Part shown: in pieces, positions 1 to 64,000 of the stretch
How the letters are laid out: each line of letters starts with the position of its first letter
Position numbering within the stretch: position 1 is the first letter of the stretch
IMG/VR virus record: IMGVR_UViG_3300047470_000295
Span: 1 to 64,000 of that record
Origin: a virus
Length of the DNA: 64,000 nt
Reading direction: 5' to 3' (one strand)
The notes under the pieces: model-generated
Seen by the model: only the letters and a program-made list of their open reading frames with translations
The model's database searches: none
What the model was told of the DNA's origin: nothing
Position numbers and translations under genes: made by a program

Positions 1-644
1 CCTCGATGCCGGACTGGTTCACCGCCATGCAGGCGGTGGTCGACCAGTACGCGCAGACGTCGGCGGCGTTGGGTGCCGAGTTCTACGACGCCCAACGGGA
101 GGCGGCACGCGTCGCCAGCACGTTCACCGTGCCGGTCGTGGACCCGCCGTCACCGGAGCAGACCGAGGCGAGCCTGCGATGGGCCGCCAAGGATGTCTGG
201 GACCGTGACCCGGGCACGGCGACCGAGGCGCAGCTCCAGCCGGTCGAGATCCGTCTGGATCAGGCGGAGAAGAAGGCTGAGGCGGTCGCCCAGAAGCTGG
301 TCGCGGATACCGGGCGGTCAACGGTTCTGGGCGCGGTGCGTCGAGACGCGCAGGCGACAGCGTGGGCACGGTCTGCGGCGCTCGGAGCGTGCGCGTTCTG
401 CAAGCTACTGGCGGCCCGCGGGTCGGTGTACGCGCAGGACACGGCTGGTTTCCGGGCGCATGACGGTTGCCATTGCGGCGTCATCCCGGTCTTCCGAGGG
501 CAGAAGTTCGAGCCCTCCCCGCAGGCTTCCGAGTGGGCGCGGTCGTACGAGGAGTACGCCGCTGGCCATTCGGGGAGTCAACTGGCTCGCTTCCGGCGGG
601 CGCTGGCGGAGCACGACTCGAATCCGCTCCCCGGTTCTTTCTGA
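1..644 (+). CDS. phage head morphogenesis protein, MuF/SPP1 gp7-like, C-terminal part (5' end cut by window edge)
   Basis: Frame is open to base 1. C-terminal Cys/His motif CAFC...HDGCHCGVIPV. Lies directly upstream of the scaffold and capsid genes. Confidence 0.55.
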   Translation, partial: SMPDWFTAMQAVVDQYAQTSAALGAEFYDAQREAARVASTFTVPVVDPPSPEQTEASLRWAAKDVWDRDPGTATEAQLQPVEIRLDQAEKKAEAVAQKLVADTGRSTVLGAVRRDAQATAWARSAALGACAFCKLLAARGSVYAQDTAGFRAHDGCHCGVIPVFRGQKFEPSPQASEWARSYEEYAAGHSGSQLARFRRALAEHDSNPLPGSF

Positions 645-707
645 TCGACGAGGTCGCCCTGGTGGCGGCCTTTCTCATTTCCACAGCCCCTGGAGGGCCG
701 ATTCGTC

Positions 708-1361
708 ATGCCTGAAGAGACCGAGCAGAGCAGCGAGCAGCAGGAGTCCGGGACCGAGGAGACCGTCGAGGAGACGGCCACTGCGGAACAGGACGGTACC
801 GAGCAGCAGGACGACGCCCAGGAGGCGGACGCCGGCGGCGAGGAGAAGCCGTTCGACCGGAAGAAGTTCGAAGCAGCGCTGCGCAAGAAGAACAGCGAGG
901 CCGAGAACCTCCGCAAGCGGCTCAAGGAGCAGGAGCCACTGCTGGCCGAACTCAAGAAGCGCAAGGAAGCGGACCTGTCCGAGTCCGAGCGCCTCACCGA
1001 GCAGCTCACGGCAGCGCAGGAGCAGATCGCCAAGACCCGGCAGCGGCTGGTCCGCAGCCAGGTGCAGGCCCTCGCTGGCACCGCAACAGACGGTCGGGCG
1101 GCGTTCGCCGATCCCGCCGACGCGTTCGGTGAGCTCGACCTCGACTCGTACATCGACTCTGACGGCGACATCGACGAGGCGGCCATCGAGGCCGACCTTC
1201 AGGCGCTTTTGGAGCGCAAGCCGCACTGGGCGAAGACCCAGCCCCCGGAGGGCCCGCGGCGTCCTGCGCCGGACCGCACTCAGGCGTCCGGCGCCAACAA
1301 GACACGCCCCCTCACCCCCGAAGACGAGTTCTCCGGGTGGCTCAAGTCGCAGCTCACGTAG
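708..1361 (+). CDS. capsid scaffolding protein
   Basis: 217 aa, very acidic N-terminus (E/D/Q rich) and coiled-coil-like KK/EE middle. Immediately precedes the major capsid gene. Confidence 0.65.
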   Translation: MPEETEQSSEQQESGTEETVEETATAEQDGTEQQDDAQEADAGGEEKPFDRKKFEAALRKKNSEAENLRKRLKEQEPLLAELKKRKEADLSESERLTEQLTAAQEQIAKTRQRLVRSQVQALAGTATDGRAAFADPADAFGELDLDSYIDSDGDIDEAAIEADLQALLERKPHWAKTQPPEGPRRPAPDRTQASGANKTRPLTPEDEFSGWLKSQLT

Positions 1362-1380
1362 CTGCTGAAAGCGAGAAGTC

Positions 1381-2340
1381 ATGGTGGCCACGGCCCCCCT
1401 CAAGCTGTCCGATGTCAACGCCTCACTCCTGCCGCGCACCATCACGGCGCCGATCTTCGAGAAGAGTGTCGAGCAGTCCGCGGTGATGACGCTGGCCCGT
1501 CCGGCGCCGCTCGCGATCGACGCGACCACGTCGGTGCCGATCCCGATGGACGTGCCGCAGGCCGACTGGGTCGGCCAGGCGCAGAAGAAGCCGCTGAGCT
1601 CGTCTTCGGTCGGCATCAAGCAGATGACGGCGAAGAAGCTCGCGGTGCTCATCCCGGTCGCCGAAGAGGTCGCCATGACCAACGCGGGAGGCCTGTACAC
1701 GCAGCTCCAGCGTGACCTGCCGACCGCGTTCGCCCGCGCCTTCGACCACGCGGCGATCCACGGCCTGACCATGAAGGGCGCGGCCGGCCCGTTCTCCGAC
1801 TACCTGGCGATGACCACGAACTCGGTGGTTCTCGGCACGTCCTCGCAGAGCACGGGCGGGATCTGGGCCGACCTGGTCAAGGGCATGGAGAAGGTGATCG
1901 ACGACGACTTCGACTACACGGGGACCGTCGCCGACCACCGCCTGAAGCCGAAGCTGCTGTTGGCGACCGACACCACCGGGCGCCCGATCCTGGTCGACAC
2001 GCAGACCCCGGGCACGAACATGGCGTCCGCCGGCACCCTGATCGGTGAGCCGCTCGCCTACTCGCGTTCGGTGTCGGGCAAGCAGCGCCGCCAGTCGACC
2101 AGCTCGGACTCCGGGCTGCGGGCGATCGGCGGCGACTGGTCGCAGGCGGCCTACGGCGTCGGCATGGACATCACCGTGCGGATCTCGAAGGAGGCCACGT
2201 ACATCGACGAGGACGGCGGCGTCCACTCGGCGTTCCAGGAGAACCTGGTGCTGATCCTCGCGGAGGCCTACTACGGCTACGTGCAGGGCGACGCGTCCGC
2301 GTTCGTGAAGTACACCGGCACCCCGGCCTACGGGTCGTGA
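1381..2340 (+). CDS. major capsid protein (HK97-fold type by position and size)
   Basis: 319 aa ORF 20 nt after the scaffold gene with strong coding frame. C-terminus ends in TGTPAYGS. Confidence 0.75.
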   Translation: MVATAPLKLSDVNASLLPRTITAPIFEKSVEQSAVMTLARPAPLAIDATTSVPIPMDVPQADWVGQAQKKPLSSSSVGIKQMTAKKLAVLIPVAEEVAMTNAGGLYTQLQRDLPTAFARAFDHAAIHGLTMKGAAGPFSDYLAMTTNSVVLGTSSQSTGGIWADLVKGMEKVIDDDFDYTGTVADHRLKPKLLLATDTTGRPILVDTQTPGTNMASAGTLIGEPLAYSRSVSGKQRRQSTSSDSGLRAIGGDWSQAAYGVGMDITVRISKEATYIDEDGGVHSAFQENLVLILAEAYYGYVQGDASAFVKYTGTPAYGS

Positions 2341-2375
2341 CCGAGGCCCGCGGCGGCGGGAAGAGCGGCCGGGCG

Positions 2376-3362
2376 ATGCAGGTCGTCGCCCGGCTGCACG
2401 CCGCCCCGCCCCGGCACAACGCGGGGGCGGAGTGGATGGCCTGGTCGATGTTCCGTGCTCTCGTCGAGCGCGGGCACGATGTCACGGTGTGGCTGTCCAG
2501 GTACGGCGAGGACCACGAGCCGTATGAGCTGGACGGCGTGAAGGTGATCCCTCTGGAGTCGCGCCTGGACTTCGCTACGGCTGTCCGTCGGGCGAGTGTC
2601 CTGGTGTCGCATCTGGAGAACGTGAAGCCGACGGCGGCTCTGGCCCGCGGGTACGGGAAGCCGTTCGTGGCGATCTGCCACAACACGTTCACGCCGACGT
2701 TCAAGGACATGGCGTCCGGTGGGACCGCGCTGGCGGTGTACAACTCGCAGTGGATGGCGCGGGAAGCGGACGTCTTCTTCGCGGAGTATCCGAAGACGAT
2801 CCGGCCGGAGCAGTCGCTGATCATTCGGCCTCCGGTGTTCGCTGAGGACTATGCGACGAAGCCCGGCGACCGGATCACCCTCATCAACACCAACCCCGAC
2901 AAGGGCGGCGGGCTGTTCCACGACCTCGCCAAGCGCATGCCGGACCGGGAGTTCCTTGCCGTGATGGGCGCCTACGGCGCGCAGACCGACTACTCGGACC
3001 TGCCGAACGTCGAGGTCGTCGAGCAGATGTCCGGGCACGAGATGCGGGAGGCGGTGTACAGCCGCACGAAGGTGCTGCTCATGCCGTCGTTCTACGAGTC
3101 GTGGGGTCGTGCCGGCGTGGAAGCGCTCGCGAGCGGCATCCCCGTTCTCGCGCATCCGACGCCGGGCCTGTGCGAGTCGCTGGCCGAGGGCGGGATTTTC
3201 CTGGAGCGGCAGGATCTCGACGGGTGGGAGGCGGTCCTGCGGAAGCTGGAGACGCCTGCCGAGTACCGGCTGGCGTCGAAGCGGGCGAAGGCTCGCAGCG
3301 CCGAACTGGACCCGACGGCGGAACTGTCCGCCTGGTGCGACGCCGTGGAGGCCCTGGCTTAG
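2376..3362 (+). CDS. glycosyltransferase, GT-B fold, GT4/GT1-like
   Basis: Motif PSFYESWGRAGVEALASGIPV (E-x7-E) near the C-terminus and N-terminal MQVVARLHAAPPRHNAGAEW. An alternative GTG start at 2337 overlaps the capsid stop (GTGA). Confidence 0.7.
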   Translation: MQVVARLHAAPPRHNAGAEWMAWSMFRALVERGHDVTVWLSRYGEDHEPYELDGVKVIPLESRLDFATAVRRASVLVSHLENVKPTAALARGYGKPFVAICHNTFTPTFKDMASGGTALAVYNSQWMAREADVFFAEYPKTIRPEQSLIIRPPVFAEDYATKPGDRITLINTNPDKGGGLFHDLAKRMPDREFLAVMGAYGAQTDYSDLPNVEVVEQMSGHEMREAVYSRTKVLLMPSFYESWGRAGVEALASGIPVLAHPTPGLCESLAEGGIFLERQDLDGWEAVLRKLETPAEYRLASKRAKARSAELDPTAELSAWCDAVEALA

Positions 3363-3371
3363 GAGGACGCT

Positions 3372-3785
3372 GTGGCATTCGTTCCTCCAACCGCCGAACA
3401 GCTCGGCCTCATCCTGGGCCTCGACGAGATCCAGGGCGACCGAGCCGATCTCCTCATCACGACGGCCACATCGCTCTGCCAGACCGTCGTGAAGCCTTTG
3501 CCTGAGGGCGCGGAGGCCGTCGTCCTGTCGGTGGCCGGGCGGGCCTACGTGAATCCGCAGCAGGTCAGTTACGAGACGATCGGCCCGATGTCCGTGCAGC
3601 GCCCGTCCGGTTCGGGCGGCCTGTATCTGACGAAGGCCGACAAGTCTGCGCTGAAGTCGCTGGCCGGCCGGGGTGGCGCGTTCACCGTCGACCCGACTCC
3701 CGCTGCGGCGGATCCTTCCGCGACGTGGCCGCTCGATGATGCCGTGTTCTTGGAGGATTTCGAGGCGGGCTGGGGGTTGCCCTGA
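3372..3785 (+). CDS. head-tail connector/adaptor protein
   Basis: 137 aa, GTG start preceded by AGGAGGA. Position between head and tail genes. Confidence 0.5.
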   Translation: MAFVPPTAEQLGLILGLDEIQGDRADLLITTATSLCQTVVKPLPEGAEAVVLSVAGRAYVNPQQVSYETIGPMSVQRPSGSGGLYLTKADKSALKSLAGRGGAFTVDPTPAAADPSATWPLDDAVFLEDFEAGWGLP

Positions 3786-4147
3786 TGCCTGCCCCGTACC
3801 CCTACGGCGAGACGGTGCGGATCCTGCGCACCGGAGATTCGCCGGGCCGCGGGCCGCGCGGCCAGCCTCTGCCGGGCCTGGACGAGTCCTTCGACCTTGA
3901 AGGCTGCGTCGTCACTCCTCGGGCGGAAACGCCGCAGGTGGGTGGGGATCAGCAGCAGGCCAGGGACACCGTCATCGTCGGCTGGACCGTCTACGCCCCC
4001 GCTGGCAAACCAGTCCGCACCACCGATCAGGTGATGATCCGCGGCGTGAGGTGCGACATCACCGGCGAGCCCGGCGACTGGGGACGCAGCCCGTTCACCG
4101 GAACCCGCGGTGTCATCCAGTTCGCTGCCGACCGCGTCACCGGCTGA
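3785..4147 (+). CDS. head closure / head-tail joining protein
   Basis: 120 aa, ATG overlaps the upstream stop (TGATG). Call rests on position in the connector module. Confidence 0.45.
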   Translation: MPAPYPYGETVRILRTGDSPGRGPRGQPLPGLDESFDLEGCVVTPRAETPQVGGDQQQARDTVIVGWTVYAPAGKPVRTTDQVMIRGVRCDITGEPGDWGRSPFTGTRGVIQFAADRVTG

Positions 4148-4163
4148 CCGAGAGGGAGGCGCC

Positions 4164-4499
4164 GTGCCGGCCAAGTTCAAGATGAAGAAGAAGGGCGTCG
4201 GGCAACTCCTTCGATCGCCGATGATGGAGGCGGAGATGCTCCGCCGCGCCAAGGTCATCGAGGGCGTCGCCGTGGCGACGTCGCCTGTCGACATCGCGGG
4301 CCCGCACCCTGGGCACTACGCCGGATCCTGGGAGACGGACAGTACGTCTCGCGGCGGCCAGCGTCGTGACCGCGCCGTCGGCGTCGTCCGCAATACCGCC
4401 TACTACGCCCGCTGGGTCGAGTACGGCAACGGGCATCCCAACGGCCCCGCACATCACGTGCTGCTACGTGCGGCACTGCAGGGCGGGCGGAACCAGTGA
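4164..4499 (+). CDS. HK97 gp10-like neck/tail component
   Basis: Motif RNTAYYARWVEYGNG is typical of the HK97 gp10 family. GTG at 4164 is preceded by GAGGGAGG, so the track ORF start at 4110 is probably too early. Confidence 0.55.
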   Translation: MPAKFKMKKKGVGQLLRSPMMEAEMLRRAKVIEGVAVATSPVDIAGPHPGHYAGSWETDSTSRGGQRRDRAVGVVRNTAYYARWVEYGNGHPNGPAHHVLLRAALQGGRNQ

Positions 4500-4885
4500 C
4501 CGCACTCGTCGACATCGAGCTGGAGCTCATCACCCGCGGGACGGCCCGGTTCCCGGACGCGGTCGTGCGCGATGAGATCGACAACCGTCTCCTCGGTGAG
4601 CTGCCGACGATCCAGATTGAGCAGATCCCGGGCGGCGGCGACGACGGTCTGCGGCTGGCCCGGCTGATCGTCGACATCAACGTGTATGCCCCTACCAGGG
4701 CTGACGCCATCGCGCTGGCCCGCGAGGTGCACGACTGGGTGACAGGCGAACTGCGCGGCTCCAGCGGCGACTCGATCGCCATCGGCCGAACGGGCTGCCT
4801 GTCGCTGCCTGCAATCCGCCCCTACGAAAATGTTGCACTGCGACGGGTTGGTGCGACCTACGAGATCTACTGTCACCCGTCCTGA
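4496..4885 (+). CDS. tail terminator / tail completion protein (positional call)
   Basis: 129 aa, GTGA overlap with the upstream gene. Last gene before the major tail protein apart from an inserted cassette. Confidence 0.4.
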   Translation: MTALVDIELELITRGTARFPDAVVRDEIDNRLLGELPTIQIEQIPGGGDDGLRLARLIVDINVYAPTRADAIALAREVHDWVTGELRGSSGDSIAIGRTGCLSLPAIRPYENVALRRVGATYEIYCHPS

Positions 4886-5046
4886 TCTGCGATCGCTTCG
4901 ATCGCCTCGTCGTACCAGTCTGGCGGCACCAAGACGGCTGCCCGCCTTCCGTGACGGGTGATCGCGACGTGCTTGCCCTGCCATTGTGTGGCGTTCAAGA
5001 GCTGGGCGAACTGCTCACGCGCCTCTTGGACCTTGTATTCCTCCAT
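4873..5046 (-). CDS. Phd/YefM-like type II antitoxin, orphan (57 aa; below the ORF-track cutoff)
   Basis: Hand translation of the minus strand gives MEEYKVQEAREQFAQLLNATQWQGKHVAITRHGRRAAVLVPPDWYDEAIEAIADQDG. This matches the Phd/YefM N-terminal pattern (R..F..ll....G..v.ItrhGr..AvLvp...Y). Lower-GC patch, and the gene converges on the tail gene end by 13 nt. Confidence 0.55.
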   Translation of the reverse strand: MEEYKVQEAREQFAQLLNATQWQGKHVAITRHGRRAAVLVPPDWYDEAIEAIADQDG

Positions 5047-5073
5047 GTCGGAAGCGTACAGCTCGATCAGACC

Positions 5074-5095
5074 GTAAGGTTAGGTCAAACCTTAC
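5074..5095. promoter_or_regulatory. 8-bp inverted repeat GTAAGGTT-N6-AACCTTAC in the divergent Phd-like/HNH intergenic region (candidate operator)
   Basis: Perfect arms at 5074-5081 and 5088-5095, between the minus-strand ATG at 5046 and the plus-strand ATG at 5109. Confidence 0.4.
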
Positions 5096-5108
5096 AGATC
5101 GGGACGGC

Positions 5109-5678
5109 ATGGAGAAGACTTGCACGAGGTGCGGCGAGACCAAAGAGCGCGGCGACTTCCGTAAAAGGAAGAGCAGTAAGGACGGGCTAGCCACAGAATG
5201 CAGAGCGTGCGCTTGCGCTCGCGACCGTCAGTGGACCCGCGAGAATCAAGACCACCGGAGGGCATACCGTGAGCGCACCAAGAAGGAGCGCAGCGAGTAC
5301 GCCAAGCGGTGGTATTCAGAGAACCCGGGGTACCGGGAGCGGTACTACCGGGAGAACAAGGCCGCCAACTATGAGCGCCGCTATCGGTGGATCGAGCTGA
5401 ACCCCGAGAAGCACCGCGCACTCTCCGCGAAGCGTCGCGCAGCCCTGAGGGCGACTTCGGATCTCGAAGCAGTCGCCGAGTACATGGGGCTCCTACGGGC
5501 AGACCCGTGCGTCTACTGCGGATCTCCGACGAACCACATCGATCACATAGTCCCCCTTGCCAGAGAGGGCGCGCACGAGTGGGGCAATCTCGCCCCTACG
5601 TGCGCCACCTGCAACGCATCGAAGGCGACGCAGGATGTTCTGACCTTCATGCTGCGTCGACTCACTACAGCCACATAA
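5109..5678 (+). CDS. HNH endonuclease
   Basis: C-terminal YCGSPTNHIDHIVPLAREGAHEWGNLAPTCATCNASK (HNH/His-Me finger) and an N-terminal CxxC. ATG at 5109 fits better than the track start at 4986, which overlaps the Phd-like ORF. Confidence 0.8.
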   Translation: MEKTCTRCGETKERGDFRKRKSSKDGLATECRACACARDRQWTRENQDHRRAYRERTKKERSEYAKRWYSENPGYRERYYRENKAANYERRYRWIELNPEKHRALSAKRRAALRATSDLEAVAEYMGLLRADPCVYCGSPTNHIDHIVPLAREGAHEWGNLAPTCATCNASKATQDVLTFMLRRLTTAT

Positions 5679-5766
5679 CTGCCACCCGGTCTCCTGACCG
5701 GATCTGGGCCCGCGCCGGACCCTGTACCCGCCCGTGCGCGGGCTCTTCCATGTCTGGAGACATCTC

Positions 5767-6354
5767 ATGGTCAACATCACCCGCGCCGCGGACCTGGCCC
5801 TGGTCGGAGCGAACGGCGGAGGATGGGTGGCGCCGGTCGGCACCACGGCTCCCGCTTCTCCGCTCATCCAGCCGGCCACCCCCTGGGAGCCGCTGGGCGC
5901 CATCAGCGACGACGGTCTGACCTACGGCTTCGACGAGGACTCTCAGGAGTTCACGCCGTGGGGTCTGACCTCGCCGTTCCGTACCCAGATCACCAAGTCT
6001 GTGAGGACGTTCGGGCTGACGGTGTGGGAGACGTCGCGAACCACTGTGCAGTCGTTGCAGTACCGGCTCGACGCGGAGGCCCTGGAGCCGGACGGTGACG
6101 GCCTCACCAAGTACGCGGAGACTGCCTCGCCCGTCCCGGACCGCCGCGCGTTCTGGTTCCTCGTCATCGACGGCGACGCCTACAAGGGCTTCTACGTCCC
6201 GCAGGGTGAGATCAACGACCGCTCCGACGTGACGTACAAGCAGGACGAGATGTCCGGCTTCGAGTGGACGATCACCACTTACCCGGATGACCAGGGCAAC
6301 ACGGTCTACCACGTCGACAAGATCCCCGCGACGCCCACGTACACGGGCTCCTGA
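5767..6354 (+). CDS. major tail protein
   Basis: 195 aa, ATG at 5767 after GGAGA. Lies immediately upstream of the chaperone pair and tape measure. C-terminus ends in ATPTYTGS. Confidence 0.6.
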   Translation: MVNITRAADLALVGANGGGWVAPVGTTAPASPLIQPATPWEPLGAISDDGLTYGFDEDSQEFTPWGLTSPFRTQITKSVRTFGLTVWETSRTTVQSLQYRLDAEALEPDGDGLTKYAETASPVPDRRAFWFLVIDGDAYKGFYVPQGEINDRSDVTYKQDEMSGFEWTITTYPDDQGNTVYHVDKIPATPTYTGS

Positions 6355-6448
6355 ACGGGTGGGCGGGCCGGTATAGCCAGCCGGCGCGGGCCCGGTCCGC
6401 CCACCTCTGCACACTGCCCGCGCCGTTACAGAAGGAGAGGCCCGCGCC

Positions 6449-6880
6449 ATGGCCACACCTCGCAAGTCGACTGCTAGCAGCAGGAAGCCGCGCACTGCCG
6501 CCCGATCCGCGTCCCGCCCTCCGGTCTCGCGCCGTGACGTCGAGCTCGAAGAGGTCGACGAGCCGGACGTCACCGAGGCCGAGGCTCAGGAGATTGAGGC
6601 CGAAGGGCACTACGTGTCGGCCTCCCTGTGTGGCGAGGAGCTGCGCATCATCCCGCCTGGGGCTTGGCGGCAGTCGTGGCACCGCCTGCTGAACGGCGGT
6701 CAGTTCGATGCGTTCGCCGAGCTGGTCCTTCACCCGGACGATGTTGATGCATATTTCGACATCGACCCAACGAACGACGAGTTCAGCGAGTTCGTCGGCG
6801 ACGCCGCCGAACAGTCCGGTGAGAGCTTGGGGAAATCGCGTGGACCCGCTCCGTCGTCGAGGCGCACGCGGAGGCGGTAG
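6449..6880 (+). CDS. tail assembly chaperone (G-like, short product)
   Basis: 143 aa ORF directly before the tape measure, with the canonical position of the G/GT pair. Confidence 0.7.
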   Translation: MATPRKSTASSRKPRTAARSASRPPVSRRDVELEEVDEPDVTEAEAQEIEAEGHYVSASLCGEELRIIPPGAWRQSWHRLLNGGQFDAFAELVLHPDDVDAYFDIDPTNDEFSEFVGDAAEQSGESLGKSRGPAPSSRRTRRR

Positions 6881-7290
6881 AAGCGGACCTGTTCCGCTAC
6901 TACCAGGGCGTCGACCTCCTCGGCGTCCACCGCGGCACGATGTCTTGGCGCCGCCTGCGGGTCCTGATCCAGCATCTGCCGTCCGAGTCGGCGACCTGGA
7001 CCGCACTCCGTAACAGCCTGTCGGCCGAGGAGCTGGCCGAGCAGTCGGAGAAGGGCGAGCCGGAGAAGGGCCGCTGGTCTCAGAGCGATCACCTTCTGGC
7101 CGTGATCGCGGATCGGGTTGCCCGCCTGGAGTACGTGCTGATCAGCGTCAACACCGAGCAGAAGTCGAAGCGGCCGAGGGCCCCCGAGCCGATCCGCCGG
7201 CCGGGAGCCAAGTCCGTCCAGGCGAAGCAGCAGATGTCGGAGCTGCAGGCCAACACCCTGTTTTCGCTGATCAATGGAGGCGCCGCGTAG
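6449..7290 (+). CDS. tail assembly chaperone, -1 frameshift fusion (GT-like, long product)
   Basis: The -1 frame opens at 6823 (stop at 6820-6822). It reads LGEIAWTRSVVEAHAEAVEADLFRYYQGVDLL... into the 6940..7290 ORF and ends 20 nt before the tape measure start. Confidence 0.6.
6829..6835 (+). promoter_or_regulatory. candidate -1 slippery site GGGGAAA
   Basis: Zero frame reads TTG GGG AAA TCG. This is the only homopolymeric slip site inside the 6823-6880 overlap window. Confidence 0.5.
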
Positions 7291-7309
7291 CGCTGAGGGG
7301 AGGCCCTCA

Positions 7310-10300
7310 GTGCCCGCAATCTCTGTCGGCTCCGTCGAGGTCGACGTTCTGCCTAGTGCCCGGGGGATTCGGGGCCGCCTGCAGGCGGCCCTCGTCCCGC
7401 CGGCCACGCAGGTCGGCGACGAGATTGGCCGCATCATCGGTCAGCGTCTTGCCGCCCAGATCGCGCCGGCCATCCGTGATGGCATCAACAACGGCGCTGC
7501 TGCGGCGAAGCCGGCGGCGACGCGGCAGGGCTCTGAGACTGGTGGCGCTTTCGCACGCTCGCTGCGGGCGAAGCTCACTGAGGCGTTCCGCAGCATGCCC
7601 AAGCTGGACGTCAAGCTTGGCGATACGGGCGTGGACGCCGACCTTGCCCGCCTGAGGGCGAAGCTGGAGTCCCTGTCCGGCAAGACGGTCGGTGTCGACA
7701 TCGACGCGGCGACGGCGCGCGCGCAGGCGGCGGACATCGAGGAGCGGCTGCGTCGTATCGGCGCAGCTCACCCGAACGTCGCGGTGCGGGCCGACACGGC
7801 ACGGGCTATCGCCCAGTTGCAGGCTCTGCAGGCGCAGATCGACGAGGTGTCGGCTGACCCGCTTCGGATCCGCATGGAGACGGACGGTCAACTCGGCACC
7901 CGCCTGCGGGCTGCTGTCGCGCAGGCCGAGGCCTCCCTTCCGAACATCAACATCGGTGCGGACACGACTCCGGCCGAGGTGGAGATCGCTCGCCTTCGGG
8001 CACAGTTGACGTCCCTGCGTGACGCTCGGGTCGGTGTCGACATCGACGCCGACACCGCACTGGCTCGAATCACTGAGATCCAGGCGCGCCTCGCACGCCT
8101 GTCATCGCAGAACGCGAACGTCGGCGTCCGTGTCGATGCCGGGGCGGCTGCCGCCCAGCTGGCCGCATTCCAGGCTGCAGTGAACCGGCTCGACGGCCAG
8201 ACCGCCCGCGTGGACGTCGATACGACGTCTGCCGTGTCCGGCATGCAGGTGCTGATCACGACGGCGATCGCTTTCGGACCGGCCATCATTCCGGCACTGC
8301 CGGTGGTGGCCGCCGGCCTAGGCGCCGTGGCTGCGGCCGGTGTCGCTGCTGCTGCTGGAATCGGCTCGATCGCTCTTGTGGCCGTGCCCGCCTTCAAGGG
8401 CATCGGGTCGGCCCTGACGGCGCAGAAGGCTGCGCAGGATGCGGCGACGAACGCCACCTACAAGGGTGGCCAGGCCTCGTCGCAGGGTGCGTCAAAGGCG
8501 CTGCAACTGGCTGGCGCACAGCAGTCCCTGGCGACCGCTCAGCGCAACGCGGCACGTCAGATCTCTGACGCCGAGCGTGGCGTGAGTGACGCTTCTCGGG
8601 CTGCAGCAAAGGCGAACGCTCAGGCCGCGGCCCAGGTGAAGCAGGCTCGCGTCTCTCTGGCGGACGCGTATGCGGCGGCTGCGGACCGCATGCAGCAGGC
8701 GAACCAGGCGGTCAACCGTGCCGAGCGTGACCTCGCTCAGGCGCAGAAGAGCTCTCGCCAGGCTCAACTGGATCTGACGGCGGCCCGCGCTGAGGCGTCA
8801 CGGCAGCTGCAGGATCTGAACAACCAGCTGAAGGACTCGCAGCTCAGCGAGCGGGACGCCGAGATCGCCTTGAAGGAGGCGACCGCCGCGCGCAACGCGG
8901 TGATGAACAACCCCAACGCGTCCGACCTCGACAAGCAGAAGGCGCTCCTCGCCTACGACCAGGCGGTGCAGCGGCTCAACGAACAACGCCTGGAGACCAA
9001 GCGTCTCCAGGCAGACACGAAGGCCGCGAACAAGGCCGGCGTCGAGGGATCGGCGACGGTCAAGTCAGCGCAGGAGCAGGTCGCAGCAGCGCAGCAGGCG
9101 GTCATCGACAAGACCGCTGACCTGAAGGCTGCGCAGGCTGACGTCACGAAGACGCAGATCGAGAACACCCGGTCGATCGCGGACGCGCAGGCGAAGCTTT
9201 CGGAGGCGCAGAAGAACGTCTCGGAGGCGCAGCGGCAGGGCGCGGAGAACATTGCGCGCGCTCAGGAGCGGGTCGTGCAGGCGCAGCAGTCGGGCGCGGA
9301 CTCGATCGCCTCGGCGCAGCGGCAGATCGCGTCGGCGTCGATGTCGGCGGCCGGTGGGATCGACCAGGCGGCTATCGCTCAGGCCAAGTACCAGGCGGAG
9401 CTGGCGAAGCTCACTCCCGCCGCCCGAGGCACCCTCAACGCGTTCGTCGCGCTGCGGTCGGCGTTCGGCGACTGGTCGAAGTCTCTGCAACCGCAGGTCA
9501 TGCCCATCTTCACGCGGGCGCTGGTGTCGCTGCGGAACACGCTGCCGACCTTGACGCCGTTCGTGAGGGGCGCCGTCACGGCGATCACGGAGTTGCAGGA
9601 CCGGGCCTCGCGGTCGGTGAAGTCGCCGTTCTGGCAGGGCTTCAAGAAGGACTTGCAGGGCAACGTGACGCCCGCGATCGTCGGCCTCGGCGTCGCGATC
9701 GGCCACCTGATCAAGGGCATGGCCGGGATCATCGACGCCTTCCTGCCGCACATGGACAGCATCTCGACGCGGATGCAGCGCATCACCAAGCGGTTCGCCG
9801 ACTGGGGTGCCAACCTCAAGGGCTCGCCCGAGTTCGAGCGGTTCCTGACGTTCGCGTCGGACAAGGCCCCGCTTCTGGGGGATGCGCTCGGCAAGATCGC
9901 GAACGCGTTCCTCCAGGTCGGCGAGGCGCTGTCGCCTCTGTCCGGCCCGCTACTGCAGATCCTCGGCGGGATCGCCAACGCCATCGCGATCGTCGCGGAC
10001 AAGGCGCCGTGGTTCATCCTGTTGATCTACGGGATCGTCGTGGCGATGCGTCTGTGGACGATCGCCCAGTGGGCGTTCAACGCAGCCGCCGCAGCGAACC
10101 CTTACACGCTGATCGTGATCGGGATCCTCGCCCTGATCGCTGCCGTGGTCTACGCCTACAACCGGTTCGGCTGGTTCCGTGCCGGCGTCCAAGCTGTCTG
10201 GGACTGGCTGAAGACGGCATCCCTGTACCTGTGGAACACGGTGCTGAAGCCGGTCTTCACGGCCATCGGCAACGTCGTCGTCTGGCTGTGGACGTACATC

Positions 10301-12244
10301 ATCAAGCCGTACATCGGCTTCATCATCGCGTACTTCAAGGGCGTCGCCAGCGTGGCGATGTGGATCTGGACGAACGCGATCCAGCCTGCCTTCAACTTCA
10401 TCGCGGCGGCGGCGAAGATCCTGTTCACGGCGCTGGTCGTGATCGTCCTTCTCCCGATCATCGCGACGTTCAAGATCCTGGCCGCGACTGGGATGTGGCT
10501 GTGGAACAACGCGATCAAGCCAGCCTTCCAGGGCATCGCCACGGTCGCCCTCTGGCTGTGGAAGAACGTCTTCCAGCCGACGTTCCAGCAGATCGGCGAC
10601 AAGGCCAAGTGGCTCTGGGCGAATGCGATCAAGCCCGCATGGGACGGCATCAAGTCCGGCGCGAAGATCATGTGGGAGAACGTGCTCCGGCCGCTCTTCA
10701 ACGCCTTCGTGCTCGGACTGAAGACCGTCGGCAAGTGGGGCGTCTGGCTGTGGAAGAACGCCCTGAAGCCTGCCTGGGACGGGATTGTCCTCGTCTCCAA
10801 GTACGCCTGGGACAAGGGCATCAAGCCGGTCTTCAACGGCATCAAGACCGCGGTCGGCAAGGTCGCGGACGCATTCAAGATGGCGAAGGACGCCATCAAG
10901 CTCGCCTGGGACAAGATCAAGGGAATCGCGAAGGCGCCCGTCCAGTACGTCGTCGACGTCGTCTACAACAACGGCATCCGCGGCGTCTGGAACAAGGTCG
11001 CCAGCGCGTTCGGGGCACCGAAGCTCGGCAAGTTCAGCTTCGCCTCCGGCGGCATCATGCCTGGCTACACGCCCGGCAAGGACGTCCACAAGTTCGTCTC
11101 GCCCACCGGTGGCGCGCTCGAACTGTCGGGTGGCGAGGCCATCATGCGGCCCGAGTTCACCCGCGCTGTCGGCTCCGGGTTCATCAACACGCTCAACTCG
11201 ATCGCCTCCACCAGGGGTGCGACAGGCGTGAAGTCGGCTCTGGCGCCGGTGTTCGGCGGCAGCGCACCGATGAGCACGGACATGTCCTCGCGGTACGCAA
11301 CCGGCGGCATCGTCCAGAAGTTCGCGGACGGCGGCATCTTCGGGTGGATCAAGTCGGCCGGTTCGGCGCTGAAGGGTGCCGGGTCGGACGCCTGGAACAA
11401 CATCAAGAAGGGTGCCTCCTGGCTGACCGACAGCCTGGAATCGTCAGCGCGGGCGGGCGTCAAGAACGTCGTCAACCCGCTCCTGTCCAAGTTCCCGGGC
11501 ATGGACACCGGGTTCGGCAAGCTGATCCGGAAGATCCCCGACAAGATCATTGACGCCCTGTTCGGTTACAGCAAGAAGGCCGACAGCAAGGGCGCCGGTG
11601 GGATCGGCGGACCACGGATCGCGGCAGGACTGAAGTGGGCGAAGACGCAGGCTGGCCTGCCCTACCAGTGGGCCGGTAACGGCAACCCCTCGTGGGACTG
11701 CTCGGGCTTCATGTCGGCGATCGAGTCCGTCATCCGAGGTCAGAAACCGCACCGCCGGTGGGCGACCGGGGCCTTCAGCGGGAAGACGGCCCCGCCCGGC
11801 TGGGTCTACCACGGCAACAGCCCATTCAAGATCGGCATCACCAACGCCGGCGTCGGCCACACGGCGGGAACGATCGCCAAGACCAACGTCGAATCGAGGG
11901 GCGGTGCTGGTGTCGTTGTGGGCTCCCGGGCCCGCGGCTACAACGACCGCCTGTTCGGCTCGTGGTACGGCTTCAAGCCCGGTACCTACGACGCCGGCGG
12001 CTACATTCCGCCCGGCCTCAACCTCGTCAACAACGGTACGGGCAGGCCCGAACCGGTGTTCACGACGGCGCAGGCCAACGCGCTCACCTCCATGGCGGCG
12101 CGCGGCAGCTCGTCAGGCCCGTCGAGCTTCGAAGGCAACCTCTATCTCGACTCCGGCGAGTGGCTAGGCCGGGTTCGCGGTGAGGCATCGGCCGTCATGC
12201 GGGAGGGCCAAGAGGCCCTGATCCAGGTACTCAACGCGAGCTGA
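7310..12244 (+). CDS. tape measure protein with internal transmembrane/W-repeat region and C-terminal NlpC/P60-like peptidase domain
   Basis: 1644 aa from a GTG after GGGGAGG. Long Ala/Gln coiled-coil N-half, hydrophobic segments, and PYQWAGNGNPSWDCSGF...GHTAG (Cys-His peptidase motif) near 11.62-11.96 kb. Confidence 0.9.
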   Translation: MPAISVGSVEVDVLPSARGIRGRLQAALVPPATQVGDEIGRIIGQRLAAQIAPAIRDGINNGAAAAKPAATRQGSETGGAFARSLRAKLTEAFRSMPKLDVKLGDTGVDADLARLRAKLESLSGKTVGVDIDAATARAQAADIEERLRRIGAAHPNVAVRADTARAIAQLQALQAQIDEVSADPLRIRMETDGQLGTRLRAAVAQAEASLPNINIGADTTPAEVEIARLRAQLTSLRDARVGVDIDADTALARITEIQARLARLSSQNANVGVRVDAGAAAAQLAAFQAAVNRLDGQTARVDVDTTSAVSGMQVLITTAIAFGPAIIPALPVVAAGLGAVAAAGVAAAAGIGSIALVAVPAFKGIGSALTAQKAAQDAATNATYKGGQASSQGASKALQLAGAQQSLATAQRNAARQISDAERGVSDASRAAAKANAQAAAQVKQARVSLADAYAAAADRMQQANQAVNRAERDLAQAQKSSRQAQLDLTAARAEASRQLQDLNNQLKDSQLSERDAEIALKEATAARNAVMNNPNASDLDKQKALLAYDQAVQRLNEQRLETKRLQADTKAANKAGVEGSATVKSAQEQVAAAQQAVIDKTADLKAAQADVTKTQIENTRSIADAQAKLSEAQKNVSEAQRQGAENIARAQERVVQAQQSGADSIASAQRQIASASMSAAGGIDQAAIAQAKYQAELAKLTPAARGTLNAFVALRSAFGDWSKSLQPQVMPIFTRALVSLRNTLPTLTPFVRGAVTAITELQDRASRSVKSPFWQGFKKDLQGNVTPAIVGLGVAIGHLIKGMAGIIDAFLPHMDSISTRMQRITKRFADWGANLKGSPEFERFLTFASDKAPLLGDALGKIANAFLQVGEALSPLSGPLLQILGGIANAIAIVADKAPWFILLIYGIVVAMRLWTIAQWAFNAAAAANPYTLIVIGILALIAAVVYAYNRFGWFRAGVQAVWDWLKTASLYLWNTVLKPVFTAIGNVVVWLWTYIIKPYIGFIIAYFKGVASVAMWIWTNAIQPAFNFIAAAAKILFTALVVIVLLPIIATFKILAATGMWLWNNAIKPAFQGIATVALWLWKNVFQPTFQQIGDKAKWLWANAIKPAWDGIKSGAKIMWENVLRPLFNAFVLGLKTVGKWGVWLWKNALKPAWDGIVLVSKYAWDKGIKPVFNGIKTAVGKVADAFKMAKDAIKLAWDKIKGIAKAPVQYVVDVVYNNGIRGVWNKVASAFGAPKLGKFSFASGGIMPGYTPGKDVHKFVSPTGGALELSGGEAIMRPEFTRAVGSGFINTLNSIASTRGATGVKSALAPVFGGSAPMSTDMSSRYATGGIVQKFADGGIFGWIKSAGSALKGAGSDAWNNIKKGASWLTDSLESSARAGVKNVVNPLLSKFPGMDTGFGKLIRKIPDKIIDALFGYSKKADSKGAGGIGGPRIAAGLKWAKTQAGLPYQWAGNGNPSWDCSGFMSAIESVIRGQKPHRRWATGAFSGKTAPPGWVYHGNSPFKIGITNAGVGHTAGTIAKTNVESRGGAGVVVGSRARGYNDRLFGSWYGFKPGTYDAGGYIPPGLNLVNNGTGRPEPVFTTAQANALTSMAARGSSSGPSSFEGNLYLDSGEWLGRVRGEASAVMREGQEALIQVLNAS
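10195..10925 (+). repeat. tandem protein-level repeats inside the tape measure (about 9 copies of W-[LI]-W-x-N-[AV]-[IL]-[KQ]-P-x-[FW])
   Basis: Copies read directly from the translation: WLWTYIIKPY, WIWTNAIQPAF, WLWNNAIKPAF, WLWKNVFQPTF, WLWANAIKPAW, MWENVLRPLF, WLWKNALKPAW, YAWDKGIKPVF. Confidence 0.7.
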
Positions 12245-12254
12245 GGAGGCCGTC

Positions 12255-14486
12255 TTGGCGATCCCCGGAAACCTCCTCAGCTCGACGACCGAGTCGATCG
12301 ATCCGAACACCTCGGGCTGGACGAGCAAGCTCAACTGCACGATCAGCAAGGGGACGGGCGGGCGTAACGGAGACGGCTGCCTGGTCGTCAAGAGCATCGC
12401 GGCGGGCGAGATCCAGGCCCGCACCGTGTCCTCCTACCCGGTTGTGGGCGGGACCGTCTATCAGGCGTTCTCCGACACGGCCGGGGTGGTCGCCGAGCGC
12501 ATCGGCATCCGCTGGCTGACAGCGGGCGGCACCGAGGTGAGCGTCACCTGGTCGCTCACCACGGCTGCTGCATCATCCGGCTGGCACCGGGTGAGCGTGG
12601 CGGGGGCAGCACCTGCGACAGCAACTCAGGCGCAGGTGCTGCTCTCGTCGACCGAGGTCGGCTCGACGGTCAACCACTACTGGGAGAACGTCTACCTCGG
12701 CCTGCCGATCCGCACGACCGGCAACCTGCTGAACTTCAACACCGAGTCGGCGGAGATCGACGCGACCGGCTGGGCATCCATCACCAACGCCACCATCTCC
12801 CGGCAGGTCCCGGTCGTCTCGTGGGCGGTCGACGCCTACAACGTCGGCGGCCACACCCTCGCCATCGCCGCGACCGCCAACGGCAACGCCTCCGCCCTCG
12901 CGGTGGACCGGCCGACGGTCACACCGGGCACCGAGTACCTGGCCTACGCCTACCTGCAGCCGCCCACCGCAGCGTCGACGACGTGGATCGAACTCCGCTT
13001 CTACGACGGGTCCGGCACGCAGATCGCCGCCCAGAAGTCGACGCTGGCCGCGCCCGGCACCGGCATGTACCGGCAGCGCGCCTCCCTGACTGCGCCGTCG
13101 AACGCGGCGACCTGCTCGGTCGCGGCGGGCGTCGACTCGGCGACCGCCGGGCAGGTTCTCCGCCTGGAGACCGTCGTCGTCACCGCGGCCACGAAGCTCC
13201 AGGCCGGCTCGGTCCTGCCGTATGCCGACACCAGCTTCGAGCAGGGCGTCGCTGGCTGGACGACCACCTCAGGCGTGGCTGTCCTGTCCCGGACGACGCC
13301 GTGGGGTAATGCCTGGTTCGAGGGCGCCTACGCCCTCAACGTGGCGTCGTCCACGGCGACCGCTTCGACGCTGCGCTCGGCGAAGTTCGCCACCCCCGGG
13401 GCGGCGGGCCTCAACTACCGGGTGCAGATCCTCGCGCACGTCGGCGCCGGATCCTGGACCACTGTCGGAATCAGGGTCCGCTGGTACGACGCTGCCAACA
13501 CGGACCTCGGCGCGTCCACAGCCACCCTCTACGCACTCCCGACCAGCAGCTGGTACGCGCTGCCGCACGACGCGACAGCACCGGCGAACGCAACGCAGGC
13601 CGCGATCGAGCTGCTGCCGACAGCGTCCGCCACGTCCAGCGTCATGCACATCGACCAGGTCGTGATGTGGCAGGTGCTGCCGCAGACAGCCGTCCAGGCG
13701 ATCAGCGACAGCGGCTACGTCCAGCTCACCCTGAGGGAACTTCCCCTCGACTGGTACCTCACCGTCAGCCGGATCACCCCCGACGGGGCGCGCGCCCTGG
13801 TCCGGGGCACATCCGGGCTGATCAGCCTCCAGCCCATCACCTCGGACACTCTGGTCATCGAGGACCACGAGGCGCCGATCGGCGTCAGCGTCTACTACCG
13901 CATCGAGATCTACCAGACGCCCAGCTCAGGCGTCTCATCGCGCAGCTCGGGCCGCGTCACCCTGACCCTCGCCGACATCAACGAGGCGTGGCTGAAGGAC
14001 CCGGGCAACCCGCAGCGCAACATGCGGGTCGTGGTGCAGGCTGCACCCGACTGGGAGCAGCCGATCCAGCAGTCCGTGCAGCGCGTGCGGGGCCGGCGCC
14101 GGGCGGTCGTCCTGTCGGGTATCCGCGGCGGCCTGGAAGGCAGCCTCGCCGTCTGGACCCGCTCCGACGAGGAGCGGATCGCGCTCCGAACCCTCCTCAG
14201 CTCCGGCAACACGCTGCTGTGGCAGGCCAATCCGGGCATGGGCGTCGACGACATGTACGTGTCCGTCGCCGGAGTGACCGAGGGCCGCATCGGCGGGCCG
14301 GCGCAAGAGCCGTGGCGGACGTGGACGCTCCCGCTCACCGAGCAGGACATGCCGGTGACGACTGCGGTGAACGGTGCGGCCGGGCGGACCTGGCAGGACG
14401 TCGTCACCGAGTTCGATACCTGCGCGGACCTGCTCGCCGTGTACGCCACCTGCGAAGACCTGCTGCTCGACCGGCGAATGGGGTGA
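12255..14486 (+). CDS. distal tail protein (Dit-like) with three N-terminal carbohydrate-binding-module-like repeats
   Basis: 743 aa directly after the tape measure. Three paralogous ~150-aa segments begin GNLLSSTTESIDPNTSGWTS, GNLLNFNTESAEIDATGWAS and GSVLPYADTSFEQGVAGWTT. The C-terminal ~270 aa is a different domain. Confidence 0.55.
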   Translation: MAIPGNLLSSTTESIDPNTSGWTSKLNCTISKGTGGRNGDGCLVVKSIAAGEIQARTVSSYPVVGGTVYQAFSDTAGVVAERIGIRWLTAGGTEVSVTWSLTTAAASSGWHRVSVAGAAPATATQAQVLLSSTEVGSTVNHYWENVYLGLPIRTTGNLLNFNTESAEIDATGWASITNATISRQVPVVSWAVDAYNVGGHTLAIAATANGNASALAVDRPTVTPGTEYLAYAYLQPPTAASTTWIELRFYDGSGTQIAAQKSTLAAPGTGMYRQRASLTAPSNAATCSVAAGVDSATAGQVLRLETVVVTAATKLQAGSVLPYADTSFEQGVAGWTTTSGVAVLSRTTPWGNAWFEGAYALNVASSTATASTLRSAKFATPGAAGLNYRVQILAHVGAGSWTTVGIRVRWYDAANTDLGASTATLYALPTSSWYALPHDATAPANATQAAIELLPTASATSSVMHIDQVVMWQVLPQTAVQAISDSGYVQLTLRELPLDWYLTVSRITPDGARALVRGTSGLISLQPITSDTLVIEDHEAPIGVSVYYRIEIYQTPSSGVSSRSSGRVTLTLADINEAWLKDPGNPQRNMRVVVQAAPDWEQPIQQSVQRVRGRRRAVVLSGIRGGLEGSLAVWTRSDEERIALRTLLSSGNTLLWQANPGMGVDDMYVSVAGVTEGRIGGPAQEPWRTWTLPLTEQDMPVTTAVNGAAGRTWQDVVTEFDTCADLLAVYATCEDLLLDRRMG

Positions 14487-14489
14487 GCG

Positions 14490-15581
14490 TTGTACCCCGT
14501 CACCGACCGCTTCCTGGCCCGCCTCGCTGAATCCCACCAGGTCGCCACGCGCGTCCAGCTGTTCCTCACGACGGGCCAGGTCGTCGACCTCGACCACACG
14601 GGCGGGTCAGTGACCGTGGACCGCGGGCAGGCGAGCCGACGGACCTGTTCCGTCACCTGCCCCGACCCGGCCCTGATCCCGCGGTCGCCGACGGACCAGC
14701 TCGCCACCTACGGAGCCAGGCTCCGAATCAGCCGCGGCGTCTACTTCGGCGACGGCACCGAAGAACTGGTGCCGCTCGGCCTGTTCCGGCTGGACTCTGT
14801 CGGCGGCGACATCAACGACGGGCCGATCACCCTGACCGGCAAAGACCTGTCGGCGATCATCGCCGACGACAAGTTCACGGCGCCGTTCACGGTGACCGGC
14901 ACGGTCGTCGGCGCCGTTTCCTCGCTGATCCAGCGGAGCATCCCGGACGCGGACATCCTCAGCCTCATCGTCGACGCCCCGATCGGATCCCGGGCGTTCG
15001 ACGTCGAGGCCGATCCGTGGGCTGGGGCGCAGGAGATCGCCGCCTCCGCCGGCGCCGAGGTGTACGCGAACGCCGACGGCGTCTTCGTCATCGCCACCCT
15101 GCCCGAGCTGCTGACGACACCGCCGGTCTGGGCGGTCGAGGCGGCCGAGGGCGGCGTCTACATCTCCGGCAACCGGGCCATGAGCAACGACAACGTCTAC
15201 AACGGCGTCCTCGCCCGCGGGGAGAACACCGCCGACAACATCCCGCCCGTCTCCTACCTGGCCACCGACACCGACGTGAATTCCCCGACGTACTGGGGCG
15301 GTCCGTTCGGTCGGCGGCCGATGTTCTTCAGCTCGTCGACGCTGATGACGCTGGCAGCCTGCACGCAGGCCGCGAACCTGAAACTCGCCCAGTCCAAGGC
15401 CCCGAACGCGTCCGGCGACTTCTCCAGCCTGCCCAACCCGGCGCTGGAGCCGGGCGACGTCCTGCGGGTGATGCACGAGGACGGCACCCGCGAACTCCAC
15501 CAGGTCGCCTCGTTCTCCGTCCCGCTGGATGAGGGCGGCGACTTCCCGATCACGACGATCTCCGCCAAGGAGGACTCGTGA
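14490..15581 (+). CDS. minor tail protein (Tal position; resembles Streptomyces prophage DUF5047-type proteins by recollection)
   Basis: 363 aa with a TTG start 4 nt after the Dit stop. Second gene after the tape measure. Confidence 0.5.
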   Translation: MYPVTDRFLARLAESHQVATRVQLFLTTGQVVDLDHTGGSVTVDRGQASRRTCSVTCPDPALIPRSPTDQLATYGARLRISRGVYFGDGTEELVPLGLFRLDSVGGDINDGPITLTGKDLSAIIADDKFTAPFTVTGTVVGAVSSLIQRSIPDADILSLIVDAPIGSRAFDVEADPWAGAQEIAASAGAEVYANADGVFVIATLPELLTTPPVWAVEAAEGGVYISGNRAMSNDNVYNGVLARGENTADNIPPVSYLATDTDVNSPTYWGGPFGRRPMFFSSSTLMTLAACTQAANLKLAQSKAPNASGDFSSLPNPALEPGDVLRVMHEDGTRELHQVASFSVPLDEGGDFPITTISAKEDS

Positions 15582-16318
15582 CGACGAGCAGCGATCACGC
15601 AATCCGCTCCGCCCTCACCTCGGCCCTGCAAGGCCAGGCGAAACGGGTCGGCGAACAGGCTCCGTCGGTGCGGGGCGCGGACTGGCGCCTCGCCACGGTT
15701 ACCGCGGTCGGCGCCGGCACGGTCACCGCGGACGGCCTCGTCTGGCGCTGCCTGTCTTCCTACGTCAGCCCGACCATCGGGGACGTGGCTGTCGTCAGCC
15801 AGTCCAGCAGCGGCAACCTGATCGCACTGAACCGGCTCGCGACGAGCGCGACCCCCCTGTACACGCCGATCTACCGCTACAAGGCGGCGAACCTCGACCG
15901 CACCACGTCGACCCTCAGCGACGACCCCGACCTGACCGTGCAACTGGACGCAAACGCGGTCTACGAGGTCGAGATGCACCTCCACTACGCGGCCACCGAC
16001 GCGGTCCGCTTCCGCACCGACTGGACTGCACCCTCCGGCGCATCCGGCAACCGCAGCGCCCTCGGCCCCGACCAAGGACAGATCCTGTCCGGCACCTCGT
16101 CGGGCGGCGCCGGACGCTTCGGTGTCCACAACTTCAGCACCGTCTGCATCTACGGCACCCGCGACAGCAACACCAGCCAGTGCGTCGCCATCGAAGAAGC
16201 CACGGTGACCACCACGACGGCCGGCACGTGCGCGCTCCAGTGGGCGCAAGCCACCACCAGCGCAACGTTCACCCGCCTCGCCGCCGGATCGTTCATGCGG
16301 GTCACCCGCATCGGATAG
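15578..16318 (+). CDS. minor tail protein
   Basis: 246 aa, GTGA overlap with the upstream gene, in the tail tip module. Confidence 0.45.
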   Translation: MTTSSDHAIRSALTSALQGQAKRVGEQAPSVRGADWRLATVTAVGAGTVTADGLVWRCLSSYVSPTIGDVAVVSQSSSGNLIALNRLATSATPLYTPIYRYKAANLDRTTSTLSDDPDLTVQLDANAVYEVEMHLHYAATDAVRFRTDWTAPSGASGNRSALGPDQGQILSGTSSGGAGRFGVHNFSTVCIYGTRDSNTSQCVAIEEATVTTTTAGTCALQWAQATTSATFTRLAAGSFMRVTRIG

Positions 16319-16326
16319 GAGACCGC

Positions 16327-16947
16327 ATGTCCACCACCGACGGCTACGGGCAGGGCATCGGTCTCTGGTCGATGACCGACGCCCCGTCGATCCCGGACGC
16401 TATCTCGCTCTTCGCCGCGGGTGTTCTGCCCAGGCTGCGGATGACGTTCGCCTCGGCGTCCGCCCGAGGTGCCACTCTCATCGGATCGTCGGCTCCGGTG
16501 CCCGGCATGATGACGTGGCTGACCGACGTGGGACGCCTCGACGTGTACGACGGCTCGGCCTGGGTCGCCATGTCTGTCGGTACCTCGTCGTGGACGACGA
16601 TCAGCCTCGCCAGCGGGTTCACGCAGAACGGCAACAGCAACGGCAACCTGCAGTACCGCCGGCTGAACATCTCCGGCGAGGACTCTCTGCAGCTGCGCGG
16701 GGCCGTCAATCGGACCTCCTATCCGGCGTCGCCGCCGTCCAGCTACGCCGTGAACGCCACGGCCTTGCCGACCAGCCTCCGCCCGTCAACGCTCCGCACG
16801 GTCGTCGTGCCCTGCTCGGACATCAGCAGCGAGCGCATCACCCTCAAGCTCGACGTGCAGACCGACGGCTACCTGGTGATCTTCGGCATCGGCACTGACG
16901 TGAAGCCGCCGTGGATCGGATTCAACGGCGTCACCGTCTCCCTCTAG
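16327..16947 (+). CDS. minor tail / candidate receptor-binding protein
   Basis: 206 aa from the ATG at 16327 (MSTTDGYGQGIGLW...). The 472-aa track ORF 15529..16947 overlaps the previous gene out of frame upstream of this ATG. Confidence 0.5.
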   Translation: MSTTDGYGQGIGLWSMTDAPSIPDAISLFAAGVLPRLRMTFASASARGATLIGSSAPVPGMMTWLTDVGRLDVYDGSAWVAMSVGTSSWTTISLASGFTQNGNSNGNLQYRRLNISGEDSLQLRGAVNRTSYPASPPSSYAVNATALPTSLRPSTLRTVVVPCSDISSERITLKLDVQTDGYLVIFGIGTDVKPPWIGFNGVTVSL

Positions 16948-17017
16948 CCCCCCCACCGCACTACGCCCGCGCCCACCTCCCGGTAGGGCGCATTTTCATG
17001 CCCTGATTGGGGGTCTC

Positions 17018-18001
17018 ATGGCCAGGACTGGCCCGCAGAAGTACCCGGGAGCGTCGACCGCCTACTGGTACGGCGGCAAGTACCCGGGCTCCGCGATGGA
17101 GTCCAACGTGGTGGTCTGGCACACCACCGAAGGAACGTCTCTTCCCTCGTATAGCGGGGGAGCGGAGGCGCCGAACCTCACCGCGAAGCCCGATTTCGCG
17201 GCGAAGAAGCTCGCTTGGTTCCAGCATTTCGACTTCGACGTATCTGCCCGCGCCCTCGTCAACAAGGCGGGCGGTGTAGAGACGAACACCCTCAACGTGT
17301 GCCAGATCGAGATCGTCGGCACCTGCGACCCGGCCACCCACGCGAAGTGGACGAAGGCCGGCTACTCGCATCTGTACACGCCCGAGCTGCCGGACTGGGC
17401 GATCCGCGACCTCGCCGCCTTCGCCAAGTGGGCCCACGATCAGCACGGCGTCCCACTGGCCAGCAGCGTCACCTTCAAGGCGTACCCGGGCAGCTACGGC
17501 GCCAATGGCGTGAGGATGACGGCCGCCAAGTGGACGGCCTTCACCGGGCACTGCGGTCACCAGCACGTCCCCGAAAACGACCACGGCGACCCGGGCCAGT
17601 TCCCGATGGCCGCCATCCTCACCGCCGCCAAGGGCGGCACCAACCCCGCCCAGGAGGACGACGTGGCCCTGACCACGGAGGACATCAAGAAGATCGCCGC
17701 AGCCTCTGCCGCAGCGACGCTGGGTCTCGACGGGGAGATCACCATCCCGGGCGCGCCAGCGACCAACCCGACCTACACGCTGGCCAGCACCCAGACGGAG
17801 ATCCTCAAGCGGATCGACAAGGTCGCCGCGACCGAGGTCGCACAGACCGCAGCCATCACCGCGCTGGCCAAGCTCGTCGGCTCCGGCGCCGACACCGCGA
17901 CGATCGTCGCCGCCGTCCGCAGCGAGATCCAGACCCAGATCGAGAAGGCCGTCATCAAGGTCGACGTCGACGTCACCGGCACCGCAACGAAGGAGTCCTG
18001 A
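17018..18001 (+). CDS. endolysin, N-acetylmuramoyl-L-alanine amidase (amidase_2/PGRP-like) with coiled C-terminal region
   Basis: Motifs VVWHTTEG and GHCGHQHVPENDHGDPG. First gene after the tail module and followed by membrane proteins. Confidence 0.65.
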   Translation: MARTGPQKYPGASTAYWYGGKYPGSAMESNVVVWHTTEGTSLPSYSGGAEAPNLTAKPDFAAKKLAWFQHFDFDVSARALVNKAGGVETNTLNVCQIEIVGTCDPATHAKWTKAGYSHLYTPELPDWAIRDLAAFAKWAHDQHGVPLASSVTFKAYPGSYGANGVRMTAAKWTAFTGHCGHQHVPENDHGDPGQFPMAAILTAAKGGTNPAQEDDVALTTEDIKKIAAASAAATLGLDGEITIPGAPATNPTYTLASTQTEILKRIDKVAATEVAQTAAITALAKLVGSGADTATIVAAVRSEIQTQIEKAVIKVDVDVTGTATKES

Positions 18002-18003
18002 CC

Positions 18004-18366
18004 ATGCGCATCCTCGGAAGAGAACCGGCCGTCGTCCTGGGCGTCGTGTCCGGCGCCCTGTCCCTCATCGTCACCTTCGGGGCCGGCCTTTCGTCGGAGC
18101 AGGCGGGCGCGATCGTCGCCGTCATCTCCGCCGTGTTCGCGGCGATCACCGCCTGGGTGACCCGGCCGATCGTGCCGTCCGCGTTCACCGGCCTCGTCGC
18201 CGCCGTCATCGCGCTCCTCGCCGCGTTCCACTTCGACGTCGCCCCGGAGACCGTCGGTTCGCTGAACGCCCTCGTCCTCGCACTGCTGGTGTTCATCACC
18301 CGCGGGCAGGTCTCCCCGTCGAAGCCGGACGCACCCGCTACAGCGGGCACGCCGACCGGAGTCTGA
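18004..18366 (+). CDS. holin-like membrane protein
   Basis: 120 aa, ATG 3 nt after the lysin stop, with 3-4 hydrophobic helices (VVLGVVSGALSLIVTFGAGL, AIVAVISAVFAAITAWV, GLVAAVIALLAAF, LVLALLVFI). Confidence 0.55.
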   Translation: MRILGREPAVVLGVVSGALSLIVTFGAGLSSEQAGAIVAVISAVFAAITAWVTRPIVPSAFTGLVAAVIALLAAFHFDVAPETVGSLNALVLALLVFITRGQVSPSKPDAPATAGTPTGV

Positions 18367-18789
18367 ATGCTTGGCCGTGTGGCCCGACTTCTGGGGAGGC
18401 GGGGCGCGTTCCTCGCCTCCTTCGGCGGCCTGTGGGCCCTCTACGGCTTCGGGCAGTTGATGGAGCCGCTGCCCGACACCCACGGCATCCGCACCCTCCT
18501 CCACCTCATGCCGCTCGACGCATGGGCCTGGTGCTGGATCGTCGCGGGCCTCGTCGCCATCACGGCCTCCCCCCTCCCACAGGGCCGTGACTGGTACGGA
18601 TTCCCGGCACTGCTGCTGATCGTTGTGCCGTGGATGTGCTCCTACCTGGTCAGCTGGTGGCCGCTCGGAGACAACCCGAGGGGGTGGGTGACGGCACTGA
18701 TCTGGGCGGTAGCCGCAGTGCCGGTGATGGTGGCCGCTGGCTGGCGAGAGCCACCGCAGCCGAAGAGAGTGAGCGGGGATGAACGCTGA
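18367..18789 (+). CDS. membrane protein (second holin-like / lysis accessory)
   Basis: 140 aa with four hydrophobic segments, adjacent to the lysin-holin pair. Confidence 0.45.
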   Translation: MLGRVARLLGRRGAFLASFGGLWALYGFGQLMEPLPDTHGIRTLLHLMPLDAWAWCWIVAGLVAITASPLPQGRDWYGFPALLLIVVPWMCSYLVSWWPLGDNPRGWVTALIWAVAAVPVMVAAGWREPPQPKRVSGDER

Positions 18790-19141
18790 GACGTGGACCG
18801 CACTGTCGGGAGGCGTGGTCGGAGTCGTATCAGCAGGGGTCACCGCTTGGGGCGCACGCTCCGCGCGGCGCACCAAACGGCAAGAGAGCCGAGACGACTT
18901 CCTCGCCATCACGACCCAGCAGGGCAACGCGATCGAACGACTCGAAGCACGCGTCCAACGGCAGGAGACCGAGGCGGAGAAGCAGCGGCAGCGGATCGGC
19001 GACCAGGACGAAGCCATCGGGTGGCTCCTGTACCGGGTCCGCTCCCTCGTCTCCCACATCAAGAAGGCCGGCATGGAACCCCCGGCGGCAGAGCCGATGT
19101 CGGAGCAGGCGGCCCGCTACATCCGCAACATCGATGCGTGA
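18779..19141 (+). CDS. N-terminally anchored coiled-coil protein (lysis-cassette accessory)
   Basis: One N-terminal TM helix (LSGGVVGVVSAGVTAWG) followed by a charged coiled coil. Confidence 0.4.
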   Translation: MNAETWTALSGGVVGVVSAGVTAWGARSARRTKRQESRDDFLAITTQQGNAIERLEARVQRQETEAEKQRQRIGDQDEAIGWLLYRVRSLVSHIKKAGMEPPAAEPMSEQAARYIRNIDA

Positions 19142-19155
19142 GAACTGGAGTACGG

Positions 19156-19317
19156 ATGCCTCAGCCTGAGCCGATCCCGATGCGGCCACGCCGAGACGAT
19201 GCCGCGGCCGACGCGGACACCCTCGAAGAGATGGGCCGCCTCGACGAACAGCCGACACCGGCGCCGTCGATCAGCCCATTCCTCGAACCCGACTACCCGC
19301 CAGACCAGCCCGCGTGA
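19156..19317 (+). CDS. small hypothetical protein
   Basis: 53 aa, ATG at 19156, acidic/Pro-rich, followed by a strong hairpin. Confidence 0.25.
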   Translation: MPQPEPIPMRPRRDDAAADADTLEEMGRLDEQPTPAPSISPFLEPDYPPDQPA

Positions 19318-19322
19318 ACGAC

Positions 19323-19357
19323 GCCCCCGCTAGCCGCCTTCGGGCGGCGGCGGGGGC
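19323..19357 (+). terminator. intrinsic terminator-like nested hairpin ending the late operon
   Basis: GCCCCCGC-tA-GCCGCC-ttcg-GGCGGC-g-GCGGGGGC followed by GCATTTCTG. Confidence 0.55.
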
Positions 19358-19448
19358 GCATTTCTGTCACTGGGGTCAGCTACGTTGCTGTTCCGCGGCG
19401 CGCCACCTGAAAGACGCTCAGGCGCGCATGATCCAAACGGAAGGCGCC

Positions 19449-19883
19449 ATGAGTAGCTCCGACGGTGACGGCATCGTCACGACCCAGCCGATCCACGACC
19501 TCTACCTCTCACTGCTCCTGACCATGATCGAGAGCGGTGATGCTGTAACCAGCATGTCCATCATGCTGAGCACCACCAGTGGCGTTGTTACGGGCGATCT
19601 CGTGTCCCGAGAAGCCTGGAAGGCTCTCTGGACCGAGACGATCCTCACGAAGGCCAACGCGAGTGCCGGTTCGATGGGCCTCTTCCCCGACACCGTCGAT
19701 CGCCTGATCGAAGAGGTAAGAAGTGAGGATGGTGCCAGTGGCGACTCCGACGACTCCAACCCACACTTCGTGCACCTCAAGGACGCCGTCGTCTTCGTCG
19801 GGAAAGATCGCATCAATCTGCGCTTTTGGCGTGGCCGGCTGGACTCGGTAGTTGGCTGGAGCCTCGGTAAGGTCGACGTCTGA
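19449..19883 (+). CDS. GvpU-like protein (gas vesicle accessory protein GvpU family, by recollection)
   Basis: 144 aa from the ATG at 19449 after GGAAGG, with lower GC. Motifs SIMLSTTSGVVTGDLVSREAW and HFVHLKDAVVFVG...FWRGRLDSVVGWSLGK parallel the Bacillus megaterium GvpU pattern (HFIHLKN...FWRGKIAEVDGFFLGK). Confidence 0.5.
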   Translation: MSSSDGDGIVTTQPIHDLYLSLLLTMIESGDAVTSMSIMLSTTSGVVTGDLVSREAWKALWTETILTKANASAGSMGLFPDTVDRLIEEVRSEDGASGDSDDSNPHFVHLKDAVVFVGKDRINLRFWRGRLDSVVGWSLGKVDV

Positions 19884-19894
19884 TCCGCACGACA

Positions 19895-19938
19895 CCGCCC
19901 CCGTTCCTCTCGCCTCAACGGCGGGGGAGCGGGGGCGG
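19895..19938. terminator. hairpin between convergent genes
   Basis: CCGCCCCCG at 19895-19903 pairs with CGGGGGCGG at 19930-19938. Confidence 0.35.
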
Positions 19939-19948
19939 CTTCGTCGTG

Positions 19949-20269
19949 CTAACGCGTCTCGCGGATCGCCTTCGCGAGGTCGTGGATGGCGGCACTGAAC
20001 GCCAGCAGAGAATACGTCTGAGCCCGCGACAGTGCTGCCGCCTGCTCGGCGGAGCCGTCCTCTCCTGCATAGCTGTCGTCCAGACCGTGCACCGCTCGCG
20101 CCTGCAGCTGCTCGTAGCTTCGCTCCGTCATGCCCACCCCTTCGTCGACTGCCAGAGGCGAGAGTCTGTCGAAGGCGGTGCCGGCTGTCAGTAGGGCGTC
20201 GGGGACGTAGCTATAGGTGACCGTCCAATAATCGATCGATTGTTGGACGGTGGGGTGCCAGGTGGTCAT
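19949..20269 (-). CDS. hypothetical protein
   Basis: 106 aa, lower GC, divergent from the recombinase gene. Its 5' end contains a 30-bp near-palindrome. Confidence 0.45.
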   Translation of the reverse strand: MTTWHPTVQQSIDYWTVTYSYVPDALLTAGTAFDRLSPLAVDEGVGMTERSYEQLQARAVHGLDDSYAGEDGSAEQAAALSRAQTYSLLAFSAAIHDLAKAIRETR

Positions 20270-20306
20270 CCTGCGCGTACCTGGGGGTTCAGGTGTCCAA
20301 AAAGGC

Positions 20307-20357
20307 TGTACAGAAAGTCTTGTTGTCTATCAACTCCCAACTACCCTTTTCTGTACA
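20307..20357. promoter_or_regulatory. 10-bp perfect inverted repeat TGTACAGAAA ... TTTCTGTACA upstream of the serine recombinase (candidate recombinase/res-type site or operator)
   Basis: Arms at 20307-20316 and 20348-20357 with 31 bp between them. The right arm ends 8 nt before the recombinase ATG. Confidence 0.45.
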
Positions 20358-20365
20358 CTGAGTTC

Positions 20366-21043
20366 ATGACCTCAGCCGCCCAGTGGGCAGACGAAGGAGA
20401 CGACGCGCTAGCCGCGTTCCCCGCCAACCTCTCCGGCGTTCAGATCGGATACGCCCGAGTCTCAACGAAGGGGCAGAACCTCGACCGCCAGATCGCCGCG
20501 CTCACCGACTGCGGCTGCGCCAAGATCTTCGCTGACAAGAAGTCCGGGAAGAACGCCGAGCGCGAGGAGCTCTGGAAGGCGCTGGAGTACGCACGCCCGG
20601 GCGACACGATCGTCGTCCCCTCCCTCGACCGCCTCGGCCGCTCCATTCAAGACCTGATCGCGATCGTGGGCGGACTTCGCAAGCGCGGCATCGGCTTCCG
20701 ATCACTCCACGAAGCACTGGACACCACCACGCCGGGCGGCCGGCTCGTCTTTCACGTCTTCGCCGCACTGGCCGAGTTCATCCGGGAGTTGATCGTGCAA
20801 GGCACACACGAGGGCCTTGCCGCGGCCCGCGCCAGGGGGGAACGCCTTGGCCGGCCGCCAGCGATGAACGACGAGCAAGTCCGACACGCGCGAGCGATGC
20901 TGGCCGACCCTGAAGCATCCGTCACTTCGATCGCCAAGCTCCTTGGCGTCTCCCGGATGACGATCTATAAATACGTGCCTGAGCTCTCAGCCGGGCGGGC
21001 CTCTCTCGTGGCAACAGATCACTCGAAGGGGATCGCAAGGTGA
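20366..21043 (+). CDS. small serine recombinase (resolvase/invertase family)
   Basis: 225 aa. GYARVSTKGQNLDRQ catalytic-Ser motif, VVPSLDRLGRS, and a C-terminal HTH (ASVTSIAKLLGVSRMTIYKYV). Confidence 0.85.
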   Translation: MTSAAQWADEGDDALAAFPANLSGVQIGYARVSTKGQNLDRQIAALTDCGCAKIFADKKSGKNAEREELWKALEYARPGDTIVVPSLDRLGRSIQDLIAIVGGLRKRGIGFRSLHEALDTTTPGGRLVFHVFAALAEFIRELIVQGTHEGLAAARARGERLGRPPAMNDEQVRHARAMLADPEASVTSIAKLLGVSRMTIYKYVPELSAGRASLVATDHSKGIAR

Positions 21044-21978
21044 CCGACGCGCAGTCTCTGGCCAAGGAGGCGCTACTGGGTGTGGAGGTGGCGATTCGGC
21101 TCATCGCCGAAGCGGAGGGATGGTCAACTCACCTGTACGGAGGTGTCGCAGGATACGTAGAAGCGGTTTGTAAGGCTGGCCACAAGTTCGAGCGGCGGGC
21201 TGTCGACATCTTGGAAGACGTGGCGAACCCGCACAGGTTGCCGGTCGCTGTTTGTCGGGAGTGTGCCGTACCGGAGTACGCCGAGGCGTCGGCGAGGTCG
21301 CTGCGATCTAGAGCGCAAGCGCAAGGCATAGCCCTGGTGGAGCCGATAGAGGGAGGTTCCGCGACGGCGCTGTGCGTCTGTGGCGGCACGTACACCGTGT
21401 ACGCGCACATATATCCGGGACACCCTCTACTTGAAGATCGTTGCTTCATCTGTAATGTGAGGGCCAAGTCTGAGGAGTTGGACTGGTTCTACCGGCAGCT
21501 CGAAGCGGAAGGCGTGACGACGGACCGTCGGCCGACGAATCAGCATCAGCGCGCCAACATCACGTGTCCGCGCGGACACGAGGATCGCTTGAACGCCCGG
21601 CAGGCGTTCAAGCGTGGCCGCGTCTGTCGCCGCTGTTCGGGCACCGTACACAACACTCCGTTCACCGTGTTCTATGTCGTGCAACACCCAGAGACCTGTG
21701 TGGTGAAGTTCGGAGTATCCCGGGGCAGCGGCGAGAGCCGGCTCCGACAGCACGCCGAAACGGGGTACACGATCAGGCATCTAAAGGTGGCGGATCTGCC
21801 CGGGAGCTTGGCGAAACAGGTCGAGGATCACTGCAAAGCGGCCTTGGCTGCTGCTGGTTGGCGCCCGGTGAAGGGGGCCGAGTGGTTCGAAGGCGCTGCG
21901 CTGGAGTCCGTGATCGCCACGGCCAGCAGAATGTTCACGGGCGCAGGGATAGACGTCCATGCTTCGGTGACCCTCTGA
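21040..21978 (+). CDS. zinc-ribbon-rich protein with C-terminal GIY-YIG/T5orf172-like domain
   Basis: GTGA overlap with the recombinase gene. Several C..C/C..H pairs are followed by FTVFYVVQHPETCVVKFGVSRGSGESRLRQH...GAEWF. Confidence 0.55.
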   Translation: MTDAQSLAKEALLGVEVAIRLIAEAEGWSTHLYGGVAGYVEAVCKAGHKFERRAVDILEDVANPHRLPVAVCRECAVPEYAEASARSLRSRAQAQGIALVEPIEGGSATALCVCGGTYTVYAHIYPGHPLLEDRCFICNVRAKSEELDWFYRQLEAEGVTTDRRPTNQHQRANITCPRGHEDRLNARQAFKRGRVCRRCSGTVHNTPFTVFYVVQHPETCVVKFGVSRGSGESRLRQHAETGYTIRHLKVADLPGSLAKQVEDHCKAALAAAGWRPVKGAEWFEGAALESVIATASRMFTGAGIDVHASVTL

Positions 21979-22000
21979 GCCGTGATCCTCGTCTGAGGAC

Positions 22001-22351
22001 CTACCCCAGTACGCCGAGCGCGCTGTCCGGCCGGCAGTGCGTGCACGCCGGGACCTGCGCGGCGAGGGCCCGCCGGGCGTCGTCCTCGGAGACGCCGACG
22101 CTGCGCTTGCCCGCCATGTGGCAGCCCCCGACGTGGACGGCGACGGGCGGTGTGTGTCCGTCGAGGCCGCGCTCGATGAGCCAGTCGGGCTCCGGGGGCC
22201 GGCGCTGGCGGCCCTGCTCGATCTCGGCTTCCCGCTGCTCGGCCGCGGCGATGGCCTGGTCGAGGCGCTGGACCCATAGCTGGTGCCAGGTCCGCAGGGT
22301 GCGGAGCTGGGGCAGGTCGGTCGGAAGGTCGGCCACTACCTCAGCTTGCAC
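22001..22351 (-). CDS. DUF6233-like protein (recollection of a Streptomyces mobile-element-associated family)
   Basis: C-terminal VHVGGCHMAGKRSVGVSEDDARRALAAQVPACTHCRPDSALG. Start uncertain: GTG at 22351 or ATG at 22393, the latter overlapping the divergent gene. Confidence 0.5.
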   Translation of the reverse strand: MQAEVVADLPTDLPQLRTLRTWHQLWVQRLDQAIAAAEQREAEIEQGRQRRPPEPDWLIERGLDGHTPPVAVHVGGCHMAGKRSVGVSEDDARRALAAQVPACTHCRPDSALGVLG

Positions 22352-22357
22352 GTTAAT

Positions 22358-22373
22358 TCGAACACGCGCTCTA
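22358..22373. promoter_or_regulatory. SOS-box-like site TCGAAC-N4-GCTCTA
   Basis: Perfect left half and 4/6 right half of the actinobacterial LexA box TCGAAC-N4-GTTCGA. Ends 8 nt upstream of the LexA-DBD-like gene. Confidence 0.35.
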
Positions 22374-22381
22374 ATCGGAGT

Positions 22382-22606
22382 ATGGCCAGACACCGGGTCG
22401 AGTACCCCACCGAGATCCAGGAGCAGATCCTCCGCATCATCCGCGCGTCCATCCTCGACCGCGGCGAGGCACCCACCGTCGTCGAGATCGGCGCGGCGGT
22501 CGGCTTGTCCAGCCGCAGCTCAGTGCACTATCAGCTCCGTGAGCTCGCCCGGAAGAACGCCATCACCGTCGAGGCGCGTCGGCCGCGCGGGATCCGGCTG
22601 ACGTAG
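22382..22606 (+). CDS. LexA N-terminal DNA-binding-domain-only protein (no S24 peptidase domain)
   Basis: 74 aa: MARHRVEYPTEIQEQILRIIRASILDRGEAPTVVEIGAAVGLSSRSSVHYQLRELARKNAITVEARRPRGIRLT. This is the typical LexA winged-helix layout, and the ORF stops where the hinge would begin. Confidence 0.6.
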   Translation: MARHRVEYPTEIQEQILRIIRASILDRGEAPTVVEIGAAVGLSSRSSVHYQLRELARKNAITVEARRPRGIRLT

Positions 22607-22803
22607 TGGATGACGAGGGCCGCTACCGGCTCACGCTGACGATGGACGGCACCCGCACGATGCGCGGCTGGTGGGCCGACGAGACCGCGGCGCGCGGGCA
22701 GATCCCCGTCTGGGTGCGGGACTGGGGTGTCGAGGGCGCCGTCATCACCCTCGTCGACACCGCCGACGGCACGGTTATCCACAGCTGGCCCGACGAGACG
22801 TGA
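22606..22803 (+). CDS. hypothetical protein
   Basis: 65 aa; GTG shares one base with the upstream TAG stop. Confidence 0.4.
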   Translation: MDDEGRYRLTLTMDGTRTMRGWWADETAARGQIPVWVRDWGVEGAVITLVDTADGTVIHSWPDET

Positions 22804-22822
22804 GCTCTGCCATCCTGGCCGC

Positions 22823-23125
22823 ATGAGCTTGGACCCGAAGTCTCCGTCGATGGCGCTCTGGCATCGCCTGATCGCTGCTGGCGTGAGCGAGGACGAGGCG
22901 CGGACGCTGATGAACGGCTACGCCCACGAGCTGGCGGGGCAGCAGCGGAACTGGGATGCGGAAGCCGCTGGCTACACGGACCCGCAGATGGCCGTGTATG
23001 CCGTCGCCGATCTGATTGATCCAGAGGTCGACGACGATGGAGCAGATGGGGGTGACGTCGACCTGCCACCCGTCGGCGAGTACCGCATCTCGACGCGCCG
23101 CCCCGTTGTCGGTGGCGGCTCGTAG
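22823..23125 (+). CDS. hypothetical protein
   Basis: 100 aa from the ATG at 22823, acidic C-terminus. Confidence 0.4.
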   Translation: MSLDPKSPSMALWHRLIAAGVSEDEARTLMNGYAHELAGQQRNWDAEAAGYTDPQMAVYAVADLIDPEVDDDGADGGDVDLPPVGEYRISTRRPVVGGGS

Positions 23126-23222
23126 AATCGGGTCATCTATTCGCGCTGCATGGCTGCAAGCGCTCGCCCCGCCCTTGATGGACAGCGCCATCGCGGGCGG
23201 GGCGCTCGACTTTGGAGGGGCC

Positions 23223-23633
23223 GTGGACGACCTAGTGAAGTGGCTCGGCGAACAAGTCGACGACGACTTCGAGGCGGCCCGCCTGGTCCTCGGCATCAAC
23301 CTGATGGTCGCCTATCAGCGCGGGAAGCCCGTGCCGCGCTGGGTGCCGAGCCCGGAAGGCGACGCGGGCATCTGGGATACCGACGGCACGCCCCGCGTGA
23401 GGTTCGTGTGGGCGAAAGAGCGGGACCACATCGTCCGCCACGATCCGGCCCGGGTGCTGCGCGAGATCGAGGCGAAGCGGCAGGCCCTCGCCCACTACGA
23501 GCGGATCCGGCAGCACACTCGCCAGGGCGACGAGGCCTACGTCCTGGCCGAGGGTGCGGTCGCCAAGCAGATCCAGATCATGGCCTCGACCTACGACCAA
23601 CGGCCTGGCTACCTGGAGAAGTGGCGACCATGA
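23223..23633 (+). CDS. DUF6221-like protein (recollection)
   Basis: GTG at 23223 after GGAGGGG. VDDLVKWLGEQVDDDFEAA... and HIVRHDPARVLREIEAKRQAL resemble a family common in Streptomyces prophages. Confidence 0.45.
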   Translation: MDDLVKWLGEQVDDDFEAARLVLGINLMVAYQRGKPVPRWVPSPEGDAGIWDTDGTPRVRFVWAKERDHIVRHDPARVLREIEAKRQALAHYERIRQHTRQGDEAYVLAEGAVAKQIQIMASTYDQRPGYLEKWRP

Positions 23634-23980
23634 CGGATGACCTGCTGGCCCTGATCACCTCCGCCGAGGTTCTGTACGCCACCGCCTGCGGGGTGTTCGG
23701 CTCGCGCCCCTGCGCACCACTCTGGCTGAGCTGGCCCCTGCCGATCTGGAACGCAATCGCTCACGACTGGCGTCGGCCGCCCTCGCCGCCGAAGCGCCCG
23801 GACTACGCGCGCATCGCCCGCCTGGAACGCGAACTCGGCATGGTCGAGCAGGAGCCGGAGCTCCCGATCCGCCACGGCCGCACTGTCTGCCTGGCGAAGG
23901 ACTGCGGCGGCGACACCGTCGAGATTCGCACCTGGCAGGGGGCGGTCGCCACCCGCATCCACCGCTGTGAGGCGTCGTGA
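23630..23980 (+). CDS. hypothetical protein
   Basis: 116 aa, ATGA overlap with the upstream gene. Confidence 0.4.
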   Translation: MTDDLLALITSAEVLYATACGVFGSRPCAPLWLSWPLPIWNAIAHDWRRPPSPPKRPDYARIARLERELGMVEQEPELPIRHGRTVCLAKDCGGDTVEIRTWQGAVATRIHRCEAS

Positions 23981-24366
23981 TGAGCCTGACGATCCGCTTC
24001 ATGGGCGGCCCCGTCGACGGTCGGACGTCGGCGATTCCCGACGCGTCGCCGCCGCCGTTGTACTTCATCCCCCTCGCTCCGTCGGTCGCCGAGCTGATGG
24101 ACGTCTCGCTGGAGCCCAGCCCGATCCGTAAGGCCGAGTACGAGCCGCAGATCGAGGGCGGGCTCTTCCGGCTGGGGGACGACGGCGCCTACCTGTACCG
24201 GCACCGTGCTGTCCCGCTGACGGCAGGGGAGCGGGACGTGTTGGCGCGGAAGCGGGAAGAGTCGCGGGCGGCGGAAGCGCGGAGGGTCGCAGAGCGAGAC
24301 GAGGCGTGGCAGCAGATCCGCAAGGAGCGGCCCGGCTACCCGGAGGACTGGCGCGACCTCTTCTAG
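23977..24366 (+). CDS. hypothetical protein
   Basis: 129 aa, GTGA overlap with the upstream gene. Confidence 0.4.
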   Translation: MMSLTIRFMGGPVDGRTSAIPDASPPPLYFIPLAPSVAELMDVSLEPSPIRKAEYEPQIEGGLFRLGDDGAYLYRHRAVPLTAGERDVLARKREESRAAEARRVAERDEAWQQIRKERPGYPEDWRDLF

Positions 24367-24566
24367 GCTGCCTCGGCCGCCGCATGCCGCACGACCTTCT
24401 TCAGCCCCATCTCGACGTCCAGCCGGGGCAACTGGGCCTGCTCGGCGAACGCGGCGATCCCCTCATGCACAGCCAGCGCCGTGGGAACGGTCAGCTCGCC
24501 TGCCTGAATCTCCGCCCAGGCGGAACGTTCCAGCGCGATCAGGTCGGGGGGAAAGTCGATAGCCAC
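24363..24566 (-). CDS. small hypothetical protein
   Basis: 67 aa from an in-frame GTG (VAIDFPPDLIALERSAWAEIQAGELTV...). The 206-aa track ORF is probably an over-extension. Confidence 0.35.
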   Translation of the reverse strand: MAIDFPPDLIALERSAWAEIQAGELTVPTALAVHEGIAAFAEQAQLPRLDVEMGLKKVVRHAAAEAA

Positions 24567-24632
24567 CGCAGGATCATAGGTCGCCGCCTCAAAGCCCTCA
24601 CATCGGCACCACGAACGACGCACCCTGAAGCC

Positions 24633-24914
24633 ATGACCACAGCCGTAGAGCGCCCGACGATCCGCCTCGTCGACGGCAGGCGCATGCAGTGCAAGGACAT
24701 CCCCGACGAGGCCTTCCTGGAGGCGGTCCGCCGCTGCCCCGGCTCCCCGCTGCTCGGCGCCCGGAACCGGTGGGAAGTCCACGCCGAGCTGGAGGTCACG
24801 GCCGGGAGCCTTCCGGAGAACCTCTTCCTCGCGAAGACCCGCCGGCTCATCGCCCGCGGCCTGATCGACGGCTGCGCCTGCGGATGCCGCGGCGACTTCA
24901 CCCTCACCAAGTAG
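24633..24914 (+). CDS. hypothetical protein
   Basis: 93 aa from the ATG at 24633 (MTTAVERPTIRLVDGRRMQCKD...). Confidence 0.4.
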   Translation: MTTAVERPTIRLVDGRRMQCKDIPDEAFLEAVRRCPGSPLLGARNRWEVHAELEVTAGSLPENLFLAKTRRLIARGLIDGCACGCRGDFTLTK

Positions 24915-25040
24915 CCTGCAAGCGTGGGCGTCCCGTGCGTGGCTGGCCAGCGCGCGCCCGTCCAGGTAGCTGCCTAGCCTCAACGCCAGGGGCGCAGCGG
25001 CGGCCGTCCGACGGCGGGACCCGGACGGCGCTGGATCCCC

Positions 25041-25143
25041 TGTGCCATGCTGAGTACGCGGCTAGCTCAACGTCAGAGCGCCTGCAGCCCGCTCTCAGGG
25101 TGTCGCAGGAGATGCCGGTTCAATTCCGGCACCGCACAAACCA
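25041..25143 (+). ncRNA. tRNA-like element / degenerate tRNA (possible att-associated tRNA remnant)
   Basis: Canonical T arm GCCGG-TTCAATT-CCGGC (25114-25130) and a D-arm-like GCTC-AACGTCA-GAGC. A 5-bp end helix pairs TGTGC with GCACA, followed by ACCA-like AAACCA. No canonical anticodon arm or 7-bp acceptor stem could be folded by hand. Confidence 0.35.
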
Positions 25144-25167
25144 CCCCGCCCCTCGTGGGCGGGGTTT
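25144..25167. terminator. intrinsic terminator
   Basis: CCCCGCCC-ctcgt-GGGCGGGG followed by TTTAT. Lies between the tRNA-like element and a convergent minus-strand gene. Confidence 0.6.
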
Positions 25168-25168
25168 A

Positions 25169-25357
25169 TCACGCCGCTTCGACGATGTCTCCGCGTTCGG
25201 CGGCCGTCGCCACAGTCCACTCATCGCGCAGCACCTCGTACCGCTGCCGTGTCTCCCCGTACAGCCAGCCGCCAGCACCGGCGACCAGGGCGCGGATCTC
25301 CTCATTCACCACGTCGGCAGGCCGCGCGGAACCCGGGAGCGGGGGAGGGGAGGACAT
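25169..25357 (-). CDS. small hypothetical protein
   Basis: 62 aa, downstream of and on the same strand as the GntR-like gene. Confidence 0.4.
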   Translation of the reverse strand: MSSPPPLPGSARPADVVNEEIRALVAGAGGWLYGETRQRYEVLRDEWTVATAAERGDIVEAA

Positions 25358-25390
25358 AGATCAAAGCGTAGCCGCCGGGTGTGACAGCGG

Positions 25391-25654
25391 TCAGCCCTCG
25401 ACGCGAGGCCGGCTGACGAACGATCCCAGGCCGGGCTCCGTGTAGATGAGCCCCTCGTCCCGCAGCCCGCGGTGGACCTTCTGTGCGGTGGCCTGGGCGA
25501 TGCCGAACTCGGTCGCCAGCTGGATCACCGAGGGGACACGAGTGCGCGGCGGGTACGTGCCATCCGCGATCCGTTCCCGGATCACGTCCGCCACCTGCTT
25601 CCACCTGGGCACATCCGCCTCGAATTCGATCACACGGTCAACGTGACACGCCAT
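25391..25654 (-). CDS. short GntR-family winged-helix regulator (DNA-binding domain only)
   Basis: KQVADVIRERIADGTYPPRTRVPSVIQLATEFGIAQATAQKVHRGLRDEGLIYTEPGLGSFV is a typical GntR N-terminal domain. Alternative start at 25678. Confidence 0.6.
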   Translation of the reverse strand: MACHVDRVIEFEADVPRWKQVADVIRERIADGTYPPRTRVPSVIQLATEFGIAQATAQKVHRGLRDEGLIYTEPGLGSFVSRPRVEG

Positions 25655-25689
25655 CCCATGCCACGCGAGATGTCGCATACGTGGTACGC

Positions 25690-25703
25690 CATAGCATGCT
25701 ATG
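25690..25703. promoter_or_regulatory. perfect 14-bp palindrome CATAGCATGCTATG (candidate GntR operator)
   Basis: Located in the divergent region between the GntR-like gene and the 25820 gene. Confidence 0.4.
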
Positions 25704-25819
25704 TCTAAGCTGCTGAAACAGCCCCGCCATGCACGGCCGGGGAACCATCCGGCAAGCGGAGCGTCAACGTGGACGAGCGTAGAGACCCCGAACCCCCCGA
25801 GGGAAGGCGACGTGCGGCC

Positions 25820-25999
25820 ATGGGCGTTGGCAAGCTCACCCCATTACAGGAGGCGTGGAGTCGGTACGTCACCCACTGCCGAGACTGCGCGACCTGTAAG
25901 GACGTCGACGCCGGCCGCTGCTCGACCGCTGAGGGGCTGTGGCGGTCATGGAATCTGCTGGGCGACCACGCTTGCCGGCAGATGCGCCGCGGCGCGTGA
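25820..25999 (+). CDS. small Cys-rich hypothetical protein
   Basis: 59 aa from the ATG at 25820 (MGVGKLTPLQEAWSRYVTHCRDCATCKDVDAGRC...). Confidence 0.35.
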   Translation: MGVGKLTPLQEAWSRYVTHCRDCATCKDVDAGRCSTAEGLWRSWNLLGDHACRQMRRGA

Positions 26000-26193
26000 A
26001 CGCGTACTGAACGGTTGGTCAACTGTCGAGTAAGCGACAGTTAACCGATACCAGTCCAGAAAAGTCCTGGCCAGAGGATGCGCAATCGGTTACGGGCACC
26101 GGCGGTATACGCCAATGTTGCTCAGATAAATGCACCCAACACTCTTGTTTCCGACCCTGTGGACATGGTCTTCTCTTGACGAAGATTCAGCAT

Positions 26194-26430
26194 TCAACGG
26201 AGGAGGTCGGTGACGTGCACGCCGAGGACCCAGGCGATTCGATGCAGGGAGCCGATGCGCGCGTCGGTCTTGCCTGCCTCGATGTCCTGGTAGGCGGAGC
26301 GCGACAGGCCGGCCGCGAGGAAGACACTCTCCTGGGTCATGTTCTCGTGGAGGCGTCGGACGCGGATGCGGTCGCCGATGGCGCGGCGCTCTTGGAGCAG
26401 CCAGCTGTCGTCATCGGGCAGGCGGGGCAC
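26194..26430 (-). CDS. XRE-family HTH regulator
   Basis: 78 aa. GDRIRVRRLHENMTQESVFLAAGLSRSAYQDIEAGKTDARIGSLHRIAWVLGV is a classic Cro/C1-type HTH. Confidence 0.6.
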   Translation of the reverse strand: MPRLPDDDSWLLQERRAIGDRIRVRRLHENMTQESVFLAAGLSRSAYQDIEAGKTDARIGSLHRIAWVLGVHVTDLLR

Positions 26431-26580
26431 GTGACAAACGCTCTGCCGAAGATGATCATAAGTCAGCCCGGTTTACCGGGCAATAATCGATCTTGAAACG
26501 CGCCACTCGGTGGCCCGTAGCCGCAGCCCTCGATCCTGCGCCATGGATTTCGCCGCAGGGGTGGCTGTAGTGTGCAAGAT

Positions 26581-26596
26581 TCGAACGCCCGTTCGC
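26581..26596. promoter_or_regulatory. near-consensus actinobacterial SOS box TCGAAC-GCCC-GTTCGC
   Basis: 11 of 12 positions match TCGAAC-N4-GTTCGA. Lies about 150 bp upstream of the XRE gene on the minus strand, in a lower-GC stretch with no convincing ORF. Confidence 0.4.
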
Positions 26597-26860
26597 TCGA
26601 TCGAGTGAATCAAGGCATCGACCTGCATCCTTCCGGCAAGGAGACAGGTCGAGGGATGCAGACGTGCCGGTGGGCTCACTTCTGGGCGCCCTCCGTTGTG
26701 GTCCATCGGCGCGAGCCCGCCCCCAGTTGCGGCTGGGGGCGGGCGTTCGCATCTTGGGAGACGAACTGGGAGATGATCATGCCGACGCAACCCGGGTGTA
26801 CACCCATAGAACCCGGCGCAACACCGGCCGGAAAGCCCTGAACACGGGGTTAGCGGGCCA

Positions 26861-26971
26861 TCAGCCCAGCGCATGCACCGCGACGCCGCGATCTACACGA
26901 TCTTCGAGGGCACCAGCGAGATCCAGCGTCTGGTGATCGCCCGGACGCTGTCGGGCATGCCGATCCGCTAG
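26861..26971 (+). pseudogene. 3'-terminal fragment (36 codons plus stop) of an acyl-CoA dehydrogenase gene; probable attP/att core region
   Basis: Translation is SAQRMHRDAAIYTIFEGTSEIQRLVIARTLSGMPIR*. IYEGTxEIQRLVIAR is the conserved ACAD C-terminus, and no ACAD-like sequence lies upstream in this frame. Confidence 0.6.
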
Positions 26972-27011
26972 GCGGATCTCGGCAGTAGGACGCGCATAGA
27001 TCGACCGCGAA

Positions 27012-27048
27012 AGAAGACCCCCTTCCGCCGTCCGGAAGGGGGTCTTCT
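27012..27048. terminator. strong intrinsic terminator hairpin (16-bp perfect stem)
   Basis: AGAAGACCCCCTTCCG-ccgtc-CGGAAGGGGGTCTTCT followed by GTTGTG. Lies between the ACAD fragment and the convergent integrase stop. Confidence 0.7.
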
Positions 27049-27066
27049 GTTGTGCCGTCTGGAGGG

Positions 27067-28359
27067 TCAATCCTCGTTTGGGAGACGTTTGGGAGATCGT
27101 TTACGCCTGGGGGCCGTGTGCTCGGGAAAGGGGCCCAACTCGCGGCGGTCCACGACGACCTTCAGCGAGTCCTCCCACAACCTCTGGAGGTACTCAGCGA
27201 TCGCCATCTCCATCGCCAACGTCACGTGCGAGTACGTGCCTTCGACGCCCTGGAGCACATGCCCCATCCGCGCCTCGACAGCAACCCTAGGGTGATTCCC
27301 CTCGTCAAGCCAGACCTTCTGCGAGTGCCGAAGCCCGTGCGGCGTGAGGCCCTCGACGCCCAGGACCGGCGGGACACCGACCCGCGCCTTCGCCCCGCGC
27401 ACAACCCCCCGCGGTGCACGGCCCGACACGATGGGCTGCCACGTCTCCGCGTACCAGTCGCCACCCCGCAGCAGGCGCCCACCCTTGGGGGCGGTGAACA
27501 CCCACTCGCCATCCGGCCGCGAGTCGATCAGCTGTTGCAGGAGTTCCGCCAAGAAGGCGGGAAGGATGAGCCCGCGGCCCGAGTCGTACTTGTTGTCGAT
27601 CTCCGTGAACACGCCACCCACGTACTGACTCTGCTGCACCGAGTGGAGGCGCGGGCCCATGCCGGCGTCCTTCAGTTCCAACTGGTCGCGGTGCACGCCG
27701 GCGAGCTCGCCGATGCGCAGGCCGGTGTACGCGGAGGCCAGGACGATGGCGTACTCGTTGAGACCGCGCATCTGGAGCGCGTTGCGCGCGATGTGGAGTA
27801 CCTGCCGTGGGGTGGCGATGGTCTTCTCGTCCTTCGGCTTCGGCTTGAACTTGCCGCGCCGGCCGCTCTTGCGGGTCGCTACGGGATTGTCGCCGCGCAG
27901 CCGTTCCGCGACGGCGTCATCGAGCATGGTGCGGAAGACGCTCATGACGGCGTCGGCATAGTTCTTCGAGATCCGCTGCCGCAGACCCTTCTCCCAGGTG
28001 GTGATCGCAGTGGGGGATAGATCACCAACGGCCGTCTGGCCCCACTCGGGGAGGATCTGATTCTTCAGCCGCAGCCGGTACTCCTTCTCGCTGAGCGGCC
28101 CGACATCGATGGACTCAAGCCATCGCTCGGACCACTGCCCAACCGTCGTGCGCCCGTCGCGCGGGTTGAAGAACTGCTGCCTGCGAACGTCGACTTCGAG
28201 GCCGTGGGCGTAGTCCTTCGCCGAGCGCAGCGTGTAGAACGGCTGACCGTTCTCATCCTTGGAGACCGATCCCCACTCGCCGTTGGGGAGCTTGTACCGA
28301 CCGCGGTACCGCCACTTACGTGCGCGCTTGTCGTAGCCGCGCTTCTCTGCGTGGGCCAT
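27067..28359 (-). CDS. int: tyrosine integrase
   Basis: 430 aa. C-terminal catalytic region LTPHGLRHSQKVWLDEG...ARMGHVLQGVEGTYSHV (H-x-x-R, H, Y), an upstream Arg in TGLRIGELAG, and an N-terminal SAM-like domain. Confidence 0.9.
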   Translation of the reverse strand: MAHAEKRGYDKRARKWRYRGRYKLPNGEWGSVSKDENGQPFYTLRSAKDYAHGLEVDVRRQQFFNPRDGRTTVGQWSERWLESIDVGPLSEKEYRLRLKNQILPEWGQTAVGDLSPTAITTWEKGLRQRISKNYADAVMSVFRTMLDDAVAERLRGDNPVATRKSGRRGKFKPKPKDEKTIATPRQVLHIARNALQMRGLNEYAIVLASAYTGLRIGELAGVHRDQLELKDAGMGPRLHSVQQSQYVGGVFTEIDNKYDSGRGLILPAFLAELLQQLIDSRPDGEWVFTAPKGGRLLRGGDWYAETWQPIVSGRAPRGVVRGAKARVGVPPVLGVEGLTPHGLRHSQKVWLDEGNHPRVAVEARMGHVLQGVEGTYSHVTLAMEMAIAEYLQRLWEDSLKVVVDRRELGPFPEHTAPRRKRSPKRLPNED

Positions 28360-28385
28360 GAGCTGCCTCAGGGGGGAGTGAGCTG

Positions 28386-28604
28386 TCAGCCGGTGACGGC
28401 GTGGAGTGCTCTGCGGACAGTGGACTCATCGAGTCGACGCCAGCCGTCCTGAACGGAGTTGAGGATCGCCTGCAGAGCGCGGGCGCCCTTCTCCTGGATC
28501 AGACCGTCGTCGACGTACACGTTGAATTGTCCGTCGTCACAGTCCTCGACCCAGACCTGAACGGCGTATGGCATTCCCGGAACTGACAGAACCCGCACTG
28601 ACAT
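28386..28604 (-). CDS. small hypothetical protein between repressor and integrase
   Basis: 72 aa from the ATG at 28604 (MSVRVLSVPGMPYAVQVWVEDCDDGQFNVYVDDG...), on the same strand as the repressor and int. Confidence 0.45.
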   Translation of the reverse strand: MSVRVLSVPGMPYAVQVWVEDCDDGQFNVYVDDGLIQEKGARALQAILNSVQDGWRRLDESTVRRALHAVTG

Positions 28605-28708
28605 AGGTCCCCCAAGACCACTGCGGGCGCCCCCCATTGTGGTTGGCCTATGACATCACACGCACCAGCGTTACAGGGAGGGGACTGCAACAATCTGTGT
28701 GAAGGAAG

Positions 28709-29269
28709 TTACGAGCTGTGCGCGGCCGGCGGTTCGTCGCTCACGTCCACGTCGTCAGGCAGACGGTGCAGCTTGCGCTCGGTGCGCCGCCAGGCGAGCA
28801 GTGCTTCCTGAATCTCGGCGGGGGTCGCGTCGGGCCGGCCGTGAACCACGATGGTCATGCGCGCACCGCCCGTGCCGGGGAGTTGGATCACCTGTGAGTC
28901 GATGAGGGGGTCGTCGCTCTCCAGCTCGTCGACCACTCGCAGCGGCAGCTTCCGCCGGAGTACTTCGTCGGTTCGACGGACGGTCGACGCCGAGGAGCTC
29001 TCGGTCACGAGGGTCGGTTCGCCGCCGGTGAGCACGGTCGGGCCGGATCCTGTCGCCCATCCGAGGTGCGGCTCGATCTTCGCGAGGGTCTGCGGCATCC
29101 GGCTACGCGGTTTGCCGCTCTCAAGGTTCTGGACGCTGCCCTCGCTGACGCCTGCAAGTTCCGCCAGTTGGGGTTGCGTGAGGCCGCGCGCTTCGCGGGC
29201 TGTGCGAATTGCGGTAGCGAGCTTCGCCCACTGCAGGTTGGTCCGGTCCTCCGCCATGCGGCTCATCAT
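28709..29269 (-). CDS. CI-like immunity repressor (XRE HTH with a C-terminal domain of unknown type)
   Basis: HTH REARGLTQPQLAELAGVSEGSVQNLESGK. Divergent from a Cro-like gene, and no obvious S24 peptidase motif. Confidence 0.65.
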   Translation of the reverse strand: MMSRMAEDRTNLQWAKLATAIRTAREARGLTQPQLAELAGVSEGSVQNLESGKPRSRMPQTLAKIEPHLGWATGSGPTVLTGGEPTLVTESSSASTVRRTDEVLRRKLPLRVVDELESDDPLIDSQVIQLPGTGGARMTIVVHGRPDATPAEIQEALLAWRRTERKLHRLPDDVDVSDEPPAAHSS

Positions 29270-29547
29270 GCCGCACGGATAGGCAACACGCACCTAGCGG
29301 ATCCCCTAATTGACCAGGATTGATCGGTCTTAGGGGAGCTTTTTTGTTGCTTCGTTAGCGCCTCGTTGCGCTTGCGCCCCGTGTGCACGCCTACGCGCGC
29401 CGTGTAGCTATGGCCAGCGATCTCGGCCCTCGCGCCAGACGTACACCCAAGGAACACTGATTAACACCCAACGAACCCGGTGCAATCCCTTGCCGTTGTC
29501 GCGTCGTTAGGGCTACGTTGTGTCTCGTGAGACCGAACGGAGCCGCA

Positions 29548-29808
29548 ATGAAGGCCATCCGCGAGGCACGGGGGATCAGCCTTCGCCGGCTCGCGAAAGA
29601 CATCGGCAGAGATCCGGGCTTCCTGTCCCGCGTCGAGGACGACAAGCAGGGAGCAGGACCCGGAACCCTCCACCTCTATGCCAGCTACCTGGACGTGCCT
29701 CTGGCCGCCATTACCCACAAGGAGATACCCCGTGACCAGGAACGACCTGGCTCCCCCCACGGAGACGACGCTGATCCTCCGCCTGACGGAGATCAAGGAA
29801 GCTGTTGA
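29548..29808 (+). CDS. Cro-like XRE HTH protein
   Basis: MKAIREARGISLRRLAKDIGRDPGFLSRVEDDKQ..., ATG after GGAG. Its 3' end overlaps the next ORF by 77 nt, so the real stop or function of the tail is uncertain. Confidence 0.5.
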   Translation: MKAIREARGISLRRLAKDIGRDPGFLSRVEDDKQGAGPGTLHLYASYLDVPLAAITHKEIPRDQERPGSPHGDDADPPPDGDQGSC

Positions 29809-30055
29809 GCGTCTCGCCGCGGCCCCCACTGCCGCCGAGCTGGAACTCACCGCGTTCACGCCGGCCAAGGCCGCCGAGCTCCTCGGCAAGACCGAGAACT
29901 GGGTCATCGAGGCCATCCAGAACGGCCGGATCCCCCACACCTACGTCGGCAAGTCGCCGCGCATGACCGCCGCCCACATCCGCTGGGTTCAGGCGAGCGG
30001 CGAGCGAGTGCCGAACCAGTACGCCAAGCCGCTCGCCGCCAGCGCCGCCGCCTGA
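29732..30055 (+). CDS. excisionase-like HTH (MerR/Xis type) protein
   Basis: GTG after AGGAGA. The motif FTPAKAAELLGKTENWVIEAIQNGRIPHTYVGKSPRMTAAHIRWV is typical of actinophage excisionase/HTH_17 proteins. Confidence 0.55.
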   Translation: MTRNDLAPPTETTLILRLTEIKEAVERLAAAPTAAELELTAFTPAKAAELLGKTENWVIEAIQNGRIPHTYVGKSPRMTAAHIRWVQASGERVPNQYAKPLAASAAA

Positions 30056-30157
30056 CGGCAAAAGCCCCAACCGTCGGAGTGCGATCCGACAGCCGGGGCT
30101 CTGCGGCCCAAGAGCCGCTGATCCACCCCTCACCACTCAGAGAGAAGAGGCAGACCG

Positions 30158-30895
30158 TTGCCTGACATCGTCTCATCCGCCCCCGAAGTCACAGACGACG
30201 ACCGGTTCTGGATCAAGAATCGCGCCGAGTTTCTCGCCCGGAAGAGCACCGTCGCCGACCCGAACGCTTGCGGTACCTGCCGCGGCAACGTGGCTGCCGG
30301 CGAGCCTGTCGAGCATGAAGGCTGTGCACAGCGCGCCACTCTGCTCCACGCACCGGACCACCCGTACTACGAGATCCTCGCCGGCTTCTCCCTGGAGGAG
30401 AACGAGAAGCTCCCGCCCCGCTTCCACGTCCCGGTGTTCGACGACTGCGGCATGCCGAACTCGTGGCTGTGCGCGGTGTGCTGGGAGGAGGGCACGGTCG
30501 TCGGCTGGCCGTGCGCCACCGCCACCAAGTACGGCACCCAGGTCTTCACGTCGCTGCATGCGGCGGAGACGGCGCAGGAGAAGCAGACGGCCGAGTTGGA
30601 GTGGCTGAGGGCAGAGAATGCCCGCCTTCGTCTCGCCTGGCAGTCGGCTCGCGAGCGGGCGCAGTCTCACGGTGAGACCGTCCTCCGGGTCGTCAACGAC
30701 CGCGAGGCGTACCAGGGCTGGCTGAAGCAGGAGCAGACCTACACCCAGCACCTGCAGGCCCGCATCGCCGAGCTCTCAGCGGCTGCCCCCGTGCAGCAGC
30801 ACTACGACAAGGTGCCGGACCCGCTGGACGGATGCCACTGGTGCGCGTGCGGCAACCGCTGGCCCTGCAAGGACGCCCCGGCGGTGACGGCATGA
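30158..30895 (+). CDS. hypothetical protein with Cys clusters and central coiled coil
   Basis: 245 aa, good coding frame. Confidence 0.45.
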   Translation: MPDIVSSAPEVTDDDRFWIKNRAEFLARKSTVADPNACGTCRGNVAAGEPVEHEGCAQRATLLHAPDHPYYEILAGFSLEENEKLPPRFHVPVFDDCGMPNSWLCAVCWEEGTVVGWPCATATKYGTQVFTSLHAAETAQEKQTAELEWLRAENARLRLAWQSARERAQSHGETVLRVVNDREAYQGWLKQEQTYTQHLQARIAELSAAAPVQQHYDKVPDPLDGCHWCACGNRWPCKDAPAVTA

Positions 30896-31038
30896 GCGCC
30901 TGTGGTTGGAACCCCGTCGATGCCACGACGGACTGCGACTGGGACGCCAACTGCCCAGTGCACGGCGCCGAGCCGGACCTGGACACCACGGTCGCCGCGA
31001 TGGGCGCCCTGCCGATGCCGACGGGAGACGCGTCATGA
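30892..31038 (+). CDS. small hypothetical protein
   Basis: 48 aa, ATGA overlap with the upstream gene. Confidence 0.3.
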   Translation: MSACGWNPVDATTDCDWDANCPVHGAEPDLDTTVAAMGALPMPTGDAS

Positions 31039-31346
31039 CCTTCACCCCGAGGGCCTTCCAGACCGTGCCTCCGCGTATCGAGCAGGCGGACGTGCCGCTG
31101 GCGACGCTGCAGCAGCAGGTCGCCGCGATCGTCACCGGCCAGCGCAACGCGCAGCTCCTCGCCGAGGCCGCCGACCGCACCGCATCCCCGTCGGACCGCA
31201 TCGCCTACCAGCTGGACGCCTGGCTGGTCCGGCACCCCAACGCACCGGTCGCGCAGGTCGCCGACTACCCCGCCTGGGCGGCCGAGATGACCGCCCGCGA
31301 GAACGCCAACCGTGAAGCCCGCACCGCCCGCAAGGAGACGCTGTGA
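31035..31346 (+). CDS. hypothetical protein
   Basis: 103 aa, ATGA overlap with the upstream gene. Confidence 0.4.
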   Translation: MTFTPRAFQTVPPRIEQADVPLATLQQQVAAIVTGQRNAQLLAEAADRTASPSDRIAYQLDAWLVRHPNAPVAQVADYPAWAAEMTARENANREARTARKETL

Positions 31347-31561
31347 ACGAGCTCGACATGGATTCCGGCCTGGCCGCGGTCATCGACTACGTGCGTGAAG
31401 TCCACGCCCCGATCTCCCAGGCGATCACCGACGGCGGACCCGTCACCGCCACGGACTGCGCGCTCCTGTCCGGCGCCATCGACGCCCTGCTCGACGCGAT
31501 CGATGCCCGCCTTCCGCAGCCCGCCGCGCAGCCGGCCGTGGCGCTGAAGGCGGTGGCCTGA
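31343..31561 (+). CDS. hypothetical protein
   Basis: 72 aa, GTGA overlap with the upstream gene. Confidence 0.4.
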   Translation: MNELDMDSGLAAVIDYVREVHAPISQAITDGGPVTATDCALLSGAIDALLDAIDARLPQPAAQPAVALKAVA

Positions 31562-31562
31562 C

Positions 31563-31763
31563 ATGGCGGACACGATCGAGGCCCGCCCGCTGGCCGACCT
31601 GGAGATGGACTCGATCCTCGCCGTCGAGGCCGCCTGGCAGCACCGCTCACACGGGCTGAAGCCGTGGACCACCGAGGAGTACCTCAACGAGGTCGCCAAG
31701 GTCCACGCCCGCTACACGGTCCGCCGCGAATGGCTGCGCCGGCACCCGCAGGGGGTGGCGTAG
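31563..31763 (+). CDS. hypothetical protein
   Basis: 66 aa, tightly packed in the early operon. Confidence 0.4.
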   Translation: MADTIEARPLADLEMDSILAVEAAWQHRSHGLKPWTTEEYLNEVAKVHARYTVRREWLRRHPQGVA

Positions 31764-32066
31764 ATGGTGACGCTGTCCGTGACCCGTTCCCGTGTCGCCG
31801 CCGTCCTCCGGGACACCGCGGACCTGCTGGAGGCGGAGGGCTGGGACCCGCGCATAAACCCGGTCGTGTCCGCGATCGACCGGGCCGCCGGCTACGTGCC
31901 GGGCAAGGGCTCCGCGGATGGGGAGCAGACGACGCTCGAAGCGTGGGACGCGCTCGTCACCTACCTCGGCAACCAGCTCGTCGTCCCCTGGGAGAACGAC
32001 CCGAACCGCACGCAGGTACAGGTGCTCCACGCGCTGCGTAGCGCCGCGAAGGCGGTGGCCGCGTGA
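31764..32066 (+). CDS. hypothetical protein
   Basis: 100 aa, starts immediately after the upstream stop. Confidence 0.4.
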   Translation: MVTLSVTRSRVAAVLRDTADLLEAEGWDPRINPVVSAIDRAAGYVPGKGSADGEQTTLEAWDALVTYLGNQLVVPWENDPNRTQVQVLHALRSAAKAVAA

Positions 32067-32302
32067 ACGCCGAACTCTCCCAGGACGCCCTGACGGTCGG
32101 GCTCGTCGACGAGGCGGAGCACCGCCGGGCCGCGGTCCGGGTCGCCGACCAGATCGGCCGCGAGCACCCCGACCCGCGCGACGACCTGATGCCGAAGCTC
32201 GTCGGCCGGGAGCTCGCCCACGACCCGGTCATCGCGGCGGGCGTGCTCAAACTCCTCGACCAGCTCGGCCTCAAGCCGCAGCACATCCGGAGGCGGAAGT
32301 GA
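32063..32302 (+). CDS. hypothetical protein
   Basis: 79 aa, GTGA overlap with the upstream gene. Confidence 0.4.
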   Translation: MNAELSQDALTVGLVDEAEHRRAAVRVADQIGREHPDPRDDLMPKLVGRELAHDPVIAAGVLKLLDQLGLKPQHIRRRK

Positions 32303-32394
32303 CCGGCTGGGCCGTCCTCGCCGCCTACGGATTCCTCGCCTGCTTCGGCACCCGCATCAGCAACCAGATCACCTACAAGGGGGACCAGAAATGA
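32299..32394 (+). CDS. very small membrane peptide
   Basis: 31 aa (VTGWAVLAAYGFLACFGTRISN...), GTGA overlaps on both sides. Confidence 0.25.
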   Translation: MTGWAVLAAYGFLACFGTRISNQITYKGDQK

Positions 32395-32564
32395 CCGAGC
32401 CGATCCGCGTCGACATGGGAGCCGAGGACAACAACTTCGGCGAGAAGCTGATGGAAGCCCTGCTCACCGGCCGACCGCTCGTCATGTTCGAGAGCGGCCG
32501 GCCCGAGCTCGGTGAAGTCGGCATGGGCATGGAGATCACGAACGTCGAGGGCGAGGCGTCGTGA
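32391..32564 (+). CDS. small hypothetical protein (below the track cutoff)
   Basis: 57 aa hand-translated (MTEPIRVDMGAEDNNFGEKLMEALLTGRPLVMFESGRPELGEVGMGMEITNVEGEAS). ATGA and GTGA overlaps link it to both neighbours. Confidence 0.35.
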   Translation: MTEPIRVDMGAEDNNFGEKLMEALLTGRPLVMFESGRPELGEVGMGMEITNVEGEAS

Positions 32565-32920
32565 CTGCCGCTGACGGCAACGAGGTTGCCGAACTCCTCG
32601 CCAAGGCCGAAGCCCACCTGAATCGGGTCGGCCACCACAAGGGCTACCTGTACGACGAGGACCGCGCCGACAACGGCGACGACCTCGCGGAGATCCCCGT
32701 CTGCTCCGTCGGCGCCGTTCTCGCCGCGGCCTACGGGCGGCCCCGCTACCCGTCCCTGTACGCGGAGCGCAGTGACGTCGTCGACGCGGCGATCACTGCT
32801 CTGGCGGCGACGGTCGGCGAGCCGATCCATGTGTGGAACGACGCGAAGGGCCGGCAGAAGCGGCAGGTGCTGAAGGTCTTCCGCGACACCGCGGCCGGCC
32901 TGAAGGCGGTCGCCGTATGA
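32561..32920 (+). CDS. hypothetical protein
   Basis: 119 aa, coding frame in the early operon. Confidence 0.4.
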   Translation: MTAADGNEVAELLAKAEAHLNRVGHHKGYLYDEDRADNGDDLAEIPVCSVGAVLAAAYGRPRYPSLYAERSDVVDAAITALAATVGEPIHVWNDAKGRQKRQVLKVFRDTAAGLKAVAV

Positions 32921-33291
32921 AGCCCCTGCTCCGCGGTACTGGGCTTCGCCGCTACACCCGCAAGCGCCTCGTCCACGACCGGGACGCCGCACGGGCGGAA
33001 GTCCTCCGCCTCGAAGGCGTCATCCGCGGCCTCGACGCGATGGTCCTCGAAGCGAACGCGGAGATCGAGCAGCTGCGGGCGGACGTCGTCGACGTCGGAG
33101 TCGAGCGCCAGCTCCGTGCCGACGCCGTAGCCCACGCCGCGGAGACCGAACGCAAGTACCTGGCGTTGAAGGCGGCCTCGGACAACGAGCACGCCGTCAC
33201 CGTGCCGCCCATGCACCGGCCCGCCGACGACCCGGACGAGACCCCCACACGGCCCGTCCCGCTGTGGAAAGCCGTCCTCGCCGACGCCTGA
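32917..33291 (+). CDS. coiled-coil hypothetical protein
   Basis: 124 aa from the ATG at 32917, ATGA overlap with the upstream gene. Confidence 0.4.
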   Translation: MKPLLRGTGLRRYTRKRLVHDRDAARAEVLRLEGVIRGLDAMVLEANAEIEQLRADVVDVGVERQLRADAVAHAAETERKYLALKAASDNEHAVTVPPMHRPADDPDETPTRPVPLWKAVLADA

Positions 33292-33399
33292 ACTCCCGGC
33301 CGCCCGGCCGGAACAGGTCGGGCGGCCGGCGAAACGCAGAACCCCCGCCGAGGCCTAGTCGACGGGGATCCGAGATCGAGTATCACACGGAGGAATCCC

Positions 33400-33942
33400 A
33401 TGATCGGTGAGACCACCGACTACAAGATGATCGTCCACGGCCAGCAGACGTACACCGTCTCCGGCGCCGTGCAGGCAGCGCCCGGACTGGTCGTTGTCCG
33501 TATGCCCGCCAGCCAGTCGCTGAACAACCCGGCCCGCTGGCGGATCGGCCACCACGGAGGGCTCGCCATCGCCGAGTCCCTGACCCGCGAGAACGCCTTC
33601 AAGGGCGTACAGGTCCTCGTCGACTCCGGCATCGACTGGACGCAGGACACCGACGCGATCAAGGAGACGGTCAGCGACGAGACCGCCCGCGACCTGTACG
33701 CGAAGCTCAGCTACGCGTGGTGCGAAGCGCCCGGCACCCACTACATGCCCGGCGACGTCACCACCAACGGCACGTACACGGACGCCGACATCGAAGCCGC
33801 CGCCGCCGACTACAAGGACGACGGCCTCAACGGCTTCGAGATCTTGAACGCGATGACGCACGCCGTGCCGTGGATGGGCCTCGACACGAACGACTTCAAC
33901 GAAGCCCACAGCCGCATCGTGACCGCGGCAGGAGCCGAGTAG
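33400..33942 (+). CDS. hypothetical protein
   Basis: 180 aa, ATG after GGAGGA. Confidence 0.5.
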   Translation: MIGETTDYKMIVHGQQTYTVSGAVQAAPGLVVVRMPASQSLNNPARWRIGHHGGLAIAESLTRENAFKGVQVLVDSGIDWTQDTDAIKETVSDETARDLYAKLSYAWCEAPGTHYMPGDVTTNGTYTDADIEAAAADYKDDGLNGFEILNAMTHAVPWMGLDTNDFNEAHSRIVTAAGAE

Positions 33943-34094
33943 TGGCCCGCTTCCTGGCCGGCCTGATCTTGGGGGTCGTCTCGTCGGGCATCGCCTGGCT
34001 GATCACCCACAACCTCGGCTGGACGGCCGTCGCCGGGGCCACGGTCTTCGTCCTCGTCTGGCTCGGCGAGTTCATCCTCGACGACCTCATCTGA
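33942..34094 (+). CDS. small membrane protein
   Basis: 50 aa with two hydrophobic helices; GTG shares one base with the upstream TAG stop. Confidence 0.3.
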   Translation: MARFLAGLILGVVSSGIAWLITHNLGWTAVAGATVFVLVWLGEFILDDLI

Positions 34095-34220
34095 TCCACA
34101 ACTCCACAGTCCGGCGCGTCGAGCCCCCCCAGCTCCGCGCCACCCAGGGCCAGCTCCCCGAAGCACCCCCCCCCGCCCGGGGAGCTGGCCCCCAACCACT
34201 GCACCCATTTGGAGAACACC

Positions 34221-34631
34221 GTGAACACCGACAGTCCCACCATCCCGCCGGACGTCGCGGCGCACGTCCTGTTCCACTACGGCCGCGACGGCGGCTACCA
34301 GGCCGGTTCCTTCACCACCGCGCTCCTCACCGCGATGGGTACCGCCGACCCGTCCAACCTCGACCGGCTCGCTGCCGGCTTCCCTGCCTACGTCGCCGCG
34401 GTGACCGCCATCCAGTACGACCCGGACGGCGTCGAGCGGCTGCAGGCCATCGTCCGGGGCGAGGTGATCTCCAAGGAGTCTGCGGATCCTCAGTGCCCCG
34501 AGGCCCTGTTCAACCCGGACACCGGCGCCCTGCTCCGCTGCGTCCAGCGTGACCGCCACGACTGGCACCAGACCCCTGCCGGTACCGAGTGGCGCCTCCC
34601 CGCCGACTCCTCGACGAAGGCCCCGTGGTGA
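34221..34631 (+). CDS. hypothetical protein
   Basis: 136 aa from a GTG after GGAGAA. Confidence 0.4.
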   Translation: MNTDSPTIPPDVAAHVLFHYGRDGGYQAGSFTTALLTAMGTADPSNLDRLAAGFPAYVAAVTAIQYDPDGVERLQAIVRGEVISKESADPQCPEALFNPDTGALLRCVQRDRHDWHQTPAGTEWRLPADSSTKAPW

Positions 34632-34732
34632 GCCCCCTCGCCTGCCGCATCTGCCGCGGCACCGACGGCCCGTTCACCGCCGACGGCCGCTGCGAAGACT
34701 GCGCCGACACCCAGACCGAGGACTGCGAATGA
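34628..34732 (+). CDS. small Cys-rich peptide
   Basis: 34 aa (VSPLACRICRGTDGPFTADGRCEDCADTQTEDCE), overlaps on both sides. Confidence 0.25.
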   Translation: MSPLACRICRGTDGPFTADGRCEDCADTQTEDCE

Positions 34733-35583
34733 CCACCACCGTCGAAGCCCCGCAGATCATCGACGGCCTCCCGGCCGAGACCTACCACGCGGACCGCACG
34801 TCGATCTCCTCGTCCGGCCTGCGCGCGCTCCTCAACCCGGGCTGCCCCGCCCAGTTCAAGTACGACCGCGACCACCCGCAGCCCCACAAGAAGGAGTTCG
34901 ACCTCGGACACGCCGCCCACCTCCTCGTCCTGGGGGAGGGGCCGGAACTGGAGGTCATCGACTTCCCGGACTGGCGGAAGAAGGACGCCCAGATCCAACG
35001 CGACGAGGCCTACCTCGCAGACAAGATCCCGCTGCTCACCAAAGACCACGACATGGTCCAGGCCATGGCCGAGGCCATCCGCCAGCACCCCGTGGCGGGC
35101 CCGCTGTTCACCCCGGGCACGGGTCTCGCCGAACAGTCCCTCTTCTGGACCGACCCGCGCACCGGCGTCCGCTGCCGGTGCCGGCCGGACTGGATGCCAC
35201 ACCGCGGCGACGGCCGGCTCGTCGTCGTCGACTACAAGACCGCCAAGGCCATCGACGAGGCAGCGCTTCAGCGGGCCGTCTACGAGCGCGGCTACCACGC
35301 ACAGGCCGCCCACTACCTCGACGGCGTCAAAGCCCTCGGCCTCCACGGAGACCAAGAACCCGCGTTCGTCTTCGTCTTCCAGGCCAAGACCGCGCCCTAT
35401 CTGGTGCACCTCGTCGAACTCGACTTCCCCGCACTGGCGTTGGGCGCCGCCCGCAACGAACGCGCCCTGCGCACCTACGCCGAGTGCGAGCGCACCGGCG
35501 TCTGGCACGGCTTCAACGACCGCATCACCTACCTGCCTCTGCCCCCGTGGGCGGAGAAGCGCGACCAAGAGGAGTACCTGTGA
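34729..35583 (+). CDS. PD-(D/E)XK exonuclease (RecB/Cas4-like, RecE-analogous partner of the annealing protein)
   Basis: 284 aa. RPDWM...LVVVDYKTAK...YHAQAAHY matches the D...(D/E)xK...QxxxY layout. Confidence 0.6.
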   Translation: MTTTVEAPQIIDGLPAETYHADRTSISSSGLRALLNPGCPAQFKYDRDHPQPHKKEFDLGHAAHLLVLGEGPELEVIDFPDWRKKDAQIQRDEAYLADKIPLLTKDHDMVQAMAEAIRQHPVAGPLFTPGTGLAEQSLFWTDPRTGVRCRCRPDWMPHRGDGRLVVVDYKTAKAIDEAALQRAVYERGYHAQAAHYLDGVKALGLHGDQEPAFVFVFQAKTAPYLVHLVELDFPALALGAARNERALRTYAECERTGVWHGFNDRITYLPLPPWAEKRDQEEYL

Positions 35584-36410
35584 ACCAGCCCGTCCACCTC
35601 CCGTCCAACAACACGCCGCAGCGCATCGGCCAGGGCACCGCAGTCGAGCAGTCCCGCGCCGCCGCCGAAGTCCAGGCCGCGGTCATCGTCGCCCAGCAGT
35701 GCCCCCGCAACATTCAGTCCGCAGTCGCCGAGATGCGCGAATCCTGCAAGCAGCAGGGCCTCGCCGAGCGCGCCTTCTTCCGCTACTCCCGCGGCGGCCA
35801 GACCATCACCGGCGCCTCCGTGCACCTGGCCCGCGAACTGGCCCGCGTCTGGGGCAACGTGCAGTACGGGCTCGTCGAGATGCGCCGCGACGACGACTAC
35901 GGCCAGTCCGAGATGCAGGCCTTCGCCTGGGACGTGCAGACCAACTCCCGCAACTCCTCGACGTTCATCGTGCCGCACCGCCGCGACACGAAGAACGGAC
36001 CCAAGCAGCTGACCGACATGCGGGACATCTATGAGACGAACGCCAACAATGGCGCCCGCCGAGTCCGTGAGGCGATCTTCGCGATCCTCCCGCCGTGGTT
36101 CGTCGAAGAGGCCAAGGATCTGTGCAACCAGACGCTGCGGGATGGCGGCGGTAAGCCCCTCGCTCAGCGTGTCGCAGACGCGATCAAGACCTTCGAGGGC
36201 ATCGGCATCACCGTCGACCGGATCGAGAACCGGTTCGACCGGTCGTCCGACAAGTGGACCGAGCACGACGTCGTCCAGCTCGGCGTGATCTTCAAGTCGA
36301 TCCAGCGCGGCGAGGTCACGGCCGAGGACGAGTTCCCGGCACCCCGCGTATCCGCCGACGAACTGACCGGCGGCAAGACCGACAAGCCGGCCACCACTCC
36401 CGCCCCGTAG
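35580..36410 (+). CDS. ssDNA-annealing recombinase (SSAP; exact superfamily not determined)
   Basis: 276 aa, GTGA overlap with the exonuclease gene. Central ITGASVHLARELARVWGNVQYG motif, and position typical of RecT/Red-beta-type partners. Confidence 0.5.
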   Translation: MNQPVHLPSNNTPQRIGQGTAVEQSRAAAEVQAAVIVAQQCPRNIQSAVAEMRESCKQQGLAERAFFRYSRGGQTITGASVHLARELARVWGNVQYGLVEMRRDDDYGQSEMQAFAWDVQTNSRNSSTFIVPHRRDTKNGPKQLTDMRDIYETNANNGARRVREAIFAILPPWFVEEAKDLCNQTLRDGGGKPLAQRVADAIKTFEGIGITVDRIENRFDRSSDKWTEHDVVQLGVIFKSIQRGEVTAEDEFPAPRVSADELTGGKTDKPATTPAP

Positions 36411-36483
36411 CCCATCACCTAAGTCCGGGGTCCCGCCCGCCGAAATCAGGCGGGGCCCCGGCACCAGCCAAGGAGACCACGCT

Positions 36484-36879
36484 ATGCGAGCACTGACCAT
36501 CCGCCAGCCGTGGGCGGGCGCGATCGCCCACCAGACGAAGCGGGTCGAGAACCGCACCTGGAAACTCCCCGCCAAGCACGAAGGCGCGCGCATCCTCATC
36601 CACGCCGGAGCCCAGCCCGACAAGTGGGCGGTCGTCTACGGCGAACACCTCGACGTGTACAGCGCGATCGTCGCCGTCGCCACCGTGACCGGCTGCCACT
36701 ACTCCCAAGACGGCCGCTGCTGCGGCCCGTGGGGTCAGGAGAACGTCTACCACTGGACCCTCACCGACGTCGTCGCCCTGCCCGAGCCGGTTCCCGCGAA
36801 GGGTGCGCTCGGCTTCTGGACGCCTCAGCCCGAGACCCTCGCCGGCGTCCAGGCACAGCTGACGGGAGTCGCGTCATGA
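36484..36879 (+). CDS. ASCH domain protein
   Basis: MRALTIRQPWAGAIAHQTKRVENRTW is the classic ASCH N-terminus. Confidence 0.6.
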   Translation: MRALTIRQPWAGAIAHQTKRVENRTWKLPAKHEGARILIHAGAQPDKWAVVYGEHLDVYSAIVAVATVTGCHYSQDGRCCGPWGQENVYHWTLTDVVALPEPVPAKGALGFWTPQPETLAGVQAQLTGVAS

Positions 36880-37265
36880 CCCGCCGCCAGTCCGTCGCCG
36901 AGCGCCTCGCGTCCATAGAGAAGGACGCCCTCCTCGCCGACATCGCCAAGCACTCCGAGTGGGACAAGTTCCTCGTCGAGCAGGCCGTCCTGCACTTCGG
37001 GAGCAAGCAGAAGACCTTCTCGTGCAACGACGTTCGAGGAGTCCTGCCCGAGCTCGGGAAGGGCTTCCTGGGCGCGGCCATCAACTCGCTGCGCTCCGCG
37101 AACGTCATCGCCCACACCGGCCAGTACGTGCCGTCCACCAGCGAAGCCACCCACGGGCACCCCATCGCCATGTGGGAGCTGACCGCGAAGGGCCGCGGCA
37201 TCATCGCCGCCCGCAAGACGGCCCTCCGTATCGCCGCCGGCATCGCTGAGCGGAGGGCCGCCTGA
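36876..37265 (+). CDS. hypothetical protein
   Basis: 129 aa, ATGA overlap with the upstream gene. Confidence 0.4.
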   Translation: MTRRQSVAERLASIEKDALLADIAKHSEWDKFLVEQAVLHFGSKQKTFSCNDVRGVLPELGKGFLGAAINSLRSANVIAHTGQYVPSTSEATHGHPIAMWELTAKGRGIIAARKTALRIAAGIAERRAA

Positions 37266-38068
37266 TGGAGGCCTACTACGAGGACGCCACCGTCCAGCTG
37301 TACCTCGGCGACATGCGGGAGATCCTCCCCGCGCTCGGCGTCACCGCCGACCTGATCGTCGCCGACCCGCCCTACGGCGAGACGTCCCACGGCTGGGACC
37401 GCTGGCCCGACGGATGGCTCGACGTCGCCGCCCGGCACGCCCAGTCGATGTGGTGCTTCGGCTCGATGCGCATGTTCATGCGACGGGCCACCGAGTTCGG
37501 TACCGCCAACTGGCAGCTCTCCCAGGACGTCATCGGCCACGACGAGGACAGCCCCGTCCACGGCGACGTCAACGTCGTCTGGGAGAAGCACAACGGCAGC
37601 GGCTTCGCCCGCGACCGCTTCCGCCGCGTCCACGAACACGTCCTGCACTGGTACCGCGGACCGTGGGCCGGCGTACACCAGGACGTGCCGCGCGTCCCCT
37701 ACAGCGGGCCGAACAAGTCGGCACACGGAAGCGCCAACCGGACCGCCCACACCGGGGCCGTCGGAGCCAGCTCCTACATCGACAACGGCACACGCCTCAT
37801 GCGATCCGTGATCAAAGCGGCGGCCGTGCGCGGCCAGAAGCGGCACCCCGACGAGAAGCCCCTCCCGATCCTCGACCCGCTCATCCGCTACGGCTGCCCA
37901 CCCGGAGGGCTGGTCATCGACCCCTTCGCCGGATCTAGCAGCACCCTCGAAGCCGCAGCAGCCGCCGGAATGCGCGCCATCGGCATCGAAGGCCGCGAGG
38001 ACTACTGCGAAGCCTCCGCACTCCGACTGGCCAACATGCCGCTCCTCTTCGGCGGAGGTGCCGCATGA
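37265..38068 (+). CDS. DNA methyltransferase, N6-adenine/N4-cytosine type (beta class), orphan
   Basis: IVADPPYGE catalytic motif near the N-terminus and VIDPFAGSSSTLEAA AdoMet motif near the C-terminus. No adjacent restriction gene. Confidence 0.8.
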   Translation: MEAYYEDATVQLYLGDMREILPALGVTADLIVADPPYGETSHGWDRWPDGWLDVAARHAQSMWCFGSMRMFMRRATEFGTANWQLSQDVIGHDEDSPVHGDVNVVWEKHNGSGFARDRFRRVHEHVLHWYRGPWAGVHQDVPRVPYSGPNKSAHGSANRTAHTGAVGASSYIDNGTRLMRSVIKAAAVRGQKRHPDEKPLPILDPLIRYGCPPGGLVIDPFAGSSSTLEAAAAAGMRAIGIEGREDYCEASALRLANMPLLFGGGAA

Positions 38069-38343
38069 CCGCCGCCTTCGCCGTGCTCGCCCCGGTCGGT
38101 TCCTGGCTCCTCGACCACGAGTGGATCTTGCAGGCCGCGTTCTGGCTGCTCCTCGCCGCCATCTTCGGCCTCCTGCTCTTGGTCGCCTACGGCATCGTCC
38201 GCGCCGGCCGGCGTGCAGGACACGCCATCGCCATCCGCTGGCACGCCCGCGAGTTGGCCCGGTGGGCCGAGGGCTACGCCAACCACCCCGGCGTCCGCCA
38301 AGCCACCGACTACCTCAACCAGCCCCGGAAGGAGACACCGTGA
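38065..38343 (+). CDS. membrane protein
   Basis: 92 aa with two hydrophobic helices, ATGA overlap with the upstream gene. Confidence 0.4.
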   Translation: MTAAFAVLAPVGSWLLDHEWILQAAFWLLLAAIFGLLLLVAYGIVRAGRRAGHAIAIRWHARELARWAEGYANHPGVRQATDYLNQPRKETP

Positions 38344-39176
38344 CCACCCACACCCCGTCCCGCGCCTGCTACCAGCGCGGGTGCCGAACCGCCGACTGCG
38401 TGGCGATCAACTACCGGTACGAGAAGGGCGTCAGCTACGACGTCTCCTGCGGACGGCGCCGGCAGATCGACTCCCAGCAGGTCCGCCTCCACATCGAACG
38501 GCTCCTCGCGCACGGCTGGTCGCGGCTCCGCATCGCCCAGACCGCCAGCATCTCCCCGTCGACCGTGTACGGCCTCGCCGCCGGGCAGCGGGAAGTCCGC
38601 AGGCACATCGCCCTCGCCATCCTCTCCATCCCCGTCGGACCGCCCCGGATCACCGTCGACGCGACCGGCGCCACCCGCCGCATCCAGGCCCTCGTCGCCA
38701 TCGGCCACACCATGGAGACCATCGCCGGCCTCGCCCACTTCGGGCACGCCCGGGTCGAGCAACTTGCCGCCGGCACCACCGAAACCATTGACGCCGCCAC
38801 CGCCGACACCATCACGGCCGTCTACCGGCAACTCCTGCCGAAGCCGGGCTCCAGCCGACTCGCCAAGGCCTACGCCCGGAAACGGGGCTGGCACGGCCCG
38901 CTCGCCTGGGACGACATCGACGACCCGGCTTGCCGACCTGACGACAACGGCGCGTACAACCCGGCCGACAAGTACCGGCGCGACCCGGACCGCATCCGGG
39001 AGATCGAGCACCTCTACCTCCTCGGAGAGTCCGTGCCCTCGATCGCCAAGCAGCTCGGCGGCAACGAGAAGTACATCAGCGACCAGCTCACCGAGATCAT
39101 CCGCAAGCGCGCTGAACGGGCTGAAGCCGAACGCCTCGCCGCACGCCGAACGGCCACCCAGCAGCTCGCCGCCTAG
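38340..39176 (+). CDS. multi-HTH DNA-binding protein
   Basis: 278 aa from the GTG at 38340. Repeated HTH-like segments (WSRLRIAQTASISPSTVYGLA, ESVPSIAKQLGGNEKYISDQL). Confidence 0.45.
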   Translation: MTTHTPSRACYQRGCRTADCVAINYRYEKGVSYDVSCGRRRQIDSQQVRLHIERLLAHGWSRLRIAQTASISPSTVYGLAAGQREVRRHIALAILSIPVGPPRITVDATGATRRIQALVAIGHTMETIAGLAHFGHARVEQLAAGTTETIDAATADTITAVYRQLLPKPGSSRLAKAYARKRGWHGPLAWDDIDDPACRPDDNGAYNPADKYRRDPDRIREIEHLYLLGESVPSIAKQLGGNEKYISDQLTEIIRKRAERAEAERLAARRTATQQLAA

Positions 39177-39201
39177 CCCCGATCGAGAGGAGTGCGCAGC
39201 C

Positions 39202-40383
39202 GTGCTGAACAACCAGATCGTCATCACGGATCGCAACGTCTGTCCTGGCGCCGTGCGCAACGGCGCGGGTGCTGTCGACGCGAACGAGCTGACCAGCGAC
39301 GAGTGGACGCGGCTGCGCGAGCGGAACGTGAACTCGCCGAAGGCCAGGCTCGTTCAGTGCGCCAAGTGCTGGGAGCTGTACCGCGAGGTCCAGTGGCTGA
39401 GGACGTACAGCACTAGCCGCGGCACCCGCGTAGTCAGCCATCAGCCCGGGGAGTCTCGTCCGGACCACGCCTACGAGCCCATCGAGACGGAAGAGCACCG
39501 GGCGTTCAACGACCGCGCCTTCCTGATCGGTGACGCCGAGGGCTACAACCCGCGCCGGGAGGCGTGGGCGTCGAACATGAAGACCCGCGCCGACGTTCTG
39601 CTCACCGGCACGCTCACGATCGCCTACGAGCACCAGCACTCCCCGTTCAGCTCCACAGGCCGGTACAGCGCCCCCGAGAGGACGCGTCTCGCCGCTGCCG
39701 TCGGGCGCACCGCGATGTGGCACTCCACCAGCGACAAGGTCCGCGGCCAGGTACCGATCCTGCGCACCGATGGCGGGCTGCCGCCGAAGGTGATCGCGAA
39801 CCCCAACTACCGGCACGAGTTCCGAGGCGGCATCTACCGCATAGAGGTCTACACCTGCACTGTCCGGAACGGCTTCGAGTGCCCGAACGGCAAGTTCAGC
39901 GGATGCGGCAAGCCGCACGCTCGCGGCCAGGTCACGGCCGGCCAGTTGGATGACGTGCTGCGCGGCGCCCCAGTCGGCGCGTACATGCCGGTGATGGACG
40001 CGCAGGTGCTCCGGGCGCCGCGGTTCTTCTGGACGGACATGGCGTCCTACGGCCAGTACCTCGCGTACATAGCCAGCCCGGCCGCTCCGCTGGGCGCCGG
40101 TTCCCGGGGGCCCAGCGAGCTGACCCGGAAGGGCGGACGCGTGGGTCATTCGCGCGCCAAGGAGGCCCAGCTCGAAGCGATGCGCGCTGAGGCCGTCGAC
40201 CTGGCTACGCCGCCGCGGGAAGCCGGCCCGGCCTCGCATCTCGTCGCTCCTGCCATTCCGCGCACGGTGCCCGGGGTGTGCGACACGGGCCGACCGAAGT
40301 GCGGCGGCCCTGCGCGCTTCTACCCGGCCGGATGGCGCTGCGACGACCACCGGCCCACGACGCCCTGGCGCTCGGCCAGCTGA
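39202..40383 (+). CDS. CoiA-like / PD-(D/E)XK-type nuclease-domain protein
   Basis: 393 aa from the GTG at 39202. EEHRAFNDRAF...TRADVLLTGTLTIAYEHQHSPFS...ERTRL resembles the H..K...E...R.D....iE.Q.S...eR pattern of CoiA-type nucleases. Confidence 0.4.
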   Translation: MLNNQIVITDRNVCPGAVRNGAGAVDANELTSDEWTRLRERNVNSPKARLVQCAKCWELYREVQWLRTYSTSRGTRVVSHQPGESRPDHAYEPIETEEHRAFNDRAFLIGDAEGYNPRREAWASNMKTRADVLLTGTLTIAYEHQHSPFSSTGRYSAPERTRLAAAVGRTAMWHSTSDKVRGQVPILRTDGGLPPKVIANPNYRHEFRGGIYRIEVYTCTVRNGFECPNGKFSGCGKPHARGQVTAGQLDDVLRGAPVGAYMPVMDAQVLRAPRFFWTDMASYGQYLAYIASPAAPLGAGSRGPSELTRKGGRVGHSRAKEAQLEAMRAEAVDLATPPREAGPASHLVAPAIPRTVPGVCDTGRPKCGGPARFYPAGWRCDDHRPTTPWRSAS

Positions 40384-40437
40384 CACGACGAAGGCCCCGC
40401 CATAGCGGGGCCGCTGAGAGGAGGGGACGTGGAGCAG

Positions 40438-40647
40438 CTAGGACTTCGCGGCGGGCGCGATCTTCGCGACCCACTCGCGGGTGAAACCGGTGAGCTTCGC
40501 CATGTGGGAGGGGCCTTTGCCGCCGGCGCGTCCTTCGACCAGCAGTGCGCGCAGCTCTGCGTCGGCGTCGTTGAACGCCTTCTCGGCGCGGGTCCGCTTC
40601 TTCGCGGCGGCCTGAATCCTCTCGTCCAGCTCGTCCATGTTGCACAT
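40438..40647 (-). CDS. small antisense-oriented regulator-like protein (coiled coil plus C-terminal HTH-like segment)
   Basis: 69 aa. It is the only minus-strand gene within a 20-kb plus-strand run and is divergent from the replication module. Confidence 0.45.
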   Translation of the reverse strand: MCNMDELDERIQAAAKKRTRAEKAFNDADAELRALLVEGRAGGKGPSHMAKLTGFTREWVAKIAPAAKS

Positions 40648-40658
40648 AGTGACACGAC

Positions 40659-40720
40659 TTCGCGTGATCGCGCTACGCGACCGCGACTATCGCTCGCGAA
40701 TGCCGACCGCGAACGCTATT
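40659..40720. repeat. iteron-like direct repeats CGACCGCGA (x2, 26 bp apart, each followed by CTAT) in a CGCG-rich block
   Basis: Copies at 40678-40686 and 40704-12, about 100-140 bp upstream of the replication initiator gene. Confidence 0.35.
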
Positions 40721-40819
40721 CTCATATCTGGAGTCGAGAGATCGCAGAACGAGGGCCTCCCTGAGGCCTGGTTCCGTGCGCCTGAAAACCCTCCAGAACT
40801 CTCCGAAGGACACCTACTC

Positions 40820-41887
40820 ATGGCCCGTGGACACGGTCGGATTCTCACCAGCATCTGGGAGGACCCCGACTTTCTCGCGCTCGACGAGAGGGAGCAGCGT
40901 CTCTACCTGTTCCTCATCTCGCAGCCGAACCTCAACCACGCCGGCCTGCTCGACCTGACGCTGCGGCGCTGGTCTCGCAAGGCCCGCGGGCTCACTTCTG
41001 CCGAACTGGAGAAGCTGCTCCAGCGCCTGGAAGAGGCCCACTTCGTCGTCATGGATGACGACACTGAGGAACTCCTCATCCGCTCCTTCGTCCGCAATGA
41101 CGGCGTCTGGCGCATGCCGAAGGTCATGGGGGCCGCCGTCTCGGGCGCCCTGGAGATCTCCTCGCCTCGCCTCCAGGCCGCCCTGCTCGCCGAGATGGAC
41201 CGGATCCCGCTGGACGAACTCAGCGACGAGCCCACCAAGTACAAGGGGCAGGACGGCCCCTCCATCCGACAGCAAGTCGTCATCCACATCAGCACCCTCC
41301 GCAAGGCGTTCGGCACCCCCGACCCCGACCCGTCCCGAAGGGATTCGGGAATCCCCTCCGAAGCCCCCTCGGGAACCCCCTCCGATACCCCTTCGCAGCC
41401 CCCTGCCGAAGGGGGTCCGAAAGGCTCTACGCGCGGGCGCGGGCGCGCGCCACACGCGCATTCCCCTGCCCCTGCCCCTACCCCTGCCCCTGCCCCTGCC
41501 CCGAACCCCGTGGTGGTTGAGGTGGGGGAGGAGGCCTCAGGTAGTAGCGAGCCGGGCTCCTCGTCGCCTGACGGCGACGCCCCCATCGACCTCGACGGCT
41601 TCGCACTCACCGACTCGATGCGCCGCTGGGCCCTCGACACCTTCGGCCCCGGACTCGACATCGACTACGAGACCGCACAGTTCGTCGACCACTTCCGCGC
41701 CCAGAACGTCCGCCGCCCCAACTGGCCCGCCGAATGGCAGAAGTGGATCCGCCGCTCCGCCAAGTACGCATCCGAGCGCGCCAACCGCCCGCAGCTGCGC
41801 TCCGTCGCAGGCACCGGGTCCCGCGCCGACACCCACACCGCCGACGACTACACGAACTCGAAAGTCGAGGACCTGTTCGCATCATGA
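40820..41887 (+). CDS. replication initiator / replisome organizer (DnaD-like N-terminus)
   Basis: 355 aa. N-terminal ILTSIWEDPDFLALDEREQRLYLFLISQPNLNHAGLLDL, a Pro/Ala low-complexity linker, and followed by helicase loader and DnaB. Confidence 0.5.
   Translation: MARGHGRILTSIWEDPDFLALDEREQRLYLFLISQPNLNHAGLLDLTLRRWSRKARGLTSAELEKLLQRLEEAHFVVMDDDTEELLIRSFVRNDGVWRMPKVMGAAVSGALEISSPRLQAALLAEMDRIPLDELSDEPTKYKGQDGPSIRQQVVIHISTLRKAFGTPDPDPSRRDSGIPSEAPSGTPSDTPSQPPAEGGPKGSTRGRGRAPHAHSPAPAPTPAPAPAPNPVVVEVGEEASGSSEPGSSSPDGDAPIDLDGFALTDSMRRWALDTFGPGLDIDYETAQFVDHFRAQNVRRPNWPAEWQKWIRRSAKYASERANRPQLRSVAGTGSRADTHTADDYTNSKVEDLFAS
41463..41502 (+). repeat. hexanucleotide tandem repeat (CCCCTG/CCCCTA) x6 encoding a PAPAPTPAPAPAP linker
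   Basis: Read directly at 41463-41498 inside the initiator gene. Confidence 0.8.
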
Positions 41888-42465
41888 CCACCACCGAGCA
41901 CGACGCCTGGCGGGCCGAGGCCCGAGCCGAAGCCGTCGCCAACCGCCTCCAGACCTTCCTCGACCGCCGGCCCGCCGCCTTCAACGAGCCCGGCACCCTG
42001 CGGCGCGATGTCCACGCCTGGATGGACGGCTACCTCGACGGCCGCCACGGATCGCTCATCCTCACCGGCGAGATCGGCACCACGAAGACGTGGCACCTGT
42101 GGAAGCTCAACGAGACCCTCATCCGCCGCGGCTGGCGCGGTCTGTTCCGCATCGCCACCACCTACGACGTCAAGGTCGCCACCGACCGGCCCGTCGACCA
42201 CGAGGCCCTCACCAGGTGGCGCGAGGCCGACCTGTACGCCATCGACGACCTCGGCGCCCGCGCCGTCAACGACTGGACGGCCGACGCCATCAGCGAGCTC
42301 ATCGACAGCCGCTGGCAGAACCGCCGGCCGACGGTCATCGCCACGAACCTGACCACCGCCGAACTCCGCAACGTCCTCGGCGACCGCGCCGCCTCCCGCA
42401 TCGGTGACGGCGCCACCGTGGCCCGCTTCACCGGAGACGACCGCAGGAAAGGCGGCACTCAGTGA
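41884..42465 (+). CDS. DnaC/IstB-like AAA+ helicase loader
   Basis: 193 aa. Walker A LILTGEIGTTKT, Walker B LYAIDDLG, and ATGA overlap with the upstream gene. Confidence 0.6.
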   Translation: MTTTEHDAWRAEARAEAVANRLQTFLDRRPAAFNEPGTLRRDVHAWMDGYLDGRHGSLILTGEIGTTKTWHLWKLNETLIRRGWRGLFRIATTYDVKVATDRPVDHEALTRWREADLYAIDDLGARAVNDWTADAISELIDSRWQNRRPTVIATNLTTAELRNVLGDRAASRIGDGATVARFTGDDRRKGGTQ

Positions 42466-43820
42466 CCCACGACGACTTCGAGGCCGAGCAGCGCGACACG
42501 CTCCCCCCGCACGACCTGGACGCCGAGATGGCCACCCTCGCCGCGATGCTCCTGTCGCGTGACGCGATCGCCGACGTCACCGAGATCATCAAGAACCCGG
42601 CCGACTTCTACCGGCCCGCCCACCAGACGATCTTCAGCGCGATCGTGGCCCGCTACCTCGACGGCACGCCCGTCGACCCGATCGTCCTCGCCGACGACCT
42701 CGCCAAGACCGGCGACGTCACCCGAGTCGGCGGCGCCGCCTACCTGCACCACCTCGTCCAGCAGGTCCCGAGCGCTTCCACCGGCGAGTACTACGCCGGG
42801 ATCGTCCGCGAGAAGGCCGTCCTGCGGAACCTCCAGTCGGCGTGCAACCGCACCCTCCACGTCATCGCCGACGGCACCGCCGAGACCGGCGAACTCCTCG
42901 ACGACCTGCGCGCCGAAGTCGACGGCATCGTCGACGACACCGCCCACGGCGACGAGGACACCCTCATCGGCGCCGACGGCGAAGACTTCCTGGAGCAGCT
43001 GGAGCACCTGCAGAAGAACGGGCCGGCCCGCGGCGTGAAGACCGGGTTCACGGACTTCGACACCCTCACCAACGGCCTGCAGCCCGGCCAGCTCATCGTC
43101 ATCGCGGCCCGGCCCGCGATCGGCAAGTCGACACTCGGCACCGACATCGTCCGCCACGCGACGATCGTCGAAGGCCTCCCGGCGGTGTTCTTCAGCCTGG
43201 AGATGTCCCGCACCGAACTGAAGATGAAGATCGCCTCCGCTCAGGCCCGCGTCGCCCTGCACCACCTGCAGAGCCAGAACGGCATGACCGACGACGACTG
43301 GACGCGCCTCGCCAAGGCCTGGCCGATGATCAACGCGGCGCCCCTCGACATCGTCGACGACGCCGGCCTGACCCTGACGAAGATCCGCTCGCACTGCCGC
43401 CGCATCAAGCGCAAGCGGGACCTGCGCCTCGTCGTCATCGACTACCTCCAGCTCATGGAGGGCGAGATGACCGGCCGCAGCGAGAACCGTCAGCAGGAAG
43501 TCGCGAAGATCAGCCGCAGCCTGAAGAAGCTCGCCGCCGAACTCCAGGTCCCCGTGATCGCCATGTCGCAGCTCAACCGCGGCGCCGAACAGCGCACCGA
43601 CAAGAAGCCCCTGCTGTCCGACCTGCGCGAGTCCGGAGCGATCGAGCAGGACGCCAACATGGTGATCCTTCTGCACCGCGAGGACGCATACGACCGCGAA
43701 AGCCCCCGCGCCGGCGAGGCCGACTTCATCGTCGCCAAGAACCGCGGCGGCCCCACCGCGACGATCACGACCGCGTTCCAGGGCCACTACAGCCGCTTCG
43801 TCGACATGGCGCAGACATGA
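42462..43820 (+). CDS. dnaB: replicative DNA helicase DnaB
   Basis: 452 aa. PPHDLDAEMATLAAML N-terminus, Walker A AARPAIGKST, VVIDYLQLM, QVPVIAMSQLNR and IVAKNRGGPT. Confidence 0.9.
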   Translation: MTHDDFEAEQRDTLPPHDLDAEMATLAAMLLSRDAIADVTEIIKNPADFYRPAHQTIFSAIVARYLDGTPVDPIVLADDLAKTGDVTRVGGAAYLHHLVQQVPSASTGEYYAGIVREKAVLRNLQSACNRTLHVIADGTAETGELLDDLRAEVDGIVDDTAHGDEDTLIGADGEDFLEQLEHLQKNGPARGVKTGFTDFDTLTNGLQPGQLIVIAARPAIGKSTLGTDIVRHATIVEGLPAVFFSLEMSRTELKMKIASAQARVALHHLQSQNGMTDDDWTRLAKAWPMINAAPLDIVDDAGLTLTKIRSHCRRIKRKRDLRLVVIDYLQLMEGEMTGRSENRQQEVAKISRSLKKLAAELQVPVIAMSQLNRGAEQRTDKKPLLSDLRESGAIEQDANMVILLHREDAYDRESPRAGEADFIVAKNRGGPTATITTAFQGHYSRFVDMAQT

Positions 43821-44011
43821 CCGACTCCTGCCCCAGCTGCTGCCGCCGCGGCATAGCGGCGGCCGCCGAGAAGCGCCGCGGCGACGCGATCGTCCACGGC
43901 TACCAGTGCCCTGGTTGCGGACACCGCTGGGCCACCAGCCGACTCCTGTCGGCCTACTCCGAAGTCCACCGCGCCGCCGAGCGCCGCCGCCAGCAGGGAG
44001 AAGCCGCATGA
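43817..44011 (+). CDS. small zinc-ribbon protein
   Basis: 64 aa with CPSCC...CPGC. Confidence 0.4.
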   Translation: MTDSCPSCCRRGIAAAAEKRRGDAIVHGYQCPGCGHRWATSRLLSAYSEVHRAAERRRQQGEAA

Positions 44012-45603
44012 CGTACCGCCACGATGACGAACTCACGCTGATGGACTGGTTCTGCGGGGCCGGCGGATCCTCCCAGGGCGTCCACGCTGTGCCTGGCGTG
44101 CGGGTCGAGCGGGCCGCGAACCACTGGAAGCTCGCCATCGAGTCCCACGCCGCGAACTTCCCCACCACCAGCCACTACCAGGGCGACATCCGCAAAGCGC
44201 CCGTCTGGGACTGGCCCGTCACCGACATCTTCTGGGCCTCGCCGGAGTGCACGAACTGGTCCGTGGCCAAGGGCAAGAAGCGGGACTTCACCAACGCGAT
44301 GCAGGGCAGTCTCCTCGACCTGCTTGCCGCGCAGGATGAGGACGATGAGCCGTCTGCGGAGGAAGAGTCCCGGGCGTTGATGGAGGAAGTGCCGCTGTAC
44401 CTGCGCGGCGTCCAGGAGCGCGGCGGCCTCGTCAAGGCGGGGATCGTCGAGAACGTCACCGACGTCCGCGCCTGGGATCAGTGGGACCGCTGGATCGGCG
44501 AGATCCACAAGCTCGGCTACCGGACGCGGATCATCGCCCTGAACTCGATGCACGCGAACCCGCGCACCGTTCACGCGGCGCCGCAGTCCCGCGACCGGCT
44601 GTACGTCGGCTACTGGCACGAGAGCCTGGGCCGGACCCCGGACTGGGACAAGTGGCTGCGCCCGCGCGCCTGGTGCTCCGGCTGCGACGCCTACGTGCAG
44701 GCCATGCAAGTCTTCAAGACTCCGGGCCGCGACATGGGCCGCTACCGCAGCCAGTACGTCTACCGGTGCCCGAACACCCGCTGCCGCTACCAGATCGTCG
44801 AGCCGGAAGCGCTGCCCGCCGCCGCGGCGATCGACTGGGCCATCCCCGGGCAGCGCATCGGCGACCGGGCCAAGCCCCTCGCCGACAAGACCCTCGCCCG
44901 CATCGAAGCCGGACTGAAGAAGTTCGCCCGCCCGGTACCGATGATGGTCCCCGCGGGTGGAACGTGGCGGGAGGCGGCCGTCTCGGTCGGCGAGCCGATG
45001 CCGGCGCGGACCACCCGCGAGAACGACGCGCTGATGGTGCCGCCGCTGATGGTCCCGGTCGAGGGCCGCGACGGAAAGAGCGCCGCGTCCGCGCACAACC
45101 CGCTGCGCGCCATGACGACCCGCAACGAGACCGGACTCGCCTGGCTGCCGTTCATCGCCGAACTCCGCGGCGGCGGATCCATCGCCCGTTCCGTGTCCGA
45201 GTCCCTCGCCACCGTCACCGCGTCGGGCAACCACCACGGTCTCGTCGCCCCGGCCGGCACGTCCGAGCACATGCTGATCCCGTACTACGGCAACGGCGCC
45301 CCGCGATCCGTGAGCGACCCGATCGGCGCGCTCACCACCCGCGACCGGTACGCCCTCATCCGCGGCGAAGTCGACATCGACGACGTCCTGTTCCGGATGC
45401 TCGAACCCCACGAGATCGGCCGGGCGATGAGCTTCGCCGACGAGTACGTGGTCCTCGGCAACAAGCGGGAGAAGGTCCGCCAGTACGGCAACGCCGTCAC
45501 CCCGAACGCCGCCGAAATCCTCGTCTGCGCCCTCGTCGAAGCCGTCACCGGCGTCGAACTCTCCCGCCACGAGGACACGCCCACTGCCGCACTAGCCGCC
45601 TGA
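44008..45603 (+). CDS. DNA (cytosine-5)-methyltransferase, orphan, with acidic insert and long Cys-containing target-recognition region
   Basis: 531 aa. Motif I DWFCGAGGSSQG, motif IV SPECTNWS, motif VI VENV, QSRDR and motif X QYGNAV. No adjacent endonuclease. Confidence 0.85.
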   Translation: MTYRHDDELTLMDWFCGAGGSSQGVHAVPGVRVERAANHWKLAIESHAANFPTTSHYQGDIRKAPVWDWPVTDIFWASPECTNWSVAKGKKRDFTNAMQGSLLDLLAAQDEDDEPSAEEESRALMEEVPLYLRGVQERGGLVKAGIVENVTDVRAWDQWDRWIGEIHKLGYRTRIIALNSMHANPRTVHAAPQSRDRLYVGYWHESLGRTPDWDKWLRPRAWCSGCDAYVQAMQVFKTPGRDMGRYRSQYVYRCPNTRCRYQIVEPEALPAAAAIDWAIPGQRIGDRAKPLADKTLARIEAGLKKFARPVPMMVPAGGTWREAAVSVGEPMPARTTRENDALMVPPLMVPVEGRDGKSAASAHNPLRAMTTRNETGLAWLPFIAELRGGGSIARSVSESLATVTASGNHHGLVAPAGTSEHMLIPYYGNGAPRSVSDPIGALTTRDRYALIRGEVDIDDVLFRMLEPHEIGRAMSFADEYVVLGNKREKVRQYGNAVTPNAAEILVCALVEAVTGVELSRHEDTPTAALAA

Positions 45604-45686
45604 CCTGCCCGAATACCCGCAGGAGGGACCGGTTGATGCCGGAACCCGGCGCGGGAAACCCGAGAAACCCACCGGAAGGACACGAA

Positions 45687-45965
45687 ATGACCGACTACCG
45701 CGTGGAGTTCGGCCCGGACTGGCCCGTCCCGCCGATCACCGTCGACTTCACCGACCGGGGTGCCGCGATCAATGCGGTGACCGAGCACGCACTCCCGCAC
45801 CTGCGGACAGCGCTCGCCGAGAAGGGTCGCCCCGAACTCGCCGACTGCTTCTTCCGCACCGACCGCGAGCTCACCGAGGGCTCGTTCATGTGGATCAACC
45901 TCGCCGAAGGAGTCAGCGCCCTGTTCTGCCCGGCTCGCCTGACCGCCGAGGGGGCGCAGCGATGA
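45687..45965 (+). CDS. hypothetical protein
   Basis: 92 aa from the ATG at 45687. Confidence 0.4.
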   Translation: MTDYRVEFGPDWPVPPITVDFTDRGAAINAVTEHALPHLRTALAEKGRPELADCFFRTDRELTEGSFMWINLAEGVSALFCPARLTAEGAQR

Positions 45966-46249
45966 CCGCACAGACCGAGACCGCGCGCCTGACCGACGAG
46001 CTCCGAGCCGCCGCCGAAGGACTGCGCGACCTCGCCCGAGACGAGATCGCCCGCTCCGACGACCCGCTGACCGTGTTCCGCAACCTGTATGCCGCCGTTG
46101 ACGCGCTTCGTGACGCGTGGCCTGCCCTATCCGAGGCTGCCGGGTTCGAGGACTTCTTCGATCGGGCCGACATCCCGTTCGTCGACACCATCCCGCAGGC
46201 ACTCAAGGCGGCAGCTGACGGGCTGTGGGCCGCGCAAGACGCGATCTGA
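45962..46249 (+). CDS. hypothetical protein
   Basis: 95 aa, ATGA overlap with the upstream gene. Confidence 0.4.
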   Translation: MTAQTETARLTDELRAAAEGLRDLARDEIARSDDPLTVFRNLYAAVDALRDAWPALSEAAGFEDFFDRADIPFVDTIPQALKAAADGLWAAQDAI

Positions 46250-46341
46250 CCGCCCACCCCGTGATCTCCCGCAGCCCGGCCGCCCCTGCACCAATCAGGG
46301 GCGGCCGGCCCTCCGATTCTCTCGCACCCCTGGAGCAACCA

Positions 46342-47334
46342 ATGACCGACGATCTGCCCGCCCGCCTCGAAGCCGCCCTCACGGAACGCTTCACCGAACT
46401 CGGCAACCCATTCTCCGCGATGCGCCGCCACGAGCAGGGCCCTGACGGCTGGCCCGCCTCGCACCCGGTGGGCCCGCACCAGGTAGCCGAGGTGCTGCGC
46501 GAGCTGATCGGTCGGACGGCGGTGGACGGGCCGCGTCTGCCGAACCACACGGTCAACGAGGAAGAGACGCCGGACGCCTGTCACCCCGACGAGTCCATCG
46601 CTGGGTTGCGGCGGCCCGCCCCCCGCGACCGCCACCGCTCCGCCTGGAAGGCACTCACTCCCCAGCAGCAGGCCGCCTACCTTGCCCAGCTCGACAACGA
46701 CAAGGCGCAGCAGAAGCCATGCGCCGAGTGTGATCACCCCAAGGCCGTACACAGCGAGGGTGAGGATCCCGTCAGCCCTGGCCGATGCACGACCTGCCCA
46801 GACAGCGGCGAGGAATGGCACGACTACCAGGCCGCCGAGGCGTCCGCGCCCGCCGACCGCTGCCCGCACGGCTGCAACGTCAGCGTCTGCCCCTGCCTCG
46901 AATGCGAGGCCGAGCAGTCTGCCGCCAACTGGGCCGCGATCCTCCAGCAGGAGGCCGACCGGATCCGCGCCCACTGCCCGGACCACCTCGACAGCGACAG
47001 CCAGCCCGGCTCGTGGATGGTCTGCCACTGCGACGTCGCCGACGACATGCTGCGCCGCCTGGCCGACGCCGCGTCCGGTCCAGGCCGGGCGGACGGCGAG
47101 ACACAGCAGGACGAGACGCCGCGGCCGTGCGTGTGCAGCCACCCGGCCGACGAGCACAGCGTCTACGGCTGCACCGAGGGCTGCGGCTGCGAGTGGATGC
47201 CCAAGCGGCGTCCGGCGATGGACCCGGTCCACATCCTCGGCATCGGATCCGACGAAGACTGCTCGGCGCTGCGTGCCGCTCTCCTCGGTCGCCAGCAGCC
47301 CGCCGCCGTGTCCCAGCCCGGCAAGGAGGCCTGA
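46342..47334 (+). CDS. Cys/His-rich hypothetical protein
   Basis: 330 aa with many CxxC/CxC/HxxC clusters (CAECDHP, CTTCPDSGEEWH, CPHGCNVSVCPCLEC, CHCD, CVCSHPADEH, CTEGCGCEW). Confidence 0.5.
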   Translation: MTDDLPARLEAALTERFTELGNPFSAMRRHEQGPDGWPASHPVGPHQVAEVLRELIGRTAVDGPRLPNHTVNEEETPDACHPDESIAGLRRPAPRDRHRSAWKALTPQQQAAYLAQLDNDKAQQKPCAECDHPKAVHSEGEDPVSPGRCTTCPDSGEEWHDYQAAEASAPADRCPHGCNVSVCPCLECEAEQSAANWAAILQQEADRIRAHCPDHLDSDSQPGSWMVCHCDVADDMLRRLADAASGPGRADGETQQDETPRPCVCSHPADEHSVYGCTEGCGCEWMPKRRPAMDPVHILGIGSDEDCSALRAALLGRQQPAAVSQPGKEA

Positions 47335-47336
47335 CC

Positions 47337-47711
47337 GTGGGTGTCGACTTCTCGCACACGACGGCCCAGTGGGCGTACATCGGCTTCGGTCACTTCCGTC
47401 GGGCCCTGGCACTGTTTGAGGGCATCGACCTCGACGCCATGGCTGGCTTCGGCGGCGACCGGGATTGGTCCACCGTCCACACAGAACTCGCCCCGCTGCT
47501 CGACCACTCGGACTGTGACGGCGAACTAACGCCAGCCCAGTGCCGCCAAGTCGCGCCCCGATTGCGCCAGTTGGTCAACGAACTCTGGCCCGCCGACCGG
47601 GCCGTCTGGGCGATCGACCCTGGGGCCCACCTCAACCGGACAAACGGCCTCGCTCTCGCCGACGGCATGGATGCCGCAGCCGAGACGGGTGAACCGCTCC
47701 AGTTCCGCTGA
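47337..47711 (+). CDS. hypothetical protein
   Basis: 124 aa from the GTG at 47337. Confidence 0.4.
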   Translation: MGVDFSHTTAQWAYIGFGHFRRALALFEGIDLDAMAGFGGDRDWSTVHTELAPLLDHSDCDGELTPAQCRQVAPRLRQLVNELWPADRAVWAIDPGAHLNRTNGLALADGMDAAAETGEPLQFR

Positions 47712-47777
47712 CCCGCCCCGCCGCCCCCGCGTCGTGGGGGCGGCACCCGCACCGCACCACCGCACCTGGAGGAACCC

Positions 47778-47996
47778 GTGACCGTCAACATGCAGGCCAT
47801 CCTCATCGGCCTCTTCTCCGTCAAGCACACCCCCGAGCAGGCCGAGCACGCGGCGAACGAAGTCCTCAGTCAGCACGCCCATGAACTCGCCAAGCAGCAG
47901 CGGGCCTTCGCCGAGGCAGAGGAAGGCGAGCCGGGCTGCTGGCACGACGGGGCTCACGCGATGGCCAACCTCATCGACCCGCAGGCGAAGCGATGA
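47778..47996 (+). CDS. hypothetical protein
   Basis: 72 aa. Confidence 0.35.
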   Translation: MTVNMQAILIGLFSVKHTPEQAEHAANEVLSQHAHELAKQQRAFAEAEEGEPGCWHDGAHAMANLIDPQAKR

Positions 47997-48166
47997 CCGC
48001 CCCGCAGACGCCGGTGTACCTGGACCCGGAGATCGCCGAGATCCTCACCCGCTGCTACCGCGGTGAGCGCAAGCGGGCCGTCATCGCCCGCGCGGTCCGC
48101 ATGCTCGCCACCGCCGACGGCCACCTCGCGCCGAACGGGCGGATCAAGCGCGGGAGGCCGGCGTGA
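47993..48166 (+). CDS. small ribbon-helix-helix-like protein (below the track cutoff)
   Basis: 57 aa hand-translated: MTAPQTPVYLDPEIAEILTRCYRGERKRAVIARAVRMLATADGHLAPNGRIKRGRPA. Overlaps on both sides. Confidence 0.35.
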   Translation: MTAPQTPVYLDPEIAEILTRCYRGERKRAVIARAVRMLATADGHLAPNGRIKRGRPA

Positions 48167-48579
48167 GCCTGCTGTCCGACGTCGAGTTGAAGGTTCTGCG
48201 CGGCACGGCCAATGGCGAGACCTACGCCGAAACGGCCAGCCGGATCTTCATCACCGAGAAGTCCGTGTCGAACGTGGCCACCCGCGTCATGCGGAAGCTC
48301 GACGCCAAGTCCATGCCGCACGCCGTGCACCTCGCCTACCAGGCCGGCCTGTTCCGCCGTGAACGCCACGGCGACCACGCCGGGTTCGCCGCGCACCGCT
48401 ACCGGGACGAGGAGCCATGCGAGGCGTGCTGGGCGGGAGAGCGGGCGTACAGGGCCGAGCAGCGGCAGAAGAGGCGCCAGGAGCCCGCCAGCGGCCATCA
48501 GGGCGCCCCGGAGGCCGCGCGCAGCGGTCGGGACGTCCGAGGCGCTACGAGGGCGGCAGAGGGGCGTACAGCGGCGTGA
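48163..48579 (+). CDS. LuxR/GerE-type HTH regulator with basic Cys-containing tail
   Basis: LSDVELKVLRGTANGETYAETASRIFITEKSVSNVATRVMRKLDA is a classic GerE HTH. Confidence 0.6.
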   Translation: MSLLSDVELKVLRGTANGETYAETASRIFITEKSVSNVATRVMRKLDAKSMPHAVHLAYQAGLFRRERHGDHAGFAAHRYRDEEPCEACWAGERAYRAEQRQKRRQEPASGHQGAPEAARSGRDVRGATRAAEGRTAA

Positions 48580-48680
48580 CAGGCGGCCATGAGAGCGCCC
48601 AGCAGCAGGACGGACCACCCGACCCCCACCCCCAGGCCGAAAGGCCGTCAGAAGCCAACCCAGCCCCCAAGGAGGCAGCA

Positions 48681-48920
48681 ATGGCCACGTACACGCCCCG
48701 CACCATCACCACCACCCGCCGCGAATGGGCCGTCCCCGCCAACAAGCCCTACGGCGCAGCAGCCGCCGAGATCGGCAAAGCCTGGGCCGTCGCCGAACGC
48801 GCCTACCGCGAACAGCACGACCTCGACAAAGACGCCTTCCTCCCCGACAACGCGCTCGTCTTCACCCCCGGCGACGACGAGATCGTCATCAGCTTCACCA
48901 TCGAGGCGGAGGCGGCATGA
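48681..48920 (+). CDS. hypothetical protein
   Basis: 79 aa from the ATG at 48681. Confidence 0.4.
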   Translation: MATYTPRTITTTRREWAVPANKPYGAAAAEIGKAWAVAERAYREQHDLDKDAFLPDNALVFTPGDDEIVISFTIEAEAA

Positions 48921-49522
48921 CCGACCAGCCCGAACCCGAAGACACCTGCCGAACCGTCGAGATCGGCGGGGAGACGATCCGCGTCCGCGGCGCCGCCGAG
49001 CTCACCGACGAAGGCCGTGAAGCGCTCGCCGAGGTTGTCGGTGCAGCCCGCCGAAAGTTGGCCGCCGAACCGCCGCGCGTCCGCCAGCAGTTGCAAGCCG
49101 TCGCCTTTAACGCTGTCCTTCCCGCGCTGGAGAAGCACGGCGAATGGCTGCGGCTCACCGCCCGCCGCACCATCGCCAACGCCGTCCTGGAAGCCATCGA
49201 AGGCCAGCTGGACATCGGAGAGGCGGAGGCCTGGTGCAAGACCTGCCGCCGCGTCTGGGGCGGACCCCGGCACCGGTGCGAATCGGATGCCGAGCAGGCC
49301 CTCGCCCGGGTCGTCGCCGCACTCCCGCCGTACAGCCTGCCGACCCACGGCGACCGCAGCGAAGGCGTGCAGATGGGCTGGGACCTCGCCCGTCAGACCG
49401 TCCTCGACGCCATCGAACAGTCAGCAGCGCCCGAACAGGCCGACGGCGGGCCGACCGTCGCCGAATGCCGCGACGCAGACCGCGTCCACGGGAACGACGA
49501 ACACGCCGAGGAGCAGTCGTGA
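48917..49522 (+). CDS. hypothetical protein
   Basis: 201 aa, ATGA overlap with the upstream gene. Confidence 0.4.
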   Translation: MTDQPEPEDTCRTVEIGGETIRVRGAAELTDEGREALAEVVGAARRKLAAEPPRVRQQLQAVAFNAVLPALEKHGEWLRLTARRTIANAVLEAIEGQLDIGEAEAWCKTCRRVWGGPRHRCESDAEQALARVVAALPPYSLPTHGDRSEGVQMGWDLARQTVLDAIEQSAAPEQADGGPTVAECRDADRVHGNDEHAEEQS

Positions 49523-49962
49523 CCGCAGCCCGATTCGCCGTCGCCTACGCAGCCCTGACCGCCGCCCACGAAGTCGGCGATCACTGGGTGCAGACAGACC
49601 GGCTGGCCATGGCCAAGGGGAAGGCGGCCGGCGCCCTGGCCTGCGCCGAACACGTCGCCACGTACACCGCCACGCAGGCCGTCGCCCTCGCCGTCGTCCA
49701 GCGCGCCACCGGGATGCGCCTGTCCTGGCGCCGCGCCGCCCTCGGCCTCGCCGTGTCCGCGGCCACGCACTACGTCGCCGACCGGCAAGGCGGCCACTGG
49801 CGCGACGAGCAGCCCCGCGGCGTGGTCCGCCTCGCCGCAGCCACCGGGCACGCCGGCTGGTTGCAGCGGGACCCGAACGCGGGCTACCTGATGGATCAGG
49901 CCTGGCACAAGGGATGGATCTTCGTGGCCGCGCTCGTGGCAGCTGGAGGGGAGCAGGCGTGA
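49519..49962 (+). CDS. DUF3307-like membrane protein
   Basis: AHEVGDHWVQTDRLAMAKGK motif (H..GD...Q), 147 aa. Confidence 0.5.
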   Translation: MTAARFAVAYAALTAAHEVGDHWVQTDRLAMAKGKAAGALACAEHVATYTATQAVALAVVQRATGMRLSWRRAALGLAVSAATHYVADRQGGHWRDEQPRGVVRLAAATGHAGWLQRDPNAGYLMDQAWHKGWIFVAALVAAGGEQA

Positions 49963-50111
49963 CCAGCGCCGACGACATCCTCGACCGGATAGGACCGTCA
50001 TCGAATCCGGGGGATCATGAGACGTTCACTCCGGAGATCGACCGCAGCCTCGCGGCCCGCCTGGACGACGAAGAGGTAGTCATGTCGGGCCCCGTCCTAG
50101 ACGGGTGGTGA
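49959..50111 (+). CDS. small hypothetical protein (last gene of the plus-strand early run)
   Basis: 50 aa, GTGA overlap with the upstream gene. Confidence 0.3.
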   Translation: MTSADDILDRIGPSSNPGDHETFTPEIDRSLAARLDDEEVVMSGPVLDGW

Positions 50112-50370
50112 CCGGCCCGCCTGGCAGTCGAAGTACGGGCCAGCCCGACGGAGACGGTGAACGCCCGCCTACTCCTCTGGGGGCGTCGGCTTCTCGTTGA
50201 GCGGCAGGCCGAGAGCCGTGTTGATCGCCTGCCGCCGCTTCGAGACCTCGCCAGGCTTGCGCGGCGGCACGGTCCGCTCCGCTCGAATCGCTGCGAACGA
50301 GGGCGGTTCCAATTCATCCTCAGGGGCCATGCCGGAACAACGGCTCCCACCAGCTGGCAGTCACGCAGAT

Positions 50371-50397
50371 GCCCCGTCCGGGTGGCCCGGACGGGGC
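50371..50397. terminator. strong hairpin terminator (12-bp perfect stem)
   Basis: GCCCCGTCCGGG-tgg-CCCGGACGGGGC, 13 nt downstream of the 223-aa minus-strand gene. Confidence 0.65.
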
Positions 50398-50409
50398 GTT
50401 GCTTCGGAC

Positions 50410-51081
50410 CTAGGCCTTCTCGGTGGTGCGGTGCTGCGAGATGAAATAGTCGACCGTCGCCGGGTCTCTCCGCATTGCGGCCAGCAGCTGCTTCTTTCGG
50501 AACTGCTCCCGGCCAGTCTCCAGGATCTTTTCGTAGCCGTCGCGGGCTTGAACGATCCGCTCGACGGCCAGGAATTCGATGACGTCTTCCAGGCATGGGC
50601 GGAACCGTTTGCCGCCGACCGGGAAGTGAAGCGCCGCGAGGGAGCGGCCCGTGTCCGTCTTCGGGTCGTTCAGTGACTCGAAGAACCCTGACGACGCCTC
50701 GACTTGCAGGTGGGCGTCCGGGTAGCCGTCAGCCTTGTCCCGCTCGTAGTCGTAGTGGAACAGGCCGTGCTTGGCGTCCTTCGACCCGAACACGCCGACG
50801 AACGACTTGTGGACCATGAGATGTTCGCGCTCGATGTCGAGGCGTAGCTGGAAGCTGACGTCCATCCATAGCTCAACCTTCGGCGCCCGCGGCTTCAACT
50901 GAAAGCGTTCCGCTGTCAGTAACCGTTTATCGAGCAGGTGTCCAAGCATGAAAAGGCGGTCGTCACCCACCTGGAGTGCGACCGCCTTTATTTGCACGTG
51001 ACTGGCGATGGTGCCGTTCAGGAGAGCCTGGATCTCCTTGGTGAATCTGATCGTCTGATTGAGGAGCTTGTCAGAGATCAA
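50410..51081 (-). CDS. 223-aa protein of unknown function (lower-GC cassette, downstream gene)
   Basis: Uninterrupted ORF in a visibly AT-richer segment with a TTG start. No motif recognised apart from the conspicuous LFHYDYERDKADGYPDAHLQVE. Confidence 0.6.
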   Translation of the reverse strand: MISDKLLNQTIRFTKEIQALLNGTIASHVQIKAVALQVGDDRLFMLGHLLDKRLLTAERFQLKPRAPKVELWMDVSFQLRLDIEREHLMVHKSFVGVFGSKDAKHGLFHYDYERDKADGYPDAHLQVEASSGFFESLNDPKTDTGRSLAALHFPVGGKRFRPCLEDVIEFLAVERIVQARDGYEKILETGREQFRKKQLLAAMRRDPATVDYFISQHRTTEKA

Positions 51082-51280
51082 GTGCGCCGCCGATGGACAC
51101 CCACAGTGATTGCGCCTGGGCCGAGGTGAACTCCCGCCGGCGGGCCATGTCGCGTAGCTGCGCGTAGGTCAGGCCGAGCCGGTCGAGGGCCGCGTAAGCA
51201 GCCTCCCGGAACTCTTCCTGCGTGACTTCGGTGATGACGTCGTCGTCGTGGTCAGCGTGTCGCTGTTCCTGAATGGTCAT
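51071..51280 (-). CDS. 69-aa protein of unknown function (lower-GC cassette, upstream gene)
   Basis: MTIQEQRHADHDDDVITEVTQEEFREAAYAALDRLGLTYAQLRDMARRREFTSAQAQSLWVSIGGALDL. ATG after GGGGGGTAGGGG, and the 3' end overlaps the 223-aa gene by 11 nt. Confidence 0.5.
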   Translation of the reverse strand: MTIQEQRHADHDDDVITEVTQEEFREAAYAALDRLGLTYAQLRDMARRREFTSAQAQSLWVSIGGALDL

Positions 51281-51344
51281 CCGAATCGCCCCTACCCCCC
51301 AGTAGCTTCTCGATGACAGTAGTGTCCCCCAAGGGTCTGACACT

Positions 51345-51358
51345 GTGACCCGGGTCAC
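51345..51358. promoter_or_regulatory. perfect 14-bp palindrome GTGACCCGGGTCAC upstream of the cassette
   Basis: Lies 65 nt upstream of the 69-aa gene start, flanked by GACAC...GTGTC. Confidence 0.4.
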
Positions 51359-51517
51359 CACCCGGTGTCCAGCCAAACGACACCACTGTCGAATTCTTCC
51401 CACTTGCGCGTGATCTGTACGCCCGCAGTTGCCGTCATGTACGGATCCTGACTAGCCAGCGTTCGAGCATGACGACGCCCCCGCCCCGGTGAACCAGGAC
51501 GAGGGCGCAGCGCACCG

Positions 51518-51841
51518 TCAGAACTGACCCGTGCAGGCGAGGCAGACCCGCGACGACTCCCACGCTGCTCGCTGCTGCTCCGCGTAGGCCGTCGCCTTGT
51601 AGACGAGTGCACCCCAGCCCAGACCGCCGGCCGCGATCAGCAGGCCGAGGAGGACGGCGCCGTTCGCGGCGGCCACGATGCCGACCACCAGCGCACCCAG
51701 CGCCCCGAGCGCGCCACCCTTCGCCGCGGCGGGCGGCGCGTACTTCGCCTTCAAATCCGAGTCCGACGGCAACGACCGCCAATAGTGCGGAAGATCAGCC
51801 ACGTTCGGCGACCCGCACTTCGGCGACGGACACACGATCAT
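51518..51841 (-). CDS. zinc-ribbon membrane protein
   Basis: 107 aa. N-terminal CPSPKCGSPN, a Gly/Ala-rich double TM segment, and C-terminal CLACTGQF. Confidence 0.45.
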   Translation of the reverse strand: MIVCPSPKCGSPNVADLPHYWRSLPSDSDLKAKYAPPAAAKGGALGALGALVVGIVAAANGAVLLGLLIAAGGLGWGALVYKATAYAEQQRAAWESSRVCLACTGQF

Positions 51842-52043
51842 GCTCAACCCCCAGTCGACACAGCCCTGTTCGCCGACAGTCCGGCCGCAGCTTGGGCGCC
51901 ACAAGGCCTACCGACCGGTGTGTGAGCGGGGCCACAACCCAAACGCCGCGAGCGCCCCACCTGCATCAGGCGAGACGCTCGCGTAGCGAAACGACTACAG
52001 AACAGCCAGGTCAGACGACTGGCCTTAAGGCGCGCCCCTTCGC

Positions 52044-52538
52044 CTAGTCGTTCTGGTGTCGCAGCGCCCGGCTGATCGTTGACTGCTCGACGTCGAGCAG
52101 CCGCGCCACGGCGGACTGGCTGCCGACGATGTCGACCATCTTCTGCAGCTCGCGCGCCCGCGTTCCGGCGTAAGCGAGGACTTCGGCCTGCGCCTTGTCC
52201 ATCGCCGCCGTGCAGCGCTGGACGTCGACCATCGCGTTGTAGAACCGTCGGTGCTGGTCGGCCGGCACCTTCGCCCACACGGCCTCTTCGATCCGGATCC
52301 GCTCCATGCGCTTGCGCACCAGGCGCGTCATTTCCGGGTTGTCGTCGATGCGGGCGAGGGGGCCATCCACCTCGCCCGAGGCGATGAGTGCGGGGTCCCA
52401 CTCGAAGCTGTCGGGCTTCTCCAGGATCTCGAAGTCTTCGAGCAGCAAGGCGCCGCCACTGCCCGGCGTGCTGGGCTCGACGACGATGTAGGTGGTGCCG
52501 CTCTCGCTGCGGTATCGCTCGCCGATCTCGCTGAACAT
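52044..52538 (-). CDS. hypothetical protein with C-terminal HTH
   Basis: 164 aa from the ATG at 52538, with C-terminal GSQSAVARLLDVEQSTISRALRHQ. Confidence 0.45.
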   Translation of the reverse strand: MFSEIGERYRSESGTTYIVVEPSTPGSGGALLLEDFEILEKPDSFEWDPALIASGEVDGPLARIDDNPEMTRLVRKRMERIRIEEAVWAKVPADQHRRFYNAMVDVQRCTAAMDKAQAEVLAYAGTRARELQKMVDIVGSQSAVARLLDVEQSTISRALRHQND

Positions 52539-52576
52539 GACGCCCCCGTTGGTCCGTGGTGCTCCGACGCCAGTAA

Positions 52577-52619
52577 CTATGCACCCCTGCATAGACCTTG
52601 TCAATGCAGGGGTGCATAG
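52577..52619. promoter_or_regulatory. perfect 16-bp inverted repeat CTATGCACCCCTGCAT-N11-ATGCAGGGGTGCATAG
   Basis: Read directly. Lies between the stop of the 52631 gene and the start of the 52538 gene. Confidence 0.55.
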
Positions 52620-52630
52620 AGTCGAAAGAG

Positions 52631-52948
52631 CTACAGCGTCGCCAGGTCAGAGACCCGGTACGGCGCGGGCAGTGGAGGCATCGGCACACCCAGCGCGTTA
52701 CCCAGCAGGGCGCGGGCCACACAGTCCCGCTCCAGGGCCGGCTGGCCAGGTCGCATCGCCAGCAGCAGCCGGCCAGCCTCCTGGTGCGCGTACCCGGTGA
52801 AGCCGCGTTCCGTGATCGACGACTCCACCAGCTCCACGTCCAGGTCGGCCAGCAGCTGGGGGAGCGGGGTGTCGAGCAGGTCGGCTGTCGTGACGGACGC
52901 CGCACGCTTTGGGACGGGACGCTCGGGGGTGCAGGTTGCTACAGTCAT
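52631..52948 (-). CDS. hypothetical protein
   Basis: 105 aa from the ATG at 52948 after GTGAGGA. Confidence 0.4.
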   Translation of the reverse strand: MTVATCTPERPVPKRAASVTTADLLDTPLPQLLADLDVELVESSITERGFTGYAHQEAGRLLLAMRPGQPALERDCVARALLGNALGVPMPPLPAPYRVSDLATL

Positions 52949-53229
52949 GGACGTAGTCCTCACTTTGACGAGGCGGATTACAGACTGGCGAGTGGCAACT
53001 CGCTGGTTGAACTGGCCCGGTGTTAGCGCACCGGGCCGTTCGCGTTTCTGGTCACAGCCTGCCGCATGACTCAACGGCGGCATCTTCATCGAGCAACGCA
53101 TCCAGGGATGCGCTGGGGTGGGGTTGACCTGCGTAAAGGCCGAGGTCAATGCGCGCGCGCAAGTAAGTCGATCGAGTGAACACGTGAATTGACGCCTCTG
53201 TGTAGGCCCTACGAACGGCTGAAACTCGA

Positions 53230-53655
53230 TCAGTGCGGCAGCGCGTCGTCGAGGTACTCCTGCACCGGTCCGAAAAGCCCGTAGGGCACGTAGTCGGCGA
53301 TCTCCGCGTGCGTGATCCAGGCGACCGCGTCGAGCTCCTCGTCGTCTGCGACTCGGGCCTCGCCGCCGACCAGGCGGACCGCGACGTAGTGCATCGGCAC
53401 CTTCGACTTCGGGTGCACCCGGTCGCCGAGCACCTTCACCGACTCGACCTTCAGGCCGGTCTCCTCGTCGACCTCGCGGACCGCGGCCTGCTCCGGTGAC
53501 TCGCCGGCCTCGATCGCGCCGCCCGGGAACACCCAGGAGATCTCACCCTCGGCGGCCCTGCGGCGCGCCATGAGCACCTTGCCCTGGTCGACGATGATCG
53601 CGACCGACACCGGCGGCTTCTCGATCTTCTGCTCGGCAGTCGTCTCGGTCGTCAT
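53230..53655 (-). CDS. Nudix hydrolase
   Basis: 141 aa. Nudix box GGAIEAGESPEQAAVREVDEETGL (GX5EX7REUXEEXGU). Confidence 0.8.
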   Translation of the reverse strand: MTTETTAEQKIEKPPVSVAIIVDQGKVLMARRRAAEGEISWVFPGGAIEAGESPEQAAVREVDEETGLKVESVKVLGDRVHPKSKVPMHYVAVRLVGGEARVADDEELDAVAWITHAEIADYVPYGLFGPVQEYLDDALPH

Positions 53656-54350
53656 ACGGTGGCCTCCAAGGCTTCCAGGATCGGCGGATAGATGCGGTCG
53701 CGGGGGATGTAGCGGGACAGCTCCTCTATCGGAGCCCAAGCCACGTCGGCGTTCTCGGAAGCGTCCCCGTTCACCGCTTCGCCTCGCACGTAGTCGCAGA
53801 TGAAGTAGTCGCAGTAAGCGCGCGTAACCGGATGAAGCCGTTCACCCAAGTGCTCGCGGACCATGCAGTGCACGCCCGTCTCGTCCAGGGTTTCCCTGAC
53901 AGCGACCTTCGGAGCGGACCCGCCCGGCTTCACGATCCCCGCCGGGAACTGCCACGTCATGTCGTCGCCGTCCTGCCTGCACACGAGGAGGACATCACCG
54001 TCGCGGCGCACGACCGCAATGGCCACCCGCAGCGCCTGCGCCTGCATCTGCTGAGCGTGGGCGCGCACGTAGTGGATGAACAGCCTGCGCACCGCATCAC
54101 CTGCCTTTCCGTTGTAGGCCGCGTTGAGAATCCGGCGCGTTTCCAACTTCGGGACCATGTCGGGCGCCTGATGCCAGGCGGCGACCGTCCGGACCGACAC
54201 TCCGAGGCGCGCAGCGAACTCTTCCTGCGTGTCCTCGAAGGCGTCCTGGAGCCAGCAAGCGTGCCGGCCGGTCCACTGGGTGACGTCCACTATCGGCTCC
54301 CTGGCCGCTTCCGTGGGGGTGGTTGCGGCGAACCTGCAGAGTGCCTGCAC
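53652..54350 (-). CDS. HTH-Nudix fusion protein
   Basis: 232 aa. N-terminal HTH (TQEEFAARLGVSVRTVAAWHQ) and C-terminal Nudix box PAGIVKPGGSAPKVAVRETLDETGV. ATGA overlap with the downstream Nudix gene. Confidence 0.7.
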   Translation of the reverse strand: MQALCRFAATTPTEAAREPIVDVTQWTGRHACWLQDAFEDTQEEFAARLGVSVRTVAAWHQAPDMVPKLETRRILNAAYNGKAGDAVRRLFIHYVRAHAQQMQAQALRVAIAVVRRDGDVLLVCRQDGDDMTWQFPAGIVKPGGSAPKVAVRETLDETGVHCMVREHLGERLHPVTRAYCDYFICDYVRGEAVNGDASENADVAWAPIEELSRYIPRDRIYPPILEALEATV

Positions 54351-54437
54351 GCCCGCTGCATGATCACTGCATGCTGCTGCAGAGGGACTTCATGGCCTGA
54401 GGTCGCGCGTGCGCGTTGACTCGACCACATGGATAAG

Positions 54438-54692
54438 TCACTCGCCTTTGCCGAACTGGAAAGCGCGCTGGTACGAGACGCCTCCCATGATTTCCCCGAT
54501 CTCTTTCCACGTCTTCTTCTCGTCCTTCAGCCCCAGGGCGATCTCCTGGCGCTGCCGCCGACGGAAGAGCTCCAGTTCCTCGTCGAGGTGCTTGGCCAGT
54601 TCGATGAAGGCGGCCCATCGCTCGGTGAGGTTCTCGACCGCGCGCAGGTGTTCGTCGAAGGGTGCGAAAGGAGCGTCGTGGGAGTCGGCCAT
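54438..54692 (-). CDS. small regulator-like protein (coiled coil plus C-terminal HTH-like segment)
   Basis: 84 aa ending KTWKEIGEIMGGVSYQRAFQFGK. Divergent from the plus-strand transfer-module run. Confidence 0.4.
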   Translation of the reverse strand: MADSHDAPFAPFDEHLRAVENLTERWAAFIELAKHLDEELELFRRRQRQEIALGLKDEKKTWKEIGEIMGGVSYQRAFQFGKGE

Positions 54693-54949
54693 GACGTGAG
54701 AGTACGGGCGATCCGACGCTCACTCAAGATGCGTCTTGAGAAGTTCAGTTGGGAGCTTGACTCGCCTCGACTGGCCCTCTACGGTCGTACCAAGTCCTCA
54801 AGGCGCCACCTTGAGAACGGCATCGCCGTCCACTCTCACCGGACCTGGTCCGCGGACGGCAGCGCCCCACAAATGAAGACGGGCCGGACACCGCGACTCT
54901 CACCTCGCAGGCCGGCCCTCACCACGAGGAATCTCTGAAGGGTCCCCTC

Positions 54950-55396
54950 ATGGCTACGCAGATCGTACAGAACCGTGCGGGCGCAGCGCGCCCCACCTCC
55001 CCGCTTCCCATGGCGGCGGCGCAGGCGATGCACCGCATCGAGTACGCCCTGGCCGCCCCGCAGCGCGAGCTGGCCGCCAAGGTCGGCGCCGCGCTCGGCT
55101 TCCGGGGCGGATGTCAGCCCCGCGAGGACCTCGGCGAGACGGCGACCCGCCACATCGTCTGGTCGCAGGTCGAGCTGAACGACGTCTTCGAGCGGGTCGG
55201 CGGCACCGTCACCGCCCGCCGGGTGGAGCGTCGCACCTCCGACAGCTCGTCCACCTGGACAGCCACCGAGCTCACCCTCACCGTGAACCTGCCGGACATC
55301 GGCGCCGTCCAGGTCGCCACCGACCTGGAAGAGGAGTCGGAGGTCTACCCCACGGACCTGCCCGTCGTCCGTGCCGCCCGCGCGGTGACGGCATGA
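54950..55396 (+). CDS. hypothetical protein
   Basis: 148 aa, first gene of the plus-strand run. Confidence 0.4.
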   Translation: MATQIVQNRAGAARPTSPLPMAAAQAMHRIEYALAAPQRELAAKVGAALGFRGGCQPREDLGETATRHIVWSQVELNDVFERVGGTVTARRVERRTSDSSSTWTATELTLTVNLPDIGAVQVATDLEEESEVYPTDLPVVRAARAVTA

Positions 55397-55623
55397 GCGC
55401 CCCGGCCGAGGTCGACACCGCCTCCGTCATCGCCGAGCACCGCCGCGTCGAGCGGGTCGTGTCCGGCATGAAGGTCGGCGACACGGCGGTCATCAACGGG
55501 TCCGCGGTTACGGCGGTCAGCCTGACCGAAGCCCTGGTCCTCTCCCGGGCGGAGGCGATGTCGGCGGCCGACCGCCTGGCGCACGACTTCGCCTCCTATG
55601 TCCGGCCGAAGGCGGGTGCGTGA
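55393..55623 (+). CDS. hypothetical protein
   Basis: 76 aa, ATGA overlap with the upstream gene. Confidence 0.35.
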   Translation: MSAPAEVDTASVIAEHRRVERVVSGMKVGDTAVINGSAVTAVSLTEALVLSRAEAMSAADRLAHDFASYVRPKAGA

Positions 55624-55967
55624 TGGCCTCCTCCGTGTCGAACGTGACGAAGCTGCGTTGGCAGCGGGATGCGCATCGTGCCCTCGGGCCCTTGCTGCAG
55701 GTGAACGGTCTCCCGGTCGTCACGTGGACAATCGCCATCTCGGGCGCTCTGGTCGGTGACGTCGATTCGTTGACGTCGACACCGTCCGAGATGCGGGAAG
55801 CGTTCGCCGCCTGGGTCCGACAGTTGGACGCCAAGGCTGCTCCGGAGCGTGTCGACGGCAGTGGCGGCACCCACCTGTACGCCTCGTTCAAGGTCGCCGA
55901 CGGGCCTGACGTCGGCGGGGCGATCCGCGCCACGATCTACCCGCCGTTCGAAGAGGACGGTGCGTGA
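55620..55967 (+). CDS. hypothetical protein
   Basis: 115 aa, GTGA overlap with the upstream gene. Confidence 0.4.
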   Translation: MMASSVSNVTKLRWQRDAHRALGPLLQVNGLPVVTWTIAISGALVGDVDSLTSTPSEMREAFAAWVRQLDAKAAPERVDGSGGTHLYASFKVADGPDVGGAIRATIYPPFEEDGA

Positions 55968-56125
55968 TGGCCGCCGAGACCCTGGACAGCTTCCCCGCCG
56001 GCGGCCCCCGCGGCTCTTGGCCCGCCGAGCAGAAGGCGGCCGAGCTCCGCAAGGCCGGCCAGGAGGTCGAGGTCGTCATGGACCTGGACTCCGACCGCTT
56101 CCTCGTCGTGGCAGGCCGACGGTGA
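55967..56125 (+). CDS. small hypothetical protein
   Basis: 52 aa hand-translated, start overlaps the upstream stop. Confidence 0.3.
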   Translation: MAAETLDSFPAGGPRGSWPAEQKAAELRKAGQEVEVVMDLDSDRFLVVAGRR

Positions 56126-56310
56126 ACCCCGCCGACTACGAGCGGATGATGCGCCGCCTCCACGAGGTCAACGAGCGCAGCAAGAACCCCACCCGCTAAC
56201 CCCCCGAACGGCCGCGTCGGCGGAGAAATCCATCCCCCGGCACCCGTCAGCGCGGCTCACCACCCCGCACCACCCTTCCTCTTCCATTGATCCACGTGAA
56301 AGGCACCCCC

Positions 56311-56550
56311 ATGTCTGTTCTGACCCTCGTCCCGGCCGCCAACGACCCGTTCGACGGCGCTGAGGCCGACCTGCGAGCCCGCTACGTGGCCGCCTACCTC
56401 GCCGACAACCGGTCCGGTGACGTGATCGCCCGCGACTGGACGCTCTACGAGATCGAGATGTACGACGCGGCGAACCCCGGCCAGCCGCCGCTCATGGACG
56501 AGATCGACAGCCTCGACTACCCGGCCGCCGACTACCCGGAAGCCGCCTGA
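56311..56550 (+). CDS. hypothetical acidic protein
   Basis: 79 aa from the ATG at 56311. Confidence 0.35.
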   Translation: MSVLTLVPAANDPFDGAEADLRARYVAAYLADNRSGDVIARDWTLYEIEMYDAANPGQPPLMDEIDSLDYPAADYPEAA

Positions 56551-56744
56551 TGTTCCGCCGTCGCCCGGCCGTCGAGGTTCTCGACGAGCACTTCCACTGC
56601 CCGAGCTGCGGGCCGCTCGTCTTCGGTCAGACCCGAGCGATCTGCGGGGAGATCATCACGCCGCCCATCGTCGGCGACGGCCCCACCCGCAAGTGCCCGC
56701 CCTGTAAGGCATCCGTCCGAACACACAAGAAGGAGACCCACTGA
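56550..56744 (+). CDS. small zinc-ribbon protein
   Basis: 64 aa with CPSCG...CPPC. Confidence 0.35.
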   Translation: MFRRRPAVEVLDEHFHCPSCGPLVFGQTRAICGEIITPPIVGDGPTRKCPPCKASVRTHKKETH

Positions 56745-56932
56745 TGGGCGTCTTCCGCCGCACCGCCGAGCCGACCGGCTACCGCCCCACCGAAGCCGAG
56801 GTCGCCAACGCCGCCGCCCAGCTGAACGCCGGCAGCCAGCATGCCGCCTACGACCTGGCCGCTCACTCAGGTGACCGGCAGCAGGAGACCGCGTTGCGAA
56901 TCCTCGGCCACAGCATCCAGGACCCCGAGTAG
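56744..56932 (+). CDS. small hypothetical protein
   Basis: 62 aa, start overlaps the upstream stop. Confidence 0.35.
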   Translation: MGVFRRTAEPTGYRPTEAEVANAAAQLNAGSQHAAYDLAAHSGDRQQETALRILGHSIQDPE

Positions 56933-57023
56933 CTGACCGGCTGCCCTCGGCCCGCGACGCCGCGCGCGGGCCATGGAGAACTGGCGCAGTGAACCCCCAC
57001 CCCATCTGACCTGTGAGGTCGTC

Positions 57024-57230
57024 ATGTTCCGGATCATCGCCTGGGCGTTGCTCGCCCTGTACCTGCTGATCGTCGGCCTGTGGCCGGCCGCCGCCGCCCC
57101 GGTCGGGCTCGCGTTCGCCGGCCTCGGCGTTCTCCTGGCCGCGATCCCGCTGCCCGCGGTCATCGCCATCGGCGCCGTCATCGCCTGGGAGCTGCGGCAC
57201 CGCTCCAACTCCAAGCCCGCCACCGCCTGA
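57024..57230 (+). CDS. small membrane protein
   Basis: 68 aa with two hydrophobic helices. Confidence 0.4.
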   Translation: MFRIIAWALLALYLLIVGLWPAAAAPVGLAFAGLGVLLAAIPLPAVIAIGAVIAWELRHRSNSKPATA

Positions 57231-57259
57231 CCACCCGCTGATCGCTGAAGGGAGCGGTT

Positions 57260-58519
57260 GTGACTGCCATGTCCGTCGAGAAGAAGGTCAACGGCACTCC
57301 GATGGCCTCGCCCGAGCCGCGGTTCGACCCGCGCGCGCTGGCCGAGGCGGAGGCGATCCGTACCCGAGCCGCCGCCGAAGCCGAAGCCGCCCGAATCAAA
57401 GCCGCCGGTGAAGCCGAGGCCGAGAAGATCAAGGCCGCTGAGGAGGCTCGCAAGCAGAAGATCCTCAACGACAAGGCCGAGTCGCGGGCCCGCGAGGAAG
57501 AGGCGGCGCGGGCGGCCCGCATCGCGGAGTCGAACAGCAAGCGCCAAGAGGCCGAACGCGCCCAGGAGAAGCAGGACCGGGAGGCGCTACAGGCGCAGGA
57601 GGACGAGGCGAAGCTCGCCGAAGAGATCGCCGCCGCCGACGAGAAGTGGCGGGCCTACGCGATCCGCTTCGCGATCGTCTGCGGCATCGTCTCCCTGCCC
57701 GTCCAGATGAGCTTCTTCTGGAACCCGAAGGCGCCCTGGATGGCCGCCGCCCCGATCATGCTCGAAGGCGCCGCGTGGGTCGTCCACCGCGGGGCCCGTG
57801 CGGCGGCTGTCAGTAAGCGGCCCGTCTGGCACTACCGGACGATCGTCTGGCTCCTCGCCCTGATCGCCGCCGGCGTGAACCTCTACCACGGCCTCCACTC
57901 GTTCGACCCGGGCACGGCCATCGCGACCGCGTTCGCATCGATCGCCGGCCCAGGCGTCTGGGACCTCCACGAGCACGGCCGGCTCCGCAAGCGCGACGGG
58001 GCGCTCACCCGCAAGGAGCGCCGGGCGGCCGAGCGCGCCGCCAAGGCCGAGGCCCAACGGCTGGCCGCCGAGCAGCAGAAGAAGGCGGCCGACGAGGGGG
58101 CCGCACGCAAGGCGGCCGAGGCCGCGGCGGCGAAGCTCGCCGCGGACCGCGAGGTGATGTTCCCGAAGGTGTGGCAGCACGCCGTGAAGCTCGCCGCCGA
58201 CCTTGGCCAGACGACTGTCACCAACGCGATCTGGGCCCAGGCCAAGTTCGACGTCGAAGGCGCCAAGCCGGGCGAATCCGCCGACGTCATCCGCATGCGC
58301 AACGCCGCCGAAGCGAGGGTCGCCGCAGCCCGCGAGAAGCGCCCCGTAAACGGATCATCACAGCAGGTCGCATCGCAAGTGCTCGGTCCCAAGCAGAAGC
58401 GCGTCTACAACCCGCCCGCACGCCCCGGAAAGCGCCGCAAGGGCGACGTGAAGTTCACGTCCGCTGCACGCCGCCAGGCGTCCATTGCCGCCAAGCAGAC
58501 CGCCGGAAAGAAGGACTGA
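57260..58519 (+). CDS. DUF2637-like membrane protein with AEAEA/KAAE-rich coiled-coil arms
   Basis: 419 aa. Central 3-4 TM block (FAIVCGIVSLPVQMSFFW, MAAAPIMLEGAAWVV, IVWLLALIAAGVNLY). By recollection this family sits directly upstream of the FtsK-like gene in Streptomyces plasmids and AICEs. Confidence 0.5.
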   Translation: MTAMSVEKKVNGTPMASPEPRFDPRALAEAEAIRTRAAAEAEAARIKAAGEAEAEKIKAAEEARKQKILNDKAESRAREEEAARAARIAESNSKRQEAERAQEKQDREALQAQEDEAKLAEEIAAADEKWRAYAIRFAIVCGIVSLPVQMSFFWNPKAPWMAAAPIMLEGAAWVVHRGARAAAVSKRPVWHYRTIVWLLALIAAGVNLYHGLHSFDPGTAIATAFASIAGPGVWDLHEHGRLRKRDGALTRKERRAAERAAKAEAQRLAAEQQKKAADEGAARKAAEAAAAKLAADREVMFPKVWQHAVKLAADLGQTTVTNAIWAQAKFDVEGAKPGESADVIRMRNAAEARVAAAREKRPVNGSSQQVASQVLGPKQKRVYNPPARPGKRRKGDVKFTSAARRQASIAAKQTAGKKD

Positions 58520-58521
58520 GG

Positions 58522-60627
58522 ATGGCCACCCCGCTGACCGACGAGCGTGCCCCGCTGACCCTCGTCAAGGACACCCCCGAGACGGTCGACCCGGCCGCGG
58601 CGTGGGTCGTGGAGAAGCGGCCCCGCCCCGCCTGGATGATGTCCGGGCAGCAGCTGCGGCAGTGGGCTGTCTACGCCCGCGACAACGCGCTCGACTTCGC
58701 CACCCACCACGCCACCCACTCGCCCTACTACCTCGGCTGGTCGGTGCGCGGCTACCGCCGGCTCTGCCTCCGCTGGTGGCAGGCCCGGCACGACGACTAC
58801 CGGCAGCAGATCGCCACCGCCAAGCTCATGCTCCGCCAGGCCAAGGAGATGCCGCGAGGCACCGCGCGTGCCGCCGAAGAGTCGAAGGCCCGCGCCCTGC
58901 TCGAAGTTCGGCGCACCGAGTTCAAGGCGCACAAGCGGCGCCACTGGATCCGCACCGGCATCAGCGGACTGCTCGTCGTCGGTGGCGCGTCCGCCGTCGC
59001 AGCCCTCGGCAGCTGGTGGATGCAGCTCCTCCTCGTCCTCGCCGTCGTGTTCGCCGGCGCCTACCACGGCCGACCCGAAGAGCGGGCTGTCGCCGCTGCG
59101 CAGGCGCCGACCCGGACGTCGCACCTGGGGGAGGAGACCATGCGGCGCGTCCTCGTCGAGGCCGGCGTCGTCCCCGAGAAGCGGGCCGCCGAGATCCGCG
59201 GCGTCGGCCTGCCCCACACGGAGGGCCCTGGCATCGCCTTCGCCGTCGACCTGCCGTCCGGCATGCCGGCCACGATCGCGCTCGCCAAGAAGAAGGAGAT
59301 CGCCTCAGCTCTCGCCGTCCACAGCGACTGGCTCGACCTCGGCGTGGGCCGCGGCGCAGGCAGCAGCGAATCCCGGCTGGAGATCTGGGTCTCCCGGGAA
59401 GACCCCTTCGCCAGCGCCCACGTCTCCCCGCTCATCGGACACAAGGGCAAGCTCGACCTGTGGAACGACGGCGCCCCGCTCGCCTTCGGGAAGCGCGGGA
59501 ACACCGTCCTTGTCCGCGTGCGCGACACGATGATGCTCGTCGGCGGCGCCACCCGCCGCGGAAAAGGCGTCTTCCTCGCCAACCTCAACCTCGGCGCATG
59601 CAAGGACGTGCGGGTCAACCTGCGGCTCTTCGACGGCAAGGCCTCCGGTGAGCACAACGCCTTCTCTGGGCTGCTCTCCACGTTCGTCAAGAAGAACCCC
59701 GAGCGGCTCACCCTGTTCCTGCGGGCCGTCCTTGAAGACCTCGACCGGCGCAGCGACTTCCTCGACGAGCGCGGCAAGGCCAAGCTGACCGAAGACCTGA
59801 TCGAGGAGATCGGCGGCATCGAGCTCATCGACATCGACGAGTTGGCCACCTACACGGCCAAGGGCACCAGCCCCTACGTCGACGAGATCGTCGAGAGCCT
59901 CGCCCAGATCGGTGCCGTCGGTGCCGGTCTCGGGGTCCTCCTTGTCGCAGCAACGCAGGTCCCGGAAGTCGACGTCGTCCGCGGCCGGCTCCGCCAGAAC
60001 CTGATCTCCCGCGCCGCCATGAACACCGAGTCGCCCAACGCCTCCAACACGATCCTCGGCGACGGCATGGCCGGTCAGGGCTACGACGCGTCGGTGATCC
60101 CGCTCGATCAGCCCGGTCGGTTCTGGTTCAAGTCGCCCGACCTCGGCACGGTGTCGCTTCGCTCGTTCTTCATCGACGACGACGACAAGGCGCCGATCAT
60201 CGCCGATGCCTACGAACTCCGGAAGGCCGCGGGCCGGCTTCCCGGACAGTGGCACGACCCGATCGAGGAGAAGCTCGCCGCCTGGACCGGCGTCTCCTCG
60301 GCCGCCGGCGGGGAGCGCGGCAACGGCCGGATCGTCCGCGTCACCCTGCTGGAGCGGCTGGAGATCCTTGCCAAGCAGACAGGCCGCGGCAACGTCACGA
60401 ACGCCGAGGTGTTCGCCGCACTCGCCACCACCGATCCGGCCAAGTACGGACAGCAGGACGGCGAAACGGGCCACGGCTGGTCGATCCGCGTCGGCAAGAT
60501 CCTGAAGGACGAACTCGACCGCCTCGGCGTCGACATCGAGGCAAAGAAGGTCGCCGGCCCGGACGGGCAACGGACGTCGGGCTACCTGCTCGCAGACGTC
60601 ACTGCCGCCCGAAATGTCCGCAACTGA
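58522..60627 (+). CDS. traB: FtsK/SpoIIIE-family DNA translocase, TraB/TraSA-like
   Basis: 701 aa. N-terminal TM pair (ISGLLVVGGASAVAALGSWWMQLLLVLAVVFAGAY), P-loop-like VGGATRRGKGVF (the final residue is G, not S/T) and Walker B IELIDIDE. DUF2637-like gene upstream and Spd-like genes downstream. Confidence 0.65.
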   Translation: MATPLTDERAPLTLVKDTPETVDPAAAWVVEKRPRPAWMMSGQQLRQWAVYARDNALDFATHHATHSPYYLGWSVRGYRRLCLRWWQARHDDYRQQIATAKLMLRQAKEMPRGTARAAEESKARALLEVRRTEFKAHKRRHWIRTGISGLLVVGGASAVAALGSWWMQLLLVLAVVFAGAYHGRPEERAVAAAQAPTRTSHLGEETMRRVLVEAGVVPEKRAAEIRGVGLPHTEGPGIAFAVDLPSGMPATIALAKKKEIASALAVHSDWLDLGVGRGAGSSESRLEIWVSREDPFASAHVSPLIGHKGKLDLWNDGAPLAFGKRGNTVLVRVRDTMMLVGGATRRGKGVFLANLNLGACKDVRVNLRLFDGKASGEHNAFSGLLSTFVKKNPERLTLFLRAVLEDLDRRSDFLDERGKAKLTEDLIEEIGGIELIDIDELATYTAKGTSPYVDEIVESLAQIGAVGAGLGVLLVAATQVPEVDVVRGRLRQNLISRAAMNTESPNASNTILGDGMAGQGYDASVIPLDQPGRFWFKSPDLGTVSLRSFFIDDDDKAPIIADAYELRKAAGRLPGQWHDPIEEKLAAWTGVSSAAGGERGNGRIVRVTLLERLEILAKQTGRGNVTNAEVFAALATTDPAKYGQQDGETGHGWSIRVGKILKDELDRLGVDIEAKKVAGPDGQRTSGYLLADVTAARNVRN

Positions 60628-60734
60628 CATCGGACAGGCACCGGACCGGGGGCGAAAGAACCGCAGGTCGCGCACCTGACAGGCATCGGACGCCCACAGA
60701 TAGTTCGCGAGCAGTGGGCCCCCACTGTCCGATG
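60628..60734. promoter_or_regulatory. candidate clt (cis-acting transfer locus): three copies of the 8-mer CATCGGAC (two direct, one inverted) plus CCGGAC motifs
   Basis: CATCGGAC at 60628-60635 and 60684-60691, GTCCGATG at 60727-60734, starting 1 nt after the traB-like stop. Confidence 0.4.
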
Positions 60735-60814
60735 CCCGTCCGGTTCCCCACCTGCAGGTTTCCATCCACTGCCCGCTTCTTGTCCGGTCGAAATGCGAGA
60801 AAGGTCCCGGCCCG

Positions 60815-61420
60815 ATGCTCACCCTCAAGATCCAGCAGATGGCTGTCAACGGGCACCCCTACCTGTGCCCCGACTGCGCTTCCCAGGCGTTCACCCTCGA
60901 CGGCCAGGGCTTCATCGACGCCTTCCCCGTCTGGGGCAACTGCTGGAACGGGCACAGCTGGGAAGACCCGCTCATCACCATCGCCCACCTCAAGCAGATC
61001 GACGAAGCCCGCACCGGCCGGCAGCGCGCCGAAGACGACGACACCTTCGAGATCGTCATCGGCGGCGTCCTGCTCGCCGGGATCCTGCACCCCGAACTCA
61101 CCCTCGACGACCTGAAGACGGAGGCTCGCGTCCTATGGAAGCGGGGCCTCAAGCCGACCCTCCGACGCAAGAAGCGGGCCGCTCTCCGCGCCGTGAAGAA
61201 GCCCGTCGCCAACGCGGTCGCCGCCGCCCAAGCCGCCGCGATCGGCGCCGCCTGGGGCCTCCAAGCCGGCGGCCACCAGCCCGACCCCAACTACACGCCC
61301 GAACCCGTCAACGCCTGCCCCGCCTGCACCGGCACCGGCGGCCACGACATCGAAAGCCGCATCCACCAGACCACCCGCATCCGCTGCTCCGTGTGCACCG
61401 GCACCGGCGAAATCGACTAG
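60815..61420 (+). CDS. hypothetical protein with N-terminal zinc ribbon and C-terminal DnaJ-type CxxCxGxG zinc finger
   Basis: 201 aa. CPDCAS...CWNGH, then CPACTGTGGH...CSVCTGTGEI. Confidence 0.45.
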   Translation: MLTLKIQQMAVNGHPYLCPDCASQAFTLDGQGFIDAFPVWGNCWNGHSWEDPLITIAHLKQIDEARTGRQRAEDDDTFEIVIGGVLLAGILHPELTLDDLKTEARVLWKRGLKPTLRRKKRAALRAVKKPVANAVAAAQAAAIGAAWGLQAGGHQPDPNYTPEPVNACPACTGTGGHDIESRIHQTTRIRCSVCTGTGEID

Positions 61421-61435
61421 GAGACCAGGAAATCC

Positions 61436-61621
61436 ATGGAGCGCTACCACTCCCTCTACTTCGTCTCGATCATCGGCCCCGCCATCTTGGGCCTGATCGC
61501 CCTCGCCCTGATCGCTCTCCCCGGCGAACCGAGCACCGCTCGAATGCTCATCGGGCTCGCGGTCTACCTCGCCGTCGTAATCGGCGGTGGCGCAGTCATG
61601 ACTCGACGCCTCGACCGATAG
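61436..61621 (+). CDS. small membrane protein (Spd-like position)
   Basis: 61 aa with two TM helices. Confidence 0.4.
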   Translation: MERYHSLYFVSIIGPAILGLIALALIALPGEPSTARMLIGLAVYLAVVIGGGAVMTRRLDR

Positions 61622-61662
61622 CAGCCACCCCCAACACGCAACTCACCTAAGGAGACCCCACC

Positions 61663-62154
61663 GTGACTGTCCTGCCCGAGCCGACGCCCACCGCCCCCGC
61701 GGCCGGGCAGGCCACCAACCCGCTGACCGACGCCGTCATCACGGCCGCCGTCGACCACGCCATCCATCAAGCCCGCCAGACCGGAACCGCACCCAAGGTC
61801 GTCATCGGCAACGCGCAACCCGTCCCGCAGCCCGACTCGCGGATCGCACCCCAGTGGGCCGTCGGCGTGGCCATCGCGTCCATCGGAGTCGGCGCTGGCT
61901 CGACCGGCCTCGGCTGCGCCGCTTGGCTTGCATGCAAGGGGCTCTCCCTCGTCAGCGTCCCCGGGCTCGAACGCTTCGCCCTCATCGTCATCGCACCCTT
62001 CGTCGGCGCCGCCATGCTCGTCACCGCCGTCGGCGTCGCAATCAGCAGGGCCCGAGCCGCGGCCACCACCATCCACAACCACGGCCCCGTCGACCAGCGC
62101 ACCCTCCACGCGACCAGCAAGGGCGTGTGGGTCAAGAACCACAACGAGCAGTGA
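61663..62154 (+). CDS. polytopic membrane protein (SpdB-like position)
   Basis: 163 aa with a Pro/Ala-rich N-terminus and three hydrophobic segments. Confidence 0.45.
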   Translation: MTVLPEPTPTAPAAGQATNPLTDAVITAAVDHAIHQARQTGTAPKVVIGNAQPVPQPDSRIAPQWAVGVAIASIGVGAGSTGLGCAAWLACKGLSLVSVPGLERFALIVIAPFVGAAMLVTAVGVAISRARAAATTIHNHGPVDQRTLHATSKGVWVKNHNEQ

Positions 62155-62168
62155 CAGAGAGGACCCCG

Positions 62169-62354
62169 ATGAGAAGGAAGACCTACCACTTCAAGGCTGC
62201 AGTCAGCGACGGCAAGCACCACGACGGCGAATGCGAAGGCATCGTCGAAGCCTCCAACGAGACGTCAGCCCGACGCGCCATCGCCGACCAAGTCGTGCAG
62301 GACGGGCGCAAGAACAAGCGTCACTGGACCGCAACCCATATCGAACTGAACTGA
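62169..62354 (+). CDS. small hypothetical protein
   Basis: 61 aa from the ATG at 62169. Confidence 0.35.
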   Translation: MRRKTYHFKAAVSDGKHHDGECEGIVEASNETSARRAIADQVVQDGRKNKRHWTATHIELN

Positions 62355-62368
62355 AGGAGACCACCAGC

Positions 62369-62584
62369 ATGTGTTCTGACGGACCCACCACCAGCTACGG
62401 CTACGAGCTGTCCCCCGGCGACGAGGCCGACCCCGGCGACATCCCCGTCTGCTGCTACGAGCCCATGTCCGGCGTGACGACCGAAGAAGGCGACATCGAC
62501 TACACGTGCGGCGACTGCGGCACCGTCCTAGAGATCAGCCGGAGCGGCGTCGTCGGGGACATCCGCGAAAAGGATGCCGCCTGA
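62369..62584 (+). CDS. small Cys-containing acidic protein
   Basis: 71 aa from the ATG at 62369 after GGAGA. Confidence 0.35.
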   Translation: MCSDGPTTSYGYELSPGDEADPGDIPVCCYEPMSGVTTEEGDIDYTCGDCGTVLEISRSGVVGDIREKDAA

Positions 62585-62635
62585 TGGAGGGACACGCTGA
62601 CTGCTCCTGCAACTGCTGAACTAGCCAGACACGGA

Positions 62636-62675
62636 AGGGCCCCGACCGGGATCATCTCCGGCCGGGGCCTTCGTC
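62636..62675 (+). terminator. hairpin terminator, copy 1 of a duplicated element
   Basis: GGGCCCCGACCGG-loop-CCGGCCGGGGCCTTCGTC. Confidence 0.5.
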
Positions 62676-62762
62676 TGTGAATGGTCACAAGACTGACACT
62701 CCGGCCCAGAGGGTGTACGAGCAGGCGCATGATGCCTCCTCGGACTCGCACCAGGGGGCGTC

Positions 62763-63248
62763 ATGTTCTTCAAGCAGGACCCGGAGAAGGCCGCGCAGAA
62801 GGCCGCCGAGAAAGCGGAGAAGCAGCGGATCCGCGAGGAGGCTGCGGACCAGAAGGCCGCCGATAAGGCGGCACTCAAGGCGTGGCGGGAAGCCCACCCG
62901 GCCGAGCGCACGATGAACACGGCCGCGACGATGAGAACGTGGCCGTCATCGAAGATGGGCGTCACTAACCTGGGGCCGATCAAAGGCGGGTCCGCAGAGT
63001 TCGTCAACGCGGGCGCCCACAAGGGCTGGACAGCTACCCGTCTCATCGCAGGAGCGGCAACGATGGGCACCTCGGCTATGGCGACCGGCCGGAAGAACAA
63101 GGGAGCCGCGGTCATCAACGTGACCTTCGGGAACGGGGCCGCCCAGACGTTCAACGTCAGCCCCGAGAGCCAGACCCTCAGTGCAGCCAACCGCTACGTC
63201 AACGCCTTCAACGCCCTCGCTGCGCAGCTGGCACAGGAGGACGAGTAG
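62763..63248 (+). CDS. hypothetical protein (Lys/Ala-rich N-terminus)
   Basis: 161 aa, bracketed by two near-identical hairpins. Confidence 0.45.
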   Translation: MFFKQDPEKAAQKAAEKAEKQRIREEAADQKAADKAALKAWREAHPAERTMNTAATMRTWPSSKMGVTNLGPIKGGSAEFVNAGAHKGWTATRLIAGAATMGTSAMATGRKNKGAAVINVTFGNGAAQTFNVSPESQTLSAANRYVNAFNALAAQLAQEDE

Positions 63249-63266
63249 CCGCTAACTGGAAACTAC

Positions 63267-63300
63267 GGGGCCCCGACCGTCCTCGGCCGGGGCCTTCGTC
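63267..63300. terminator. hairpin terminator, copy 2 of the duplicated element
   Basis: GGGGCCCCGACCG-tcct-CGGCCGGGGCCTTCGTC. Shares 12 and 17 identical nt with copy 1. Confidence 0.5.
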
Positions 63301-63310
63301 GTGCGGTGGG

Positions 63311-63544
63311 TCAGACGTGTCGCCGGTCTTGAAGCACGAGCGCGATCGCGACACCGGCTGCCGCCGCCGGAAGAACCGCGACCACGGCCACCCAGCCGAG
63401 CCACGAGTCTGGGCCGATGAGTAGGGCGGCGATGGCGCAGGCGGCGGCGGGGACGATCAGGCCGAGCCAGAATCGGCGCTTCATCTGGCGCTCGCTGGCC
63501 TCGCGTTCAAGGCGTGCGCGTTCGGCGGGGCGGTACTGGCTCAT
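63311..63544 (-). CDS. small membrane protein
   Basis: 77 aa from the ATG at 63544 with two TM helices. Confidence 0.4.
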   Translation of the reverse strand: MSQYRPAERARLEREASERQMKRRFWLGLIVPAAACAIAALLIGPDSWLGWVAVVAVLPAAAAGVAIALVLQDRRHV

Positions 63545-63762
63545 CCGCTCTTCTCCTCGCTGCTCGCTGGTCGTTCTGATTCTCCACCAGTCACAGCAAA
63601 GGCCTTCGTCTTGCGGGGGACAGCACGAGCCACCCAGTGCCGGCCGGCCGCGTCGGTGGGGTCCGTGGCGACCTCGGCGTCCATGCGCTCGCAGATCCGC
63701 GCCAACTCCCGTTTGCAGGCGGCTTCGGTTCGCGCCCGGACCATGTAGACGACGTCGCTCAT
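63541..63762 (-). CDS. small hypothetical protein
   Basis: 73 aa, ATGA overlap with the downstream membrane gene. Confidence 0.4.
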   Translation of the reverse strand: MSDVVYMVRARTEAACKRELARICERMDAEVATDPTDAAGRHWVARAVPRKTKAFAVTGGESERPASSEEKSG

Positions 63763-63918
63763 GACGGCAGTGTGGCGGCTCGTCGGCGGCCGTGGGCGGG
63801 TTCACGGGAAGTGACCGTGCACGTCGATAACTGTGCCATTGGCCCAGCGTGTCAACCCCACAGTGCACAATTGGCCTAAGCGTCACTGCTTCCCCGTACC
63901 ACCGCCGAGGAGCCAGCC

Positions 63919-64000
63919 GTGCACGACCACCCCACCCCGAAGCCCTGCCCCGGCCCCTGCAACAACGCCTGGCGACGAGCCGAAGCCGTCCTCGCCGAAG
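63919..64000 (+). CDS. start of an unidentified gene (3' end beyond the window)
   Basis: GTG after GAGGAG. Reads VHDHPTPKPCPGPCNNAWRRAEAVLAE... Confidence 0.3.
   Translation, partial: MHDHPTPKPCPGPCNNAWRRAEAVLAE

Follow-up and report, generated by a model that had tools for sequence, protein, structure and literature searches.

Along a 64,000-nucleotide stretch of viral DNA (the window), the genome of a temperate Streptomyces siphophage is followed at 53.2–63.3 kb by genes that resemble the conjugation machinery of Streptomyces plasmids. This arrangement raises the question of whether such a block belongs to the phage replicon or to a second element lodged in it, and what a phage might do with a plasmid-type DNA pump.

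Position of the block in the phage genome

Late genes come first in the window and are followed by attP, the integrase gene, the repressor gene, early genes, and finally the transfer module (Table 1), in a phage element that spans around 75 kb and has a complete late region of the siphovirus type. A first-pass annotation had placed the start of the window inside a head module, and genes for a VG15/MuF-like protein, scaffold, and capsid are indeed found there. Its reading of the site next to the integrase gene as an unintegrated attP also held: The truncated 3′ end of an acyl-CoA dehydrogenase gene (matching Acyl-CoA_dh_1 of Pfam at positions 121–149 of 150, E 6e-8) has phage DNA on either side, as in the unintegrated state, and Logan contig L006 ends precisely at 26891. 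No second integrase-family match was found among the scanned window ORFs.

Table 1. Features of the window, with coordinates in nucleotides from its first letter.
Feature	Coordinates	Strand	Remarks
Siphovirus late region	3..19141	+	VG15/MuF-like protein, scaffold, capsid, GT4 glycosyltransferase, adaptors, major tail protein, chaperone, 1656-aa tape measure, tail proteins, endolysin
attP core region	26891..26971	+	Last ~29 codons of acyl-CoA dehydrogenase gene; upstream stop codons, so partial gene
Tyrosine integrase	27067..28359	-	Pfam Phage_integrase
cI-like HTH repressor	28709..29293	-	Divergent from early operon; Pfam HTH_31/HTH_3
Early/replication region	29678..48579	+	RecE-like exonuclease, DNA methyltransferases, DnaD-like initiator, DnaB helicase, LuxR-type regulator
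Nudix hydrolase 1	53230..53739	-	Mechanical ORF; Pfam NUDIX E 1.1e-24
HTH-Nudix fusion	53652..54350	-	Divergent from transfer operon; Pfam NUDIX E 1.4e-15; weak N-terminal HTH_3
Seven small ORFs at head of operon	54950..57230	+	GC3-based calls: 54950-55396, 55620-55967, 55964-56125, 56287-56550, 56550-56744, 56744-56932, 56973-57230
419-aa membrane protein	57260..58519	+	~4 TM helices, Glu/Ala/Lys-rich coiled coil either side
TraB-like dsDNA translocase, 701 aa	58522..60627	+	FtsK fold
clt-like array	60628..60790	none	Eight ~9-bp units (AYCGGACR), directly after translocase stop
201-aa protein	60815..61420	+	N- and C-terminal Cys-rich (zinc-ribbon-like) motifs; weak DnaJ_CXXCXGXG match (Pfam)
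Small membrane protein	61436-61621	+	2 TM
Small membrane protein	61663-62154	+	1-2 TM; phrog_19266
161-aa protein	62763..63248	+	Final complete + strand gene of window

The 161-aa protein served as the probe for the contig that extends the window, and the sequence past the window end was examined in this way: Logan contig L001, which is identical to the window, runs on into phage head-type genes. In nine related loci (L008, L022, L024, L026, L028, L029, L030, L033, and L034), genes for terminase, portal, or head proteins are reached no more than 10 kb past the module. In L026 and L030, a portal gene of the window type is succeeded by VG15 and scaffold genes, which is the point where the window begins; the circle of the window was closed through relatives only, in which the terminase/portal junction was read. 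The translocase gene was found on 17 IMG/VR viral contigs, of which 11 measure 56–94 kb and have it well away from their ends, and the synteny of the module is common to more than 20 independent elements. These observations support the module as an inherited, integral part of the phage genome, located, as initially proposed, in one replicon with the early region on one side and the late region on the other.

An independent AICE hitch-hiking inside or beside a prophage, the alternative considered from the start, is largely refuted and would now be very surprising. It could be argued from a low-GC stretch with minus-strand genes at 49–55 kb that sets the module apart from the early operon, but in many diverged elements these minus-strand genes and the module keep constant neighbors (HIT/LuxR upstream, terminase downstream), and the block has phage genes to either side. 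Furthermore, a second integrase, Rep, and Xis were absent among the 48–68 kb ORFs scanned against Pfam, PHROGs, or NCBIfam, which comprised all but several small ones, and direct repeats of at least 17 bp linking 45–56 kb with 60.6–68.3 kb were not found.

The translocase, its repeat array, and neighboring genes

Both Nudix genes recognized in the first-pass annotation proved genuine and lie on the minus strand. The true start of the first is probably near 53643, judging from a 137-aa homologue in L008; its NCBIfam MutT-like matches score under their cutoffs, and homologues of 60–64% identity occupy the same place in L008, L025, L032, L034, and L035. The slot of the second, the HTH-Nudix fusion, is taken by a GntR/UTRA regulator in L010 and a JGI contig, and such a regulator is also found in the corresponding position on plasmids pZL1 and pIJ101. 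None of the seven small ORFs at the head of the operon matched a family in Pfam, PHROGs, or NCBIfam; most related loci keep those at 55964-56125 and 56973-57230 (a 2-TM protein according to a TM scan) upstream of the translocase. The 419-aa membrane protein, whose homologues (30–41% identical) stand directly 5′ of the translocase gene in most loci, had been described as DUF2637-like. This likeness stands as far as its position and a BLASTP match to the annotated DUF2637 protein in the equivalent position of pZL1 (E 3e-5 over 72 aa) are concerned, but not at the level of Pfam, where neither DUF2637 nor any other family was matched even at E≤10.

Translation of the translocase starts with the ATG at 58522 behind an RBS, not at the mechanical ORF start at 58171, and yields a protein with an N-terminal region, 2 TM helices (approximately residues 145–177), an FtsK alpha/beta motor (approximately 230–575), and a C-terminal winged-helix-like domain (approximately 600–700). 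Its earlier classification as FtsK/SpoIIIE-type is borne out by a Pfam FtsK_SpoIIIE match right at threshold (24.7 bits, cutoff 24), by a match to phrog_1358 (E 1.6e-32), and by an AF2 model matching FtsK motor structures at around 1e-16 (Foldseek), with best PDB matches to the FtsK motor and to TcpA, a coupling protein of conjugation. The C-terminal domain was modeled at pLDDT 90 with topology H-b-H-H-b-b, and its top Foldseek matches are all winged-helix DNA binders but not significant (E≥0.06). Motor motifs are Walker A GGATRRGKG, Walker B IDIDE, and TQVPEVDVVRGRLRQN. The glycine replacing Ser/Thr in Walker A had been pointed out before and is invariant in 24 of 24 aligned homologues as well as present in pZL1; ATP hydrolysis may be atypical or absent in these proteins.

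A tblastn search with the translocase (E≤1e-5) gave zero matches in 50,697 phage records, while 49 Streptomyces-group plasmids were matched (45 of Streptomyces; 25–46% identity). A profile of the translocase family aligns with pIJ101 Tra over 444 columns comprising the N-terminus, TM region, and motor (E 5e-5). Because of the missing phage matches, the plasmid matches, and this profile homology, the sequence comparisons support the view, already taken in the first-pass annotation, that these genes belong with the TraB/clt type known from Streptomyces plasmids and do not represent an ordinary phage FtsK-like gene. The FtsK/SpoIIIE-like genes of lytic Streptomyces phages (for example, Jaresh and AndoPrime; phrog_1358), which have been discussed as developmental mimics and in relation to host development (PMC13587820), share the FtsK motor domain but have no clt-like array.

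The repeats reported directly after the translocase gene are real and non-random, and alignment resolves them into eight phased units of 8–9 bp. Arranged as four pairs with 11-bp phasing, they comprise two direct pairs flanking an invariant GCAGGTC and two inverted pairs flanking an invariant ACCTGC, with a degenerate extra pair at 60559-60575 within the 3′ end of the translocase gene. Six of the 22 matches to AYCGGAC in the window fall within 160 bp (60629-60788), far above chance. The architecture is common to all 26 of 26 related loci, and the unit sequence changes in concert between at least seven types (with GGTCTGCCA as an example of a non-cognate type). Unit type follows the identity of the translocase C-terminal domain and not that of the motor domain: With motor identity controlled, a residual of +15.8 points was reached by 0 of 5000 permutations, and L035 and L037, with motors 96% identical, differ in their C-terminal domains (24% identity) and in their array units. 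This co-variation is the signature of a putative TraB/clt pair, and since unit sequence co-varies with the C-terminal domain, the array is the predicted cognate recognition site (clt/TRS) of the pump. It agrees with experimentally defined clt loci, those of pWTY27 (16 bp within traA and 159 bp downstream; TraA binds its 7-bp repeats, both direct and inverted) and of pSVH1, whose TraB recognizes 8-bp repeats via its wHTH (PMC3583192). The C-terminal domain and the array adjoin in the DNA, and their co-variation could partly reflect this physical linkage.

The array sits just 5′ of the RBS of the next gene and could be an operator for another protein. This next gene, encoding the 201-aa Cys-rich protein, comes first after the array in 23 of 24 related loci with sequence at that position (homologues 43–81% identical). 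The two small membrane proteins that follow occupy the slot of plasmid spd genes after tra (compare tra-spdA-spdB of pIJ101). What had been described as a string of small membrane proteins in the Spd position is upheld insofar as a simple hydropathy scan predicts TM helices in three ORFs of 61–201 aa at 60.8–63.8 kb (61436-61621, 61663-62154, and, on the minus strand, 63311-63544; a weak single-TM call for the overlapping minus-strand ORF 62500-62730 was left out of this count), but no ORF of this interval matched an Spd family.

Relation to known transfer systems

The first-pass annotation knew of no characterized case of such an arrangement, but the literature describes a precedent in the plasmid-phage pZL12 (phage ZL12; GQ919031; Zhong et al. 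2010, J Bacteriol 192:3747; relative pSLE1). Like the window element, pZL12 is a Streptomyces tailed-phage genome with an FtsK/SpoIIIE-type tra locus, and the layout is the same: a GntR regulator, small genes, a membrane protein of around 400 aa, the FtsK/SpoIIIE gene, a few small genes, and the first genes of the phage late operon, with a Nudix-like gene in the tra region as a further likeness. A later paper from the same laboratory lists pZL12 among the plasmids for which a major tra gene, along with two genes next to it, is required in conjugal transfer (PMC3583192). Unlike the window element, which uses a tyrosine integrase to integrate and has its attP in an acyl-CoA dehydrogenase gene, pZL12 is a 90-kb ParAB plasmid-prophage. 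Its translocase is barely alignable with ours (BLASTP E 0.07, P-loop region only) and has a canonical GSGKT Walker A in place of GKG, and there is an extra 766-aa gene. What is new is therefore an integrating, widespread phage form of an already known plasmid-phage arrangement.

With the TraB/clt plasmids (pIJ101 Tra, pSVH1 TraB, pWTY27 TraA, pJV1), the module shares a single membrane-anchored FtsK-like pump with C-terminal wHTH, a clt of short 7–9-bp repeats and inverted repeats that coincides with the 3′ end of the gene or lies just past it, a regulator of GntR type in divergent orientation, and downstream small membrane proteins. It differs in its GKG Walker A (GK[ST] on the plasmids), in a replicon that is a phage, in the lack of recognizable Spd proteins, and in an array that is strictly 4+4, phased, palindromic, and framed by GCAGGTC/ACCTGC. 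The closest annotated module with full context is that of plasmid pZL1 (NC_023316.1, Streptomyces sp. 14R-10), with a pump 38.6% identical, a Walker A that likewise reads GKG, repeats framed by GCAGGTC…ACCTGC 3′ of the pump gene, and a GntR gene divergent from small genes that are followed by DUF2637, FtsK/SpoIIIE, and later, nearby, NUDIX genes. Unlike the window element, pZL1 is a 128-kb circular plasmid, which our terminase probe did not match, and NCBI recognizes its membrane protein as DUF2637. Elements of the AICE type, for example pSAM2 and SLP1, have the life cycle proposed here, with integration by a tyrosine integrase, excision, replication, and TraB-type dsDNA transfer, and use Nudix (pif) immunity (PMC2440964; PMC9513070), but they are 9–24 kb in size and without virion genes, and most of them integrate at tRNA attB sites.

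Proposed function and alternatives

We consider it probable that the block is a plasmid-type TraB/clt module for dsDNA transfer and an inherited, integral part of this temperate Streptomyces siphophage genome. Of the mechanism that we propose, the regulator with its operon, the C-terminal domain of the pump, and the co-varying array are evident from the sequence, and we infer the rest, DNA transfer and the events in the recipient. A divergent regulator (here the HTH-Nudix fusion together with the second Nudix gene, in relatives GntR/UTRA) would control an operon of small proteins, the 4-TM coiled-coil membrane protein, and a membrane-anchored hexameric pump of FtsK fold, which would use its C-terminal winged-helix-like domain on the eight phased 9-bp units directly 3′ of its own gene. 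With the phage genome present as a free circle, after infection or Int-mediated excision from an acyl-CoA dehydrogenase attB, the pump would load on the array and move the unprocessed dsDNA genome into a neighboring hypha or across septal cross-walls, and the downstream membrane proteins might help spreading. In the recipient, the genome would integrate or go lytic, and the Nudix proteins could be regulators or a pif-like immunity factor. If DNA transfer by the module indeed occurs, the element would be able to spread in two ways, by virions and by AICE-like conjugation, and might spread without making virions, with pZL12 as an already known plasmid-phage of such kind.

The foremost alternative, though an unlikely one, is segregation or spread within one mycelium, where pump and site would carry the phage genome, while it replicates or exists as an episome, through sporulation septa and cross-walls or anchor it there in a SpoIIIE/FtsK-like rescue, resulting in spore inheritance or infection of neighboring compartments without transfer between individuals. 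The membrane anchor, the fold shared with chromosomal FtsK, and the discussion of Streptomyces phage FtsK/SpoIIIE-like genes in relation to host development (PMC13587820) would suit this idea, as would one localized loading site versus genome-wide polar motifs. However, the nearest relatives are plasmid proteins and pIJ101 Tra, which serves intermycelial transfer plus spreading, on plasmids one role does not exclude the other, and an integrated prophage is inherited without any such device. Slightly less plausible still is exclusion, defense, or host manipulation, with the ATPase and Nudix proteins guarding the lysogen against plasmids, AICEs, and phages or disturbing host division and the array serving as operator. 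The literature names a Nudix protein, pif, as a factor in conjugal exclusion (PMC9513070), FtsK/HerA-fold ATPases are known in defense systems and appear among the weaker Foldseek matches, and the array stands before the next gene; yet eight phased sites that swap with the C-terminal domain of the pump are hard to fit to another factor's operator, and synteny and homology with plasmid transfer loci also count against this reading. The loss of Ser/Thr from Walker A (GKG in place of GK[ST]) could also mark a plasmid-derived module as an inactive, passively carried relic, which we regard as improbable. GKG is invariant across homologues down to around 60% identity and also present in pZL1. Conservation extends to Walker B, the TQxPEVDV/Arg region, and the 8-unit array, and no frameshifts were seen in complete copies, which together argues for purifying selection on the module.

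Gene map and attachment site

A gene map built from GC3-based gene calling and family scans presents the window as high-GC (65–72%), Streptomyces-like DNA of a temperate siphovirus (Caudoviricetes) with genes for capsid, scaffold, adaptors, major tail protein, chaperone, tape measure, endolysin, integrase and repressor (see the table); the genes for terminase and portal are not in the window and were recovered from relatives only. As the first-pass annotation had proposed, the window opens inside the head module, with VG15/MuF-like protein, scaffold and capsid genes at its start.

Features of the window (nucleotide positions)
Feature	Position	Strand	Content or context
Siphovirus late region	3–19141	+	VG15/MuF-like protein, scaffold, major capsid protein, GT4 glycosyltransferase, head-tail adaptors, tail terminator, major tail protein, chaperone, 1656-aa tape measure, tail proteins, endolysin
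GT4-family glycosyltransferase gene	2337–3362	+	inside head module, adjoining the 3' side of the major capsid gene
Tape measure	7274–12244	+
Rfam tRNA match	25058–25136	+	moron region, between lysis genes and attP
Acyl-CoA dehydrogenase fragment	26891–26971		last ~29 codons plus stop
Tyrosine integrase	27067–28359	-
cI-like HTH repressor	28709–29293	-
Early operon	29.7–48.6 kb	+	RecE-like exonuclease, DNA methyltransferases, DnaD-like initiator, DnaB helicase, LuxR-type regulator
DNA methyltransferase genes	37265–38068; 43906–45603	+	early region
Lower-GC minus-strand genes	48.8–54.7 kb	-
Putative transfer operon	54950–63248	+
TraB-like translocase	58522–60627	+	701 aa
Eight-unit repeat array	60628–60790		directly after the translocase stop codon
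Cys-rich protein	60815–61420	+	201 aa

Several genes outside the putative transfer operon deserve mention in their own right. The GT4 glycosyltransferase may glycosylate the virion, and the tape measure also strongly matches the "endolysin" family phrog_971 (E 6e-130, residues ~1046–1602) and probably contains embedded cell-wall hydrolase domains. The DNA methyltransferases, of which the early region encodes at least two, probably counter restriction. The tRNA match spans the full model length (35.4 bits, E 4e-5) and is absent from the ARAGORN output. An ENA relative, L005, is 97% identical to the window, departs from it at 25757 and has a GntR gene there instead (L005 3283–4216); this divergence is a mosaic boundary in the moron region beside attP.

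The acyl-CoA dehydrogenase fragment (Pfam positions 121–149 of 150, E 6e-8) is preceded by stop codons, lies 95 bp from the integrase gene and is flanked by phage DNA on both sides. The window is therefore an unintegrated permutation that runs from late genes over attP, int, repressor and early genes to the transfer module, and the earlier suspicion that the int-proximal site is an unintegrated attP proved correct. Given this gene fragment in attP, the phage probably integrates at the 3' end of a protein-coding gene, which it restores, and does not use a tRNA site. Position 26891 is also exactly where a Logan contig from one sample breaks off, suggesting that this sample contained free as well as integrated forms.

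A plasmid-type translocase and its gene neighborhood

The translocase has its start codon, an ATG, at 58522, preceded by an AAGGA box, and its assignment to the FtsK/SpoIIIE type is borne out at several levels. The protein matches Pfam FtsK_SpoIIIE just at threshold (24.7 bits, cutoff 24) and phrog_1358 at E 1.6e-32, its family profile retrieves FtsK motor structures from the PDB at 4.9e-8, and its AF2 model (pLDDT 70) matches FtsK motors in Foldseek searches (E ~1e-16, TM 0.6), so that Pfam, PDB profile and Foldseek agree on an FtsK/SpoIIIE-type alpha/beta motor domain. TcpA, a conjugation coupling protein, was matched as well. Two hydrophobic helices at ~145–177, helical also in the model, constitute a predicted N-terminal membrane anchor. 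An FtsK-like TQVPEVDVVRGRLRQN stretch is present and Walker B is intact (IDIDE; IDELATY), but Walker A departs from the canonical GxxGxGK[ST]: it reads GGATRRGKG, with Gly in place of Ser/Thr just as first annotated, and this Gly349 is invariant across 24 homologues down to 61% identity. The same GKG variant is found in the pump of the Streptomyces plasmid pZL1, and a P-loop of this kind, conserved across the clade, raises the mechanistic question of how ATP is used. Exact-protein look-ups with the translocase and the scaffold protein returned no identical entry.

By its relatives the translocase is of plasmid type rather than an ordinary phage translocase, in agreement with the first-pass annotation. 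No match was found by tblastn in 50,697 phage records (E ≤ 1e-5) or by megablast of the 53–64 kb region against phages, whereas tblastn matched 49 plasmids, 45 of them from Streptomyces, at 25–46% identity. Homology to the experimentally established Tra protein of pIJ101 extends beyond the motor, since the hhalign alignment (E 5.2e-5, at a modest probability of 67%) covers 444 columns from query 52–537 against Tra 20–518 and includes the non-motor N-terminus. The best-annotated plasmid relative is pZL1, whose pump is 38.6% identical and whose gene order comprises a GntR gene divergent from small genes, then a DUF2637 gene, a small gene, the FtsK/SpoIIIE gene, further small genes and later a NUDIX gene. 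Besides the GKG Walker A, pZL1 shares paired repeats framed by GCAGGTC and ACCTGC after the pump gene. In the canonical order, that of pIJ101, korA (GntR) is divergent from tra, which is followed by spdA, spdB and kilB.

The genes around the translocase fit the proposed transfer module to different degrees. Both Nudix genes were recovered with Pfam (E 1e-24 and 1e-15), the second encoding a weak HTH at the N-terminus; at the divergent position, several relatives carry a GntR/UTRA gene where the window has this HTH-Nudix pair. The claim of a DUF2637-like membrane protein upstream of the translocase stands in part: a 419-aa protein with some four TM helices and a long Glu/Ala/Lys coiled coil on either side of them is encoded there and aligns with the annotated DUF2637 protein at the equivalent position of pZL1 (BLASTP E 3e-5, 72 aa), but neither this protein nor three homologues match Pfam DUF2637 at E ≤ 10, and strict membership was dropped. 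Likewise, ORFs of 61–201 aa at 60.8–63.8 kb occupy the position of Spd proteins and three of them have clear predicted TM helices, but the downstream ORFs match none of the Spd (SpdA/SpdB-type) families in Pfam, NCBIfam or PHROG. The Cys-rich protein (MLTLKIQQM...), strongly conserved and without family assignment, carries CxxC pairs at its two ends. Its gene comes next after the array in 23 of 24 related loci with sequence there, L017 and L018 being the exceptions, and the protein could act together with the pump as a partner. In one relative, the 86,849-bp JGI contig L011, an IS605 OrfB/TnpB (Cas12f-like) gene (10072–11280, minus strand) has inserted between small genes on the downstream side of the module.

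A repeat array that co-varies with the translocase C-terminus

The 8-mer repeats reported directly after the traB-like gene turned out to be part of a conserved structure. The spacer after the translocase stop codon measures 187 bp and holds six exact AYCGGAC sites within 160 bp; in the whole 64-kb window, both strands included, this motif occurs 22 times compared to ~31 expected by chance. Alignment with nine and then with twenty-five related loci defined an eight-unit layout that is kept in 26 loci. It begins with a unit pair at 11-bp distance, a spacer, GCAGGTC and a second direct pair, continues after ~40 bp with an inverted pair, ACCTGC and a second inverted pair, and is bordered on the 3' side by the RBS of the Cys-rich protein gene. 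The unit is constant at all eight positions within a locus and varies between loci, with at least seven types (ATCGGACA, GGTCGGACA, GGTCTGMCA, GGTMCGWCA, CCCCTGACA, GACCCTGCC and CCCGTGAYG); arrays non-cognate to the window's pump include the GGTCTGCCA, CCCCTGACA and CCCGTGATG types.

For pairwise comparison of loci, the translocase was split into motor (230–575) and C-terminal domain (600–695). C-terminal identity was 75% in pairs with the same unit type vs 52% in pairs with different types, and the excess after regression on motor identity amounted to 15.8 points, a value reached by none of 5000 label permutations. Individual pairs illustrate this in both directions: L035 and L037 share 96% of the motor and 24% of the C-terminal domain and their units differ, L028 is 94–95% identical in the motor and 38–39% in the C-terminal domain to L029 and L034, and L016 and L018 have a unit in common with 67% identity in the motor and 86% in the C-terminal domain. 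Since unit type thus tracks C-terminal and not motor identity, C-terminal domain and array appear to be swapped as a single cassette, a linkage in recombination that adjacency alone would also produce.

Modelled alone, the C-terminal domain adopts an H-b-H-H-b-b (winged-helix) topology (pLDDT 90), and its best Foldseek neighbours are all winged-helix DNA binders (PadR/LmrR, Orc1, forkhead), at non-significant E ≥ 0.06. TraB of pSVH1 recognises 8-bp repeats via helix 3 of a C-terminal wHTH, and in pWTY27 TraA binds the 7-bp direct and inverted repeats of a clt that comprises 16 bp of traA and a further 159 bp beyond it (PMC3583192). The pattern of array and C-terminal domain matches that described for TraB and clt: the array is a candidate clt, with repeated 7–9-bp motifs at the gene's 3' end or just behind it, conserved and co-varying with the C-terminal domain. 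At the level of sequence, support for a putative TraB/clt pair is stronger than what a first reading of the window could reveal.

Inside this otherwise variable array, GCAGGTC (60663–60669) and ACCTGC (60750–60755) form an inverted pair ~80 bp apart that is near-invariant in the same columns of all 26 loci and of pZL1 (L021 ~10527–10630), with one-base variants in the loci L027, L031 and L032. It might serve a second binding factor, be a promoter element or form the base of a cruciform.

One replicon, the pZL12 precedent and a proposed transfer route

The module had been suggested to lie either between the early and late regions of one replicon or in an AICE hitch-hiking inside or beside a prophage, and phage genes on both sides decide for the former. 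A Logan contig 100% identical to 58796–64000 runs 4.3 kb beyond the window end into genes for a Gp80/phrog_240 head protein and for a protein of >775 aa that is homologous (phrog_14065, E 2e-209) to gp13 of Keanu and Hiyaa, two Hiyaavirus phages, and in a 5.7-kb IMG/VR relative, 94.5% identical to window 1–3189, a portal gene and the end of a terminase gene precede the stretch that corresponds to the window start. Exact-pattern scans for the source contig brought up this relative alone among viral contigs and nothing in genome contigs or metagenomes. A longer succession is seen on a 72,331-bp JGI contig whose pump is 91% identical to the window's: HIT early genes, two Nudix genes, small genes, membrane protein, pump and Zn protein are followed by 5 kb of small genes, a 200-aa protein, TerL (with 50% identity to that of Streptomyces phages, e.g., Yara), a portal of the SPP1 type, a MuF-like protein and scaffold. 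In nine loci, the first 10 kb past the module contain terminase, portal or head genes, and L026 and L030 continue with a window-type portal and then VG15 and scaffold, which is the window's starting point; the expected circle would measure ~75 kb. The pump gene was found on 17 IMG/VR viral contigs, 11 of which are 56–94 kb long with the gene well inside, and close homologues also reside in closed Streptomyces chromosomes, with proteins 86–90% identical in S. mirabilis and S. avermitilis strains; a genome-contig scan with alignment yielded 6 loci, limited by the peptide patterns chosen. A nested or adjacent AICE was rejected because the ORFs scanned yielded neither another integrase nor a rep gene and no direct repeats of ≥17 bp bracket the block.

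The belief that such an arrangement had no characterised counterpart did not hold, as pZL12/phage ZL12 (GQ919031; circular, 90,435 bp) has a comparable layout. Its GntR gene (.80) is followed by small genes including a Nudix-like one (.76c), genes for a 398-aa membrane protein (.73c), a 766-aa protein (.72c) and an FtsK/SpoIIIE-like protein (.71c), a few small genes,.67c and.66c, and tail-like genes. The products of.67c and.66c are annotated as hypothetical and similar to mycobacteriophage Gp7 proteins; we infer that they are a putative terminase and portal. Sequence similarity between pZL12 and window proteins is marginal. pZL12 is kept by ParAB; it is cited as the single temperate phage of Streptomyces that is extrachromosomal (PMC7157519), and pSLE1 is related to it (PMC4487206). 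The window element, in contrast, is maintained by integrase/attP and has DnaD-like and DnaB replication genes, and neither ParA nor ParB was found among its ORFs scanned. Literature searches on AICEs, prophages and terminase found no account of the arrangement for integrating prophages, and the Samy prophage paper does not mention FtsK. The arrangement thus has a precedent, and the window represents an integrating, apparently widespread variant of the pZL12 kind.

The structural reading of the first-pass annotation is right; for function, the best-supported proposal is that the phage genome is transferred or spreads independently of virions. It is a serious possibility, if one that we rate somewhat below even, that this integrating Streptomyces siphophage lineage is also an AICE whose excised genome is pumped virion-free between and within mycelia by a GKG TraB acting on an eight-site clt, with at least seven orthogonal TraB-clt classes generated by swapped "winged-helix domain plus array" cassettes. 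Such orthogonality would prevent co-resident elements from exploiting one another's pump. A working module would give these phages two independent horizontal routes, virions and conjugation-like pumping of dsDNA, and the boundary between prophage and AICE would blur in the main antibiotic-producing genus, with a bearing on how the host range of prophages, their immunity and gene flow in Streptomyces are read. The precedent of pZL12 and the putative nature of the transfer function moderate this significance. The at least seven motif types with swapped C-terminal domains form a data set for decoding how TraB winged helices read 8–9-bp sites, and the same series could be used for orthogonal DNA-transfer tools.

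The genes beyond the window end (L001, the identical Logan contig, 6773–9535; 65568–68330 in window numbering), the first of which encodes the Gp80-like protein of head-fibre type, lie upstream of the expected place of terminase. The >775-aa ORF was considered as terminase itself and rejected as the gp13 homologue, with a long, repetitive Ala/Thr/Gly-rich tail inside which the contig ends; in phage Keanu, the gp13 homologue is encoded between capsid and adaptor genes. That the pump-bearing Streptomyces plasmids are phage-plasmids was likewise considered and dropped, as none matches the terminase probe. A 90-kb "plasmid" of Streptomonospora litoralis (NZ_CP036456.1) encodes at 46797–48290 a TerL with 45% identity to the one of the phage locus L008, and may be an unrecognised actinobacterial phage-plasmid.
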